A DNA stretch of 64,000 bases from Gnetum montanum. Lineage: Eukaryota; Plantae; Gnetophyta. This document shows positions 1 through 64,000 of the stretch, in pieces. The position numbers were made by a program, and so were the translations under genes. Below the pieces are notes generated by a model. The model did not search any database. It was not told the DNA's origin and saw nothing but the letters and a program-made list of their open reading frames with translations. The stretch lies in the NCBI GenBank assembly GCA_015680685.1, contig MNCI01000563.1, forward strand, positions 1 through 64,000, given 5' to 3'. Position 1 is the first letter of the stretch; each line of letters starts with the position of its first letter.

Positions 1-2035
1 TAATATTAGAGATTTAGTAACTCCTAAAAATGTTGGGCAAGTAAGATCATTTTTTGATTTAGTAGGTTTTTATAGGAGGTTCATAAAATATTTTAGTGGT
101 ATGTCATGACCTATGTTTTCTTTACTTAAGAAGAATAAAAATTTTAGGTGGGATGATGAAACCCAAATAGGTTTTAACTTGTTGAAGGGAAAACTCACTA
201 GTGAATCAATTCTTGCAATACCAAATTTTTAGAAACATTTTAGATAGAGATGAATGCAAGTAAACTTGCCATTGGAGGGGTGCTTTCACGAGAAGGTGGA
301 GTTGTTGCTTTCTTTCAAAAATGTTGAATGAGTTAAGGTAAAAATATAGTATATATGAGAAGGAATTATATTCTATTTTTCAAGAAATTAAGCATTAGAG
401 GCATTACTTATTAATCAAGAAGTTCACCTTGACAAGTAAACACAAAGCACTTCAACTTCTTAATTTACAAAAAAAGTTAAATATCAAACACATGAAGTGG
501 ATGGCACAATTATATGAGTTCAATTTTATGCTCAAGCACAAGAGTGGAAATGCTAGTTTAGTGGATAATGCATTGTATAGGGTGCATGTGGTGAATTTCA
601 ATGTACCTCATGTGGAAGATATGAGTGATTTTGATTATTTTTATGAACATCATTCTAATTTTGGGTAGGTTTGGAAAATCCTCAAGGAAACATTGTTGAG
701 CAGGATAGACAAATGAAGGGACTATCATATTCAAAATAAACTATTACTAAAGAATTGAAAGGTTTATGTTTCCAATTATAAATTTAAAAAGAAAATTTTG
801 GTTGAAAAATATTATGGTGGCATGTTAGGTAACATGGGTAGAGATAAAACATTGGAGCTTGTAGGTAGGAATTATTTTTTGCCTAAAATGACCTCTAAAG
901 TCTTCAAATTTATGAGAGTTTGACATGTCATAAATTCAATCAAGATAAAGAAGTAGATGGGCATTATATGCCTTTTCTAATTCCCAAGGATCCTTTGAAA
1001 AGTATGTCAATGGAATTTTTGAGTGGGATTTTAAAGATCAAAAGTGGGAACAATGCTATCTTTGTAGTGGCATATTGATTCTCCAAGATGACATGCTTCA
1101 TTCCATGAAAAAAGGTAAGTGATCCATCTCATATTGAAAATTTGTTTTTCTATCATATTTTGAAGTTGCATGGGACTACTTTAAATATTCTTAGTAATAG
1201 AGACTCAAAGTTCACTAGTAATTTTTGAAGGTTCTTTTGGAAAATTTCATGAACAAAGTTGAATTTTTCTAGTGTATATCATTCACAATTTAATGGCAAA
1301 ATTGAAATGGTCAATAAATCATTGCTAAATATTTTAAGGTGTTTGTTTGAAGAATAGCCCAATACATGGGATAATTTCTTGTGTCATGCTAAACATCCCT
1401 ACAATAATTATTTTAATGTTGGTATTGGAAAGTATCAATTTGAAGTTAATTATGATCTTTATTGAAAGATGGTCAACAATATTAAGAGCTTTGATAGAGA
1501 AGCTCAATTGAGTGCTAATTTTGTGCAAGCAATGAAGGATCTTCATTCTTAAGTGAAGGAAAATCTTAAGAATATTGAAAAAAAAATCCTTAAGAGGAAT
1601 GAGCATAAGAGGAAGCATAAATTTGTTATTGATGATCTTGTTTGGATGCACTTGAAGAAAAATAGATTGAGAGGTATTAACCTCTTAAAATTGAAAGCCA
1701 AGAAGATGGATCCTTTTAGGATAAATGTCAAAATTAATGATAATATTTTTGAAATTGACTTATAAAATGATGTGGATATGTATTTTATTTTTAATGTTGC
1801 AAATCTTATGCATTACCATCGATTGGTAGGTGATGAAATCATACAGGGTAGTAGTAATGAGTTGAAGGTGGCTATTGAAACTTCCAAGCCTCCATAGAAG
1901 AGGAAGGTAATTATACTTAAAATGAAGGAAGCTTCCAGTAGTCATGGAGTGAATAGGCATGAGTACTTGATCCATTTGAAGGATCAAATTGTTGATGATG
2001 CTATATGAGTCTATGAGACCAAACTCATTAAGTGA
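1..2035 (+). pseudogene. gypsy pol remnant: RT C-terminus, RNase H, integrase, chromodomain
   Basis: Fragments: GFYRRFIKYFS (RT end), EKELYSIFQEIKH*RHYL / QKKLNIKHMKW (RNase H, CRM-like), KMDPFRINVKINDNIFEIDL (GPF-type integrase C-terminus), HEYLIHLKDQIVDDAI*V (chromodomain-like); many stops and frameshifts. Confidence 0.85.
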
Positions 2036-2100
2036 AAATTCACTTCTACCCTTGCTTCCTTGTTCACTTGAGTTCACTTTTTTAAGGGTGAAAGAGTGGG

Positions 2101-3050
2101 TGTAGGGACATCTCTTCTAAATCCATTTTCATTCCTATAAGAAAAAGATCAAAGGTTTTTGGTAGTCAAGAAGATATCTTGATCATCAAATAGATGTCTT
2201 ACCTAAAAGTTGAGATGTCACAAGAGATGTTTCAACTATCTAGGAGATGTCTTACTAGGAGAGGAGATGGCTTGTCTAGGAAAGAGACATCTTTGGAGAC
2301 ATATCTATCTTTGATAAGAGATGTCCATCCTATGAAGGAGACATCCTATCTTAAGAGGAAACATATTTTCAAGATAAGAGACATCTTCCTTGAGTCCAAT
2401 ATCTGATAGATATATATCTTATCAAGCCTAAAGACACCCTGTTTGGCTAGGAAAAGATTCTAGATGGCAATTCCAAGATGGAAAATTACTAGGAAAGATA
2501 AGATTAATATTGGAAACAACTAGGAATCTCCAAGTTGATTATAAAGAAATTTTTCCTAAATTTTTTCATCTTGTGATTAATAAATATTATTTTTGTGATT
2601 TTATATTTGTTATAAGAGTGTATGAGAGTTAGAAAAAGAGATTGCATGAGTAGTATGCATCTCTGTAGTTAATTATTTATGTGTATGTTTATTGGTCATT
2701 ATGATTCTTATATCTATTATATTTTAATCTTGTATATGAAGGAGGGATCTAGATCAATTATTCCTTTCATTAAGGTTAATCTTGTGTGTGGTTGTAGAGC
2801 CTCATGCTCTAGAATATCATTGTGTGTGTGTATTATTATTTGTGGATTTTTGAATCCACTATAATTGTAACTTTCGTTTAGAATTAATTGAAGATAACTA
2901 GTTTTAGAGGTTTCTAGAAATTCAATTATCTTTCATATATTCTATATTTAGTATGTCTAAAGGGATATATCATATTGAACTAACCTTGCTCTAATCTCTT
3001 CTTAGATCATCTTCAAAGTTTTGTTTTAGCACTATTTTCTATTTACTACA
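2101..3050 (+). repeat. 3' LTR of the CRM-like element
   Basis: Directly after the PPT; terminal inverted pentamer TGTAG/CTACA; internal short AGA(G/C)AT(G/C)T sub-repeats at ~2170-2420. Confidence 0.75.
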
Positions 3051-3110
3051 TGACCATGCCTTCACCACAAATTCACTAAGACTCGTAGTACATGTAGAGA
3101 TATTTCCATT

Positions 3111-3876
3111 CAACCACAATCTCATCACTTCACATGGTGAGCAACAAAAACCTCATGCCCCATGGTAAGAAACCATGATATTATTACAACTTGTGGTAGG
3201 AGATCATGACTCCTAGTCTACTAGTGGTGTTTTTGCAACAATCCCACAACTCATGATCTTCTCATGGAAAAAACTTAAAGTATAAGGAGGAATCATGGAG
3301 GCAAAAATACTCATCGCAACCTAATCATGACTTGTGATCAACTCATGGTATTTAAAAAGTTCATTTTTCTTTGATTGAAATAGATCATGATCCATGATGG
3401 GCTAATGGTATAATAGCATGACTTGATCATGACTCATTGTATTACAAACCACAACTTACTTGTCCCTCATGGTTGATTTGTGGTGGTTCANGTCAACCAC
3501 AATCTCATCACTTCACATGGTGAGCAACAAAAACCTCATGCCCCATGGTAAGAAACCATGACATTATTACAACTTGTGGTAGGAGATCATGACTCCTAGT
3601 CTAATTGTGGTTTTTTTCTTGCAACAATCCCACAACTCATGATCTTCTCATGAAACAAACTTAAAGTACAAGGAGGAATCATGCAGGCCAAAATGCTCAT
3701 CACAACCTAATCATGACTTATGATCAACTCATGGTATTCAAAAATTTCATTTTTCTTTGATTCAAATAGATCATGATCCATGACGGGTTGATGGTATAAT
3801 AGCATGACTTGATCATGAATCATTGTATTACAAACCATAACTTACTTGTCCCTCATCATTGATTTGTGGTGGTTCA
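3111..3876. repeat. ~380-bp tandem duplication around a single N
   Basis: 3111-3490 and 3494-3876 are collinear copies (CAACCACAATCTCATCAC...TGGTGGTTCA) with scattered substitutions, joined at N3491. Confidence 0.9.
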
Positions 3877-4959
3877 AATTGACTCTATTAAAGTTGAAAT
3901 TTCTATAGTAGCAAGATCAAAGAGATCTTATTTCATTTCTAACCTTTGACACATGTTAGTACTCTTTCTTGGTTGTACATGTGTGCACATATCTTTTGGT
4001 CATGTCTCTTGGGTGATTACTAAAGATGTACTTTTTATGCTTCTAACCTTTAGACTAACATGATTTATGCACTTATGTTTTATTCACAAGTTCTGTAAAA
4101 TTTAAGGTGTAGTCCAAGTTGGATCCACTCTAGAACACTTGGCTACCTCTAGACTCAATGATGGTGTCAAGTGGTGCTTATTCAAAGTAGGGTTATTACA
4201 CTTGGTATTACATTCACAATTGTGAATTGTGGTTGATTAACTATGGTTGGTATTTTTGGTTTGTGATTTAAGATTGATGGTAATTCAAGATTCAAGGTCA
4301 TGATTTTTTTCTCATGACTTTTGTTCTACTATGGTATATAAGAAGAACAAAGGAAGGTAAAATCTTGATAATGCTCCTCTTGGTCCTAACCTACATCATG
4401 GACTAGTTAAAGATGATGATTGAGATAATCATATGCATGAGGAGATGCATGATGATGTTAATGTATACAAGAAAATGCATGAGGAAGAGGATGTTCAAAT
4501 GACTTGTAAGAGGGATATTGATGAATCCTTTGAAAATTTGCAAAAACTATGGGAATAGTTATTATGAATAGGTAGCATAATCAATCTACATGCAACATAG
4601 GAGGCTTAAATGGTTCAAGATCTAGTTGATCTCATGGAAGTCCATTTCCTACTGATGTTGGGCTTTAGCACCAAACATAAACATATGCTTACCTATAACT
4701 TTATGCTAAGGAACCAAGCAAAGTGCCTTAGGGATGTTATTAATGATTTTTAACTTACCCTAAAGGAGCTTCGATATAAAAGGAAAAGAGTTGAGATCAT
4801 TAATAGAAACCTAGAAAGCCTTGATTGAAAGCTAAAAAATGATATTGAGTGCTTAAAAATTAATTAGGAATTGAGATTGAGGGTTTGACAAATCAATTAA
4901 TCATATAAGAAAGGGTAATAGCATTGGAACTGATTTGGTTAGTTTTCAAGTTCTAATAA

Positions 4960-5460
4960 AAGAAGCTAATAGTTTATGAGGGCAATAGATATGATATAGT
5001 TATTAATTCTTTTCTTGTTAAGGAGTTCTTGGAAATGTACAAGCGTGTTGAAGAAAAACAATCTTATATTACTACCTAATTCTGAGGTGGAATTGCAAAA
5101 GCATGGTTTCTTAACATTCTTCAAGAAGAAAAAGATGGAATAGTTAAACCCATAAGAACCTAGAATCAATTTAAAAAACATTTGATTGAGAACTTTCATC
5201 TGAGAACTTCTATTAACAAAGCCTAAGAAAGGTTTAAAAAACTCCATCACACTAGGGGGCTAGAGGAATATATTTGGAAGTATCAAAATCTTATTATATA
5301 AATTATAAATATGGATGAGGTTACCAATATATACTATTTCTCAACAATCTCAAGCCTTTAATTTAACATGAATTCAAAAACAAAAAAATCATAGGATACA
5401 GAGAGGAAATCCAACTTGCTAATAGTTCTATGGATTACACATTAGGCAAGAAAGATAAGG
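4960..5460 (+). pseudogene. retrotransposon gag remnant (Galadriel-like)
   Basis: Manual translation GGIAKAWF...IRT*NQFKKHLIENF...KA*ERFKKLHHTRGLEEYIWKYQNLII*IINMDE fits the chromovirus gag pattern AKLWW...TWxxxKKEL...LKHTGSIREY...DMSE. Confidence 0.65.
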
Positions 5461-6016
5461 ATGTCATAAAATAACAATAAGAAAGTAAGAAAGAGAGTAA
5501 CAAGCCTTGGAAAGGAGATGGATAGAACAATTATGGTGGTATTAAGATCTCATTTGTTATCCTTAAATGAGGTAATAATTCCTCTTGGGGTATGAGAAAG
5601 ATCAAGGTTCTTAAGAGAAAAATGAATGTTGGAATAAAAAACCTTATTTTAGAGGATCTTCCTAATATCCTTTGAGGTATAGAGGTTTAAAGTGCTATTT
5701 TTTTAGAAGAGAGAATTATGCTCAAGAATGCTCTCAAAATTCTTAATTTAGAGATGGAAAAAATGGTGAAGATGAGAATCATAGATTGAATGTAACTAAA
5801 CATGAGCCTTATGCTCCATTGATGATTTTCCATGATAATCACTAAGAAAAAGAGACAAAACTTTTAGATTCCATGTAACAAGTGCATGAGGACCTGACCA
5901 CCTTGGTGAGGTGGGAAATTTGATGTTTAAACATGATATCATATGTTAAGGAGAATGGATCACATTCAACTTGGTGCTATCACTTCCTTTTTGAATTGAT
6001 TTCTCTTTTAAGAAAA

Positions 6017-7015
6017 TGATGAGTCATGAATTGATTACACCCATGATATCGCATACGCGATATCATAGCCTATCTCCTCATCCATAAATAAGAGGTAGGA
6101 AGATTTGGTAGGCATTTTTTGAAGTTTTTATGTCTAATTTTAGTAGTTTGTAGAGACTTTTTTGTCAATTTTTTTTCTCTCAACCCTTTTCTCCCAATGC
6201 ATGCCTGCAGTGTGATGATTGTAATTGTATCGCATCCTTATTCGAGTGTCATGTACTTGGACATGCACATGATCGACAATAAATATTAAGATTACTTCAT
6301 CGTTAGAGCATCCACTTAGCTTAATTATTTAATTGTTATTGTTATCTATTTATTTCTTAGTTAATATCTCTTTACCCTTATCTCCTAGTAAAGTGAAATG
6401 AGTACGACTTAATCATGAGCATTTAAGTGTGACTACTTTGTAACCCAGTAGCATACCTAGGCCATGTGCTTGGTAATCCTAGTGGTAGTCGTGCACAAGG
6501 TCCAAGCTGTGTACACATGATTAAGGAATAAATGCTTATTGCACTTAGGCTAGTGTAGATTCTCTCTCATTCTCTCTCCTAGCTTAGTTCATATTATTTA
6601 CCATCATACCGAGGAGTAGCATTAGGGGGGGTGTTGGACCCCGAAAAGAAGTTCTATTGATATTAATAGTGTATCAATTACATTAACCTGAACAAGTCAT
6701 AGGGTTAAGGAAAAAGGGGAAGCTTAGAGCACTATGCAGGAAACTCTGACTAGCCTTATAAATAAGCAAGTATTAAGGGAGGAAACCCTAATTGGGGGTA
6801 GGAGTAGCATTAGTATAGGAACACATCATACACCTCCCTCTAGACTAAACCATATGTGAAAAAGTTAATAGTAGTCTAGGTGGGAAGACAACAAACTATG
6901 ATCTATGAGTAACTGTCTAGATACCACAACTAGTCGGTCTATGAAGTTTGACCAGATCATCTGTGAAACACTTGTATTCGTATGGTTGAGTGTAGGGGTA
7001 CCTCGCCACTCATTA
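6017..7015 (+). repeat. 5' LTR of Athila-like element
   Basis: Collinear with 13567-14405; carries an extra 188-bp segment. Confidence 0.9.
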
Positions 7016-7036
7016 TTGGTGCCATTACTGGGGATG
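7016..7036 (+). promoter_or_regulatory. Primer binding site, tRNA-Asp type (Athila)
   Basis: TTGGTGCCATTACTGGGGATG is a transition-mutated version of TGGCGCCGTTGCCGGGGA, immediately after the LTR. Confidence 0.8.
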
Positions 7037-7156
7037 GTGCTAGTTATCTAGGTTAGTTATATCATACAAGGTCATTGTATAGGAATTAACGATACATCTT
7101 TTAGGAAGAAATAATTACAAAAAGTCACAAACAAATTCACACACAATTGCACAACC

Positions 7157-8167
7157 ATGCCTCTCCTACAAGATTACAATAATTCCATATCTAGTGAGGC
7201 AATTCATTGGAGAAGCAAAAAAGTATATGACAATGAAGATTGGAGTACTCAATCTGAGGTGGGGGATTCTTATAAACATAAAAAAAGGCAAGATCGTCCC
7301 AATGTAGGAAAGCATAACTTACTCAATGATGATGAACCCCTATTGGCCACTACAAGCCCAACGCAAATACAAGAGGCTGTTCAAATCTCCTGTAGGCATC
7401 GTAAAGAGAGTCGCCTACCCAGGCTTGATTTAAACAACTTTCCCAATTTCTCAGGAGGCTATGACTTAGATCTGCAACAACATTTGCAAGGCTTCTACGA
7501 TTCCTGTGCATGGAACAACATTGATAACGATTAGCAAAAACTCAATCTCTTTCCTATGACACTTGTTGGCCAAGAAAAAGTATGGTATAGATCGTTAAAG
7601 CCAAATTCAATACGATGTTGGCCAACAATGGTAGAACTCTTTAATAAAAGATATCAAACCTATGCAAGAGTGTCAACCTTGAGGAAACAAATCCAAGATT
7701 GGAAACAAGCACAACATGAACCCTTGGACATGGCATTAGAAAGATATTATGCACTATTAAACAACTATCCAGGCCATGAGTTCTCTGAGGAAAGGCTAAT
7801 GTACCATATCATTGATGGGCTTCATGATGAAACAAGAGAGATCCTAGGGATGTATGTCCAAGGTCAACTATACAAACTATGAACCAATCAATTCCAAGAT
7901 CTTATTAAGAGGGTAGCAAAAGAAGAAGGAGAAATGGCTAGATGGGAGAGTGTTGAAAAACATCAACAGGACCAAAATCTCAACTTAACAGAGGTCCATA
8001 ATCACAAAAATGGGAAATCAACCTATCTTAAGAAGGAAGAACCATCTTTGCCAGTACAACAATCATTAGAGGAAATCAAGGAAAAGATCAATAAGATGCT
8101 GGAATGGATGCATAAAAAGTGTGGAGAATATATTAATATTATTGGAGATAGAGCTTTGACAACCTGA
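7157..8167 (+). pseudogene. Athila-type gag
   Basis: ORF pieces 7157-7534, 7556-7882, 7934-8167: LFPMTL...VWYRSLKPNSIRCW...LRKQIQDWKQAQHEPL...ERYYALLNNYPGH (retrotransposon gag pattern). Confidence 0.85.
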
Positions 8168-10311
8168 GAAGCAAGAAAAAATATCATTAGACAATCGAAA
8201 AGAAGGGATGGAGAAAATAAGAGCTCAACTGCCAATCATACGTATGAATGCAACATTTTCCTATACGATCACCCCAAGGGCCAATGCCTAATCTTGTTAC
8301 ATTTATATGAGCATTGGGGAAGCATGTTACACCGAGAGTTCATACACAGATACTGTGTTTGATCATAGTGGCAACAATCCCAGTCATGGAGGAAGCAATC
8401 CCTAAACTGGAGATACCCTTCGTATCATCTAAATCCAAATGTCTATCTAGTCCAACATCTTGTTTCCCTGACTGGGTCAACATACTTTATCTCACTGCAT
8501 TATTACTCCCCTCAGTACTATCAGCCCATGTCCTCAACACAACCACCACCTTGTGTACCTTACACTTCTCCTAAATTTCAACATTCTCATCCTTTCCCTC
8601 CTTCTACATTTCCACCAACTGTTCTTGAAGTGTTTGCACCACAACAACAACCCACGAACATTACTTGTGCTACTAATGCCAATAGCAGTGAGAGACCTCC
8701 TCAACATCAAAGGAGTCCCTTCTTTAGACATGACTATAGGAAGGGACAACATAGTTCCATAGCCACTACATTCTCCAACTTAACACAAGTCCAAAACTAT
8801 GGTGCATCCTTCTCTTTGAACCCAACGCCTCATGTCACTTCATCAGGGGCACTAATTAACACTCCAACAACCATATGGTCCAATGAATATATCCATGGAG
8901 AGTGACATCCTGATCCTTTCATACCATCTTACAGTCTGAAGTATCATAGTGGCTCAACTCTTTACCTAGGAATCACATCTTATAAATTGCCCCACTATGC
9001 TCACTATAATCAGGTGTGTGAACCCCAATGGGGTAAGTATGNGGTTATCAAGTCTCGAGCGATCAATTATTTGGACAGTGAGCCCATTACACCCACTCAT
9101 CCATCCTACAAATAAGAGGTTCTATTCAAGGGTACAGTGATATTCTTGACATTCTTAAAACTTAAAATTAATTTTGTATTCATTATACCTAGCATGGGGA
9201 GGGATGAATTAAGAGGGAATGATTAGGGTGTGACATCAAGGAGACTTATAGATTTCCCTTGGTGATGTTTGTGAGAGTTATTATGCAATGTGGTTGCACT
9301 AAGATCCTTGAAGATCTAATGCAAAATTGGAGTAAGAGTAATCAAATGGCACTCAAAAATCCAATGTTGTTCTAGGGGATCCCACTGGAAAGACATGCAC
9401 CCATGCCTAAAGGTTCGTGGCTTCTTTAGATTCAGCAATCAAAAAAGAAAAACAAAACAACAACAAAAAAAGAAGGTGCCACAAAGAAAAATTCACTCCT
9501 CCCTTGAACAAAATGCCAAGTGATCATATGCCTTGTTGTTCTGGTACTCTCATAGTCACTCATCATGGGATGAAACAATGTGGTGTCACTGATCAAAGGA
9601 ATGGACTTGGTCTTGATCTTGGAATGACAAGTTAATGACACATTAATCATGCTTTACACATAGGATTCATTGTGCCCTGGGTTAGTTACCTCATGTCCCA
9701 ATCTCTACAATCCCTTCTATAGTCCATCTCATCTCGTTATTCATGTAATTGTAGCTCATGTCTCATATAGCGTAGAATTCATGCCTCATTCTGGTGATAC
9801 TTACATGTGTGTATTTTGTGGAACCAGTGTGGATTACATTTAACCCTTCCAGTGCCTATGAACATTTTAAGGTGTGGTTACACAAGGGCATTATAGGTTG
9901 GAACCTACTTTGGGGAGGACCCACTTGCATAATTTTTTGTAGTTTGCACTCATAACAAATCTTCCATACACCATCTATTACCCTCAGCATATTTTCAACA
10001 ATATTCTTTCCCTTATTACTATCCCTCTAATTCAAATGTTCCTATGAACCATCATGTAGCCTTTTTCTCTCCCTTACCACCCTAGGTCCTTATTGATAAA
10101 TTCCATACCATCATAATTTTTGTGCCTTTAAAACTATTTGAATTACCCTGGAACCTTTTAACACTCATCTAACTGTCCTTAATTTACATTATTAATTTCA
10201 AAAAAAATATTTAAAATTCGGTATATTCTATTAAGTGCCCTAACATCAATAGGCTGCAATATCATGTCCACAATATCGTGGATGTCATATCGCATTCCAA
10301 ATATATATATA

Positions 10312-10677
10312 NNNNNNNNNNNNNNNNNNNNNNNNNNNNNNNNNNNNNNNNNNNNNNNNNNNNNNNNNNNNNNNNNNNNNNNNNNNNNNNNNNNNNNNNN
10401 NNNNNNNNNNNNNNNNNNNNNNNNNNNNNNNNNNNNNNNNNNNNNNNNNNNNNNNNNNNNNNNNNNNNNNNNNNNNNNNNNNNNNNNNNNNNNNNNNNNN
10501 NNNNNNNNNNNNNNNNNNNNNNNNNNNNNNNNNNNNNNNNNNNNNNNNNNNNNNNNNNNNNNNNNNNNNNNNNNNNNNNNNNNNNNNNNNNNNNNNNNNN
10601 NNNNNNNNNNNNNNNNNNNNNNNNNNNNNNNNNNNNNNNNNNNNNNNNNNNNNNNNNNNNNNNNNNNNNNNNNNNNN
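10312..10677. other. assembly gap
   Basis: run of N. Confidence 1.
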
Positions 10678-13375
10678 AAGTTCCTGCCAGACAACATGCA
10701 AAGCAGGAGGAAAAATCATTTAGTATCCACCAAGAAGACCCTGCTACTATACAATCAAGGCAAGCAAAAGGAGGAACTACTGCAACGTCTGAACAGCGAC
10801 GACATCTCATGTTGCCCCAGGATTGTGTTCAGGCCATCCATGAAAGGTCCATCTTCACTACAGTGATTGTGGAATTAAACTAGAGGCTGTTAGGGATCAC
10901 CTTAAAGGGTTCCCATTATGGCCTACCCTCTCTGAAAGTGGTGTTTGGTACTTAGGGAAAACATACCAATTTTGGCACAATAAAGAACAAGGCACCACAG
11001 TTAACTTCTCTGAAAGTGTTGTGACTGTTGACTTCTCTGTTCAAGCCATTTCAAAAGCATTAAACCTTTCAAATACAGGGCCAAAGGTGCTTAGTTGTCT
11101 ACCTTCTTAGACCTTGATGCGAGACGAGTTTGGCTAGAAAGGGCATATGGCAAGGAAGATAATACATTTGGGGAGTTGACGATGGAAGAGAGGATTTACC
11201 TCAAAATAGGGACTTATCACATCTTTCCCACAAAAGGCTTAAAGAGAATTTCAACATATGTGGTAAGAGGATGTGCAGTGTTAATGGGAAAGGTTAATGC
11301 TAACATGCCTCATCTATATTTTACGGAGATCTTGAGACAGTTTGAAGAATGAAAGATAAGGAAGTTTGTGTTGCTCTTCCCTCATATTATCAGGAAGCTA
11401 TGTATATGTGCTGGTATTAGAGGATACACCAATGATGTCCTCTGAAAAGCTCAAAATGCTTTGTATGATGAACTGTTAAAACCACCAACTACAAGGAAAA
11501 TAACTGGTGAGATGTTGGGTCCAGAACAAGAAAGAGAACAGATGGCAAGGCCAACAGCAACTCAACTTGTAGGACCTAGCCAACTTCCAAGCATGAGACC
11601 CAACCAACAATAAGAAGCAGGACCTAGAATGGGCTATCAGGATTAACCACCACCACCACCGCAAGATTACAGACCATCGATGAGCCATCTTAGGGCCATT
11701 GCTGAGATGGTCAGTTGAGGAAGTAGTGATGATGAAAATCTCTTCCACATCATCGATGATGTTGTACAGCCTATAGTTTCTATAGATCGTGTGCAAGGTG
11801 AAGTGTCCATTCAAAGAGGAGGAGGAGAGATCACTTGGTCACAATAGATTTTAGGAAATGCTGTGTCCTTTCAGGTGCAGTTAGAAATTGGTGAAGGGGC
11901 CACAGTGGTGGCCATGAAGCACTAGGATGTAGTAGGAGCTGCAAAAGTGGTCATAGACCACATTAAAGAATCATTCAATGTACCTATTGTGCCACCAGTA
12001 GATCTTATAGGAGCACAGGATGCTTAAACTCTGGTCAGTACCTCAATGACTTCTGTGGAACATGAGGATGTACTTGACCGATTATTACAAATAGGATAGG
12101 TAATGACATCCTTGTTTGACATCCCACAAAATGTTACAGCAATATAATCAAACCTCATTTCCACCAAAGGGAAGCTGGTCTTGATAGAGATGAGGGCCAA
12201 GCATGGCAAAGTAGAAGTGCAAAGATTGCAAGAAAGGCTTGCAAGCAGCACAGCAGGATCCTTCTCAATTTCTTCCCATAGATTAGTTGGACACTTTCAG
12301 AACTAAGCAACTTACCAAACCATTGACAGAGAATAAGAAGGTGGTGGAAGAAAAAGAGAAGGATGTTTGGGATGCCTCTATTGCACAAGCATAAACTTAC
12401 ATGCACACCAAGGCACTCAAATCCTTATAAGAAGAAAACAAGCAATTTTTTGCTAACAACCTTCAGTTCACCTCTGTGGAGAAACAAAAGAATGTTCTCA
12501 AAGAACATTTTCAAAAATTTCAAAAATAACTAATTAGGATCAACCAGGACATGAATCATTTAGCCAAGGAAAATCAAACCCTCTCAATGGAGGAGGTATG
12601 CACCATCTGTTAGAAGATGGCCATTGAAATAAGCGCGTGGCATAATGAGGCTAAACTACATGAGAAACTAAAGGGGCATTTCTAGGACTAAGTGGGGATG
12701 TATAAACAAATCATCAAGAAGAAGATCCATATGACCAAGGCCTACATCAATGCTCTCAATGCTCAACACACTAACTGGTGGACCATATTGGACACATACG
12801 CATTTGTCCACTAGGAAGAAGTTAAGAGTCGAGACCTGTAGATCCAGGACCTTACAAAATACATGGAGTTGGCAAACCTACGGTATGCCAACCTTGCCAT
12901 GTTAACAGTAGGATGCCCAAAAATAGAGCTCACGCAACAGGTAGCCACCACCTATGTCAAATATGAAACATAATTTGCAGAATGCAAGAAATTATTGCAA
13001 AAATTGGAGGTTGCAAATTTTGAACTAAAGGTGGTTAAAGCAAGCTACTAGGGGCAGAAAGGTGTCGCAACAGACTTGGCTTGATGGCTTGTAGATTTTC
13101 AGAAATATAGAGACAAAGCTAGAGCTTACGAGAAGGAATGGCAGGTGTTTGTAGCCTGGTATGTCAAAGCAAATAAAATGTTTCTATAACTATCATGCCC
13201 ATGGGAGGTGCCAACTCCATCAAACATTTGAACATTGGCATAGATGAAATAGGATCCCTAAACTAAAGAGGAGAAACTCCAATACATACTTCAATGCCAT
13301 CAAATCCCAAGATGTGGAGCACAAGACAAGGGAAACGCACCTATGGAGGAGCCACTGCCACCAAGAACTACATGA
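10678..13375 (+). pseudogene. Athila extra (env-like/'putative plant transposon protein') ORF with long coiled-coil C-terminus
   Basis: Manual translation: YQFWHN...VTVDFSVQAISKALNL, GKVNANMPHLYFTEI...LLFPHIIRKLCICAGI; ~12450-13375 reads in one frame with stops explicable as C>T changes at CAA/CAG/CGA. Confidence 0.7.
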
Positions 13376-13566
13376 GTTCCACCAATTTTGTAGCTATAGG
13401 AATTTCTTTTGCATTCTCATTGTTTTTTCTCAATTTTTTTTTGATTTCACATTGCAGCATGAACCCATTCTTGTCAGTCAATAATCCCATACCTATCCAC
13501 TATGTAATCAATGGAGCTTGTTCTCACTTTAACTCGAGGATGATTTTTCATTCAGTCGTGGGGGTA

Positions 13567-14405
13567 TGATGAGTCATGAATTCTTGGCTGCGATATCGCA
13601 CCCATAATATAATGTACGCGATATCATAGCCTAGACATGATATTGCAGCTTGTCTCCTCATTTATAAATAAGAGGTAGGTAGATTTGGTAGGCAATTTTT
13701 AAAGTTTTTAAGTTTAAGTTTAGTAGTTTTTAGAGACTTTTTGTCAGTTTTTTCCTCTCAACCCTTTTCTCCCAATGCATGCCCACAGTGTAATGATTGT
13801 AATTGTACAACATCCTTATTCGAGTGTGACATACTTGAATACACACATGACTAGCAATAAAGATCTAGATTACTTCATCATTGTAGCATCCACTTAGCTT
13901 AATTATTTAATTGTTATTGTTATTTATTACTTTCTTATTTAATATCTCTTTACCCTTATCACCTAGTAATGCAGAATGAATATGAATTAATCATAAGCAT
14001 TTAAGTGTGACTACTTGGTAACCCAGTAGTGTACCTAGGCCATGCACTTGGTAATCCTAGTGGTAGTCATGCATGAGGTTCAATATGTGTATGGATGATT
14101 AAGGAACGGATGCTCATCACACTTAGGCTAGTTTAGATTCTCTATCATTCTCTCTCCTAGCTTAGTTTATATTATTTACCATCATACCCAAGAGTAGCAG
14201 TAGTGTAGGAACACATCATACACCTCACTTTGGACTAAACCATATGTGACAAAGCTAATACTAGTCCAGGTGGGAAGATAGCGAACTGTGATCTACGAGT
14301 AACTGTCTAGATACCACAACTAGTCCATCTGCGAAGTTCAACCGAATCATGCATGAAATTCTCATATTCGTATGGTTGAGTGTAGGGGTACCTTTCCACT
14401 CATTA
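13567..14405 (+). repeat. 3' LTR of Athila-like element
   Basis: Follows the G-rich PPT; collinear with 6017-7015; followed by TSD GAAAA. Confidence 0.9.
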
Positions 14406-14449
14406 GAAAAGATTCTAATGTGTGTGGGAAGTGAAAGATGGCAAAGTAA

Positions 14450-14815
14450 CTATGAGTAGGAAGCATATGTTCTTAATTATTTCTTTTAGTATGAAGCACA
14501 AAATTTCTATCATGACTTTAAGTAAAAAGCACATGTTTTTAATTATGTGTTCAAATAGGAAGCATGAATTTCTCAATAAGAATAAATTTCTATTATGGCT
14601 TTGTAGGAAGCACATGTTATTGATTATATCTTTAAGAAAGAGGAACCAACTTTTGATTATGACTCTAAGTAGGAAGCACAGGTTCTTAATTGTCTTTAAG
14701 TAAAAAGCATAAATTTCTATTATAACACCAAGTAGGGAGCACATATTCTTGATTGTGACTTTGATTAGGAGCATAAATTTGGAGGATTATAACCCCAAGT
14801 AGGAAGCACAAGTTT
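14450..14815. repeat. Degenerate 33-bp tandem array
   Basis: Units such as AGTAGGAAGCACATGTTCTTAATTATGACTTTA recur about 11 times. Confidence 0.8.
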
Positions 14816-15363
14816 GGGGATGGAGGAATGAGTATCTCGAAATTTTTACATGCTTGTATTACTACCATCCATAGCAAGATTATTTAGATTTTAGGAAAGT
14901 CTTGCTCCATCTTGAAAGGTTAACACCATTTACATAAAAAAATCCAAGACTTTTCTTCTTTGAATTAGGTTGCATGAGAATCTATATACCTTGATTGGAT
15001 GCCTAGTTAAGTCTAACATTTATATTTTATGGTTGATTACCCTAGTCAGTGAACCAACTTATCTATAATTATTAGATGGACTCTAAGTTATTTAATACTT
15101 TTCAACATTTGAAAAATAGGGATATAGACTTACACTCTGAGGACACCATTTCTTTCAAGTAGGGGAGAAAGCAAAAATTATGTCTTATTAGTGGCTCAAA
15201 GGCTACTTCCCTTTGGAACTAGTGGCTAGAATGAATATGAAAATCCTTAGGAGATTCATGTTATTTCAACCATCACACTAAAAAACTCCATGATCCTACT
15301 TCTTTATATATAATGTCATAAGGATATGTAAGATTGCATAGGAGCTTTGACTTTAATGGGTAG

Positions 15364-15570
15364 TAATGAGTGGTGAGGTACCCCTAAGCCCAACCATACA
15401 AATCACTAAGGTGTTACATGTGATCTGGTTGAATTTCATGGACCTATAGTTATCTAATGCACTAGCTCTTCTAGGAAGTAAAATGGGCATTAAAAATGTT
15501 CATTGTCTTTCCAACTACACTTGTGAAATTCAATGGTATGGTTTAAGAGTAATTAAGATATATGATTTTT
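15364..15570 (-). repeat. Inverted LTR fragment related to the Athila-like LTR
   Basis: TAATGAGTGGTGAGGTACCCCTA...CAACCATAC...GATCTGGT is the reverse complement of the LTR 3' end (6920-7015 / 14310-14405). Confidence 0.75.
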
Positions 15571-16121
15571 ATCATTTTTTGTTTTATAGATGTAATTGCC
15601 TACAACAAGAGTAAAAGGTAAAGTAATTGAGGATCTAATTCATTTACTGCCCATTTACTGCCTAGCTAGCCTAACACAAGTAATCACCCCACTTTCTTGG
15701 TGTTAAACCCTACAATTGGTTCATTTTTAAGTAAACATTTTTACCGAAATTAATACATTTTTATTACATATTATTTGATGAGTATTGAATTAATGTTTAT
15801 TTTAGTTTATTTTAGTCTTGAATATTAGTAGTAGTTATTAGTTTATTTTAATTAATATGATATATTAGTATATATTAATGTGACTATACTTATATATATA
15901 TATACCCATTATGTAAACATTATACACAACCATAGATGTAAATAATATAAAAAAATTATATATTATACTAATATGATTATAATTATATATATAATATAAA
16001 CATGATATAAATATCATAATATAAAATTGGATTTATATAATGGGCTTTCTTTGTTTCTCTCTCCTCAAGTTGACATAAGGTAGAATACAAGTAGGATACA
16101 ACCCATACATTTTCTTTAGCA

Positions 16122-16577
16122 NNNNNNNNNNNNNNNNNNNNNNNNNNNNNNNNNNNNNNNNNNNNNNNNNNNNNNNNNNNNNNNNNNNNNNNNNNNNNNN
16201 NNNNNNNNNNNNNNNNNNNNNNNNNNNNNNNNNNNNNNNNNNNNNNNNNNNNNNNNNNNNNNNNNNNNNNNNNNNNNNNNNNNNNNNNNNNNNNNNNNNN
16301 NNNNNNNNNNNNNNNNNNNNNNNNNNNNNNNNNNNNNNNNNNNNNNNNNNNNNNNNNNNNNNNNNNNNNNNNNNNNNNNNNNNNNNNNNNNNNNNNNNNN
16401 NNNNNNNNNNNNNNNNNNNNNNNNNNNNNNNNNNNNNNNNNNNNNNNNNNNNNNNNNNNNNNNNNNNNNNNNNNNNNNNNNNNNNNNNNNNNNNNNNNNN
16501 NNNNNNNNNNNNNNNNNNNNNNNNNNNNNNNNNNNNNNNNNNNNNNNNNNNNNNNNNNNNNNNNNNNNNNNNNNNNN
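16122..16577. other. assembly gap
   Basis: run of N. Confidence 1.
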
Positions 16578-17785
16578 AACTAAGGAGGGATGAATGAATT
16601 TAAAAATAATTTAATGTAAAATACACAAAGGAATAAAAATCATCATTATGCATGGTGAAGCTTACTACCTTTAATTTTTTGGAATTAAATAGTGGTCGAT
16701 GATATCACAATGATAGTTCATCAAATGCTATACACTTTCCATAGGACAATCAACACTCTAAGCTAGGTATCTCATGTGACTCCCAAGAATCTTACAAGGC
16801 TAAGTAAATATGTAGTGCTTTCACAAGACATACTTATAACAAGTTAAGGCATAGGTAAAACATCAAATATTTTGCCATCAAAATGAAAACCTCTTAAGGC
16901 TACAAAGTAGATCTCCCCTTAAAGAGAATTTCAGTTTCTTGAGGCAATGTAAGAATGTAATAGAAAAAAAAAGTGTAAGAAGAAATTTCCACAATCAAAT
17001 TTACACAAATAAAACACAAGATTTAGAGAAAAATTTAATTAATACAAAAATTTCTATATGGAATAGAAATAAAAATCAATTTAACAATAGATTAATCACA
17101 TTACAAAATATCAGTTACAATCAAAACCATAGGAGAGAAAAGAAGAGCGTAGCATAGGTCATACAGGTCATACGACTCCCAATCTTCAATCTTCCATCCC
17201 TAATATAATAAAAAATGTAGTTCCAAGTTGAACATAGGTTATGCAAGAAAAATTCCCAAATAATTCAAATGCAACTTCAAACCAAATTGTATGATGAAAT
17301 CTAGACATTTCTATTTCTAATCTCATGTCCTTGGAACTTTCCCACCTTTCCTGAGTCTAACTCAAGTTGAAAAAATGACTAGAAATGACCTTTTTTATTT
17401 TAAACAATGGCCATTTAGGATGTCTAATTTGTGCCTTGAATGTCTACTATGAAAGTGGTGTATCTTGGATGATGCATCTAGAATTAGCAAGGACATCCAT
17501 CCTAAGACCTAAAGACATTATGATTGAATGTCCATTTTCTAGATTGGATGTCCACCCTAGTTGAAAGTTGGGCTTAGACCTCAATCTACGTTTTGCTAGG
17601 ATGTCAAAAGTTAAGTGTGGATGTTGAGTTTACATTTGGGCCTGAGAAAAGATGAATGATGACTTCCCAAACCTCACTATTAAGCATCCCAAATCCTTTG
17701 AATGGACTTGTAATAGCATCTCCTATCTCTAATCATGTTTCAAGTTGAGCAACTTGATAAGTACCTTACACATATGCATCAACAA
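16578..17785 (-). repeat. Probable LTR-like sequence of an unidentified element
   Basis: Non-coding; GGATGTC sub-repeats; ends ...GCATCAACA (TGTTGATGC on minus); no second copy in the window. Confidence 0.3.
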
Positions 17786-18599
17786 TAATATTTCTCCATC
17801 TTCTAGTTTTTAAATCACAAAAACATAGATGCCTTGGTTGGAAAATTCCACTCTCAAATCTTAAATTTAATTTCTCCTATAAGTCAAAGGGTATGATCTA
17901 GCTCTAATGTGAATGTGTGGATGAGCTATTCTAAGTAAACATTTATATCTAGTGTGGAGCCTAGAATTAGGTTGACAAACAAAATTTAAAATACAAATCA
18001 CACACTAGGTTGAAACTACCAAAAATAAAAATTAATGTTACATATTAACTAAGTAAACATAAAAATATCCAATTAGTCATTGGAAAGTTCTAGGTTCAAA
18101 CCCAAAAAAAATTGTATAAGATGGTCTCTACACCAAATATCTAATTCAAAACTTGTTTCACATAAATAAACACATTAGTACACATATGATATATAAATCA
18201 CATGATCAAATAAGCTTTGGAAATAAAATAAGAAACTTTAAAAAATGATAAATAATTAAGCACATGTTAGAAGTAGATATAAGGCTGAAAGTAAAATAAT
18301 AGAAACTACCAAAAATAATTTCAAGCTAACAAGCATAACTCCAAGGTTAATAGCGATAACCTAATAAAATATAATTCTATTATATCAATTTTAATGCATT
18401 ATTTAAATTAAGATAGATGAGATATAGAAGTAAAGGATATCAGAATTAGGAATAAAACCCACAACCTATACTTTATCAAAAGAAGGAAAACAAAGCTAAA
18501 AAGATTTTAACAAGGCTAGAAAAGCTTAGTTTTGAAATCCTCAATTGATTATGAGCCTGTGAAATTATTGATGTAAAATCTCTTCCCTCTTCAAGAATC

Positions 18600-20412
18600 T
18601 TCCTTCTATAAGATGTATGAATAGTTCTCCATGATCTCCTTCTTAATTTTCCAAGTTGCTTCTTCATCATGCTCTCCTATAAAATCTTAACCATAGAAAT
18701 TATTTTGCTTCTAACTTTCCATTCCTTCCTGGAAAGAAGTCTAATAACCTTTTTTTCTAATTGATGTCAAATTGCAACTTCACTTCCTACCAACTAATCA
18801 CATGACTTCGATCATGCACATATTTCCTTAACATCAAAACATGACAAACATTATGAATATCAGGAATTCTTAATTGCAAAGCTAAATGACAAGAAACTTC
18901 TTCAATATTCTTTAAAATTCCAAATAGTCTAACAAATCTAGAGGATACTTTTATTTTTCTTCCAAACCTCATTAATTCCTTCATTAATGATACCTTAAGA
19001 AATATAAGATCTCCAACTTGAAATTTTAAAGGCCCTTTTCTATTATTTACATACACTGTAATCCTATCGTAAGTTGTTTTATGTTAGCTTAAATCTTCCT
19101 AATCTTAGCTATCATTTCTTCCATGGTAAAAGTTTGAATGTTATCTTCAAAGTTCATCCAATACAAAAGTGTCCTGCAAGACCTTTTATGAAGTACCTCA
19201 TATGGTGCTACTTTGATGCTTGCCTAATAATCACTATTGTAAGTAAATTTTGCTAGACGAAAAATTATTTCCCAATGTTTTTCATGTCAAAATACACAAG
19301 CTCTAAGAATATCTTCCAGAATCTAAGTCACAATTTCCACTTATTTATGGAAGATAAGAAAAAATCATATTTAACTTAGTTCCCAACTCCTTATGAAAGA
19401 CTTGCCAAAATCTATAAGAGAATCTTACATTCCTGTTCAGAATTATTTTATTTGATACATCATGCAACTTAATCTATGATACTATCTATTGTTGTGGTTG
19501 CCAAGAAATGGATTGACTTGGTAAGAAAATCCACAACAACTAAGATAGCATTTTTTCTCCTCTAAGTTCTAGGCAAACATGTAATGAAATCCATGGCATT
19601 CACTTCTCACTTCAAGGTAGAAATGTTATGTGAGTGGGGATATTCTTTGGACATTGTCTACCTTAACTTGCTAAAAAAATAGACACTAATTTTCCACATC
19701 ATGGTTTATGTAAGGTCACCAATAAAGTTGTTTGATATTGTGATATGTTTTATCATCTCTAGGATAGAATTGGCACTTGCTAAAATGGGCTTCTTTCAAC
19801 TTCTTTTGTCTAAGGTTTGCTAGCACACAGACTCTATGTTTAACCTTTAGTTCTCCTTTAGTATCCAAAGAGAAAAATTTCTTGGTCACCAAGTTATGAG
19901 CATTCTGTTGGATCTAAGAATCATTCTACTACTACATAATGAGCTCATCAAACAAATCTAGCAGCACTATCAAGCTAGTGATCTTCCCTGCTATCGTGCT
20001 AGCTACATTGACCATTGTATTTCCTTTTCTTAGATGGTATTTGATAGTGTAATCTTAATTTGTTAAAGTCTCTACCCATATTCTTTGCTTGAGATTAAGT
20101 TGTAGCTAACTCATTACATACTACAAACTCTTGTGCTTCATCCATAAGATAATGTGCTCACCATAGAGGTAATGCCTCCATTGTGTGAAGACAATAGCTC
20201 CAAGCTCTAAGACATGAAGTGGGTATTTTCTCTTATGATCCTTTAACCATCTTGAAGCATAGACTATCACATGTTCATATTATAAAGCACAAACTTATAT
20301 CCTTTTTTGGAAGAATTTGAATAGACATCATAAGGCTATTCAAGCCTAGGGGACTTTAAAATAGGAATTGAAGTTAATCATTTCTTTAATTCTTGAAAGG
20401 TTTGATCATACC
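18600..20412 (-). pseudogene. Tekay pol: RNase H, integrase, chromodomain
   Basis: YPTSCLRAWS/LELGAIVFT*WRHYLYG (RH), FQVGDLIFLKVS...MRFGRKIKVSSRFV...IHNVCHVLMLRKY (INT C-terminus), EEATW chromodomain motif near 18650. Confidence 0.85.
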
Positions 20413-23196
20413 CGTAACACCCCATCCTCTCACACCTAGATAGGTCAAAGTGATACCTAGGATTACCATTAATTAGAATCCATGATGCATGAAAATACAT
20501 TAAGAATAAACCACCATAGATTCCTAATTTTTCATGCTTTCATATATCTATATCATAAGATTAAATCATACAAAAATCCATACCAAACCAAAGAGTAAGA
20601 ATACATGATAATTTACAAAACTATATGTCTCTACATAACCAAAAATCTATCCTAATTTCATAGTATATAAAAATATAAATATCCTATAAATAAGATTATT
20701 ATTAGGGTCATGCAAATATGAATAGTCCATGGAAAACCATACATTTCTACATGGAAATATACATCAAACAATACCCATATACATCCCTCTTCTCAATCCT
20801 CTTAATGATATCATGTACCCTTGTAGATTCCACCTGTAAATAAATAAAGTCAATATAAAACTAAGTGGAAAACCTTTACACTTCCCCTACTAAGTGGCCA
20901 ACAAGTTCCACAATGGAAGGAAAGGAATGGGATACAAACCTACATCAATAGTTAGTTGCACACATGCTCTAAGCAACACATACACATACAATATTGCACA
21001 CAGTACTAACATAATCATTTGTAAAGTGAGTAGATTGCAAACATGTGGTCTCAAATATAATCATTGTCATACACAATCAATCATATTTCCATGGCACCAT
21101 GTGCCTTCCACAACACATGCATTTCCACAACCATACCCATGAATTCGTATACATACCATACAATACCATCAATCCTCACATAAACCACACATTTATAGAT
21201 TAATCATAAGATATAGTACAATTGTTATGGCTCAAAGTGATATCAACACATACACATAACCGTTGGGGCCACTAGCATATCCACATTTAGTATAGCATGT
21301 GTAATGTTGTCATGAGTACTTATAATTAATCATTTTCCTGTAGATTTTTATTTACCCAAATGGTACCCATGATCCACAATCACTAGCCTATTGGAGGTTT
21401 GGCTATAGGTTTGTACATACCTATGTCATGTACTGGTCATAGGAATGAAGACACCTACACTTTTCCACTTCTGCAATGAAGCTTGCAATAGGAGCTTCAC
21501 TAATGCATCCTAGCAAGGATTAATACATGACTATCTCCAAGGTATTTTATCATTAACAAGTCCACACTCTCATGCTAGCACCACTCATCAACAACTGCTA
21601 TAAGCAACATCACGAAGACATGTACCAATCTAGGCTTGCTTAAGTTATCACATGTCATAATCATAGTACATTTGAAGAAAATATATACCATGACCACATA
21701 TATTCAAGACTAACTATCACACATTCTTTGTGATACCATAGCATAGCATAACAAAATTTCTTGCTACAGCCTTAGACCTTGAACTACATATAATTTCATA
21801 AAAATAACTACTATTGTAACCTTCAAAAGATAGATGCCAAAAGATAAAAAAAAATTTCTATAATTTGAAAGTACATAAGAAGACGATCCCAACAAAATTA
21901 ATTTTACCTCAATCAAACTTATAAAGATAAATTTAAGTGCATTTAAATTTTATTAATAAAATAATAAATAATAATATTTAATTACAACAAGTGATAATCA
22001 AAACTCCTAGAAGCACTTGATCAAAAACTTACTTGTAATATATAATACCAAAGTCATGCTAGTTACCTCAACATTACATCTAAATTTCCACATGTCCCAA
22101 ATCATTCTATTCATCACATATATATTAATGCATAATCTGCAAACATAATTGCAAATCTTACCAATATGTAAAACTATTCATCCAAATGCAAGCTTTAAGT
22201 TATTCACCCCATATGTCCACACCACATAATATATACCCTAATTGAGCATAACAAGATAGAAGAAATGTAAAGATAACTCACCAATTAAATTTTTTTGAAG
22301 AAAAAAGTTCGAAACAATCATAAAACCCTTAAAAATCTGCCAAGACCCCATTTCACTCTAAAGAAGTCCTATACCCACATATACACAATCACAACAATCT
22401 TGAATCCAAGTTTAAAACAAAGAAAAATCTATTTCTAAAGTGAAAAATTTAGTAGCATGCCTTGCAAAACAAAAATGGATGAAAAAAATCAATTTCTATT
22501 TGTAGGAAAATAGAAAACCTATAGCAAACAAAAAAACAATGAGAAGAGATGATGGAGTGAAGGTGGTTCATCCAAGTTATACATTTTATGTTTGACACAT
22601 ATAACCTTGATGCACTTTACATGTTTCTTTAAGTTTGCATCACACAACATGTGACAAATAGAAGTAAATTTAATTTTTATATTCTATTTTATTTTATTTG
22701 AAATCTTAACATTTCGATAATTTTATTTTTCTTTTCTCCTCCCCACTAATTTCTGTGAAGTTTAAATAGTCACAATAGACACATTAGGACTCCAAATCAA
22801 AATTCATTGGAAGCTACGAGATCCATATCAAACACACTACACATCTAAATTCTAAAATCACATCCAAGCATCACAAAATATAGCTTTATAATTTAATTGC
22901 ATAAATATCAAAATTGCAAATAAAGCATAAACACATATTAGTTAACTACTTTTGTATCCCAATTCAACATCCTTGCCAACCACATCACCTATCTAACACA
23001 TCACACAAGGCTAGTGTATATAATCATGTTAGTTAAGCATGTAAATACATCATAATCATATCATAAGAGCCAATACATCATAACATACAAAACACCACTA
23101 TAAAAAATTAACTTGGCCCCGATAATCCATCAAGACCACACACATATAAATCATAAACATAATGCAATACCCAAGGGCTATGGAAAGAGTGTAACA
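20413..23196. mobile_element. Solo LTR (~2.8 kb, Tekay-like termini)
   Basis: Ends (C/T)GTAACACCCC...GAGTGTAACA; flanked by ATACC (20408-20412) / ATACT (23197-23201); no coding remnants; host pol rejoins in frame. Confidence 0.8.
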
Positions 23197-23304
23197 ATAC
23201 TTTTTTGATCACATGAACTATTATTATTTCTTTGTTAATTTGGTTAATGGTATGATAATCATTTTCAGATTCTCCACATACATTCTATAGTAACCAACTA
23301 ACTT
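23197..23304 (-). pseudogene. Tekay pol RT/RH linker fragment
   Basis: LVGYYRMYVENLKMIIIPLTKLTKK, matching the LAGYYRRFV...PLTKLTKK motif. Confidence 0.8.
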
Positions 23305-24308
23305 TGTAGCAATGGAAAATATCAATACTAGAAAACCAAAATGATCCATGTGAAATAGTTGTAACTCTAAGATCCACAAGCCTCAAAAGGATCTGGAGCA
23401 CCTTAAATGATCTAGCTAATCACTTAATGACTTAAAAAGTCTATTACTAAGAAATGAAATTGAAATAAACTGCAAGGAAAGTGTGTGAAACAAAGGTTCA
23501 ATGTTTGATTGAGAATGAAGAAGTAAGAAAACAAGATGGCCAAAACAAAAAGAACTGGAAACTTTATTTTAAATGTTATAACAAATAGTGCAAAAAAAAG
23601 GGTTCAAAAAGTATAGATCATTGGCTTTAAAAGCTTGAGAACAAAAAATATCTTTTGAAATTTGATGCAGATGGTAAAATGTGTTCTACACTTGATTTGC
23701 ATAGGTCTCTTGATTGATTTGCATAATAAATGTTATTATAAAATCTCTTTGTTCCTAGAAATCTATGCTAAAAAACCTAAAAAAAAAAAGCTGTAAAATC
23801 CATGACTGTGTTATGCTATTTTTGCTCAAAAGTGTAATCTGCCAAAAGTCCTAAAAACTATGTAGAATCTAGTATAAATAGACCTTAAATTTGCTATGCT
23901 AGCACTTATTACACTCATATGCATTTTGGAGCATTACATCATGTTTTTGGGTCATTTTTATGGCCAAAAAGTGTAGCATATGGTTAACTAGATTTTTTGA
24001 GTGTTTCTATCATGTTTTTGTAGTGTATGAACCACCAATATTTTTGACATTTGTGTTGCAAATTGGTAGCATATTTGGCATTTTAACCCTCACATGCTAG
24101 CATAAATGAAATTCACAACATGTGGACTATAAATTTAAATTTACATATTAAAATAGTCCAAATAATTTCCAAAACAAGGCCACAAAGTAGGATTTTTTAT
24201 GGGAAAAAAAAAGTAATTGTTTATGCTCTTGAATTGCTATCAAATTACAATGCAGATTTTTTCTACTAGGCTTTTTATTTCTCACATGAATTTTCGTAAG
24301 GTGTTTCA
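23305..24308 (-). repeat. 3' LTR of element A
   Basis: TGTAGC...GTGTTTCA; collinear with 57036-57477 plus 62509-63083; adjacent PPT (ACCCCCTCTTTGTTG on plus). Confidence 0.85.
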
Positions 24309-25429
24309 TTGACCCCCTCTTTGTTGATTTTTTGAGGATTGACCTGAGAGACATCAACAAAGAATTCAAAACACTAACAAATTCATCACCAACATTTCCT
24401 CTCTACATTTGATTCTATAGCTATCGAATCATGCCAAAGGGTGCTCACAATGGTGAAGTAAGATCACAATGGGATGAGGAGGAATTAGGATGAGATAATG
24501 ACTACATTAATTATCAAAGGATGGTTACATGGGCTAACAAAGAATTCCAAATTTGTTAACATCATGGTTATAGCATGGTAGTGACATATTTGCTAATTGA
24601 AGAGGTCTTCGTGCTTCATGCTGGAACTATTGGTTACTCAATGATGTTTAGGAGAAACTAGCATTTTTTAATAGGCTTCTTTGACTACTTGAATCTCTCT
24701 CTCTTTTTGAGAGCCATTAATTTACTTAAATTTAGGCTACATTATCCTTTTTGCTTTCTTGGCATTTTCTCCTTATATATATATGGAAGCAAAACCTTCA
24801 TTGGGTTACATTGACAAGCCTAAATTTTCATTTTCTTACTAAATGAAATGTGTTACATTCAGTGAACTTGATGATTAAGCATGTTGAGGATATCGCATGG
24901 CTATGGTTCATGAATGTTGAACATAGGTTTTCACTATTAGTAAGGTAAGGAGGGCTATAGTTTAGTTATGTGGTTATGGCTCAAAAGGGAGAAGTGATGT
25001 GAGGTAAGCACTATTGGTACAGTTGAATCACATACATCAAGATTGGATAATAACTCACTACTACGATGAGTTGCACCTTTGCAATGGCTCCAGGATTATC
25101 CTACAAACACAATTCCATGTGTATAAGAAAACAAATCAAAGAATACATGCTATTATAGAAGGTTATATGAGGCAACAAGCAAATGTAGGCCATCATAGAT
25201 TACAACTAGCAGAACATCAAAACTGTATTTCTTGCTTTACAAGCTTATACAAAGTTTGCAATACTTTTATATGCCAAAAAGATAGGAGGTTATACAAGAT
25301 TGCTTGTTATAGGCCACTATAGTTGTCAACATCCATCATTCATCTAAACCTATGAACAAAGGCAAACAAAGGCTACAAGCAAATGGGTCAATGTTAGATA
25401 TAATAAATTTTAAGATAGGAATGGTTGGC

Positions 25430-28400
25430 TAGATTAGTCAATTCATTCTCATCCATGTTTACCAACTTGAATGCTCTATTGTCATATGCTTTGGTAACCA
25501 GAAAAGATCCTTCCCAATTAACTGAGAATTTATCTACATGTTTGCAAATAGTCTTGAGAACAAGGTCTCCACTTGTTTAGATCATGAAAATGTTGTTTTT
25601 TCTACTTCCTTTGATATCATTCGATGTTGGTGAGAATTTGTATTGATTTCTCTTCTACCAAATCCAGGTTAATAGTTTACAACTCATTGTTTTGTCCATC
25701 ATTGATGTAGTTAGATAGAGCTACCGTTAAGAATGGAACTTGCAATTCAAGAGGCAAAATAGTTTCAGATTCATAAATCAAGCTATAAAGGGTGGCATAA
25801 ATTGTGGTTCTAAAGGTTTTCCTATACGATCAGATTGCATACAATAGTTGTTCATGTCATTTACATTTGTCATTGCTTAGCATTTTCTTTAGGATGTTTC
25901 ATGATCTTGTTACTTGCTTTAGTTTGGCCATTGGCTTATGGATAATAAGATGATGAAAATGAATACTTAATGTTTAATCATTCATAAAAGGCTTGCATTT
26001 CTTGGCTACTAAACTATGTTTGGTTATTTGTAACAATGTATAGGGTAGGCCAAAATGGGATCTATTTTATCTAATATGAATTTAGAGACTTTTTGTGATG
26101 TTGTTTTTCTTAGAGGAATAGCTTTAACTCACTTCATGAAATACTTGGTTATAATGATGATGAAGCTATGCCCTACAAAGGATTTAAGAGTTATTGATCC
26201 AAATGTATCAGTTCCCCACGTTTGGAATGCCAACATGATCTGAGTGGTGTGTAACTCAGTCGATGGCATATGCATTAAATTGTTGTACCATTGACACATG
26301 TAACAAGTTTTTTCCTTTTGCAAGTAGTCACTTTCCATATAGGGACAATAATATCCTAAGCATCTAATCTTAGTGGCCATGGCTCTAGGTGCTATATGCC
26401 CCCCACATATGCCATCATGTACCTATTCTAGGGTCATAAGGGCTTCTTCTTTACTCAAGAATAGTAATAATACAACATCATAGGACCTTGGACATAATGT
26501 GTTATTGACTACAATGACATATTATTTTGATCATTTACATAAAACATCCTTTTCAGAAATAATTAGGTTTTGTGGGGGTTCACCATGCATGAGGTAAAAC
26601 TTGATGTCATCATAACACTCTTGTTGAGGCATGTTATCTATGATGGATATAGAATTATCTTGAGTGTTCTACATCATGGGAAGAGCATAATTTTCCATCA
26701 TGAAAGGTACTTTACTAAACACATCAAGCATCACACTTAGGGATAAGGTAGCAATGGCATCCGCTAAGGTGTTTTCAGCTCTGGGAATATGTTGTATGTT
26801 AACATCTAGAAACTTCAACAAAAGTGTATTGGCTAAATCATAGCAAGATTATAAATGTTTAGCTTTGCAAGCATAGACTTCAATCACTTAATTGACTACT
26901 AGTTATGAATCACCTTTTATCATTAAACATGTGAATCCATGATTATGAGCTATCATCATTCCTCTAATTAATCCTTCGTAGTTTGCCATATTTTTGGTAT
27001 ATGAAAACTAAAAATGATAAGTAAAAGGTTGAATCTCATGAGAGGGGAGAGTTATGATGACAACAATACTAGCTTCATGGGAAGTTGAAGCTCCATCAAT
27101 GTGCATGATGGCCTTATAACCTTCAGGTACATCGTTAATAATGTTAGTTCTATGATTGCATTATCCTATAATGGGGAAGCAATTAGTTGTGAAGCTATGG
27201 CTTGACCCTTTGTTAAGGTGTGGAACACATAATGTAGGTTAAACTCAGTTTTTATGGCTTTTCACTAGGTTATTTGGCTACTCTCATAGATATTGGTCAT
27301 TATAGCTCTTAGTACACTATCCTTGCATATGACATTGACTTGACTCCTAAAAAGGTAGTGTCTCTACTTCTTTAAAAAGAAGACTAGGGCTAGAAAATTC
27401 TTCTTAACTACAATGTATTGAGTCTCATAAGCTACTAATGCATGTATCAAGTAGCAGATAGGTAACTCTGCTCCATCATTTAATTTTTTATAGAGAAAAG
27501 AGATGTTTCATAGAATGCAAGGTAGATGTAAAATGGTTTATATTTTTTAGGGAGTACATGATAGAACTAGGACAACTCTTACTTGATACTATCAAAGGCT
27601 TCTTGGCATTGGTTAGTCCACTCATAGTGAATCCCCTTCTTGAGCAAGTGTTGCATGGGTTGTAGCTTATCCGTGAACCTTGAGATGAACCTACAAAAAA
27701 AATTGCAATCTACCTTGTAAATTTCATAGTTCTTTAAGGTTTCTAGGTGCTAAAAAATTAGTTATGACCTTAACCTTATCAGGATCAACTTGTTTTCCTA
27801 CCTTGGATACTATAAAACTAAGCATTTCCTAGGTTTTAACACTAAAGACATACTTCTTAAGATTAAGTCTAAGTTCATACTTGAGACATCATTAAAGGAC
27901 CAATTTTAAGTTACCTACATGGTTATTAGCTATCTTGGACTTTATGACTATATTGTCAACATAATCATTAAGCAAGCCTAGCATATAGTCACTAAAGATG
28001 TAAGTCATGGCTCATTGATAGGTCGCATCTACATTCTTCAAACCAAAGGACATCATTCTGTAATAAAAGGTTCTCCAAAGGGTCATGAAGGTTGTACAAA
28101 GTTTATTTTATAAGTTAATCCTAACTTGGTTGTATCCCAAGAACTCATCCATAAAAGATAACAAAGCATGGCTAGTCATAGTATTAATAAGTTGATCAAT
28201 ACTAGGTAGAGGAAAATCATCTTTAATTTTCCTTGTTGAGGTCATAGAAATCAATACATATATGAATGCTCTCATTCTTCTTAGGGACTACCACTATGTT
28301 GGACACCCAATCAACATAATCAATAACTTGAATGAAACTAGCTTAGTGAAGCTTCTTGATCTCATCATGGATTTCTAGGGCTAAATCTGGTATGATCTTA

Positions 28401-28834
28401 TGCACCTTTTACTTAATAGGCTTGATTCTATGATCAAGTATAATGTTATGTTAAACCAAGAATGGGTCAAGTCCTAGCATGTCTTTGTATGATAATGCCA
28501 ATACCTTAATGTTATCCTAGAGGGCCTTGGTGATGTCTTGAGCTAGTAGGGATTCGAGTGAGGAACATAATTTCAATGTTTTCTTCTCATCATTGTGGAT
28601 TATAACAAGATCTTCAATTAGGAAATCCTCTTTAATCTCTCTAACATTTAAGTTGAGGGTTTTTACTATGTAATTGGGTCATTCTAGGGAGTTCTCTATT
28701 AAAGCTATGTGGTCAAATAGGTTCCTAGGCTCAAGATCTAGGAATTTGAGGTCAATTGAGCATTCAACATCACCATAGGATTCATTCAAGATCAAGGGTA
28801 GGTTGAATTGTTCTCATACCTTCATAGCTTGATC
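25430..28834 (-). pseudogene. Element A pol: RT, RNase H, archaeal-type RNase H, integrase
   Basis: DDFPLPSIDQL, MSFGLKNV, aRH MHIDGAST...NYEGLIRG...KGDS*LV, integrase MATKIRCLGYYC...FQTWGTD, NWEGSF; heavily degraded. Confidence 0.85.
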
Positions 28835-28949
28835 CTTCAAGTTAAGAAGAACACATTAAGTAGCATTTGCATGATATAATTGTTAAAAAATGTTAAAATA
28901 ATGTAAAATACTACAATATCATAGCAAAATAATTCCAAAACAAAGCGAA

Positions 28950-29620
28950 ACAAGGTAAGAAAAAGCAAAATAAGGTTCAAATAATGTCAAAATGAGGTAA
29001 AATGAGGTTAAATAAGGTTGGATAGGGTGAAACTAGGTAGAAATGGGCCAAATAATGTCAAAATGATAAAGAGTAAGGATAAATAAGCACCAAATGAGGT
29101 TGAATGAGGCCTAAATGATGCCAAATAGCACCAAATGATATCAAATGATGCCAAATGATGGTAAGGTGAGGCTAAACAAGGTCAACTAACATCGGAATAA
29201 TGTAAGATGATGTCAAATGGTATCAAATGACACCAAATGATGTTAAAATGATATCAAATAAGGTCAAACAAGTCGAATGATGTCAAAATGATGCATAATC
29301 ATGTCAAAGCGATCCAAAATGGTATCAAACAATGTCAAATGATGTCAAAACAAGGAAAAATGATGGAGGATGGGGTCAAACAAGGTTAACTAATACCAAA
29401 TGAGGTCCAATGACATCAAATGATAATCTCAAACAATGTTAAAACATGGTCAAATGATATCAAATGCTATCGAATGAGGTCAAAATGAGGCTAAACAAGG
29501 CCAAATGATCTAAAATGAGGTCAAATGATGTTAAAAGGTACCGAATGTTGTTAAAATGATGTAAAATGGTGTTGAACTAGGTCAAATGACCTTGAATGGG
29601 ATTAAAGATGGTGTTAAATA
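28950..29620. repeat. Short-period (~10-11 bp) tandem array
   Basis: Iterated AAATGATGTC / AAATGAGGTC / AAACAAGGTC units. Confidence 0.8.
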
Positions 29621-31016
29621 ATATTACTTACTTTTCTTAGTCATTTTGTAATCAAAATAATCAAAAATCTAGTGAAGAAAAGCAAAATTTAGTGAAAATA
29701 GGTTATAAATTGTTAAAATAATGGGGTTTTGTGGTTAAACTAGTCAAAAAGGCCAAAAATTCCTATCTCTAGTGTGTGGGCATCATGTCACATGTCCAAA
29801 GTGTGGGGCTCCATCTCTCAGCATGTGGCTATTCTAAGATGAATTCCCAATATGTGATACATGAATTCCAAGCATGTGGGGATTTTTGACCAAGAGTTTG
29901 GCTTGTCTAGACTTATATGATAGCATATTGGCTATGTGGGAGATATTTATAGTTTTTTTAACCATTCTAGGCATTGTATGATCCATATTAACCAAGTCAA
30001 TCACTTGTTGATGTTCCACATGCTACTAGCATGTGGGACTTGGTTTCCTAGCGTGTGGGCAATCTAGCATGGATTTATAGCATCTAGAACCCAAACCCTT
30101 AATGTGTGGACACTTTTGAATGGATTTTTGACATGTAGAAATTTTTTGGATTTTTTCTAGGTCTAGTGGAACCATCCAGGCAGTGTATGAGGCTATATGG
30201 GCAACGTATGGTCTATGGTAAACAAGTTAGTTATTTATTTTTATCCCACATGTTGGCACAATGTGTGGAACTCATGTGGGTAATGTATGGGATAAGAACC
30301 CAATTTTGATAGCATATGACATCTTGTTTTTTGGTTAATTTCTCTTGCCCAATGTATGGAGCTCTTGGTAATTTTTTCTAGGGTTGTGGGACCCACCTAT
30401 CAGTTAATTTCACCAATCTAATAGTGTGTGGGGTCCCAGAGGTCAATTGCATATCCAAATGTAATGTATTTGTCAATTTTCTCACACATAGCATTTGGGA
30501 CATTTTTGTAATTTCTTCAATGTCTTGGAGAGGCCACTGGGCAACGTATGAGTAAGTTTGGCTAAGGAAATTGTGTGTTTTTTCTTCACACATTGCCACA
30601 ATATGTCGAACTCATGTGGGTAGCATATGAACCAAGATAATATTTTCCTTATGTGCCACATGTTTCCCTACATGCTTTCACAACATGCAGGACTTGGGTA
30701 GGTAGCGTATGGAGTTAAAACCCAATTTTTACTATGTGTAGAGGTTAGTTTCTTAGCATATAGTTCTTGTAGGTAGCATGTGGGCATTTGGAAGGGATTT
30801 TTTTTCCTTAAAACCCATTGTATGAGCTAATCTTCCCCTTAATTTCTCATTTATAGTGTGTAGAAGCTAGATTTGTGCTCATAAACCCAAACATTCAACA
30901 TTTTTCAATAATTTTTGCTCTTAATCATCTCCTATGCCTAATGTGTTGCATCAAACTTGAGAATTCCAAGCTTCTTTATGTCATAGTCAAGGTAAGATTT
31001 TCAGATTTTGACAATC

Positions 31017-34000
31017 ATGATGAAGAAGGTCATATCAATGAGCTAGAATCCAGTATTGGATGAGGTAGGAGAGGTTGTATGAATCGTTTCTAGGCTTCCA
31101 AATCCATCTACAAGAAAATGATCTTCGTTGGTGATTTTCCATTACCAATTTTCCCTCCATTTTCTTTGATTTTTGGCCAAATTATGGAAATTTTTTCCCA
31201 CCTCTAGGTTTTCTCTAGTTGAAATTTGGCATATCAACTGCACTAAATCTAAGATTTAGGCTTTTTGACTATGTTCGGATGAAAATTTGGAATTTTGGAC
31301 AACTATTGACAAAGATTCAAATTTTCTCCCAAACCCATCTGCAACATTGGTACCATATTTTTGTCTATTGTTTTTAAATATCATCATCTTTTCTAGCTTG
31401 TGCATGGATATATTTTTGAGTTCTGACTCATAAAACTATTGTTTGGGGTTTTCTAGCTGTATTGAATGTGGAATCAAATTGTTTGGATTTTTTTATGAAG
31501 ATATGGGTTTTTTCTCAATCCAATGCACAACACTCTATCCTATTTTTCAAGATTTTTGCAATTTTTTCATGGAAAAATTTGAAAGGTTTATGATTCTTTG
31601 ATAACATATGGTCAATGTCCAAGGTTCCTAGGGATGGAAAATTGAGTGTAGAAGGGTTTTAGATGAAGTTTGAATTTCTTAAAAAAAATTTCAGGCTTTT
31701 TATTGCAATCAATTTACTACAAACCAAGGTTTTTTAGCCAAAATTTGAGTAAGAATCGTGCTTTCTTGCACTTGTAAATGCAGTGTTAATGGTAAATTTA
31801 GGTTGTTTTGGCTATGTTCTTTACATCAATGGTCAAAAATAATTTTTAAAAAATTTTCTAAGGTTTTCCCCAACCTTTGGATCTTCATTGGTCAATTTTG
31901 GATTTTGGTTGTAAAGTTTTGGGCTTTTTATGGCAAGTGTTGACAGCATTTGGATGCTTAGGCTTTGATTTTGGTCATTATGGAGTTTTTCCAATTTTGT
32001 GGCCAATGTATGGTACTTTCTAGACCTAGTAGCATAGTGTATGAGGGGCTTTGGGATTTTCCGAAGAATGAATGGTAGTGTATAAGCTCCTGGAGCTACG
32101 AAACCTTGTGATTTTTGTTATTACTTTTTCCAAATTCCCAATGTTTAGGATTGTTGGGATATTTTACTAGTTGTTTGCTGAAAAAATGCATTCACCAAGC
32201 TCCAATGCTATCAATTTTGGCCATATGTTTCTATAGAAAATTAGTATGATGTCAACTATAAACAAAAATGTCAAACTTGGTGCTCCAGAGAAAATATCTT
32301 GTTTTCATGTTCATCAATTGTCAAATTATCAAACTAAGTTTGTATGTGCCAATTTATATGTAAAAGGACTAAATTTTGGTTTACATTCGAATGGTAATTG
32401 TGTTAGTGAGCTTGGTTATTTTTTGAATTTTTTGTTTAATGTCAATGGTGTCATTCTAGATGCCATTTTTTTTTGTACATTTTTGTTTTACTATTCTTGG
32501 AGGTCTAATTGTGGTAATTTTTTGGTTGTTTCTATTTGCAGGGCTCTACTAAAACCAATCTTAGCTATTGTGGAGTTAATGGGCATGTTGTGTTGCACTG
32601 GGATGGCTACCCAATATAGCTTAGCATCCAACATGAATATTGACAAACACACCTGAGTGTGGTTTAGACCCAATGCTAGAGAGTTTCTAATGTATTTTCT
32701 CCAACATTATGGTGTGCTAATGTGGTCACACTTGGCTATGGATGTTGCCACTATAATTATAGAAACTCTTGTGGTAGGGTCCTCTAACCATGTCTTGCAA
32801 TTTATGGTGGATGATCCCAAAACTCAAAGAGAAATAGAGTTCAAAGAAAGCTTGTATTCTATGGATGTTCGACAATTATCACAAATCTAGGAGATGCTAA
32901 TATACTCATAGTATAACACTAACAACACCTTAATGTTGGGTCACAAAATAAACACTCTATTCCACAACCCTCCTAGGATTGTCTACCTACTAGAAGCATA
33001 AGCTTGGTTTTGGTTTCACATTTTTTTGTTTCTTTTTTTCTTCTATTTTTATGGTTATTTATTTTAACTTTTTTCATACTTTAATTTTGCAAGTACAAGA
33101 TGCATAGTGGAGGATTGGTGGCAAATGACCAAACCTTGTTTGTGGTTTGCATGGCTTTGAAGAAGTTTAGGCAAGGAGAGATCATAAAAGTGTAAGTGCT
33201 TAACCAGGTCAATGTAGAGTTTGCTAGGTACCTTATGTAATATTCTTGCATATACCAAAAGTATGTAGCTATGAATCATGCACATGAATTTTGAGCTCTC
33301 CAAGATTTAGGAGAACATGTACAAGTTCAACCCAAGGTTTCAGCTTTACCTAAGCCTACTGAGGAAAATTTGTTTAAACATGGCTAATATTTTTTAGCAT
33401 TTTTTGATTTTTTTATAGTATTTTAAGTTTTTATGGTTTTACTAATTGTATACAATGTAGAAGGCTAATGGACTAACTATGTTATGTTATAGATTCCGTG
33501 TGTGAGTCTACAATCATCGTGATTACTTCAGGTCATTGAAGAGAAGATTCTCCTCAAGTGGGATGAAGTACACATAGCACAAGAATGATTGGTAAACAAG
33601 CTCCTACAAACATCTAATAGAGGCTCACTAATGCAATCTTGTTTAACTTATTCATGCTACCTAGTCCATCCATATTGCAGGCTGAGATGTTGAATGTGAT
33701 TGACTCTTTTGACGAGGGGATAACCAAGTTTGTCACTCATGTCCATGATTTTTCCATTATTTTAAGTGTTAATGAGTCAATGTTTAGCGATCTTTTTGGC
33801 CTACCTTCTAGCGGTTTGAAGGTGGTTGTTACAACAGCGAAGGATGTAAGCCATAGCGAGGAAATGAAAAATTAGCTCAAATCCCCTCGTAATGTAGTGT
33901 TGTCTTTTTGTAAATGTGATGTCGATGAGGCAAATACTACTTATCCTCTTTTCCACTCTCAAGCCTTTACCATGCTACTGTGACAAAAGAGAATTATAGG

Positions 34001-36178
34001 GGTTTAATAGGCTTGGACTATGAAAAATATTTTGATCGATGGCACTAGATTTAATTAGGTTGGCTTTTTTATCACTATTCTAAGGGGTGAAATCCAAAAA
34101 CTCTGTGATAATCTTGATTTCATATACCATGTGCATTATACGTTCTTTGGTACATATCATAGAAGGTTCACAAAGTTCTTGGTGATTAAGAGAGATGGAA
34201 AGTGGGTAGCATGGGATTTATTTTAACTTTTCAAGCCTTGGGCTAAACACATTACCCATGTGATGTGCATCCAAGACCCACCCATGGAGGATGTTAGAGG
34301 GTCGTTGTTTGCTACCACTAAAAATGTTAGTGGTGTATGTGGTTTTTTTTCCTAGCACAAGGATTGAGCCTTGTGCTACACATGGCAATTTAAAAAGGAC
34401 AAAGAGGATTCTCACAGAAGTAGATGACACTACCAGAGAAAAGATGAAGAGGCCACAAGTTGAAGAAAACATTCTAGTTGCTAGACAACCAGCACCTAAG
34501 AAGCTAGCCATCAAGCTTAACAAGGCCAACCAATCTATTGGAGGTATGTATATGTTTTTTATATTGTTATTTTTTCAGTTTTTATATTATTTTGTTTGGT
34601 TATATTTTTCATTATATTTTTGTTGCTAAAACATGTTTACTAATATGTTTTATTTTTACTAACTTTGGCTTATTGTAGGAAGGAAATAGGATTTGGCTGC
34701 CCAAGCTACTGAAAAGGAGGAACAAACACATAAGGAAGAAGAGAAGAGGACATCCAAGGAAGCATTAGATGTCTTGGATTCCATCTTGGATGATATGGCT
34801 TCAGAAGGCAACCCTCCAATGAACTTGTCTCATGATCTTCCTAGTAACTTTTGGTGTCGTTTATACTTTTGTTTCAAATTTTATACATTCTTGTTCTAAA
34901 CTATATTGATTGTTATAGTCATTGCAATGCATAAGCCTCATCCAAAAACATCCACATCCACATTCCACACTAAACCTTAGACAAAGACTCTAGACAAGAT
35001 GGAATTCATGAAAGGAATCATGGATGATATGGTTGACAGATTGCAACAATTGGCTCCTAATGTTGGTAAGAAAAAATAAAATATTTTTGTCTTGCATTTT
35101 TGGTTTTTCTATATTTTCATTTTCATGTTTTATGGATTCATAGTTTTTATGTTTTTAAATATTTTCAATGTTTTTAATGTTTTTATGTTTTGGATGTGTT
35201 TTTATGTGATAGTTTCTAAAGTAAAATGGCATCCCATGTGAGATTTTTAGTTCTTATGGAGATTGTACAAAGGAGCTACAAATTATGTTGCATCTAATGT
35301 AAAAACATTTTGGAACTTCCAATGTTCAAACGAGTTCTTATGGAAATGCATTGTGGCATTGGAGAAGTAAAACAAGGAGTTGGAAAACAAAGTAAGAAAC
35401 CTCAAAGACCATAAGACATTCATAGAAGCCCATGTGATCAATAGGGATTCCTTTTGCACAAAGGAGATCAAGTGCTCTCATTATTGGAATGCTATCCAAA
35501 GGAAAGTTGCTCTAGCTAGGAACAACATGGAGGACATGCAGATGGAGCTATTAGTCTACAAAACTACGGATTGGCAAGATTACCATGCATGGATGTTAGA
35601 ATGGGAAAAGAAGCAAAGGGCTCACAAGCAACCATACAAGGCAAAAAAATAAGAACTATATAAAGTTATGGCACAAGGAGGCTATGAAGCAATAGAAATA
35701 TGTGTTCATGTAGGAAATAGGTGTAGAGAACACCTTTAGCAAGTTCAAGGAATTAGTGGTGGTTGTTGATTCTCCTACTACTTAGATCACTATAGCATTT
35801 GGGAAAACTTCTATGGCTACCTTTTCCCATGCTCCTTCTAAGTTGTCAAATATAGAGAAGGGAGAAATCTTGGTAGCAGTAGATCTAGGAGATATCGATT
35901 GGCCAACATGAGTGAAGAATATATTCTTCATAGGTTGAAGACCAGCCTTCGAAAATTCACACCTAAGAACATCACTCTTGAATATCTTGAGGTTTGCAAG
36001 ATTTTTTTTTTAAGTTTTTTGTTATATTTTTTTGTTTGATATTTTACTTGCTTTTTTTCTATTATGATTGTTTTATGGTTGTATGATTATGTTTATGATG
36101 ACTATGAATGTTCTTTATTTCTTATAGGCCCCAAGTGATGATGTTGATGATAATCCTCCTCCTTCCCCTATGGCTTGA
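31017..36178 (+). pseudogene. Antisense multi-exon gene inside element A (FCP1/NIF-like HAD domain + plant-transposon/PMD-like domain + coiled coil)
   Basis: Exon ~32542-32997: KPILAIVELMGMLC...VWFRPNAREFLMYFLQHYGVLMWSH...YNTNNTLML...HNPP. Later exons align with element B's gene (e.g. MEFMKGIMDDMVDRL, YWNAIQ...MQMELL...DWQDY). T-rich GT/AG introns; start codon tentative. Confidence 0.7.
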
Positions 36179-36714
36179 TTTAGCTACTAATAAACATGTC
36201 ATATTTTGTTGTTTTTTTTATATTCTTGTAGCTATTTTTATTTGGCTATCATAGCCTTAGAGACTATGTATTATTCTTATTTTGTTATCTATTGCATAAT
36301 GCAACTATGGCTACTATATATATATATATATTGTTGTTTTGTTATCTATCACACAATGTGACTATGGCCACTGTATTCGTTTTAGTTGTGTTAGATGTTA
36401 CTTTTTGGTTTTAGTTTAAAACTAGTTTTAGCTACTATTTTTAATTTTTAGTTTTTATATTTTAAAATTTTTTTAAGTTTTTAATGTTTTATGTTTTCTA
36501 TTTTTTTTTTGTTTTTTTTATGTAGACATAAAAAATAAACATAAGTTGTACATTGATGTAAAAATGTAAGATAAGGCAATGTAGAAAATTGATAAACATG
36601 ATGTAACAAAGTAATAATTGTTAAGAAAAATGTAAGCATGTAAATAAAAACTATAAACAAGGCTACTAATTAAATAGCCACACCATATGTACAAGGAAGA
36701 AAATGAGCAACATA

Positions 36715-37634
36715 TTTAATCATGTAACTACTTTCTAATCTTTGAAAGATTAGGGAATTTATAAGGTTTTTGTTACATGATCTTGTACTCCATGTTCCCT
36801 TCGTTTATGATACTAAATGGGAGCTCTTCCAAAAATTCATTCATAACCCCAATGTTGTTGGCATTGGCTTTGTTGGTTAGGTTGTGGTCCTTGGCTTTGT
36901 TTCAGGTTATAGAAGTTTCTTCTTGAAACTCCAGCTCAAATCCTTACTCAAACTCAACATTGTTGATAGATAAAGGAATTGTGCTATCTCCATGAATAAT
37001 AATTTCACCTTCCTTGTAAGGTAAATGAATCTCCTAGTGGATTGGGGGAAAAAAATACTCACAACTTGGCCAACCATGATCTTCCTAGAATTAAGTTGAA
37101 GCTTGGTATTTCTTTAATAACTAGGAAATCAAAAAATGTGTGGAATTGTTCCCTAGCCATGAAGTCTAACAAAATTGATCCTCTCACCACTATAAATAAC
37201 CCATTAAATGATTAAGTGAAAAGGTAGAGGTATTCTTGATGTGCTCAACTAAGCCTACACGTTTTACCATGGGAAAGGGGATTACATTTGTGGCTACTTC
37301 ATCATCAATGTGTACTCAGTGTAGTTTGTGCTAGCCAACTCTAATAGTTATGAAGAGAGGGGCTATTAACACTTCACCACTCTAAGGGTTGGTTTTCACC
37401 TCACTATCATAGAATATCAAGGGGGTTGGCATCATTTCTACCTTGGATGAGCATGGTACTATCATTGCCTAGATAGACTCTTCATTGGCTAGGATTTCCT
37501 CACTTACGGGAATGGAAGTAAACATCTTAAGTAAGGCTTCCTAGTGAGTAGGATAGCTCATAACTAAGTCATACAAGCTTAAAGAAGTATTCTTCTATTT
37601 TGATGAAATATTGGCTTTTGGTTCTTTGGCCACC
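36715..37634 (-). pseudogene. Element A protease region (end of gag-PR)
   Basis: VHIDDEVATNVIP, FNLILGRSWLAKL, IHLPYKEGEIIIHGD; parallels element B ORF 49115-49690. Confidence 0.8.
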
Positions 37635-37639
37635 ATGGC

Positions 37640-39178
37640 TGTAACGACGGAAAACGTCAGTCGCTGGAAACTACCAAACGAAAATCCGTGTACACAGTCT
37701 TAACCACAGATCCGTGCGAGGACCGTGCTAGAGAAAACGAATCCGCCGTGCCTTGAACACTCTTGTCGATTAGACAAGGACTTACTCAATCAGTAAATCA
37801 ACAAATATTGCGATAATATATGTATTATATAGATATTCCATGCAACAATTTGATTCGATGAATCATAAAAGGAGTAGAAAACGATGTAAATGAATTGAAA
37901 TAACGACAATGTCAATGTGACAAGGAAGATCAGATTTAAGAAGGATGTGCAATTCCAAGATCTATGTTTTGACTTGAAAGCTGAGAATATTGTATATAAA
38001 GTTCCAATGGCAAACTCCGCTTATCTTGTGCGAAGCATACACAAAATAACAAGAAAAATGTTCAATAGGAGCACAGAACGAAGCTCGGTCTACCTCGTAA
38101 GCCAAAGATGGGATGCAAGGAAGGTCAAGCCTGGATGTCTATCGATCAAATTTTTCTGATCAACAGATCTTGACAACCGCACCAGATGATCTCTCGATCT
38201 CTGATCTGCTCCCTTTTTGCCTTCGGTAGTCTCTACTCAAAACTGCCAATGATCACCAATGGAGAGAACTGTATTTTCACCAAAGGACTGATCGCTCCTG
38301 CTGCCAATGCTCAAGCAAATATCTTCTGTTTCTGCTCAAAAGGTGATAGTTGCCAAAAAATCCCAAGATGATCCTCTCTTTAGATCTTCACCAACTAGAG
38401 TATTTATAGGTTTGATAGTACATGGAGAAGGCACGGTCCTGATGACATGTATTTCAACCTTCAAAATACCATTGACTTGGCAAAATTTATGTTGAAACTG
38501 CTCATGTCACATCACGTCTTTTGGAAAAGGGGGCAAAGTACGCTGTCAACCACTTCTGCTGAAGCCACTTCACGTATTGTGCATGTGGATAGCAGGTGCG
38601 TATATGGTACTGCTTTAGCCAGCTTTAGGCTGTATTACACTCGTTTGTGCTGTGTCACGTGGTAGAGCGTAATAGAGCATGGAAATAGTTGATTCAAGCT
38701 GTTTTACGCTCCTTTACGCCGCAAAGCATAATAGAGCATAAAAAATGGTCAACTTTACAATAAATTACGCTTGCCTACGCTGTGTAGCGTAATGAGCGTA
38801 AAGCGACCAATCTGCAAAAAAGAAGAAATCAATCTGCTGCGCTTCCTTGGACTCTGACTTTGCTTTCCTTGAAGCTTGTTACGCTGCTCTGCGTAACGGA
38901 GCGTAAACTTAGCTCTGAACAAAAGACTTAGTAGAATTGCAATAAGTCTTAAACCTTAAACTTTGTCAAAATTATCGAAGTAAGTTACTTTTTGATATTG
39001 GGCTATGTTAAACAGAGTTACACTGAGCAACACTACACTATGTTGCGTAATGTAGCATAAAGAGAGAGATTCTATTTGCCTCTTTGCCTTATTTTGTTTT
39101 CTAGATTTCTGTCATGAACTTTTTTCCCATATAGTGAATCTTTGCCTTAGGCCGATTTGCAATTTCTATGGTGTTTTA
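37640..39178 (-). repeat. 3' LTR of element B
   Basis: TGTAACGA...GTGTTTTA; highly similar to 53173-54778. Confidence 0.95.
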
Positions 39179-40380
39179 ATGGTCCCTCTTTGTTGATGTT
39201 TAGAGGGCTTGCCCGAAAGATGTTGACAAAGAATACGAAACACCGGATGAGTAAAAGTACCAACAACATTCATCAATGGTTACTCAGGTGTTGCCTTGTC
39301 ATTGGAGAAGTGCAGAAATGAGGGAAACAAAAGATAAAAGGGTATGGGAAGGAATTCTTATAGAAGTAAGAGGAAAAAGGTTCGGGGAAGACTCAAATGA
39401 GGTTCGGGGAAGACGCAAATGAGTGAGTATAGTTTTTTCACGTATAAGCACTTAGGATTTCTCCTGCGATTGTGTTTGCATGGAGTTATGTCATCATTTT
39501 GTAGATGAAGGGGCTTGCATAGATGAATTGTGTTGTGTCTGTGTAGCCTGGATGAGTTGTGTTTCATCCATTTTGCCGACCCACTTTTTTTTTTACGTCC
39601 ATTAGGTGAGTTGCATTACGTCGATTTATGGACTTGATTGTAATGCCAATGCAGAAAGCGTATATTGCGTATTCACATTTTGCGTAAGGGAAACAGATGG
39701 TGGAAATGCAGGGAAGTAATAGCTAGAGGTAGGATTATGAGGAAAACAGGGATGCACTCCTAAGTGGACAGGCTAACCTAAGCGGCCATCTCAAAATGCT
39801 GTCTGTATTTCACCGCTCAAATGAATGCACCTTTGAACAACATCCTAGTAGTAAGTGACCTGTAACCAAAGAAGAAAATAGAGGACACCATTGCTCGGTC
39901 AAATCACTAGAGAGGTTGTTGAAACAAGTACTGTTTGGGGCAAGACAGAGTGAGTGGGTCATGAAGGAGGAACTGTAGCACAAGACTAGAGTCTTCAACA
40001 TTGATGCTCGGCCCAGCATATCACTGCCAAAGAATATCAAGCTCATCGCACCCGACTGGTTATGCAAAGAACCAGCTAGGTGAATCTATGAAGCTAGAGC
40101 CTGATAGTGATGATGAGTGGAGATCCCCAAGGTTGTGGTTGATGAAAACTCCTTTGGAGCTCCAAGTGGCGAAACTAACCTCTCAAAGGTGCCACTGCTG
40201 GAATGAGTGTAGTGACAGCATCTCCGAGGGGTTAGTAGTATGCCTTTCAGTACATCCGAGGAATCAGTAGAATGCCTGTGAGGTAGTGATGCTGGGGTTG
40301 TCCCAACGTCCCACCCCATTTGTTTTGTAGCTGCACAGAGATGATTACACTCGCTTGGTTTGCATGTTGGCGGCCTGTAA

Positions 40381-41003
40381 GTCCTAGTTTTAAGTCCTGG
40401 TAGACTGTCATTGCTGGTTTTAAGTCTCAGCAGACCATGGTCCCAGTTTAAAGTCTGGGCGGAGTGAAAAAGTGCTAGTTTTACGTCATAGCAGATGGTG
40501 GTAGAACTAATTTATGGTCTCAGCAGACCGTGCTATGGATGTCAGTTTCATGTCATGACCCAGGGATAGATCTGTGCTGGTTTCTCGTCTCAGCAGACGG
40601 ATACTTACCTATGCCATTTTTATGTCCTGGTGGGCAGCCGGTGCCAGTTTAGCGTCGTGGTAGACGCGTGCAAGAAATACTAGTTTTACGTCTTGGCGGA
40701 CCTGTACAACACTGCCATTTTTACGTCATAGCAGACGATTGCAACTTGCTAGTTTTACGTCGTGGCGGACGATTGTTACCAGTTTAGCATCGTGGCAGAA
40801 GCGTGCAAGAAGTGCCAGTTTTACGTCATAGCGGACGATCAGTGCTAGTTTAGTGTCATGGAGGATGTATGAGGAGAGTGCTAGTTTAGCATCGTAGTGG
40901 ACGATTGTTGCTAGTTTAGCGTCGTAGCGGATGGTTGTTGCCAGTTTAGCATCGTAGCAGACGATTGTTGCCAATTTAGCGTCGTAGTGGATGATTGTTG
41001 CCA
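40381..41003. repeat. 30-37-bp tandem array downstream of integrase
   Basis: Units such as CCAGTTTAGCATCGTAGCAGACGATTGTTG; regular at the right end, degenerate leftward. Confidence 0.9.
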
Positions 41004-41059
41004 TGCCTGATGTTAACACTGGATATGTAGCTAAATGTAGTACTACTTCAGATATATAT

Positions 41060-43991
41060 GATTCACAGGATTGGGTAACTCATTGTCGTTCATATCTGCT
41101 AGCTTGAATGCACCGTTTCCATACACATTCGCTACCAAGAAAGGGCCCTCCCAGTTTGCAGAGAACTCGCCTACTAGTTTGCAAATGGCCGTGAGAACCA
41201 AATCTCCCTTCTTGATCGAACGTTGTTGAAGGTTATGACGGTGCTTCTACCTCTGCTTATCTTGATACTTTTCGATGGTATTAAGCGTCTATATTCACTT
41301 CTCCTCTATTGAATCCAAATCCATGATTCGAGACTCGGTGTGTTGAGCCTCATTTATAATCATAGAGAGGACCATTCGTAGAGAAGGAACTTGTAATTCG
41401 AGGGGCTGCACAGCCTCGGATCCATAGACTAGGCTATAGGGTGTACTTTCTATAGCTATTCTGCATGTGGTACGATACACCCATAGCACATAGAGGATCT
41501 TTTCATGCCCCCATCTCTTGTTGCTGTCAAGCATTTTCTTGAGTAAGTTGATAATGACCTTGTTTGTTGCTTTAGCTTGACCATTCGCTTGCAAGTAATA
41601 AGGTGAGGAAAAAGATTGTTTGATACCAAGTTTGTTGCAAAAGGATTTGGTTTCCAGACTACTAAATTGTGGCCCATTGTCCATCATGATAGTCATCGGG
41701 AGACCAAATCTAGTTACAATGTTATCTAGAATGAACTGACAGATCTGTTGGGATGTGATCTTTCGCAGAGGAATGGCTTCCACCCACTTCATGAAATACT
41801 CAGTGGCGGTGATTATGAAGCTATGACCTATGGAAGATTTCAGTGTGATAGGCCCTATAATGTCTAATCCCCATCGTTGAAAGGGCCATGTTATTTGAGT
41901 CATGTGTAGTTCTGTAGGCGACACGTGTATAAGGTTCACGTAATGTTGACACGTGTCGCACGTTTTAACCTTTGTAAGACAGTCTTTTTCCATGTACGGC
42001 CAATAATACCTTAAGCAACAGATTTTAGAGGCCATGGCCCGTGGTGCTATGTGTCCTCCGCATAATCCCTCGTGGACTTCATCGACTATACATTGCGCTT
42101 GATCTTTGTTAATGCAAGTAAGCAGTACTCCATCAAAAGAGCGTCTATAGAGGGTACTATCTCCTATGATGACGTACTGCCTAGCTCGCTTGCGAATTGC
42201 ATCTTTCTGCACACGTTTTAGTTCGTGCGTTTTAGTTTGTCGCCATGCAAGAGGTAATTTTTAATGTTGTCGTACCACTCTGGCATTCTATCCTCGAGCA
42301 GTGAAGATATTTGCACCGCCTGAATGATAGGGTCTGTACAATCTATTATTAAGGTGGGACAAGTGTTAAACAAGTGCAATGGCATGTTTAAAGCTAATGT
42401 AACCAGTGCATCGGCTAGTGTGTTATCGTTTCGGGGCATGTGTTGGGCATCGATCGTTGTGAACCGCTTCAGAAGATCTTTAGCCATATNNNNNNNNNNN
42501 NNNNNNNNNNNNNNNNNNNNNNNNNNNNNNNNNNNNNNNNNNNNNNNNNNNNNNNNNNNNNNNNNNNNNNNNNNNNNNNNNNNNNNNNNNNNNNNNNNNN
42601 NNNNNNNNNNNNNNNNNNNNNNNNNNNNNNNNNNNNNNNNNNNNNNNNNNNNNNNNNNNNNNNNNNNNNNNNNNNNNNNNNNNNNNNNNNNNNNNNNNNN
42701 NNNNNNNNNNNNNNNNNNNNNNNNNNNNNNNNNNNNNNNNNNNNNNNNNNNNNNNNNNNNNNNNNNNNNNNNNNNNNNNNNNNNNNNNNNNNNNNNNNNN
42801 NNNNNNNNNNNNNNNNNNNNNNNNNNNNNNNNNNNNNNNNNNNNNNNNNNNNNNNNNNNNNNNNNNNNNNNNNNNNNNNNNNNNNNNNNNNNNNNNNNNN
42901 NNNNNNNNNNNNNNNNNNNNNNNNNNNNNNNNNNNNNNNNNNNNNNNNNNNNNNNNNNNNNNNNNNNNNNNNNNNNNNNNNNNNNNNNNNNNNNNNNNNN
43001 NNNNNNNNNNNNNNNNNNNNNNNNNNNNNNNNNNNNNNNNNNNNNNNNNNNNNNNNNNNNNNNNNNNNNNNNNNNNNNNNNNNNNNNNNNNNNNNNNNNN
43101 NNNNNNNNNNNNNNNNNNNNNNNNNNNNNNNNNNNNNNNNNNNNNNNNNNNNNNNNNNNNNNNNNNNNNNNNNNNNNNNNNNNNNNNNNNNNNNNNNNNN
43201 NNNNNNNNNNNNNNNNNNNNNNNNNNNNNNNNNNNNNNNNNNNNNNNNNNNNNNNNNNNNNNNNNNNNNNNNNNNNNNNNNNNNNNNNNNNNNNNNNNNN
43301 NNNNNNNNNNNNNNNNNNNNNNNNNNNNNNNNNNCCATCCATGAAGGATAAAAGCACATGCCCAGTGGTTGTATCCACTAGTTGGTCGATACTCGGTAAT
43401 GGAAAATTATCCTTGATTGTAGCTTTGTTCAAGTCTCGGAAGTCTATGCAGATGCGTATCTCTCCGGTCTTTTTAGGAACAACTACAATGTTAGATACCC
43501 AGTCTGAGTAATCAACCGCACGAATAAAACCAGCCTGGTACAGTTTAGTGATCTCATCACGTACTGCTAGCATGACTTTTGGCTTAATTTTTTGTGCTTT
43601 TTGTCTAACTGCTTTGATATGGGGATCTAGAATTATGTTGTGTTGTATTAATCTTGGGTCTAGTCCCGGCATATCTTCGTATGACCATGCAAACACCGTG
43701 ATATTATTCTGGAGGATCTGTTTTATGTTGTCATGTGCCATTTTGTCTAGTAAAGAACTAACCTTTATGCGTAACCACAGAGACCTCATTAAGGAGGTCT
43801 TCAATTACATCTCCAGCTTCCAGATCTAGCGTGCGCGTCAATTGTTCTGGCCAGTCTTGAGATGTTTTCGACGTGGCTATGGTTGCGTCATCGAGGGAAA
43901 GGTTAGTTTCTACTAGCGTGAGATCAAATTTTCTAATGATTTCCCCTTGGGGGCTTGTTAAAACTAGGAGCGCAGGTAAAGTTTTGTCCAT
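41060..43991 (-). pseudogene. Element B pol: RT (partly in gap), aRH end, integrase
   Basis: FAWSYEDMPGLDP...CIDFRDLNKA...FPLPSIDQL; HMPRNDNTLADAL; 305-aa integrase ORF 41295-42212 (HxxxH..CxxC, WGLDIIGP, DNGPQF, NGQAKATNK); NWEGPF at ~41150; N gap 42490-43334. Confidence 0.95.
42490..43334. other. assembly gap
   Basis: run of N within element B pol. Confidence 1.
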
Positions 43992-44489
43992 TTAGCAATT
44001 GTCCTGCAAAATTGTCAAATATGAAAGTAATTAGAAAAATGCTAAGTTGGATGTGATAAACATTTAGCGTATAGCACTTCTTTTAGTCTAAAAGGAAAAA
44101 GGATGTGATGTGACGTTGCTGAGCATCGGAACCTGACTAAATTTTGAACATTGTGAACAGCCTGTAATTAATGTGACCTGATTACGAGGAGATAAGATGC
44201 AATAGTTTAAGGTCATTTCAGACTGTAATGCATGCGATATCTACCACAATTAATGCCTTGATTTTCGATTTCCAGCTCATACTGGCACCAGCATTTGGGC
44301 AAGTCTTGCTTTAATCGGGCATCAAGTCAGTTAGTTTTGCATATAAGTAGGCAGTTCGCATCGAAAACAGTCTGTTGGCTATCACAAATTTGAATTCTTG
44401 GCTGTCACCGAGAGAAGGAAAAAGAGCAAAAGACTACAGCATGTTATTTGTGAAGGTATTCAGGTGTGAAGGTGTTCAGGACTGCAACA

Positions 44490-47400
44490 ATGGCGCCGAA
44501 AGTTAGAGGAAAGAATACCAAGTTGGCTAAAATTAACGAAGTACAAGGGAGCCTGCAGCGTGCTTCGCAGGCCTTGGTCGAAGTGAGGGATGTCACTCCC
44601 TTGAATCGATAGGCCATCTCTTATTTACTCGTATTGATTCTTCTAATACGCTCTTTTTTTGTGTTTATTCTTTTTGCGTCCTCTGCGTAAACTAGAGTTT
44701 TATGCTGTAGACCTCGTATTGAAGCGAGGGTTTAGACGACAGTATTGCATCTATCATCGTTGTCTGAGACAGACCTTGTACTATTACAAAGGTTTCAGCA
44801 ATTTTGGTTGTATGGCTAGAGCGTAATTTTATAAATTTTCCTATAGTTTAAGCATGCAATCAGAATCTAGATGGTAACGTGTTTATTTTCTGTACAGTAT
44901 CATGGTGAAACCCGTCCTAATCGTTCTGGATATAGTCGGGGTTTTATGTTGTATAAACCCTATCGTACCCAATGTTCCTCCCCCTCAGACTTGGTTGCAG
45001 GGGAAGGCTATATGGTTCTAAAAGGGTGCGCTGGAGTTTCTACATTTTTGCTATGTAACTATAGTATTATCGTGTGGTCGCATCTGTCGGGCGATGTGGC
45101 TGGCACTATTTTGAAACATCTGTTAGTGGGTTCTACGTAGGACATCCTGGCTTTCTTGACAGATGGGGCTATTAACACTGGGCATCCCCAGGACCGCGAA
45201 CTTAGTGCTAGAGGATTCAGGTGTTTAAGTTGGATCTAGGAGATGCCCATATTTAGCTGCTATCATGCATATAATACTTTGTTCGTGGCTCGTCATGTTT
45301 CAACTTACTTTCAGAATCCTCCAGGCACGGTGTATTATTTAGGCAAGTAAGTTGTTTTACTGGCGGTATTGTCAATATGCTTCTAATGTCTGAATTTGCA
45401 AACTGTAGAAAAGTAATGTGTTATATGATACAGGTTTTTCATCAACGAGAATGGGTTAGTAGGCAATGGTGATACATTGTCTTGGACCGAAATGGCAATA
45501 AAGGAGTTTATGTCTACCAGCAACGTACGCGCCAGTGTAATGGGACAGACGGCCTTCAACATTCATGAGTATCCCACCCATTATGCTGATTCCTTCAAAA
45601 ATTGTCAGAATTTCGGGTGGTTACATAAAGAATGGACTTTGAACCCACCCCTTACCCTCGTGGACGTGCAAAGGAAGCTCCCTCCATTTCCTTTGCCATT
45701 TGGACCAGGTAAGGTTTTGTTGCTGCTATTAGTTACAGGGTATTATATTTTTTTGGTTTTGAAATGTTGCATAACAGTGTTTTCGCTATGTTGATATGTT
45801 CCATGTATTATCAGTCAGGGAATCCCAAGAGATTACCATCACTAATTCTGGCCGCGAGGCGAACACCCTCCTTTTCTGCTATGGCTACATAAAGGAGGTA
45901 CAACGCTGGCTTGGCCACGTAGTGGCCCCAGTTGCGTTGGTCGCCAAGCTGCGGGAAGCAAGGCTGATGCATTTATTTCTGGTCGTAACCCCTGATGTCC
46001 CCGCAAGCGAAATGTTGACCCTAGTTAACTCCTTCAGCGAGGGAGCTGAACGTTTTTGCACACGCGTGCGTCACATGCTTGTAAAGTTTGATATCGACGC
46101 TCAGCTATTCACTAACCTCTTTGGCGTCCCCTCTGACGATCTTCCCATAGAGGAAAAATCAGGGGAGAAGCATCAAATGTTAAAAAGAGTTGGAGGAGTG
46201 GTTGGGGATGAAGAAGGAGGCCAAGGGGATCCCTTGTGAAAAGATTGAATTAGAGGTTGCCAAGACTATTTATCCCCTCTTCCGAGCCCAAGCCTTCCCC
46301 AAAACACTCTCGCAGGGGAGGTTCTTTACTATAGAATAGGCCCGTATTATGTGAGAGGTGATGGAGGAGGGGACCCAATTTGACTGGGCAAGCTATTTCG
46401 CTAAGGGGTTATGCATTGAAATGGTGAGACTCCGTCAAAAGCTCGAGTCGCGTTTCAGTGTGCACTTCGCCTTCTTCATAGCTTGCCTCCAGCGTTTTGC
46501 CAAATTTTTGGTTATCTAGAGGAATGGGGTCTGGGTCCTACAAGACCGAGACCAGTTATCCAAACCTTGGATTTCTCATATCTTCAGCACTACTCAGGCA
46601 CAGGATCCTCCAGAGGGAATTGGGGAGTCACTATCTATAACGACTAGGGATTTGGTGGCATCTCAAATGTGGGGCCCTGACAGTGTAGCTGGGGCACTTC
46701 CCACTTACACTGGTGATGCATCATGGGGAAAGCGCATGGCTACAGAGATAGTAGACGCCTTGGTTCAGCGTAAAATACCTTGCTTAACCGAGGCCCCTAT
46801 GGAACTAGCAGGTGGCACGGGCAGAACTGTGCAAGTCAGAGTCCAGTGGAGTAAACCTCCACCTGGTAAGCATAAATACATAGTGAAAGTTATGGAAATT
46901 ATTGTATTATGCAACTTTATTCAAGGTATTCTAAATCGTTTAAATGTGTTATGTGGCATGAACAGGGAGACCTATAGAACGGTTGACCCTTGAAACATGG
47001 GCAGTGGTATTACGGCATGGGGAAGGGGCCCCAGTTTTGGAAGAGGAGGCCCCAACTGTTAGAATAAGTGATGCACAAACTCTTGTGCGTGAGGAGAGAG
47101 AGGAGGCGAAAAAAGTTGACACACTCCCCACTGTAATAGGTAGAGGTAATCAGTGTATTAGAATTTTTTGTTTGGAATTCTGTTAATAACTAGAAATTTT
47201 GACTTAATTACGCTATAGATGAACAAGGTGCATCCCCGTCCGTCATTGTCAGCAGAGTGTGGGGGGAATTCCCTGATAAGTTTGCCTTCATGGAAGACAT
47301 TGTCAGTGACATGATCGAGTGCCTCGAGCACGTGGATCCTGGTGCTGGTATGTTACTGCTATTGTACGCTTATTTTATTATAAGGTTATGATGTTTATTT

Positions 47401-48552
47401 ACATTTGATAATATTTGTTATCAGGAGCTCGCCTTCGATGGGACCCCACAGAGCCCATTGACCTAGACACAGTCGAGCCCTCATCGGATGGTACGGTCGT
47501 GCCATGCAACATTTATGAGGAAATGCGTAAATGTGCGTTATGCTCGACTCACTCCTTGTGGGAGAGTTAAAACGTCAATGAAGACCTCTAGAAGAAGCTG
47601 CAAAGGTCAGAGAAAGAAAGGATGTCTCTGACCAAAGAGGTTGGAGACTTAAAATTGCGATGTGAATTCCTGCAGGTGTGAGGAATGGATGAAGAGGACT
47701 GGTAGACGGCTGTTATCAACTAAGCTTGCTACTGGACCGCAGTCAGAAATAGTGTTCAAACCAGTCAAGAATTGGTGGAGCAAAGGATGCAAATAGAACT
47801 CTTGGCCCAAAAGAACCAGGACTGGAAGGATTTTTGCACAAGCGTCCAAGAGTGGGGGTAGAAAGAAAAGGATCACAAGCATCTGTATAAGCGAGAAAGT
47901 CTCACTTATCGTCAACACTATCGAGATTCTGACATTCAAGCTCAATCCTTGTGGGTGTTCCTCGATGTCATAGGTGCATCTAAGGCCTTCGAGAAGTTCC
48001 AAGAGCAGGTGACGGTAAGCGCGTCCCTAGAAAGGGAAATTACTCTTCCCGGGGAAGAGACTACAGTACCTACTTTCTTCCCTGAACCACCCCGATGGAC
48101 TAGCATGGAGAAAGGGAAAGTGAAGTTTGGAGCTATTCTGGGGGATGGAGTATGGTTAGAGTTAATCAAAGACGAAATCATGCAACTCCTGTGGGTCAGT
48201 TTAGACCAACTCCCCTTTGCTGCAGATGTAGGACCATCGTGAGTAAGTTTGAATTTTATTGAGTTTAAATTTTCTGATTTGTTTTATCATGGTTTTTGCT
48301 TATGTATATTGTATGTAGGTACAAGAAGTGGATGAAGGAGGTGAACAGGATGAGGAGCGTGTTCAGGAAGAAGAGCGTAATGAAGCAAACCGTACTCTTG
48401 GGAAGCCTGTGTTAGTGCAAGAACCTCGTGAAGATGACATTCCTCACGAAGGAATACTCTCCAAAAAGGATGGCCCACTCCAGGATGATTTTTTAGGGTT
48501 AGAGGCAGACTTAAGGGATACTGGTGACAGTGGTACTAGGGGGGATGTGTAA
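44490..48552 (+). pseudogene. Antisense multi-exon gene inside element B (FCP1/NIF-like HAD domain + plant-transposon/PMD-like domain + coiled coil/acidic tail)
   Basis: Exons 44898-45346, 45434-45708, 45815-46865, 46966-47145, 47219-47347, 47425-48242, 48319-48552 with GT..AG introns that all preserve frame; tentative first exon from ATG 44490 (MAPKVRGK), TATA-like ATATAAG at ~44341; a few stops and frameshifts. Confidence 0.8.
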
Positions 48553-49114
48553 TTGTGATTTACGCATAATTTTATTGATGAAATTTGAACAATGGTAATA
48601 TGAATGTTGGTGAGATTACTCATGAGATTTTTCTTATGGCTTTTATTTAATTTTATGTCTTTATTTATACAAAGCATAAACAGGATGGAATTAAAGACTT
48701 TGGATAGGTTGCGTTATTATGACTGTAGAATGGAGTATCTAGTTTAAGGCCATTGCGGGCCGTCACATAGCATTTTCATAAGATATAAATAGAATGAACT
48801 TGCTATTTTTAGGCCATTATGGGCCTTTATTTATTTTTAGACCATTGCGGGCCACCGCTAGTTTTAGGCCATTGCGGGCCATTTGCGTACGTCTGGGAGT
48901 GTAATTAATAAAAATGTACATATCTGCGTAATTGTGCTAATATGACTAGTAGAAGTCAAGAAGCGTAAATAGCATAAAATGGAGAATGTAAATAGCATAA
49001 TTGATAGAAATCGTAAATACATTTATGTATATTAAAGAAAACTAACAATCAAATTCGATAAGTGTAAGCAAAAAACTAGTAAAAGTGTAACGATGCGCGT
49101 AAATACCACTCAGA

Positions 49115-52100
49115 TCAATCACTAGCCCACAGTTGTTTCTTAATGGCTTTTACGTTCAGCGATGCGTAAGGACGAGGAGGTTTATGGCCTGACTCTTCTA
49201 TATCATCCTCTCCTCCCTGAAATGGTAAGTTGGCCCAGGCTAGGCTGTCATCATCGATTTTAACTTGTTCGGAGACTTGGACATGGGTTTGGTCTTCAGG
49301 CATCTCGATCTCCAAACCCCGTTCTTCTTTGATGTTATTGATAGTCCTAGAAGTTATTTCATCACCGTGTATTACTACCTCTCTCCCTGTGTAAGGGAGG
49401 TGTATCTCTTGGTGTATTGGTGATGAAATTGCCCTCAGTTGGGCCAGCCAGTACCTCCCTAGAATCAGGTTGAAATCGGGCATCTCCTCGACAACAAGAA
49501 ATGTAGCCTTTATTGGGAATTGATCCCCTGCCACAAATTCAATATGCACCATTCCCTTGACTTGAACTCGTGCCCCATTGAACGACTTTAGGCACGATGT
49601 CATTGTAGGACTGATCTGGTCGACCAGGCCCAACTTATCCACTATAGGATAAGGGATGACATTCGCAGCCGCGCCATCGTCACCGTGCACCCTCTGAATC
49701 CGATATTGACCAACCTAGATGGTGATGAACATGGGTTCTATCATCACTTGACCTTTCTCGGGATCATCTTTGATGGATTTATCATGAAAGGTCAGAGGGG
49801 TTGGTTTAGGTTGCTCAGTGGCGGGAGGAAGTATAACAACATGTATCACTTCTTCTTCCGCTGGTAAGCTTTCATCCATAGGTATGGATGTCAACATACG
49901 AACCATAGCCTCACGATGCTTTTGAGATGTCATAAGAAATTCATAGAGGCTCAGCATTTTGTTCTTCTATTTCAAAGCCTACTTGACTTGCGTAAATGCG
50001 TTGAGGAGGTCCCGTTCTAGGCTGGATTGGTTATCTCCTCTGTCTTCTTCCATTCGTCCTAAGAGACGAATCTCCCGAGGCGGAACAACATCAGTCGGAG
50101 GATTGTGTTTCTTCCTGTCAAGGGGAGGTGGTTGTATTTCTGTACCCTTGCCTTGCCCATAAGGTGCAGGCACAGGGATAGAGGCCAGGGGCCTGGGCTT
50201 AGCGAAGCCTAGCGTAGATTTGTTTTTGGTGGCATTGATTGATGCATCTCCTTCCTTTTTTTTATTTGGTGGCAGTTGGTGGTTTTGGTTAGAAGCTTTC
50301 CCCTACGTAAAAGGGGAAACTGGTGGTCTTGGTACCCTAAGGATAAAAGTTACCTTAGGAGTGGGTGCGCACATGGCCGTGGCTTTATCGCTAACGTGAG
50401 ATCAAGTTATGGTTGGAGAGGGCACCTGAATAACAAAGGGTGGCCTCGAGATGCCGGTAATCGTCAATGAAGAACTTGTCCCCTGGGGTGAGTTGGTAGG
50501 TACGTGTAAAACGAAGGGTTGTTTAGGCAGTACCTTCCCTTCACTGTCTGTACTTACCACGTTGATTGTGTACGGTGCGTTATTTGCATTTAACGAGTCT
50601 TTATACACATCCAACGCCTGGTTTTTGGGACGTGTTGGACTACTACCGTCTAGTTTAAGATAACCATCATCAATCATGCGTTGAATGTCATCCTTCAACA
50701 CCCAACAGTAATCGGTATCATGACCACACAACTGATGGTAGTCACAAAAGCAGTCCAGCCTAAAAGATTTCGGAACTAGTGGTTCGTTAGGTAGGGCTAA
50801 AGAAGGATTCTTCAGCAATTCACAATGACACCTGTGACGCTGGAGAGCTTCTTCGGATACCTTTTTATTCTGAATGTATCCTGACCCTAATAATTGTTTC
50901 AACAGTTCCGAATGTTTTATAGGCAGGGCTGTGTATTTTGAGCGATCTTTACACTTGAAGTTTGGCCTTGGCTGGGGGGCTTTTCAGGGGTGGGTGTGTC
51001 CTAACTGGTGCTTCTTGCACTAGCCTCGGTCTCAGCAGATGCTATGGGTGCCTTCTTGTTATTCTTGTTTTTAGCGCCCTCAGCTAGCGTAGCTACTGTC
51101 TTTGTTGTTGCTTTACCCTTGTCTTTACCCTTATTATTGACGTTTTTATAGGCCACGTACGCTGGGTCTTTACTAGCCTCAACAGCATCCTAGATGCTCT
51201 TAGTTTGGGCGAAAGCCTAACTCAAGGAGCTAGGGGCAAGGTAATACAGTTTAGACTTGATGAAGTCCTTAACTGCTCCTTTGAAAATAGCCAGCAGATG
51301 GGCTTCCGCGATAGGTTCATGGATTTCATTCAAGGTAGCACTCCATCACTGTATAAACCTCTGGACTAGTTCAAGTGGATCCTGCTTCACTCCCATAAGT
51401 TGGTCTAGTGTGACTTTTGGCTTTAAATTGTACTTAAAGCGAGTCACGAATTGTGTTAGGAGTTCTTCCAGGGTTGAGATGGAATAGCGAGGAAGCGCTC
51501 GATACCAGTCCAAAGCTTTCCCTGCCAGAGACATTACAAAGACATGGATAATTGTATGAGGCCATTGCTGCAATAACAAGGATTCAGACCTAAAGGTAAC
51601 AAGGTGAGCGTTAGGATCTCCTTCCCTATTATATTTAGTAAAATGGGGCAACGACATCCCTAGAGGCAATGATAGCATTGGAACCACTAGGCTGATAGGA
51701 TCATCCTGGTAGAAATCCATGATTTGTATCGTATCAGAGCCAGCAGCTTTAAGGTGCTTAACTTCCTCAGTGAGGGTCTGAATAAGAAAAAAGGCTTGAT
51801 CCAGACTTGGCGATGAAGAATTTTGTGCAAGAGGAGCAAGGGGTTGGACTGAAAGGGTAGTGCCAGGCAATGGGAATGAAGCGATGGTTTGGCTGACAGG
51901 TGGTGCAATAGAGACTGTCCCCGCAGATGGAGCTACCTATGGAAGCCACCACCCATTAGGTTGAGTAGAGAGATTGGTTGTCACCAGGTGTGTAGGATGG
52001 AGATTGTAAGGGTATTGTAGGTTTATTTGTGGGACATGCATGGTAGGTGCGTCTAAGGGTTGTGCACCGTATAATGCAGATTGATTATGTAAGATAGACG

Positions 52101-52923
52101 GGATCCACTGACCAGCCATGGGTCGTTGAATGGATTGCTGTAATTGAACAGTGGTTGTGATCTGTTGTCTTGCAATGGGTTGCACCGGATTTTGCACCGG
52201 GCGGGTTATAGGTGTGGTATGAGGTTGCACGTGGGGAATAAAATGAGGTGCGGTAGACGCAGGTACCACCGACAGAATACTGATTACACATGATGACGAG
52301 ACTACCCCCATGTTATTTTGAGATGTTATTTGTACTTGTAGGACTGAGGATTGCGTAGTGACCTGCAGGACGACAGGAATATGAGTTTGTGTAGTCATGA
52401 CTAAGTTGAGATGGGAGGCTTCTCCGGTGAGAGGAAATAGGAAATTTATGTATGTATGGGGGCTGAGAGTATGATCTGAATTCATGTGTTCAGATTGGGC
52501 TATGAATTCATCTTCTTCCTCTTCCCCGTTTTGAGGTTCTAGAAGGGACCGTGTAGTCTGACTCCTAGCCATAACCAGCTGGGTCAGGAGTTCATGATAA
52601 TGTTTGGTCAGGGGGATAATGTCATAGGCGGTAGGGGTGAAATCTTGGCCCCCTTTGTGGATTACCTCAAAATTTTGTTTTGCCTCAATCTTAGCTCAGC
52701 TAAGAGCAAGCTTTGCCTGAATCTTGACGCAAATGAAATTGTACTCTTCCAGAGTCATGGCGGTGAATATAGGATCCTTGCCCTATAACCTCAATGAACG
52801 ATGCGATGGCCCCTGAGGTCCTATTGCACCAGAAGCTGGTCCGGTGGTGGTGATGGGATTTATGGATGTGGCACCTGAGTTGGTGGTGATCATAGCAGCA
52901 GTGGTTGCATATGTAGAATCCAT
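49115..52923 (-). pseudogene. Element B gag-protease
   Basis: ATG at 52923; gag FTKYNREGDPNAHL...ALDWYRALP; zinc knuckle CDYHQLCGHDTDYC; protease HGDDGAAANVIP...FNLILGRYWL. Confidence 0.9.
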
Positions 52924-53132
52924 TTTTCAAAGAGGTTAATGACAACAAATGACAGGATCTAAAAGGTGATAGCCAAACAGAATTATGAATGGGCTTTTTG
53001 CCCTGTAGGATTCCAAAGGAATCATTGCTGTGACCAATCTACACCACACGATTTCATAAACTTCCTTAGAGGTATTACGTTTACATTTTTATAGGCGTGG
53101 GTATGGATCGCTTACAGGGCTACCCGTAAAGT

Positions 53133-53166
53133 ACAGATCGGAGGTTCAGCCCTCCTTCTAGCGCCA
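53133..53166 (-). promoter_or_regulatory. PBS of element B, tRNA-Asn(GTT) type
   Basis: Minus strand TGGCGCTAGAAGGAGGG; plus strand TCGGAGGTTCAGCCCTCCTTCTAGCGCCA resembles the plant tRNA-Asn 3' end as recalled. Confidence 0.8.
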
Positions 53167-53172
53167 AAAAAT

Positions 53173-54778
53173 TGTAACGATGGAAAACATCGATCGCTGG
53201 AAACTACCAAATGAAAATCTTTGTACACAGTCTTAACCACGGATCCGTGCAAGGGCTATGCTGGAGAAAACGAATCCGCGGTGCCCTGAACACTCTTGTC
53301 GATCAGACAGGGACTTACTTAATCAGTAAATCGATGAATATTGCGATAATATATGTATTATATAGATATTCCGTGCAACAATTTGATTTGATGAATCGTA
53401 AAAGGAGTAGAAAACGATGTAAATGAATTGAAATAACGACAATGTCAACGTGACAAGGAAGATCAGATTTAAGAAGGATGCGCAATTCCAAGATCTATGT
53501 TTTGACTTGAAAGCTGAGAATATTGTATATAAAGTTCCAATGGCAAACTCTGCTTATCTTGTGCGAAGCATACACAAAATAACAAGAAAACTGTTCAACA
53601 GAAGCACAGAATGAAGCTTGGTCTACCTCGTAAGCCAAAGATGGGATGTAAGGAAGGTCAAGCCTGGATGTCTATCGATCAACTATTTCTGATCAATAGA
53701 TCTTGACAACCGCACCAGACGATCTCTCGATCTCTAATCTGCTCCCTTTTTGCCTACGGTAGTCTCTGCTCAAAACTGCCAATGATCGCTAATGGAGAGA
53801 ACTGTATTTTCACCAAAGGATTGATCACTCCTGCTGCCAATGCTCAAGCAAATGTCTTCTGTTTCTGCTCAAAAGGTGATAGTTGCCAAAAAAGCCCAAG
53901 ATGATCCTCTCTTTAGATCTTCGCCAACTGGAGTATTTATAGAATCGGTAGTACATGGAGAAGGCATGGTCCTGATGACACGTGTCTCAACCTTCAAAAT
54001 ATCGTTGACTTGGAAAAATTTATGTTGAAACTGGTCATGTTGCATCACATCTTTTGGAAAAGGGGGCAAAGTACGCTGTCAACCACTTCCACTGAAGCTG
54101 CTTCATGATTATGCACAATACGCTCATCAACATATTGTGCGTGTGGATAGCAGGTGCGTATCTGGTACTGCTTTAGCTGGCTTTAGGCTGTATTACGCTC
54201 ATTTACGCTGCATCACGTGGTAGAGCGTAATAGAGCATGGAAGTAGTTGATTCAAGCTGTTTTATGCTCCTTTACGATGCAAAGCGCAATAGAGCGTAAA
54301 AAATGATCAACTTTACAATAAATTACGCTTGCCTACACTATGTAGTGTAATGAGTGTAAAGCGATCAATCTACAAAAAAGAAGAAATCAATCTGCTGCGC
54401 TTCCTTGGACTCTGAATTTGCTTTCCTTGAAGCTCGTTATGCTGCTCTGTGTAACAGAGCTTAAACTCAACCCTGAACAAAAGACTTAGCAGAATATGCG
54501 ATAAGCCTTAAACCTTAAACTTCATCAAAATTGCCGAAGTAAGTTACTTTCTTATATCGGGCTATGTTAAATAGAGCTACGCTGAGTGACACTACGCTAT
54601 GTTGCGTAATGTAGAGTAAAGAGAGAAAACAAAGTAAGGTGGAAATTTGTAAGAGACTTGGAGACTTGATGCTATGCGCCTCTTTGCCTTGTTTTGTTTT
54701 CTGGATTTCTGTTGCGAACTTTTCGCCCGTATCGTGAATCTTCACCTTAGGCCGATTCACAATTTCTACGGTGTTTCA
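53173..54778 (-). repeat. 5' LTR of element B
   Basis: TGTAACGA...GTGTTTCA, adjacent to the PBS; two small insertions relative to the 3' LTR (~54107-54133, ~54627-54670). Confidence 0.95.
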
Positions 54779-54783
54779 ATGGC

Positions 54784-56332
54784 CATAGCTACATGTTCTT
54801 GTTTGCCCTTATTCCTATCCCTCTTAGTGTGTTGATTCTTATAGGTTTTATATGTAGGATTATTACTGGCTTTCATTGCCTCTTCTATCTTTTTGAACTA
54901 GGAGAAGGCTTGATTGAGAAACCAAGGATCCAAATAATAAAATTGAAACTTAATAAAGTCATTAACTACCCCTTTAACAATGGTCAAAATGTGTGTTTTA
55001 AAGATGGATTCAAGTATTTCATTAAGTCTAGTGTTCCATCTTCGAATGAACTTTTGGACAGGTTCAAGAGGCCCCTATCTCACTTTCATAAGCTGGTCTA
55101 GCATTATCTTAGGTTTCAGGTTGTACTTAAAGTGGTTAACGAATTGGTTTATCAAGTTATCCAAAGAGAAAATAGATCCTCTAGGTAGTGCCTAATACTA
55201 GTCAAGAGCTTTTCTATTTAAGGACATGGGAAAGATGTGTAGCACTATATGTGGCCAAGCCTATAATAATAGGCACTCAAAATGAAAGGTAATTAGATGG
55301 GCATTGGGGTTGCCTTCACCAATGTACTTGGTGAAGTGAGGGATGGAGACACATGCAAGAAGACTTATTTGTGGGACATTAGGGATTAAATAATCATCTT
55401 GGTAAAATTCCATGACCTTTACTATCTAGGTGATGCTAGTCTCAAGATTTTTCAACTTGTTGGTAAGGTTTTGGATCAGCTGAAAAGCTTGGTCTAGGCT
55501 CTAAGGTGCACCCATAGGATATACTAGTTGTGTGACTAGCAAAATGGATGGTTGACCACTTGAGGTCTTAAAATGAATGAAAACATAGGCTAGTAAGGTT
55601 TCATGGCCACTACTACAGGGGGTTTGAATAAAGAAAATAAGGTATGAATGATAATTTGTGGAATGAAGGGCACGAAGGGAATATGAAAGGCTTGTGAGAC
55701 TTGAGATCTCAGAGAAGTACTTGCTGAAATAGTAAAAGGAGATGGCATGAAAGTTGTAGTTAGTAGTGGTCATGTGAAATGAGGTTGGTCTACAAATGGC
55801 ATGGTTGTCAACAAGGAGGAGATCTAAGAAGTTGGTTATGAGGTTTGACCTAAGGAGGTGGTAGGAGTCACCTATGTGAACTATATAAGGGGCTATTCAC
55901 AAATAAGTTAGAGATGGATTATTGTATGGGTTATTCTTCATGAGCATCATTATCATAGTATCCCCTAAACCCATCCTAATCCTTTTCATCCTATCCTAAG
56001 CTACCCTCCTCACTTGCCACAGCTTCCTCATTGGCACCTACCATTTGGTCTAACAAGTTAACACAAATTTTAAAAAGTTTGATTTTGTCATATGGGAAGG
56101 GAACATACTTCTTCTTGTTCCTATGAACAAACTCAAACTCACATTTAGAGTCTAACTCCTTACGTGGAATAGATAGATCAACTTGGGTTTTCACACAAAT
56201 TAAATTATAGTAGTCATCAATAATGTTGGCATGTGTGGTGTTGCATCCCATAAGCCTAAGAGACTGCCAACACTCCATTATAGCTGAGTTCTTAGTATCA
56301 TAGATGCAAGCAAATTCCCTGTTCCTAGCCAT
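54784..56332 (-). pseudogene. Element A gag
   Basis: N-terminal SLRL...YNLICVKTQ matches element B's SLRL...YNFICVKIQ; HFTKYIGEGNPNAHL; continues at 37634 across insertion B. Confidence 0.8.
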
Positions 56333-57477
56333 GACAATGATTTGGTGCAATAGGATAATTGAAACAAAAGGCATAAACTATAGGGGATTAGTTAATTAGT
56401 CAAGGTGATAAAGGTTTTAAAGGTTTTTAGTGTCTTAAACAAGCTATAAGCTTGTAGCGTATAAGGCTCACGGTATATGGATCTACAACATGTAGGGCTT
56501 ACAATGTGTAAGACTTCACAGTGTGTAAAGCTTAGTGCATGTAAGACTATAGCATGTGAAGTTGCACATGTGAGGCTACAACATGTAAGGCTATAGTGTA
56601 TGAAACTGTAGCTTGTGAAGTAGTAGCATATAAAACTACAACTACAACTAAAAAAAATAATTTTAACCAATGTATAAAACTAAGAAAAAATTAGAAAAGG
56701 TTTAGCATGTGTAGAAACAAGAGCAAGGAAAACACTTTACATTGCAATAGTTGAAAAAAATTTTAAATTGTAAAAATGTAGGGAATGAAGCAATGATGTA
56801 CACTACAACTGCAAGATAGCAAAAACAATTTTAAAATTAATTTTTGCATATGTAACTGTGAAACTGGCTATTAAAAATGGCAATGATGTAAGAAATTGGA
56901 TTGCAAAAAACCCAAATCATTTTTAGTTTGACAAATATGCTACATATAGAGCAAAAACAAGTAGAAAAATGGTTTTGTAGATGGGTTTTTTGGATTGAAA
57001 AGTTAGGCAGAGGCCCTCTTCTAGTGCTAGAAAACTATAGTAATGAAAAAAAAATTAGTGCTAGAAAACTAAAATGATCTATGTAAGATAGTTTTAACTC
57101 CAAGATCCATAGGCTTCGAAAGGAACTATAGCACCTTGAATAGTCTGGCTAATTAGTTAAGGACTTAAAAAGTTTGTTACCAAGTGATGAAAATGAAAAT
57201 AAACTGCAATGAAAGCATGTGAAATGAAGGTTTAAAACTATAGTAAGAACAGAGAGGTAAGAAAATGAGAAGGCCAAAACAAAAAGAACTATAAACTTTA
57301 AATTAAATGTTATAATAAACAGTGCAAAACCAAATTTGTAGAGAGTATAAATCACTAGTTTTAAAAGCCTAAGAATACAAAATATCTGTTGAAATTTGAT
57401 GCAAATGGTAGGGTGTGTTCTACACTTGATTTGCATAAGTCTCTTAATCGATCTGCACAATAAATGCTATTGCAAAG

Positions 57478-60400
57478 TGCAAAATTTTAATGTGGAATTC
57501 TATAAAGAATAAGAAGTCTAACCACATTTTTCAATATATAATGAGTACAAGAAACAACTTTCCTAAAGAAGAGAAAAAGTACAAGGAATGTTGATAAAAT
57601 GATTAGGGAAAGTTGATAACTAATCTTCAAAAAAATAAGGAAACAAAGATACCTTCTAATAATGCATCATAAGTTTCAATCAAAGATAGAACTAAATCCC
57701 CTATATTTCTAAAATAGCAAATAAAATAACAAATCATAGAGATTATTGCCTAGAATAATTCCACACTCCTCCTCAAGCTAGGCTAAAAATATTTTTCATC
57801 CTAAGCTTGGAACCTAATTCTTCGAAACATTTTATAGGTAACACTTTTGTTAGAATATCAGCAATTTGAGAACTTGTTGGTGTGTAGACTAACTAGATGA
57901 CATTGCCTTCAATCTTTTCTTTGATGAAGTCTTGATCAATCTCCACATGTTTAGTCTTATCATGATGAACTGGATTCTTGGCTATACTGATTGTTGATTG
58001 GTTATCACATAGAAGCTTCATCAATTCTTCAATCTTAACTTTAAGTTCTTCAAGTAGTCTTCTAATCCAAATTCCTTCATAAATACCATGGGCCATAGCA
58101 CAAAATTTAGCTTCTACACTACTCCTTGATACCACAAATTTCTTTTTGCTTCTCCAAGTAACAAGATTATCCCAAACATAGGTGTAATAAGCTGATGTAG
58201 ATCTTTGATTAGTCATGAAACCTACCCAAGATCTCTACCCCTTGGCTTGAGTACTTATTGAAAAGTTTTCCTTTTCCTAGCATCAACTTTAAATATCTTG
58301 GAATTCTATAGACTGCTTCCAAGTGTTCTTCTCTTAGGTCATTAATGAATTGGCTCATAACACTAATGGAGAATCCAATGTCAGGATGAGTATGTGAGAG
58401 ATAGATTAATCTACCAACTAACCATTGATATCAACCCCTATCAATAGGAGTCCCCTTTTTTGTGATCCCCAATTTAGTGATCTCCATTGGATTGTCTACT
58501 AGCTTACATCCCAATATCCCACATTCTTCAAGAAAATCCAAAACATACTTCCTCTAAGATATAGAAATTCCACTCCTTGATCTAGCCACCTCCATACCTA
58601 CAAAATATTTAAGATTTCTTAGATCTTTGATCTCAAATTCTTTTGCAAGATGCTTCTTCAAATTATTCATCTCCTCTGTGAAATCACTAGTAACAATTAT
58701 ATCATCAACATAAACTATTATGATAGATACCTTAATAACTGTGGACCTTTTTATGAACAAGGTATGATTGGCTTGGCTTTGGGAGTATCTATGCAACTTC
58801 ACCACCTTTGTAAATCTATCAAACCAAGCTCTTGGAAATTGTTTAAGACCATATAGAGACATTTTCAACTTGTATACTTGATTCCTTATAGTGTGAGTCT
58901 CAAACCTTGGAGGAATTTTCATGTATACATCATCTTCTAGGTCTCCATTTAGGAAAGCATTCTTCACATCTAACTAAAATAGTGGCTAATCAAGGTTGGT
59001 AACAAGAGACAAGAGAACCCTAACAATGTTAAGCTTGGCTACAGGAGCAAATGTTTCTTGATAGTCAATGCCATAAGACTAAGCAAAACCTTTTGCAACA
59101 AGGTGAGCTTTGTATCTTTCAACATTGTCATCTTCCTTATACTTCACTATGAATATCCATTTGCACCCAATTGGATTTTTTCCTAGAGGCAAATCAGTTA
59201 TCTCCATGTTTGCTTCTTTTCAAGAGCCCGAATCTCCTCAAGAACTTCTACCTTCCATAAGGGATTTTTGAGTGCTTCTTAGACATTAGTAGAAACCTGT
59301 ATAGCATCCAAATTCATGACAAAGGCCTAGAAATTTGGTGAAAAGTTATAGTAAGAGACATAATTACAAATAGGATGCTAAGTACATGATCTAACCACCT
59401 TCCTTAGAGTAATTGGTCAACCCAAATCATCAAGAGTATCACTAGTAACAATCTCAGAAATTGTGTTACCTTCATTTAATGAATCTGAGTTGGACTTTTG
59501 GATGAGTTCAAGAGAATTTGAACGTTCTCTTTGACATTGTGCACTTCCTCTCTTGGAATGAACACTTAGCTCATCGTTCATTAGTGAGTCCAAAGAAGGA
59601 TTAAACTTAGGGTTAGGCTCTTAAGAAGTGGGCTCGGGTAGAGTAAATTGGGAGGCTTGGTTGACATGTTTAAAAGTGAAAACTATAGGAGTTTTGATCT
59701 TATGAAGGAATTCTAAATCATTCTCAAAATCCCAAGATAGGCATTCGTTATTATATTCACTCTCCCATTGAATGGTAGTATTGGGATAAAAGGGTTGATT
59801 TTTTAAGAACAAGACATCTATGGAGTGATAATACCATTTTGTGATTAGGGAATAACACTTGTACCCATTCTGATTTGATGAATATCCCAAGAAACTACCT
59901 TTTATTTCTCATGGGTATAACTTCCCTCAATTTTTTCAGTGGATGTGGACAAAAGTTGAACACCCAAAAATTTTGAGTGGAATGGTAAACACAAGCTGAG
60001 AGGAAGGGTGATATTTCAAGAGTGTTTTTAGTGAAGTCTGGAACTTGAGAACATGAGAAGGCATCTAATTTATCAAAAATGATTCAATGAGTATTTCATA
60101 TCCCCATAATTATTTAGGAAAATTGGTTGAAAACATTAAGGACTAGGCAACTTCAAGAAGATGTCTATTTTCTTCATTCTGCAATGCCATTTTGTTATGG
60201 GGTGTCAACATAGGAACTCTGATGAATGATTCTTTGACTCAATAAATATTCTTCCAAAACAAACTTGAAATATTCTTTGCCATTTTATATTTTGTGAATT
60301 TGAATTTTGGTTTGAAATTGAGTTTGAATCATGATGTTGAAATTTTTGAAGACTTGATCAACTTTGGATTTTCCTTTTAAGAGATATACCCATGTCATGT

Positions 60401-62503
60401 AAGTTTCATCATCAATGAATGACACAAACCATAAGGATCCTAAAAGATTTTTTACCCGAGAGGGATCTCACATATCACTATGAATCATTGAAAGGGGATA
60501 AGAAGGTTTGTATGATTGATTTAGAAATGGACTTCGTGTATGCTTTGAAAATTGACACACTTCACATTAGAACAAATTTGGATTTTTACTCTTGAATAAT
60601 GATGAAAAAAATCTTTCAAGATAAAAAAACATGGAATGACCTAAACAAAAGTTCCATAGCATGACTTCATTATTTGAATGAGAAACAAGAATCTTGAAAA
60701 CATAGACTACCAACTTTTAGAGCTTGTCCATGTGGAGAGTTATTGCTTGTGATTAGGTATAACCCCACACTTTCCTTAGCCATACCAATTGTCCTTCCCA
60801 TATCCATATCTTGAAAATCACACAAGTTTTTGAAAAATTTAGTGACAAAATTATAATCCTATGTAAGTTTATTGATAGATAACAAATTGCAATACAAGTT
60901 TGGAACAAACAAAATTGAGCGAAGTGTCAAATCCTCAATTAATTTCATTGTTCCAATTCCAGCCACTTGAGAATGCATTCCATTAGCAATTCAAACATTC
61001 CACTTCTCCTTACATGGATTTATTTCAATAAATAACCACGAGTCTCTAGTCATATGATCAAATGCCCCAAAGTCAACTATCCAAATAGTAGAATTTTTTC
61101 CTTTAACATTGAAAGCATGCATGATTTTACCTCTATGAGCAAAAAATCCAATGGCTATGACAAAGGAGGATGAACTAGTTTGCTACTACTCAAACAATTT
61201 TTGGAGTAATTCAAGTTGTTCTTTGCTAAAGAGAGTGGTTTCAATGATTTCTGATTTTTTTTCAATTGTGGTCAAATTTCCTCTGCTATCCTTTTGAGCA
61301 GAAAATTTGACATCATTGGGTTTGTTATGTAATTCCCAACACTAATCCTTTGTGTAACCAAGTTTGTGAAAATGCTCACATTTAGGCCTCTCCTTCTTCT
61401 ACTTTCCATCATTGAATAGTGGCTATCCTCCATAAGTTGCCATTTCAAAAGCTTTGCAATTGTTAGATGTGCCTTGCTTTTCCATCATGATCTTCTTGCA
61501 TCTCTCTTCATGTCAGACATCAACAAATGCTTCATGAAGACTCGATAGAGGGCTCTTTGATAAAATCCGTCCACAAACATCATCTATTTCTTATTTAGGT
61601 CAATTAAGAACTCGTATAGACATGCTTCTTCAACAATATTTTTGTAATACACAACATCATTAGGACACTTTCATTTGTATTCTTGGAACATGTCTAATTA
61701 TTGCCAATGACAGGTGAGAATGTTGAAGTATTGTGTGATGTTGAGATCTCCTTGTCATTGATCATGAAGAATACTCTCAATCTCAAACAACTTGGACATG
61801 TGTATATGCCTCCTTAGCAACTTCCCAAATTTCAACTATTTTTTCATATAGGAAAAAATTTTCTCCAATCTCTTTCATCATGGAATTGAGAAGCCATGAC
61901 TTAACTAGATTATTCTCCGGCTTCCACCCTTGAAAGGATTCATCTTCCTTCTTTAGTTGGATTACTTCATTGGTAAGGTATTAATCTCTACCTTTATTGG
62001 TGATAAAGATAAAAATGGATTGTTACCAAGTGAGATAATTCTAGCTGTTAAGCTTGTGGCCAATGATGAAAAAAGATAAGTGATCAACAACACCCAATTG
62101 GCTGATAGAGCTCGGGATGATGATTTCCGTAGATGAGACTTCCTTATCGACAACCATTGAAAATTTTCAAAGATGGCTCTGATACCATGTGAAATTTTAA
62201 TGTGGAATTCTATGAAGAATAAGAATTCTTACTACATTTTTCATTATAGCTATATAGACTATATATAATGAGTACAAGAAACAACTTTCCTAAAGAAGAG
62301 GGAAAGTACAAGGAAAATTGATAAAAAGAGTAGGAAAAGTATATGGAAAGTTGATAACTAATATTTAACAAAATAAGGAAACAAAGATACCTTCTAATAA
62401 TTCCTCATAAGTTTTAGTCAAAGATAGAACTGAATCCCCTATATTTCTAAAATAGTAAATAAAATAAAAAATCAAAGAGATAAATGCCTAGAATAATTCT
62501 ACA
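57478..62503 (-). mobile_element. Full-length Ty1/copia element (Ale/Retrofit-like), degenerate
   Basis: LTRs at 57478-57765 and 62188-62503; TSD CAAAG/CAAAA; Met-PBS GCTCTGATACCA (62176-62187); PPT CTCCTCCTCAAG (57766-57777). Confidence 0.92.
57780..62160 (-). pseudogene. copia gag-pol (gag, PR, INT, RT, RH)
   Basis: KSWLLNSM, WIVDFGAFDHMT, KNAFLNGDLEDDVYM...SLYGLKQFPRAWF...YVDDIIVT, WRSKKKFVVSRSSVEAK...CDNQSTISIAKNPVHHDKTKHVEID. Confidence 0.92.
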
Positions 62504-63083
62504 CAAAATCTCTTCATTTCTATAAATCCACATTGAAAGGCTACAAAAGGCTATGAAAATTTGTGACGATGCTCTACTATTTCTTGCCAAAAATATGATT
62601 TTCCAAAAAGTCCTAAAAACTATGCAGAATTTGGTATAAATAGGCCTTGAATTTGTTGTGCTAGCACCTGTTACACTCCCATATGCTTTCTAGAGCATTA
62701 CATCATATTTTTGTGTCATTTTCATGGCCAAAATGTGCAACGTATGGGTCATCAATATTTTTGACTTTTTCCATCATGTTTTGGTAGTGTAATTGTAGCA
62801 TATAGGCCACCAAAATGTTTGACTTTTGTGCTATAAACTAATAGTGTATTTCACATTTTGACCCTCACATGCTAGCATAAATGAAATTCACAACATGTGG
62901 GTTGTAAATTTCACTTTACATATTAAAATAGTCCAAAATTATTTCGAAAACAAGGCCATAGAGTAGGATTTTTTATGAGAAAACAAGGCAATTGTTTCTT
63001 CTGCTAAATTCCTATCAAATTACAATGAAAATTTTGGCTACCAAGCTTTTTATTTGTCACATGAATTTTCTTGAGATGTTAAA

Positions 63084-64000
63084 AACCCTAAGAAACATCT
63101 TACTTTGATGATCATGGTTGGCTTAGGCTAATCAAAAATTTTCTTAGTCTTTGTTGGATCTATAACAATGTCTTCTTTTGAGACCACATTATCTAGGAAC
63201 TGCACTTCTTTCTACAAAAGGTGGCATTTGTTAGATGAGAAAATAGCTAATTCTCTTAGATATTTGAACAATTTTTATCAAATTTTGCTCATGTTTTTTT
63301 TTCATTTTTAAGTAGATAAGAATGTTATCAATTAAGAATATGATAAACTTATCCAAATAGGATTGCAAAACATTGTGCATCAGGTTCATGAAGACTATAG
63401 GCTAATTTGTGAGTCTAAAGGGAACCATGAGGAATTTGTAGTGTCCACACCTAGTTCTCAAAGTTGTCTTAGGTATGTACTTATCCTTTATCTTTAACTA
63501 ATTGTAGCCTGATTTGAGATCAATCTTGAAGAATATTGTAGCACCGCTTAACTAGTTAAACAATTCCTTAATATGGGGAAGAAGATTCTTATTTTTTATG
63601 ATTACTTGGTTTACCTGGTTGTAATTAATGCATTATCTAAGTATACCATATTTCTTCTTCACAAAAAAGACTAAGGCTTCCCAAGTCAAAACATTCAATC
63701 TAATCAAATCTTTGTCTAGCAACTCTTGCACTTGAATCTTTAATTATGCTAACTCAATAAAGGAGATTTTGTAAGGAGCTTTATAGATAGGATTTGTTCC
63801 AAGCTTGAGAGAAATCTTAAACTCAATGACTCATTTTGAAGGTAGACTAGAAAGTTATTTCTAAAAAACATCCAAAAACAAGTTCACTATTAGAATCTTT
63901 GAAGTTTTTAATGTTGGAGTAGTGAGCATAAAGCAAGTATGTCCTTTCTTTATCATGTACTTGAAGGAGTTGGAAGAGATGAGATCCAATTTAATGGATC
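63084..64000 (-). pseudogene. Tekay pol RT domain
   Basis: INYNQVNQVIIKNKNLLPHI...FFKIDLKSGYN*LKI...[13 protein letters not shown]...VRCFLG. Confidence 0.85.

Follow-up and report, generated by a model that had tools for sequence, protein, structure and literature searches.

An intron-rich antisense gene predicted within two Tat-type retrotransposons of Gnetum montanum

Two LTR retrotransposons, one nested inside the other, carry homologous genes on the strand opposite to gag-pol, which raises the question of whether such a gene is kept for the benefit of the element or merely travels with it. The analysis covers these two gene copies, A and B, in the window, i.e., the whole stretch of 64,000 nucleotides that was analysed. 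An earlier note on this DNA had proposed that conservation across two diverged families indicates long-term selection.

The two nested elements

Elements A (23305-~63083) and B (37640-54778, nested inside A) are Tat-type Ty3/gypsy elements, both on the minus strand. The LTRs of B are 87% alike and bordered by an exact 5-bp target-site duplication; those of A are about 80% alike, with a duplication matching at 3 of 5 bases. The order gag-protease-RT-RH-INT is supported by Pfam, weakly for the protease. An additional RNase H, as in Tat structure #1, is present in A (RVT_3, E 8e-16, flanked by RT_RNaseH and integrase) and in B, where a block homologous to that of A adjoins the integrase and the remainder falls within a gap of N.

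Features of element A are as follows.
23305..24308, minus strand: 3' LTR, ~80% match to 57036-57479 and 62505-~63083
25394..28834, minus strand: pol (RT, RH, additional RH, integrase), by Pfam RVT_1, RT_RNaseH and RVT_3 and by tblastx to B; the frame is interrupted by stops and frameshifts
29011..29590, no strand: 10-nt tandem array in the protease-RT spacer
36720..37600, minus strand: protease-like region and gag-pro frame end, 41-57% identity to the protease region of B
54784..56000, minus strand: gag, continuing past the B insertion; 54935-55146 is a 69% DNA match to B gag, and the region has no Pfam match at E 0.001
57036..63083, minus strand: 5' LTR, interrupted by a Copia element (~57480-62504)

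Features of element B are as follows.
37640..39178, minus strand: 3' LTR; target-site duplication at 37635-37639 / 54779-54783
41031..44003, minus strand: pol (integrase, additional RH, RT start), with the gap of N at 42490-43334
49115..49976, minus strand: protease-like region with its own stop at 49115; Pfam Asp_protease_2 and gag-asp_proteas, each weak (E 0.092)
50402..52695, minus strand: gag, Pfam Retrotrans_gag E 1e-4
53173..54778, minus strand: 5' LTR; primer-binding-site-like stretch at ~53140-53167

Ogre is characterised by a primer binding site for tRNA-Arg; the primer-binding-site-like stretch of B has no tRNA match by Rfam and resembles the 3' end of plant tRNA-Asn. In both elements the gag-pro frame closes at its own stop, and, as in Ogre, gag-pro and RT-RH-INT lie in separate frames with a spacer between them (in B, from the stop at 49115 to the RT frame from 44003). 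This spacer measures ~5.1 kb in B and ~7.9 kb in A. The C-terminal protease ends of A and B align weakly (z 2.2). As the earlier note stated, the LTRs of A and B are dissimilar except at their termini (0 blastn matches, best local score 32). In a tree of 49 rows, built from the integrase with database matches, the A and B integrases are sisters (100/100), which fits descent of the gene from one ancestor.

The antisense gene, its protein and its conservation

Between protease and RT, both elements contain a homologous gene on the plus strand (A 32542-36178, B 44898-48552). Its parts are listed below, with z values from the comparison with B.
32542..32997, plus strand: A exon 2, first part of an NIF/FCP1-like domain; z 29; Pfam NIF, UBLCP1, Atlas
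33093..33382, plus strand: A exon 3; z 12.2; no Pfam match
33493..34543, plus strand: A exon 4, middle domain; z 24.7 and 49.6
34679..34843, plus strand: A exon 5, charged linker, placed by phase and frame; no alignment to B (z 0.9)
34919..35065, plus strand: A exon 6, short conserved helix-like segment; z 7.3; the donor falls at the codon that aligns with the donor codon of B
35213..35991, plus strand: A exon 7, predicted coiled coil and conserved C-terminal block; z 22.9 and 21.5; helical Pfam families weakly
36128..36178, plus strand: A last exon, 16 codons and stop; phase-0 acceptor
44898..48552, plus strand: B gene, exons 44898-45346, 45434-45708, 45815-46865, 46966-47139, 47219-47347, 47425-48242 and 48319-48552
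44490..44608, plus strand: tentative first exon for the B gene, with an ATG at 44490, for which neither a canonical in-phase donor nor a counterpart in A was found

The location between protease and RT had not been stressed in the earlier note, and exon 3 (A 33093-33382, B 45434-45708) is a homologous exon that it had overlooked; by resemblance, this exon is likely the end of the NIF-like domain with a linker.

Splice sites were chosen by hand with the reading frame as guide. The B gene has six predicted GT..AG introns of 76-106 nt each; among the six in A, four are GT..AG, one has GC at its start and another departs from the canonical bases at either end. A and B agree in the order and phase of six introns and one acceptor (2, 2, 1, 1, 1, 1, 0 in each copy), and GC content is 20-28% in introns versus 39-48% in exons. 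Overall, about seven introns and a protein of about 1,000 residues are predicted. Both copies are interrupted by stops and frameshifts.

The claim of a homologous gene at the same position and strand is borne out by collinear plus-strand tblastx homology (A 32471-35920, B 44827-48173). Ten block pairs were compared with 300 shuffles each, taking the best of 9 frame pairs, and seven align better than the shuffled controls (z 7.3-49.6), as had been expected; the other three are exon 5, the last exon (z −1.3) and the upstream region 31017-32393 (z −0.3). The 5' limit given for the gene in the earlier note is not supported: 31017..32393 on the plus strand lacks homology to B and has no Pfam match in one frame per strand. 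As for the peptides quoted there, all but one stand at the expected places in the window; the B string of the first alignment, however, is non-contiguous, with a frameshift near 45040. The acceptors before 32542 and 44898 leave an identical one-base overhang at the same aligned codon, so that the NIF-like exon does start in the same phase. The last exons (36128 and 48319) likewise both begin in phase 0, and their homology holds for splice phase and position but not for sequence.

The step from protein and splice-site conservation to selection is upheld by identity at individual codon positions (0.514, 0.620 and 0.331 for positions 1, 2 and 3 over 640 codons) and by intron cores that cannot be aligned between A and B (z −0.9 to 2.7 in 6 of 6 tested) whereas exons align. 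The gap between position-2 and position-3 identity is 0.289, versus at most 0.126 in neutral simulations aligning similar codon numbers; at the largest simulated distance single neutral runs reach 0.311, with ~248 codons aligned on average. For the antisense gene pN is 0.43 and pS 0.80 (pN/pS 0.54, bootstrap 0.48-0.60), while pol has a pN/pS of 0.34 with pS 0.80; since synonymous sites are saturated in both, pN/pS rather than dN/dS is compared. LTR divergence (K2P 0.097 in B, 0.213 in A) indicates that each copy has drifted little since insertion, hence the A-B divergence arose in replicating lineages. In A, stops are no commoner in the gene than in pol (17/640 vs 22/750 codons, p 0.87), which makes it likely that the gene was still intact when A inserted. 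The corresponding B values are 11/640 and 5/750 (p 0.08, not significant), and at two aligned codons A and B both have a stop. These sequence comparisons support selection on the encoded protein.

The assignment of the first domain to NIF/FCP1 (PF03031) draws on three methods: Atlas (0.95, 30 of 30 matches NIF), Pfam on exon 2 (E 0.0014, 18.8 bits, under the 21.8 cut-off) and a search of solved structures, whose sole match is UBLCP1 (E 0.34). Word-based protein searches with the NIF exon gave 0 matches (41 and 1,539 candidates). Both structure models are of too low confidence for use (pLDDT 39.8 and 33.2), and a fold search with the former, bearing on the HAD fold, gave no match. In the two decayed copies the DxDxT catalytic motif is not kept, with one first-motif aspartate in B and none in A, and non-acidic residues stand opposite the acidic pair of UBLCP1 in the alignment. 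The domain as predicted is thus likely inactive as a phosphatase.

The middle domain has no Pfam family (chance-level matches at most), 0 matches among 1.84 billion representatives (searched with a profile of three rows, the second partly misaligned) and 0 solved structures at E up to 10. Its Atlas matches (0.91-0.92, recognition 1626) are below the trust level, and 0 of 203 metagenome pattern matches were confirmed. A putative likeness of this domain to PMD was not confirmed; Pfam scans at E up to 1 and 10 gave no match to PMD (PF10536) or Transposase_28 (PF04195), a remote relation being possible.

Two further candidates were rejected. A nested DNA transposon is not indicated, as the gene is not bracketed by terminal inverted repeats and the searches gave no transposase domain; a short repeat flanking the B gene scores 29, which is in the range of the shuffles (maximum 36). 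Nor is the antisense gene detectably related to the extra ORF that a third element of the window carries (z ≤2.0).

Explanations for the gene

The homologous gene of A and B probably comes from a common ancestral element, with predicted splicing to a protein of ~1,000 residues that would act as a nuclear accessory factor. By analogy with the reported gene23 of Grande, it would be transcribed against gag-pol from its own promoter within the spacer, near the RT start. Although a retroelement should lose its introns, those of this gene would persist through repeated reverse transcription, since they are not introns on the opposite strand, which supplies the packaged RNA. Placing a multi-exon gene on the never-packaged strand would be a simple means of avoiding that loss.

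No RNA support at introns was found among the 15 joints listed of 70, nor was any spliced read observed; a cluster of 36 RNA reads extends into intron-2-like sequence, i.e., it is unspliced. RNA depth is low over the gene, and the majority of reads are <90% alike. DNA of the B family is abundant in a run of another organism label (77,321 DNA contigs, all 30 bins of B covered), where the depth of the gene is of the same order as that of gag.

As for pol, it is rather likely that, as in Ogre, its message is a spliced sense RNA in which gag-pro is joined to an acceptor at the RT start, the unspliced form being packaged. Such splicing would remove the 5-8 kb spacer completely, gene included, from the pol message. 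The main alternative, which we consider unlikely, is that the accessory gene is inherited in the same way but pol has its own internal start, or is supplied by other elements, without splicing across the spacer. It is favoured by the gag-pro stop in both elements, by a methionine a few codons past each predicted acceptor and by the fact that no conserved sense donor was found downstream of the protease in A and B. However, the predicted sense-strand acceptor before 44003 in B ranks first of 287 AG sites in the spacer (though that before 28834 in A is only 8th of 398), and A-B homology in the RT frame begins at these acceptors (z 6.2 global, 9.4 local). Moreover, Ogre, with the same domain order, splices this interval, according to the available part of its description (PMC6317226).

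Alternatively, the gene might be a passenger taken up independently by A and B and retained since; it would be a host gene, or an accessory gene from a DNA transposon, and its constraint would date from its time outside the elements. Intron-rich structure is typical of host and DNA-transposon genes, and the slight stop excess in the B gene, as well as five low-depth DNA contigs omitting the entire gene, point the same way. Nevertheless, the same spacer, the same strand and the sister integrases make this quite improbable, as does family coverage of the gene region as deep as gag; the skipping contigs, for their part, have 22-24 bases only on the short side, and flanking similarity is in shuffle range.

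It is very improbable that selection acted on the gene in ancestral families while the subfamilies that produced A and B could already do without it, relying on other copies in trans. The B stop count and the two shared stops would suit this; A, however, has no excess, the B difference is not significant, and methylated plant DNA is expected to yield shared stops where codons are prone to mutation. That antisense RNA or the spacer, rather than protein, is what matters is scarcely credible and as a sole explanation largely refuted, since first and second positions are kept while third positions and introns are saturated, even though a regulatory role of antisense RNA has been suggested for ORFs of this kind (PMC7264820) and first-mate-minus reads predominate over gene and gag alike in run X13, a strand reading that depends on library type.

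Probably inherited from a common ancestral element, the antisense gene was likely kept by selection on the element, which we infer to be its beneficiary; it may help the element control or shield its own expression. The weakest step concerns how. Tentatively, a predicted catalytically dead phosphatase fold, joined to a helical domain and a coiled coil, might still bind phosphorylated partners, e.g., the RNA polymerase II tail, and promote element transcription or blunt host silencing. A broader and doubtful reading is that this intron-rich gene inside a gag-pro/pol intron of a clade of plant Tat elements is a captured dead polymerase II-tail phosphatase serving as decoy or adaptor against silencing, widespread in clusters J/K of non-flowering plants and missed so far because ORF scans are blind to spliced antisense genes and domain pipelines lose gag-pro across a long spacer. 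Antisense extra ORFs of plant LTR elements, whose roles are not settled, mostly have no domain that can be recognised; the A/B gene, with a host enzyme fold recognised by sequence and altered at the catalytic residues, lends itself to direct tests.

Comparison with known systems

Antisense extra ORFs in Tat elements are already known; the position, intron number and domain of the A/B gene were not found in the literature searched. In the available part of its description (PMC6317226), Ogre, also of the Tat clade, has the same RT-RH-aRH-INT order and a spacer between gag-pro and RT-RH-INT that is spliced out of part of its transcripts. This spacer, however, averages 274 bp, in contrast to ~5.1 kb (B) and 7.9 kb (A) with a whole opposite-strand gene, and the extra ORFs of Ogre sit upstream of gag or downstream of pol.

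Retand, Grande (gene23), RIRE2 and Tat III/V also keep an antisense accessory gene in most copies of the family, with a domain and a coiled coil; it has been proposed to be a nuclear regulator, and gene23 has its own promoter (PMC7264820, PMC11963269, PMC4408406). The published descriptions place these as plain ORFs in the interval from pol to the 3' LTR, with Transposase_28 or PMD. The A/B gene differs in its place in the protease-RT interval, in its roughly seven predicted introns and in its NIF-like domain, and it matches neither Pfam family.

Gymnosperm clusters J/K of Tat structure #1 have the same domain order outside flowering plants, and the accessible parts of their accounts mention no extra ORF or intron (PMC10508981, PMC13468544). 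Among the structure-1 representatives listed there, 6 of 7 are annotated with neither GAG nor protease, which is what a long spacer would cause and serves as a lead only. In the integrase tree A and B group in a clade of their own, separate from the proteins of Ginkgo, Taxus and Cryptomeria.

Compared with NIF/FCP1-family HAD phosphatases (UBLCP1, SCP1, FCP1), the A/B protein has the sequence pattern of the domain core but lacks DxDxT and the later acidic pair, and the domain is fused to an unrelated one within a retrotransposon. The PMD-phosphatase module (MAIN/MAIL1-PP7L, MAIL3) similarly pairs a transposon-linked helical domain with a phosphatase-like protein for the control of silencing (PMC7156037); PP7, however, is a different phosphatase class, PMD was not detected in the A/B gene, and the parallel is no more than an analogy. 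VANC, which a transposon has captured from its host and turned against silencing (PMC13547354), is likewise only an analogy. Finally, orchid elements sister to Ogre carry an AlkB demethylase, a host enzyme domain likewise fixed in a Tat-type element over many replication rounds; NIF is not among the domains named in the available part of that report (PMC9289625). The orchid capture is described there as recent, with catalytic residues kept and activity in vitro, whereas the A/B gene is old and its residues are apparently lost.

Elements A and B and their setting

The window is plant-like DNA, packed with nested LTR elements. Both Tat-type Ty3/gypsy elements considered here are read on the minus strand, B being inserted within A, and each is ~17 kb long minus inserts. 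Their LTRs are as follows.

Element B LTRs: 37640-39178 and 53173-54778, minus strand, with an exact 5-bp target-site duplication
Element A LTRs: 23305-24308 and 57036-~63083, minus strand, the second interrupted by a Copia element

The Copia element, which lies in A's 5' LTR at 57480-62504, carries RVT_2, SH3, and GAG-pre-integrase (LTR K2P 0.097). Between the integrase and the 3' LTR of B (40382-41003) there are tandem arrays of 30 and 66 nt, and the 3' regions of Retand and Ogre hold tandem arrays as well. A primer-binding-site-like stretch is common to both elements (53140-53167 and 57009-57030); for an unusually long run it appears to resemble a tRNA-Asn 3' end, and Rfam gave no confirmation of a tRNA match. 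A third LTR element at 6016-14203, with LTRs at about 6016-7015 and 13566-14405 that are 82-86% alike, has a plus-strand gag (Pfam E 3e-13), a gap of N, and a long broken sense-strand extra frame (~10880-13100) that has no Pfam match and is not detectably related to the A/B gene. An inverted match of 89 nt at 79% (6928-7015 versus 15364-15451) probably marks a related element that points the other way, its LTR end together with its primer site.

According to Pfam, the domain order of A is RT, RH, additional RH, and integrase, which is Tat structure #1 as described in PMC10508981. A search with the integrase of B gave 122 relatives at E up to 1e-20; flowering plants and Cryptomeria are among the sources of the top-scoring ones, whose identity is 42-48%. 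In a tree of one 164-residue block, keeping the 49 of 122 rows with at least 135 residues covered, the A and B integrases are sisters (100/100), separate from a Taxus-Ginkgo-Cryptomeria clade and from the clades of flowering plants (deep forks have weak support, and there is no true root). The host is tentatively placed outside the flowering plants.

An old and constrained antisense gene

The plus-strand gene within these two related Tat families is real, old, and constrained. In both elements it lies between protease and RT: in B the protease-like frame has its stop at 49115 and the RT frame begins near 44003, and the corresponding values for A are ~36720 and ~28834, giving spacers of ~5.1 and ~7.9 kb, respectively. 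Pfam support for the protease label is weak (E 0.092); the region adjoins gag, and A and B share 41-57% identity over it. In A the spacer is ~3 kb longer than in B, with a 10-nt tandem array and a further low-complexity stretch (29011-30850) separating the gene from the RT start.

The earlier note proposed that this gene is conserved between elements with dissimilar LTRs, and the LTRs are indeed unalike. Seven of 10 block pairs exceed shuffled controls (z 7.3-49.6, 300 shuffles); the pairs for exon 5, for the last exon, and for the stretch 31017-32393 do not, leaving the proposed gene start at 31017 unsupported. The quoted peptides are in place, except that one B string crosses a frameshift. 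As had also been claimed, the NIF-like exon starts in the same phase in both copies (acceptors 32541 in A and 44897 in B leave an identical one-base overhang), and so does the last exon, the preceding intron being of phase 0 in A (end 36127) and B (end 48318).

Predicted introns of the antisense gene
Intron 1: A 32998-33092; B 45347-45433; plus strand; phase 2
Intron 2: A 33383-33492; B 45709-45814; plus strand; phase 1
Intron 3: A 34544-34678; B 46866-46965; plus strand; phase 1
Intron 4: A 34844-34918; B 47140-47218; plus strand; phase 1
Intron 5: A 35066-35212; B 47348-47424; plus strand; phase 1
Intron 6: A 35992-36127; B 48243-48318; plus strand; phase 0

The combined length of exons 2-8 is 2,939 nt for A and 3,130 nt for B. 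GT..AG ends are found in 6/6 predicted introns of B and 4/6 of A; of the other two in A, one has a GC start and the second lacks canonical dinucleotides at either end. The alignment places the first acceptor, intron 2, and intron 6 at identical codons in the two copies; for the remaining introns, which sit in linkers that align poorly, order and phase agree. Since splice sites were picked by hand with the reading frame as guide, seven matching phases are less striking than their naive chance of 1 in 2,200 suggests. The predicted exon-intron model is independently supported by the low GC of introns (20% in A and 28% in B, versus 39% and 48% for exons) and by the intron cores, which fail to align between the two elements (z -0.9 to 2.7).

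The two gene copies align over 640 codons, with identities of 0.514, 0.620, and 0.331 at codon positions 1, 2, and 3, pN 0.43, pS 0.80, and a ratio of 0.54 (0.48-0.60). For pol and protease (750 codons) the identities are 0.663, 0.767, and 0.384, and the ratio is 0.34. The higher rate of the gene fits PMC13547354, which reports accessory proteins as faster-evolving than pol. The gap between positions 2 and 3 in the gene is 0.289 with 640 codons; in neutral simulations (30 at each of three distances, same alignment procedure) the largest gap was 0.126, 0.190, and 0.311, with on average 579, 383, and 248 codons aligned. Of the six frames, the coding one is poorest in stops (22/747 versus 40-62 in A, 12/760 versus 27-50 in B), the blocks having been chosen in that frame. 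At 0.097 (B) and 0.213 (A), the LTR distances are much smaller than the A-B distance, which is saturated; the constraint was therefore in force during replication of the lineages. Both copies are now broken: gene and pol decay alike in A (stops, p 0.87), and stops are somewhat commoner in the gene in B (p 0.08).

Related copies in DNA and RNA reads

Between 27% and 42% of B's sampled words are present in eight DNA runs with four organism labels from three studies, the top runs possibly being the window's own source. One run with another organism label yields 77,321 contigs on B and depth in 30/30 bins: ~6,700-41,400 for the gene, 4,100-54,600 for gag, and 86,900 for RT. These are summed depths rather than copy numbers, and as the contigs are short, per-bin values do not link gene with pol. 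Five low-depth DNA contigs skip the B gene, with a short side of 22-24 bases. A short motif has four repeats after the gene (48740-48885) and one weak copy before it (44200-44225); some DNA contigs from the other organism join these two places, thereby skipping the gene.

Three RNA runs place 1,031, 347, and 110 reads on 43400-53170, with low depth over the gene. Being mostly <90% alike, they derive from other copies, and 65-82% continue in sequence unlike this stretch. None of the 15 joints listed, of 70, shows RNA support at a predicted intron, and one 36-read cluster extends into intron-2-like sequence. The sparse RNA signal does not favour the predicted splicing and strand.

Predicted function and comparison with known elements

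Exon 2 is NIF/FCP1-like according to Pfam (E 0.0014, its score short of the cut-off) and Atlas (0.95, 30/30 matches in NIF), its sole solved-structure match being UBLCP1 (E 0.34, 90 positions). The family motif DxDxT (PMC4436666) is not kept, with one aspartate in B and none in A, and the later acidic pair of UBLCP1 aligns to non-acidic residues. Exon 4 (350 codons) is the best-conserved part of the gene; no relatives were detected in Pfam, protein-profile, solved-structure, Atlas, and metagenome-pattern searches. Exon 7 looks coiled-coil-like, judging by weak matches to helical families.

The packaged RNA would be the minus strand, on which the spliceosome would not see the gene's introns; as a consequence of this layout they would survive reverse transcription. 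Among the AG sites of the spacer, the predicted pol acceptor at the B RT start ranks 1 of 287 and the matching A site 8 of 398, and these acceptors mark the point from which the RT frames of A and B are homologous; no sense-strand donor conserved between A and B was found. Because Ogre splices the same interval out of part of its transcripts (PMC6317226, PMC4408406), splicing across the spacer would be the likeliest route to a pol message. As for the protein, a tentative suggestion is a dead phosphatase fold that would bind phosphorylated nuclear partners and favour the element's transcription. The choice is based on the NIF-like domain, the nuclear localization reported for Grande gene23 (PMC7264820), and analogy with VANC (PMC13547354) and the PMD-PP7 module (PMC7156037).

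Among the papers listed in full-text searches, none describes an antisense gene with several introns in the protease-RT interval (the 2011 Steinbauerova survey, outside their scope, could describe a similar case), and none a plant LTR element with a NIF domain, the extra-ORF domain table of PMC6317226 being perhaps partial and the all-domain chart of PMC9289625 lying outside. According to the supplement of PMC10508981, 6/7 Tat J and K representatives with structure 1 are annotated with neither GAG nor protease, compared with 2/9 for cluster L. A long spacer would have this effect, so the J/K annotation gaps offer a lead to long protease-RT spacers there. Tat extra ORFs are described as "domain plus coiled coil" in PMC4408406, and the layout of the A/B gene is similar; PMD and Transposase_28 domains were not detected in it by Pfam. 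From known antisense accessory ORFs the gene differs in its unusual position, intron number, and domain.

What the first reader, a model, noticed from the sequence alone, without database searches (positions are those of the whole stretch)
44898..45708. Retrotransposon-encoded FCP1/NIF-like (CTD-phosphatase-type HAD) domain
Seen: hand translation of two spliced plus-strand exons in element B, repairing one 1-nt deletion in a T-run at ~45047, gives KPVLIVLDIVGVLCC...KAIWF*KGALEFLHFLLCNYSIIVWSH...FRCLSWI*EMPIFSCYHAYNTLFVARHVSTYFQNPPGTVYYL...GLVGNGDTLSW...SNVRASVMGQ. Knowledge: plant FCP1-homology/NIF proteins follow the order KLLVLDLNGLL...VFKRP..xxFLxFCFxxFxVGVWSS...KELxKLW...YNESNTLLLDDSPYKAxxNPPxTAIF...SLGxGGDLRxYL...NVQxYV...FGQ (recalled consensus). 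All of these blocks appear in the same order with similar spacing. Inference: a Tat-lineage LTR retrotransposon has adopted a host phosphatase-fold domain as a stable accessory module. I do not know this as a described cargo of plant gypsy elements. The ORF track misses it because of splicing and decay.
Basis: partly seen in the sequence, partly recalled or inferred. Interest (0 to 1): 0.92.

Follow-up and report, generated by a model that had tools for sequence, protein, structure and literature searches.

The report
Retrotransposon's decayed antisense phosphatase-like gene
An old 17-kb plant Tat-type LTR retrotransposon carries, backwards between its protease and reverse transcriptase, the broken remains of an intron-containing accessory gene whose first two exons look like a CTD-phosphatase (NIF/FCP1, HAD) domain without the catalytic residues; the plant-transposon papers I read do not describe such a passenger.

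Summary
Window 44898-45346 and 45434-45708 (+) are two exons split by an 87-nt GT-AG intron. This copy is broken by three stops and one frameshift. It lies inside element B (37640-54778, minus strand, 5-bp target duplication, LTRs 91% alike), between a protease-like ORF and RT, antisense to them.

Element A, into which B is nested, has the same exon in the same place. The exons are 36% identical over 143 residues with two one-residue gaps (z = 20 against shuffles), yet share no detectable DNA similarity.

Three methods point to NIF, all below curated thresholds:
- Pfam's top hit for A's 77-residue core is PF03031 NIF (E 0.019).
- NCBIfam's top hit is HAD-IIID TIGR02245 (E 0.0022).
- All 30 nearest ESM-Atlas clusters are NIF (top score 0.95).

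PDB searches, a 1.84-billion-protein phmmer run and a fragment AlphaFold model added nothing.

By inspection, both copies lack the second Asp of DxDxT and the acidic motif IV, so a pseudophosphatase is likely.

DNA contigs show the family is highly repeated. RNA reads were too few to show splicing. Host origin is untested.

The scan has flagged this gene repeatedly elsewhere in this genome. I rate it a new variant of the known Tat "extra ORF" theme.

The parts
44898..45346 (+). Exon 1 of the NIF/HAD-IIID-like domain (about 149 codons). Broken by stops at 45019-21, 45138-40 and 45237-39 and by a frame change in the T-run 45045-49.
   Evidence: Homologous to element A 32542-32998 (z = 20). Family assignment rests on A's core piece.
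45347..45433 (+). 87-nt GT..AG intron within the domain-coding region
   Evidence: GTAAGT donor and pyrimidine-rich ...ACAG acceptor read directly. The reading frame continues across it. Not confirmed by RNA.
45434..45708 (+). Exon 2, the C-terminal end of the domain plus a linker; unbroken in this copy
   Evidence: Short local match to element A 33085-33192. GTAAGG donor at 45709.
45946..48155 (+). Further conserved coding blocks of the same antisense gene, domains unknown: 45946-46149, 46241-46309, 46394-46546, 46556-46654, 47628-47891, 48039-48155
   Evidence: Collinear tblastn matches to element A 33621-35902, E down to 7e-14. No Pfam family. Atlas uninformative.
49118..49714 (-). Protease-like ORF of element B
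   Evidence: Retropepsin-like motifs read by eye; no Pfam hit. Homologous to element A 37339-36956.
43335..43804 (-). N-terminal part of RT. The rest is hidden by the N-run 42490-43334.
   Evidence: 54-78% identical to element A 28576-28147. RT motifs read by eye. No Pfam hit on this fragment.
42221..42487 (-). C-terminal end of an RVT_3-type (archaeal-like) RNase H, the Tat-clade hallmark
   Evidence: PF13456 E 5.9e-4, 20.2 bits (cut-off 21.6). Same in element A 26672-26848, E 3.9e-3.
41298..42260 (-). Integrase
   Evidence: PF00665 E 3.9e-14 and PF17921 E 2e-9. Best database relatives are 45-48% identical plant proteins.
51349..51936 (-). gag
   Evidence: PF03732 E 1e-4, 22.7-23 bits against a 24.1 cut-off. 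58% identical to element A 55500-55042.
37640..39178 (-). 3' LTR of element B (TG...TA); target-site duplication ATGGC at 37635-37639
53173..54778 (-). 5' LTR of element B (TG...CA); target-site duplication ATGGC at 54779-54783
   Evidence: LTR identity is 91.1%, and 117 of 137 mismatches are transitions.
32542..32998 (+). Homologous NIF-like exon 1 in element A, also decayed. It begins after an acceptor at the same position and phase as in B.
   Evidence: Its piece 32657-32887 gives the NIF, HAD-IIID and Atlas hits.

Best explanation
The stretch is the first two exons of a dead copy of an accessory gene that belongs to a family of plant Tat-clade Ty3/gypsy LTR retrotransposons. The gene lies on the strand opposite gag-pol, in the roughly 5-kb spacer between the gag-protease part and RT-RNase H-integrase.

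Its N-terminal 150-170 residues are a diverged NIF/FCP1-type (HAD subfamily IIID) domain. That domain keeps the hydrophobic core and the motif II serine. It lacks the second Asp of DxDxT and the acidic motif IV, so it most likely bound a target rather than hydrolysed it (a pseudophosphatase).

Inferred, not shown:
- Because the gene is antisense, its introns are not removed from the sense-strand genomic RNA that is reverse-transcribed. An intron-containing gene can therefore be carried from copy to copy.
- The spacer holding it probably acts as an Ogre-like intron of the sense transcript.
- The protein would have been made from its own antisense transcript and would have acted on a phosphoprotein step of transcription or silencing.

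This copy has three stops and one frameshift in the domain exons and LTRs 9% diverged, so it does nothing now.
For: Structure of the element:
- The same order, gag-PR-[antisense gene]-RT-INT, is seen in the nested pair A and B.

Coding constraint on the plus strand:
- Eleven collinear plus/plus protein blocks match between A and B, with E down to 7e-14.
- The minus-strand control gave only four weak shadow hits, best 4e-4.
- Exon 1 aligns at z = 20, with codon-position differences 0.55/0.35/0.69 and no DNA similarity.
- The acceptor before exon 1 has the same position and phase in both elements.

Family assignment, on A's core piece:
- Pfam top hit is PF03031 NIF, E 0.019, residues 3-39 to profile positions 39-75 of 160.
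- NCBIfam top hit is TIGR02245 HAD-IIID, E 0.0022, residues 3-54 to positions 46-98 of 195.
- ESM Atlas gives NIF for all 30 nearest clusters, top score 0.95, 209 of 256 shared features. The neighbouring ORF, a negative control, gave nothing.
- The family was named before any tool was run. Per family, the chance probability is therefore about 1e-6 to 1e-7.

Copy number: 31,553 contig pieces of DNA run X1 lie on 43750-49700, and the domain exons have summed depths of the same order as the RT and PR flanks.
Against: - All HMM scores are below curated cut-offs, and only one piece, from element A and not B, hits at all. Other short pieces gave unrelated chance hits at E 0.01-0.1.
- There was no hit in PDB, with either a single sequence or a two-row profile.
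- No hit at E <= 0.001 came from phmmer against 1.84 billion representatives or from the word-indexed search.
- The AlphaFold single-sequence model of the 77-residue piece is two long helices (pTM 0.39), not a HAD fragment.
- RNA runs gave 37-118 reads, mostly under 90% identical, with no splice joints.
- Motif assignments outside the HMM-aligned core rest on my recollection of the HAD/NIF motif order.
Confidence: 0.78

Rival explanations
1. The antisense accessory gene is real and conserved, but its likeness to NIF/HAD is spurious and the domain has some other, unknown fold.
For: Scores are sub-threshold. PDB gave no hit. The fragment model is all-helical. Nothing was found among 1.84 billion representatives.
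Against: Three methods, two HMM libraries and a language-model search, each put the pre-named family first. By my recollection of the profile, the spacing from the motif I position to the HMM-aligned 'RP..FL' block (31 residues) and on to the motif IV position fits a 160-position NIF profile. The Atlas gives nothing for the neighbouring ORF.
Confidence: 0.12
2. Uninterrupted members of the family encode a catalytically active CTD-type phosphatase, and the missing catalytic residues here are decay of these two copies.
For: Element B keeps the first Asp (L-D-I-V-G) and both copies keep the motif II serine. Both copies are clearly decayed.
Against: Two copies only 36% identical in this exon both have a hydrophobic residue plus Gly where D-x-T should be. 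Both also have non-acidic residues at the motif IV position. The loss therefore probably predates their split.
Confidence: 0.07
3. The plus-strand coding stretch is a host-gene fragment or an unrelated nested insertion peculiar to this copy, not part of the retrotransposon family.
For: It lies on the opposite strand and splits gag-PR from RT by about 5 kb. DNA-contig joints 44221 to 48740 hint at copies without it, but only 22 nt match on the shorter side of the joint.
Against: The diverged element A has the same arrangement, order and orientation. The stretch lies within the LTR/TSD-bounded element. It is covered by many diverged contigs.
Confidence: 0.03

Closest known systems
Extra ORFs (eORFs) of Tat-clade LTR retrotransposons: PMD, PMD-coiled coil and Tr28-coiled coil proteins (Ustyantsev 2015, PMC4408406; Neumann 2019, PMC6317226; Vicient 2020 and 2025, PMC7264820 and PMC11963269)
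   Same: A lineage-stable accessory gene in a Tat element, often antisense to gag-pol, function unknown, thought to be regulatory.
   Different: Described eORFs lie after pol (antisense) or before gag (sense) and carry PMD or Transposase_28. This one lies between PR and RT and has GT-AG introns. It starts with a NIF/HAD-IIID-like domain. No PMD or Tr28 hit was found here.
Ogre elements (Tat lineage IV): gag-PR separated from pol by a spliced intron (cited in PMC4408406)
   Same: gag-PR and RT-RH-INT are separate blocks, with aRH next to integrase. An acceptor-like TTTTGCAG lies just before the RT frame.
   Different: The spacer here is about 5 kb and holds a whole antisense gene. Sense-strand splicing is not shown; no RNA joints were seen.
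NIF/FCP1/SCP small CTD phosphatases (PF03031; HAD subfamily IIID, TIGR02245/02250/02251)
   Same: Top profile and language-model hits. The block order runs from a hydrophobic strand with Asp, to 'RP..FL', to a hydrophobic strand with Ser, to a hydrophobic strand followed by 'NPP'.
   Different: DxDxT is reduced to D-I-V-G in B and E-L-M-G in A. The acidic motif IV is absent. Scores are below family thresholds. The domain is encoded inside a retrotransposon.

Membership tests
NIF / FCP1-like phosphatase domain (PF03031, HAD-IIID) | Profile match at or above the curated threshold | tested here: inconclusive
   PF03031 is the top hit but scores 15.1 bits against a 21.8 cut-off, E 0.019, on a 77-residue fragment. 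TIGR02245 is the top NCBIfam hit at 17.6 bits, E 0.0022. Pieces of element B alone give no hit. Exons were searched piece by piece and were not joined or mended.
NIF / FCP1-like phosphatase domain (PF03031, HAD-IIID) | Motif I DxDx(T/V), the nucleophile and general acid | tested here: not met
   By inspection of the aligned exons, B has L-D-I-V-G and A has V-E-L-M-G. The position is assigned from recalled motif order and spacing, not from an HMM alignment.
NIF / FCP1-like phosphatase domain (PF03031, HAD-IIID) | Motif II Ser/Thr at the end of a hydrophobic strand | tested here: met
   W-S-H-L is invariant in A and B. It lies inside the HMM-aligned stretch.
NIF / FCP1-like phosphatase domain (PF03031, HAD-IIID) | Motif IV acidic pair (DD / DxxxD) for Mg2+ | tested here: not met
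   At the expected place B has F-V-A-R-H and A has M-L-G-H-K. The position is assigned from recalled motif order.
NIF / FCP1-like phosphatase domain (PF03031, HAD-IIID) | Rossmann-like HAD fold | tested here: inconclusive
   The single-sequence AlphaFold model of the 77-residue piece is two helices with pTM 0.39, so no fold search was run on it. All 30 ESM-Atlas feature neighbours are NIF.
Tat clade of Ty3/gypsy LTR retrotransposons | LTRs with TG..CA ends, a 5-bp target duplication, and the order gag-PR-RT-RH-INT | tested here: met
   PR and the RT start were recognised only by motifs and by A/B homology.
Tat clade of Ty3/gypsy LTR retrotransposons | Additional archaeal-type RNase H (aRH, RVT_3) | tested here: inconclusive
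   PF13456 C-terminal end lies just before the integrase in B (20.2 bits, cut-off 21.6) and in A (17.5 bits). The rest is hidden by an N-run. Many integrase relatives carry PF13456+rve.
Ogre-type organisation | Spliced sense-strand intron between gag-PR and pol | tested here: inconclusive
   Donor-like and acceptor-like sites are visible. No RNA joints were seen in three RNA runs, at very low depth.
PMD (PF10536) / Transposase_28 (PF04195) eORF proteins | Profile match to PMD or Tr28 in the accessory protein | tested here: not met
   No such hit at E <= 1-10 for nine downstream stop-free pieces in A and B. The Atlas is uninformative.

The most novel reading that the evidence does not exclude
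A large family of plant Tat retrotransposons maintains an intron-containing antisense gene for a NIF/FCP1-derived pseudophosphatase. The protein would bind a phosphorylated host target, such as the Pol II CTD or a substrate of CPL-type phosphatases in small-RNA or silencing pathways. It would thereby tune the element's own transcription or blunt silencing. That would be a transposon-encoded counterpart of retroviral accessory proteins.
Probability: 0.15. Interest if true: 0.85.

Novelty: new variant of a known kind. Interest (0 to 1): 0.58.

Why it matters
Extra genes in Tat/Ogre/Retand elements are widespread, but their functions are unknown. Those described so far are PMD or Transposase_28 proteins placed before gag or after pol. 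This one is different in three ways: its domain points to phosphoprotein or CTD biology, it has introns, and it sits in the gag-PR/pol spacer. That gives a concrete biochemical hypothesis, binding of phospho-targets, for how such passengers might serve the element. It also illustrates how antisense orientation lets a retroelement carry an intron-containing gene. In this window the gene is a fossil.

Tried and rejected
- Pfam and NCBIfam on every stop-free piece of B gave no family hit. They gave only unrelated chance hits such as DUF1107 and CYNS_N at E 0.01-0.03.
- My first Pfam call used the wrong frame for the N-terminal piece; one search corrected this.
- phmmer of A's 77-residue core against 1.84 billion representatives gave 0 hits at E <= 0.001.
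- The word-indexed search on the core piece found no candidates. On the downstream ORF, 8 candidates were found and none scored.
- PDB by sequence gave 0 hits. A two-row profile gave only a chance NPC1-related hit at E 3.4.
- The AlphaFold model of the fragment is an all-helix artefact, so I did not send it to fold search.
- A three-row alignment misplaced the second B piece, so I dropped it.
- The Atlas on the downstream ORF gave no family.
- The PMD/Tr28 idea for the downstream part found no support.
Linkage in other genomes could therefore not be tested.
- RNA reads showed no splice joints. The loose ends at 44889 are simply the unspliced upstream sequence of a diverged copy.
- I rejected the nested foreign insertion and single-copy host-gene capture readings.

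Full report
**What is in the sequence.** On the plus strand an exon starts at 44898, directly after TTTATTTTCTGTACAG, and runs to 45346. A GTAAGT donor follows. An 87-nt intron ends in ...GATACAG at 45433. A second exon runs from 45434 to 45708 and is followed by GTAAGG. In this copy exon 1 is broken by in-frame stops at 45019-21, 45138-40 and 45237-39 and by a one-base frame change in the T-run 45045-49. Exon 2 is open.

**Where it lies.**
- Direct repeats 37640-39178 and 53173-54778 are LTRs with TG..CA ends. They are 91.1% identical, and 117 of 137 mismatches are transitions.
- They are flanked by a 5-bp duplication, ATGGC.
- Between them, on the minus strand, lie gag (PF03732, just under threshold) and a protease-like ORF at 49714-49118, recognised by motifs only.
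- Next come the start of RT (43804-43335, with the rest hidden by an N-run) and the end of an RVT_3-type RNase H (E 5.9e-4).
- Last comes the integrase (PF00665 E 3.9e-14).
- The RVT_3 end next to the integrase supports the Tat clade. So does the frequent PF13456+rve architecture of the closest database integrases, which are 45-48% identical and come from Malus, Cryptomeria, Dendrobium, Vitis, Taxus and Ginkgo.
- This reading follows the definitions in PMC6317226 and PMC4408406.

The finding therefore sits antisense in the roughly 5-kb spacer between PR and RT of element B, a 17,139-bp element.

**A second, diverged copy.** Element B is inserted into another element, A.
- A's pre-PR/PR is at 37594-36956 and its gag at 55500-55042.
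- A's RT is at 28576-28147 and its integrase at 26554-25647.
- A's pol DNA is only 65-67% identical to B's.
- Translated plus-strand segments of A match B in eleven collinear plus/plus blocks, A 32546-35902 against B 44902-48155, with E down to 7e-14.
- The same number of minus-strand segments gave only four weak shadow hits, best 4e-4.
- blastn at word size 7 finds no DNA similarity there.

With breaks shown as X and exons kept apart, exon 1 of A and B align over their whole length. Identity is 52 of 143 with two single-residue gaps, z = 20 against 500 shuffles. Differences per codon position are 0.55, 0.35 and 0.69. That alignment is protein-guided, so the contrast is somewhat inflated. The acceptor in front of exon 1 is at the same position and phase in both elements. 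The gene is therefore an inherited, once-constrained part of the element family. It is not a local capture.

- The longest core piece is A 32657-32887 (77 aa). In Pfam its top hit is PF03031 NIF: E 0.019, 15.1 bits, residues 3-39 on profile positions 39-75 of 160.
- In NCBIfam its top hit is TIGR02245, a HAD-IIID hydrolase: E 0.0022, residues 3-54 on positions 46-98 of 195.
- In the ESM Atlas all 30 nearest clusters are NIF, with top score 0.95, 209 of 256 shared features and recognition 3458.
- The neighbouring downstream ORF, treated the same way, gave nothing.

Taken alone, E-values of about 0.01 are not remarkable. Other short pieces produced unrelated hits at that level. But the family was named before any search, so the per-family probability is about 1e-6 to 1e-7, and three methods agree.

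Negative results:
- PDB gave no NIF hit.
- Nothing appeared among 1.84 billion representative proteins at E <= 0.001, nor in the word-indexed search.
- The single-sequence AlphaFold model is a helical artefact.
- B's own pieces hit nothing. B's assignment rests on its homology to A.

I put the NIF/HAD-IIID homology at about 0.8-0.85.

**Catalytic state.** By inspection, using the HAD motif order as I recall it, motif I is L-D-I-V-G in B and V-E-L-M-G in A, where DxDxT is expected. The motif II serine (W-S-H-L) is conserved. The motif IV position holds F-V-A-R-H in B and M-L-G-H-K in A instead of an acidic pair. Two copies this far apart share these losses, so the ancestral protein was probably already a pseudophosphatase. 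This is an inference.

**Copies and expression.** In DNA run X1, 31,553 contig pieces at 85% identity or more lie on 43750-49700. The domain exons show summed depths of the same order as the RT and PR flanks. The tool warns that depth is not copy number. Three oligo-dT RNA runs of the same species gave only 118, 37 and 47 reads. Most were under 90% identical, they lay on both strands, and none showed a splice joint. Antisense transcription and splicing are therefore untested, not refuted. Joints 44221 to 48740 in five DNA contigs might mark copies lacking the whole gene. However, they match on only 22 nt on the shorter side, next to a repeated CCTTAAACTA-like motif, so I leave them open.

**How it most likely works.**
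- Shown: the gene's position, its orientation, its exon-intron signals and its conservation.
- Inferred: the sense genomic RNA carries the antisense introns unspliced, which allows an intron-containing passenger to be copied.
- Inferred: the spacer acts as an Ogre-like intron of the sense mRNA. A donor-like GT sits just before the PR stop, and TTTTGCAG just before the RT frame.
- Inferred: the protein, made from an internal antisense promoter, bound a phosphorylated target.

This copy is dead.

**Comparison with what is known.** Reviews and surveys of plant LTR-retrotransposon extra ORFs describe PMD, PMD-coiled coil, Tr28, Smc-like and ENV-like products. These lie before gag or after pol, and Ogre has its intron between gag-PR and pol. 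None of these papers mentions a NIF/HAD domain or an antisense gene in the PR-RT spacer. Full-text searches for such a combination found nothing relevant. Downstream blocks gave no PMD or Tr28 hit, so I do not endorse the 'PMD-like' reading in earlier notes. The scan itself has noted the same gene many times elsewhere in this genome, and two follow-ups reached a similar reading.

**Limits.** Host origin was not tested.

Noticed in passing
window 37635-54783: Element B (17,139 bp, target duplication ATGGC) is nested inside element A, between A's gag (55500-55042) and pre-PR/PR (37594-36956). LTR divergence is K ~0.094, with 85% of mismatches being transitions.
   Followed up: yes
window 45237-45239 and 32888-32890: Elements A and B carry an in-frame stop at the same aligned column of the NIF-like exon ('LS.I*EM'). 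This could be parallel decay at a mutable codon or a shared feature.
   Followed up: no
window 48740-48890: Several copies of a ~20-nt motif (GGCCCGCAATGGCCTAAAA-like) lie between the end of the antisense gene and PR. DNA contigs of run X1 show many length variants here, with joints skipping 71-103 nt or going back 39-48 nt.
   Followed up: partly
window 44221 / 48740: Five DNA contigs join about 44221 to about 48740, skipping about 4.5 kb, which is the whole antisense gene. Only 22 nt match on the shorter side of the joint. These may be gene-less copies or a repeat artefact.
   Followed up: no
window 40747-41003: A tandem array (30/60/66-nt periods, about 4 copies) lies between integrase and the 3' LTR, as is common in Tat/Retand elements. 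It gives a repetitive 'YDAKLATIV' minus-strand ORF.
   Followed up: partly
window 23316-24305, 57049-57766, 62192-63080: Three ~80%-alike LTR-like repeats. The first two probably bound element A. The third may be a solo LTR or another element.
   Followed up: no
window 29000-32500: Element A has about 2.9 kb more than B between RT and the NIF-like exon. This stretch includes short internal repeats at 29048-29567 and may be a secondary insertion.
   Followed up: no
window 992-1351 (+): A weak integrase-like match (25% identity to B's integrase, E 1e-4) suggests a third, unrelated retroelement remnant at the window start.
   Followed up: no
window 42490-43334, 10312-10677, 16122-16577: Runs of N. 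The first hides most of RT and RNase H in element B.
   Followed up: no
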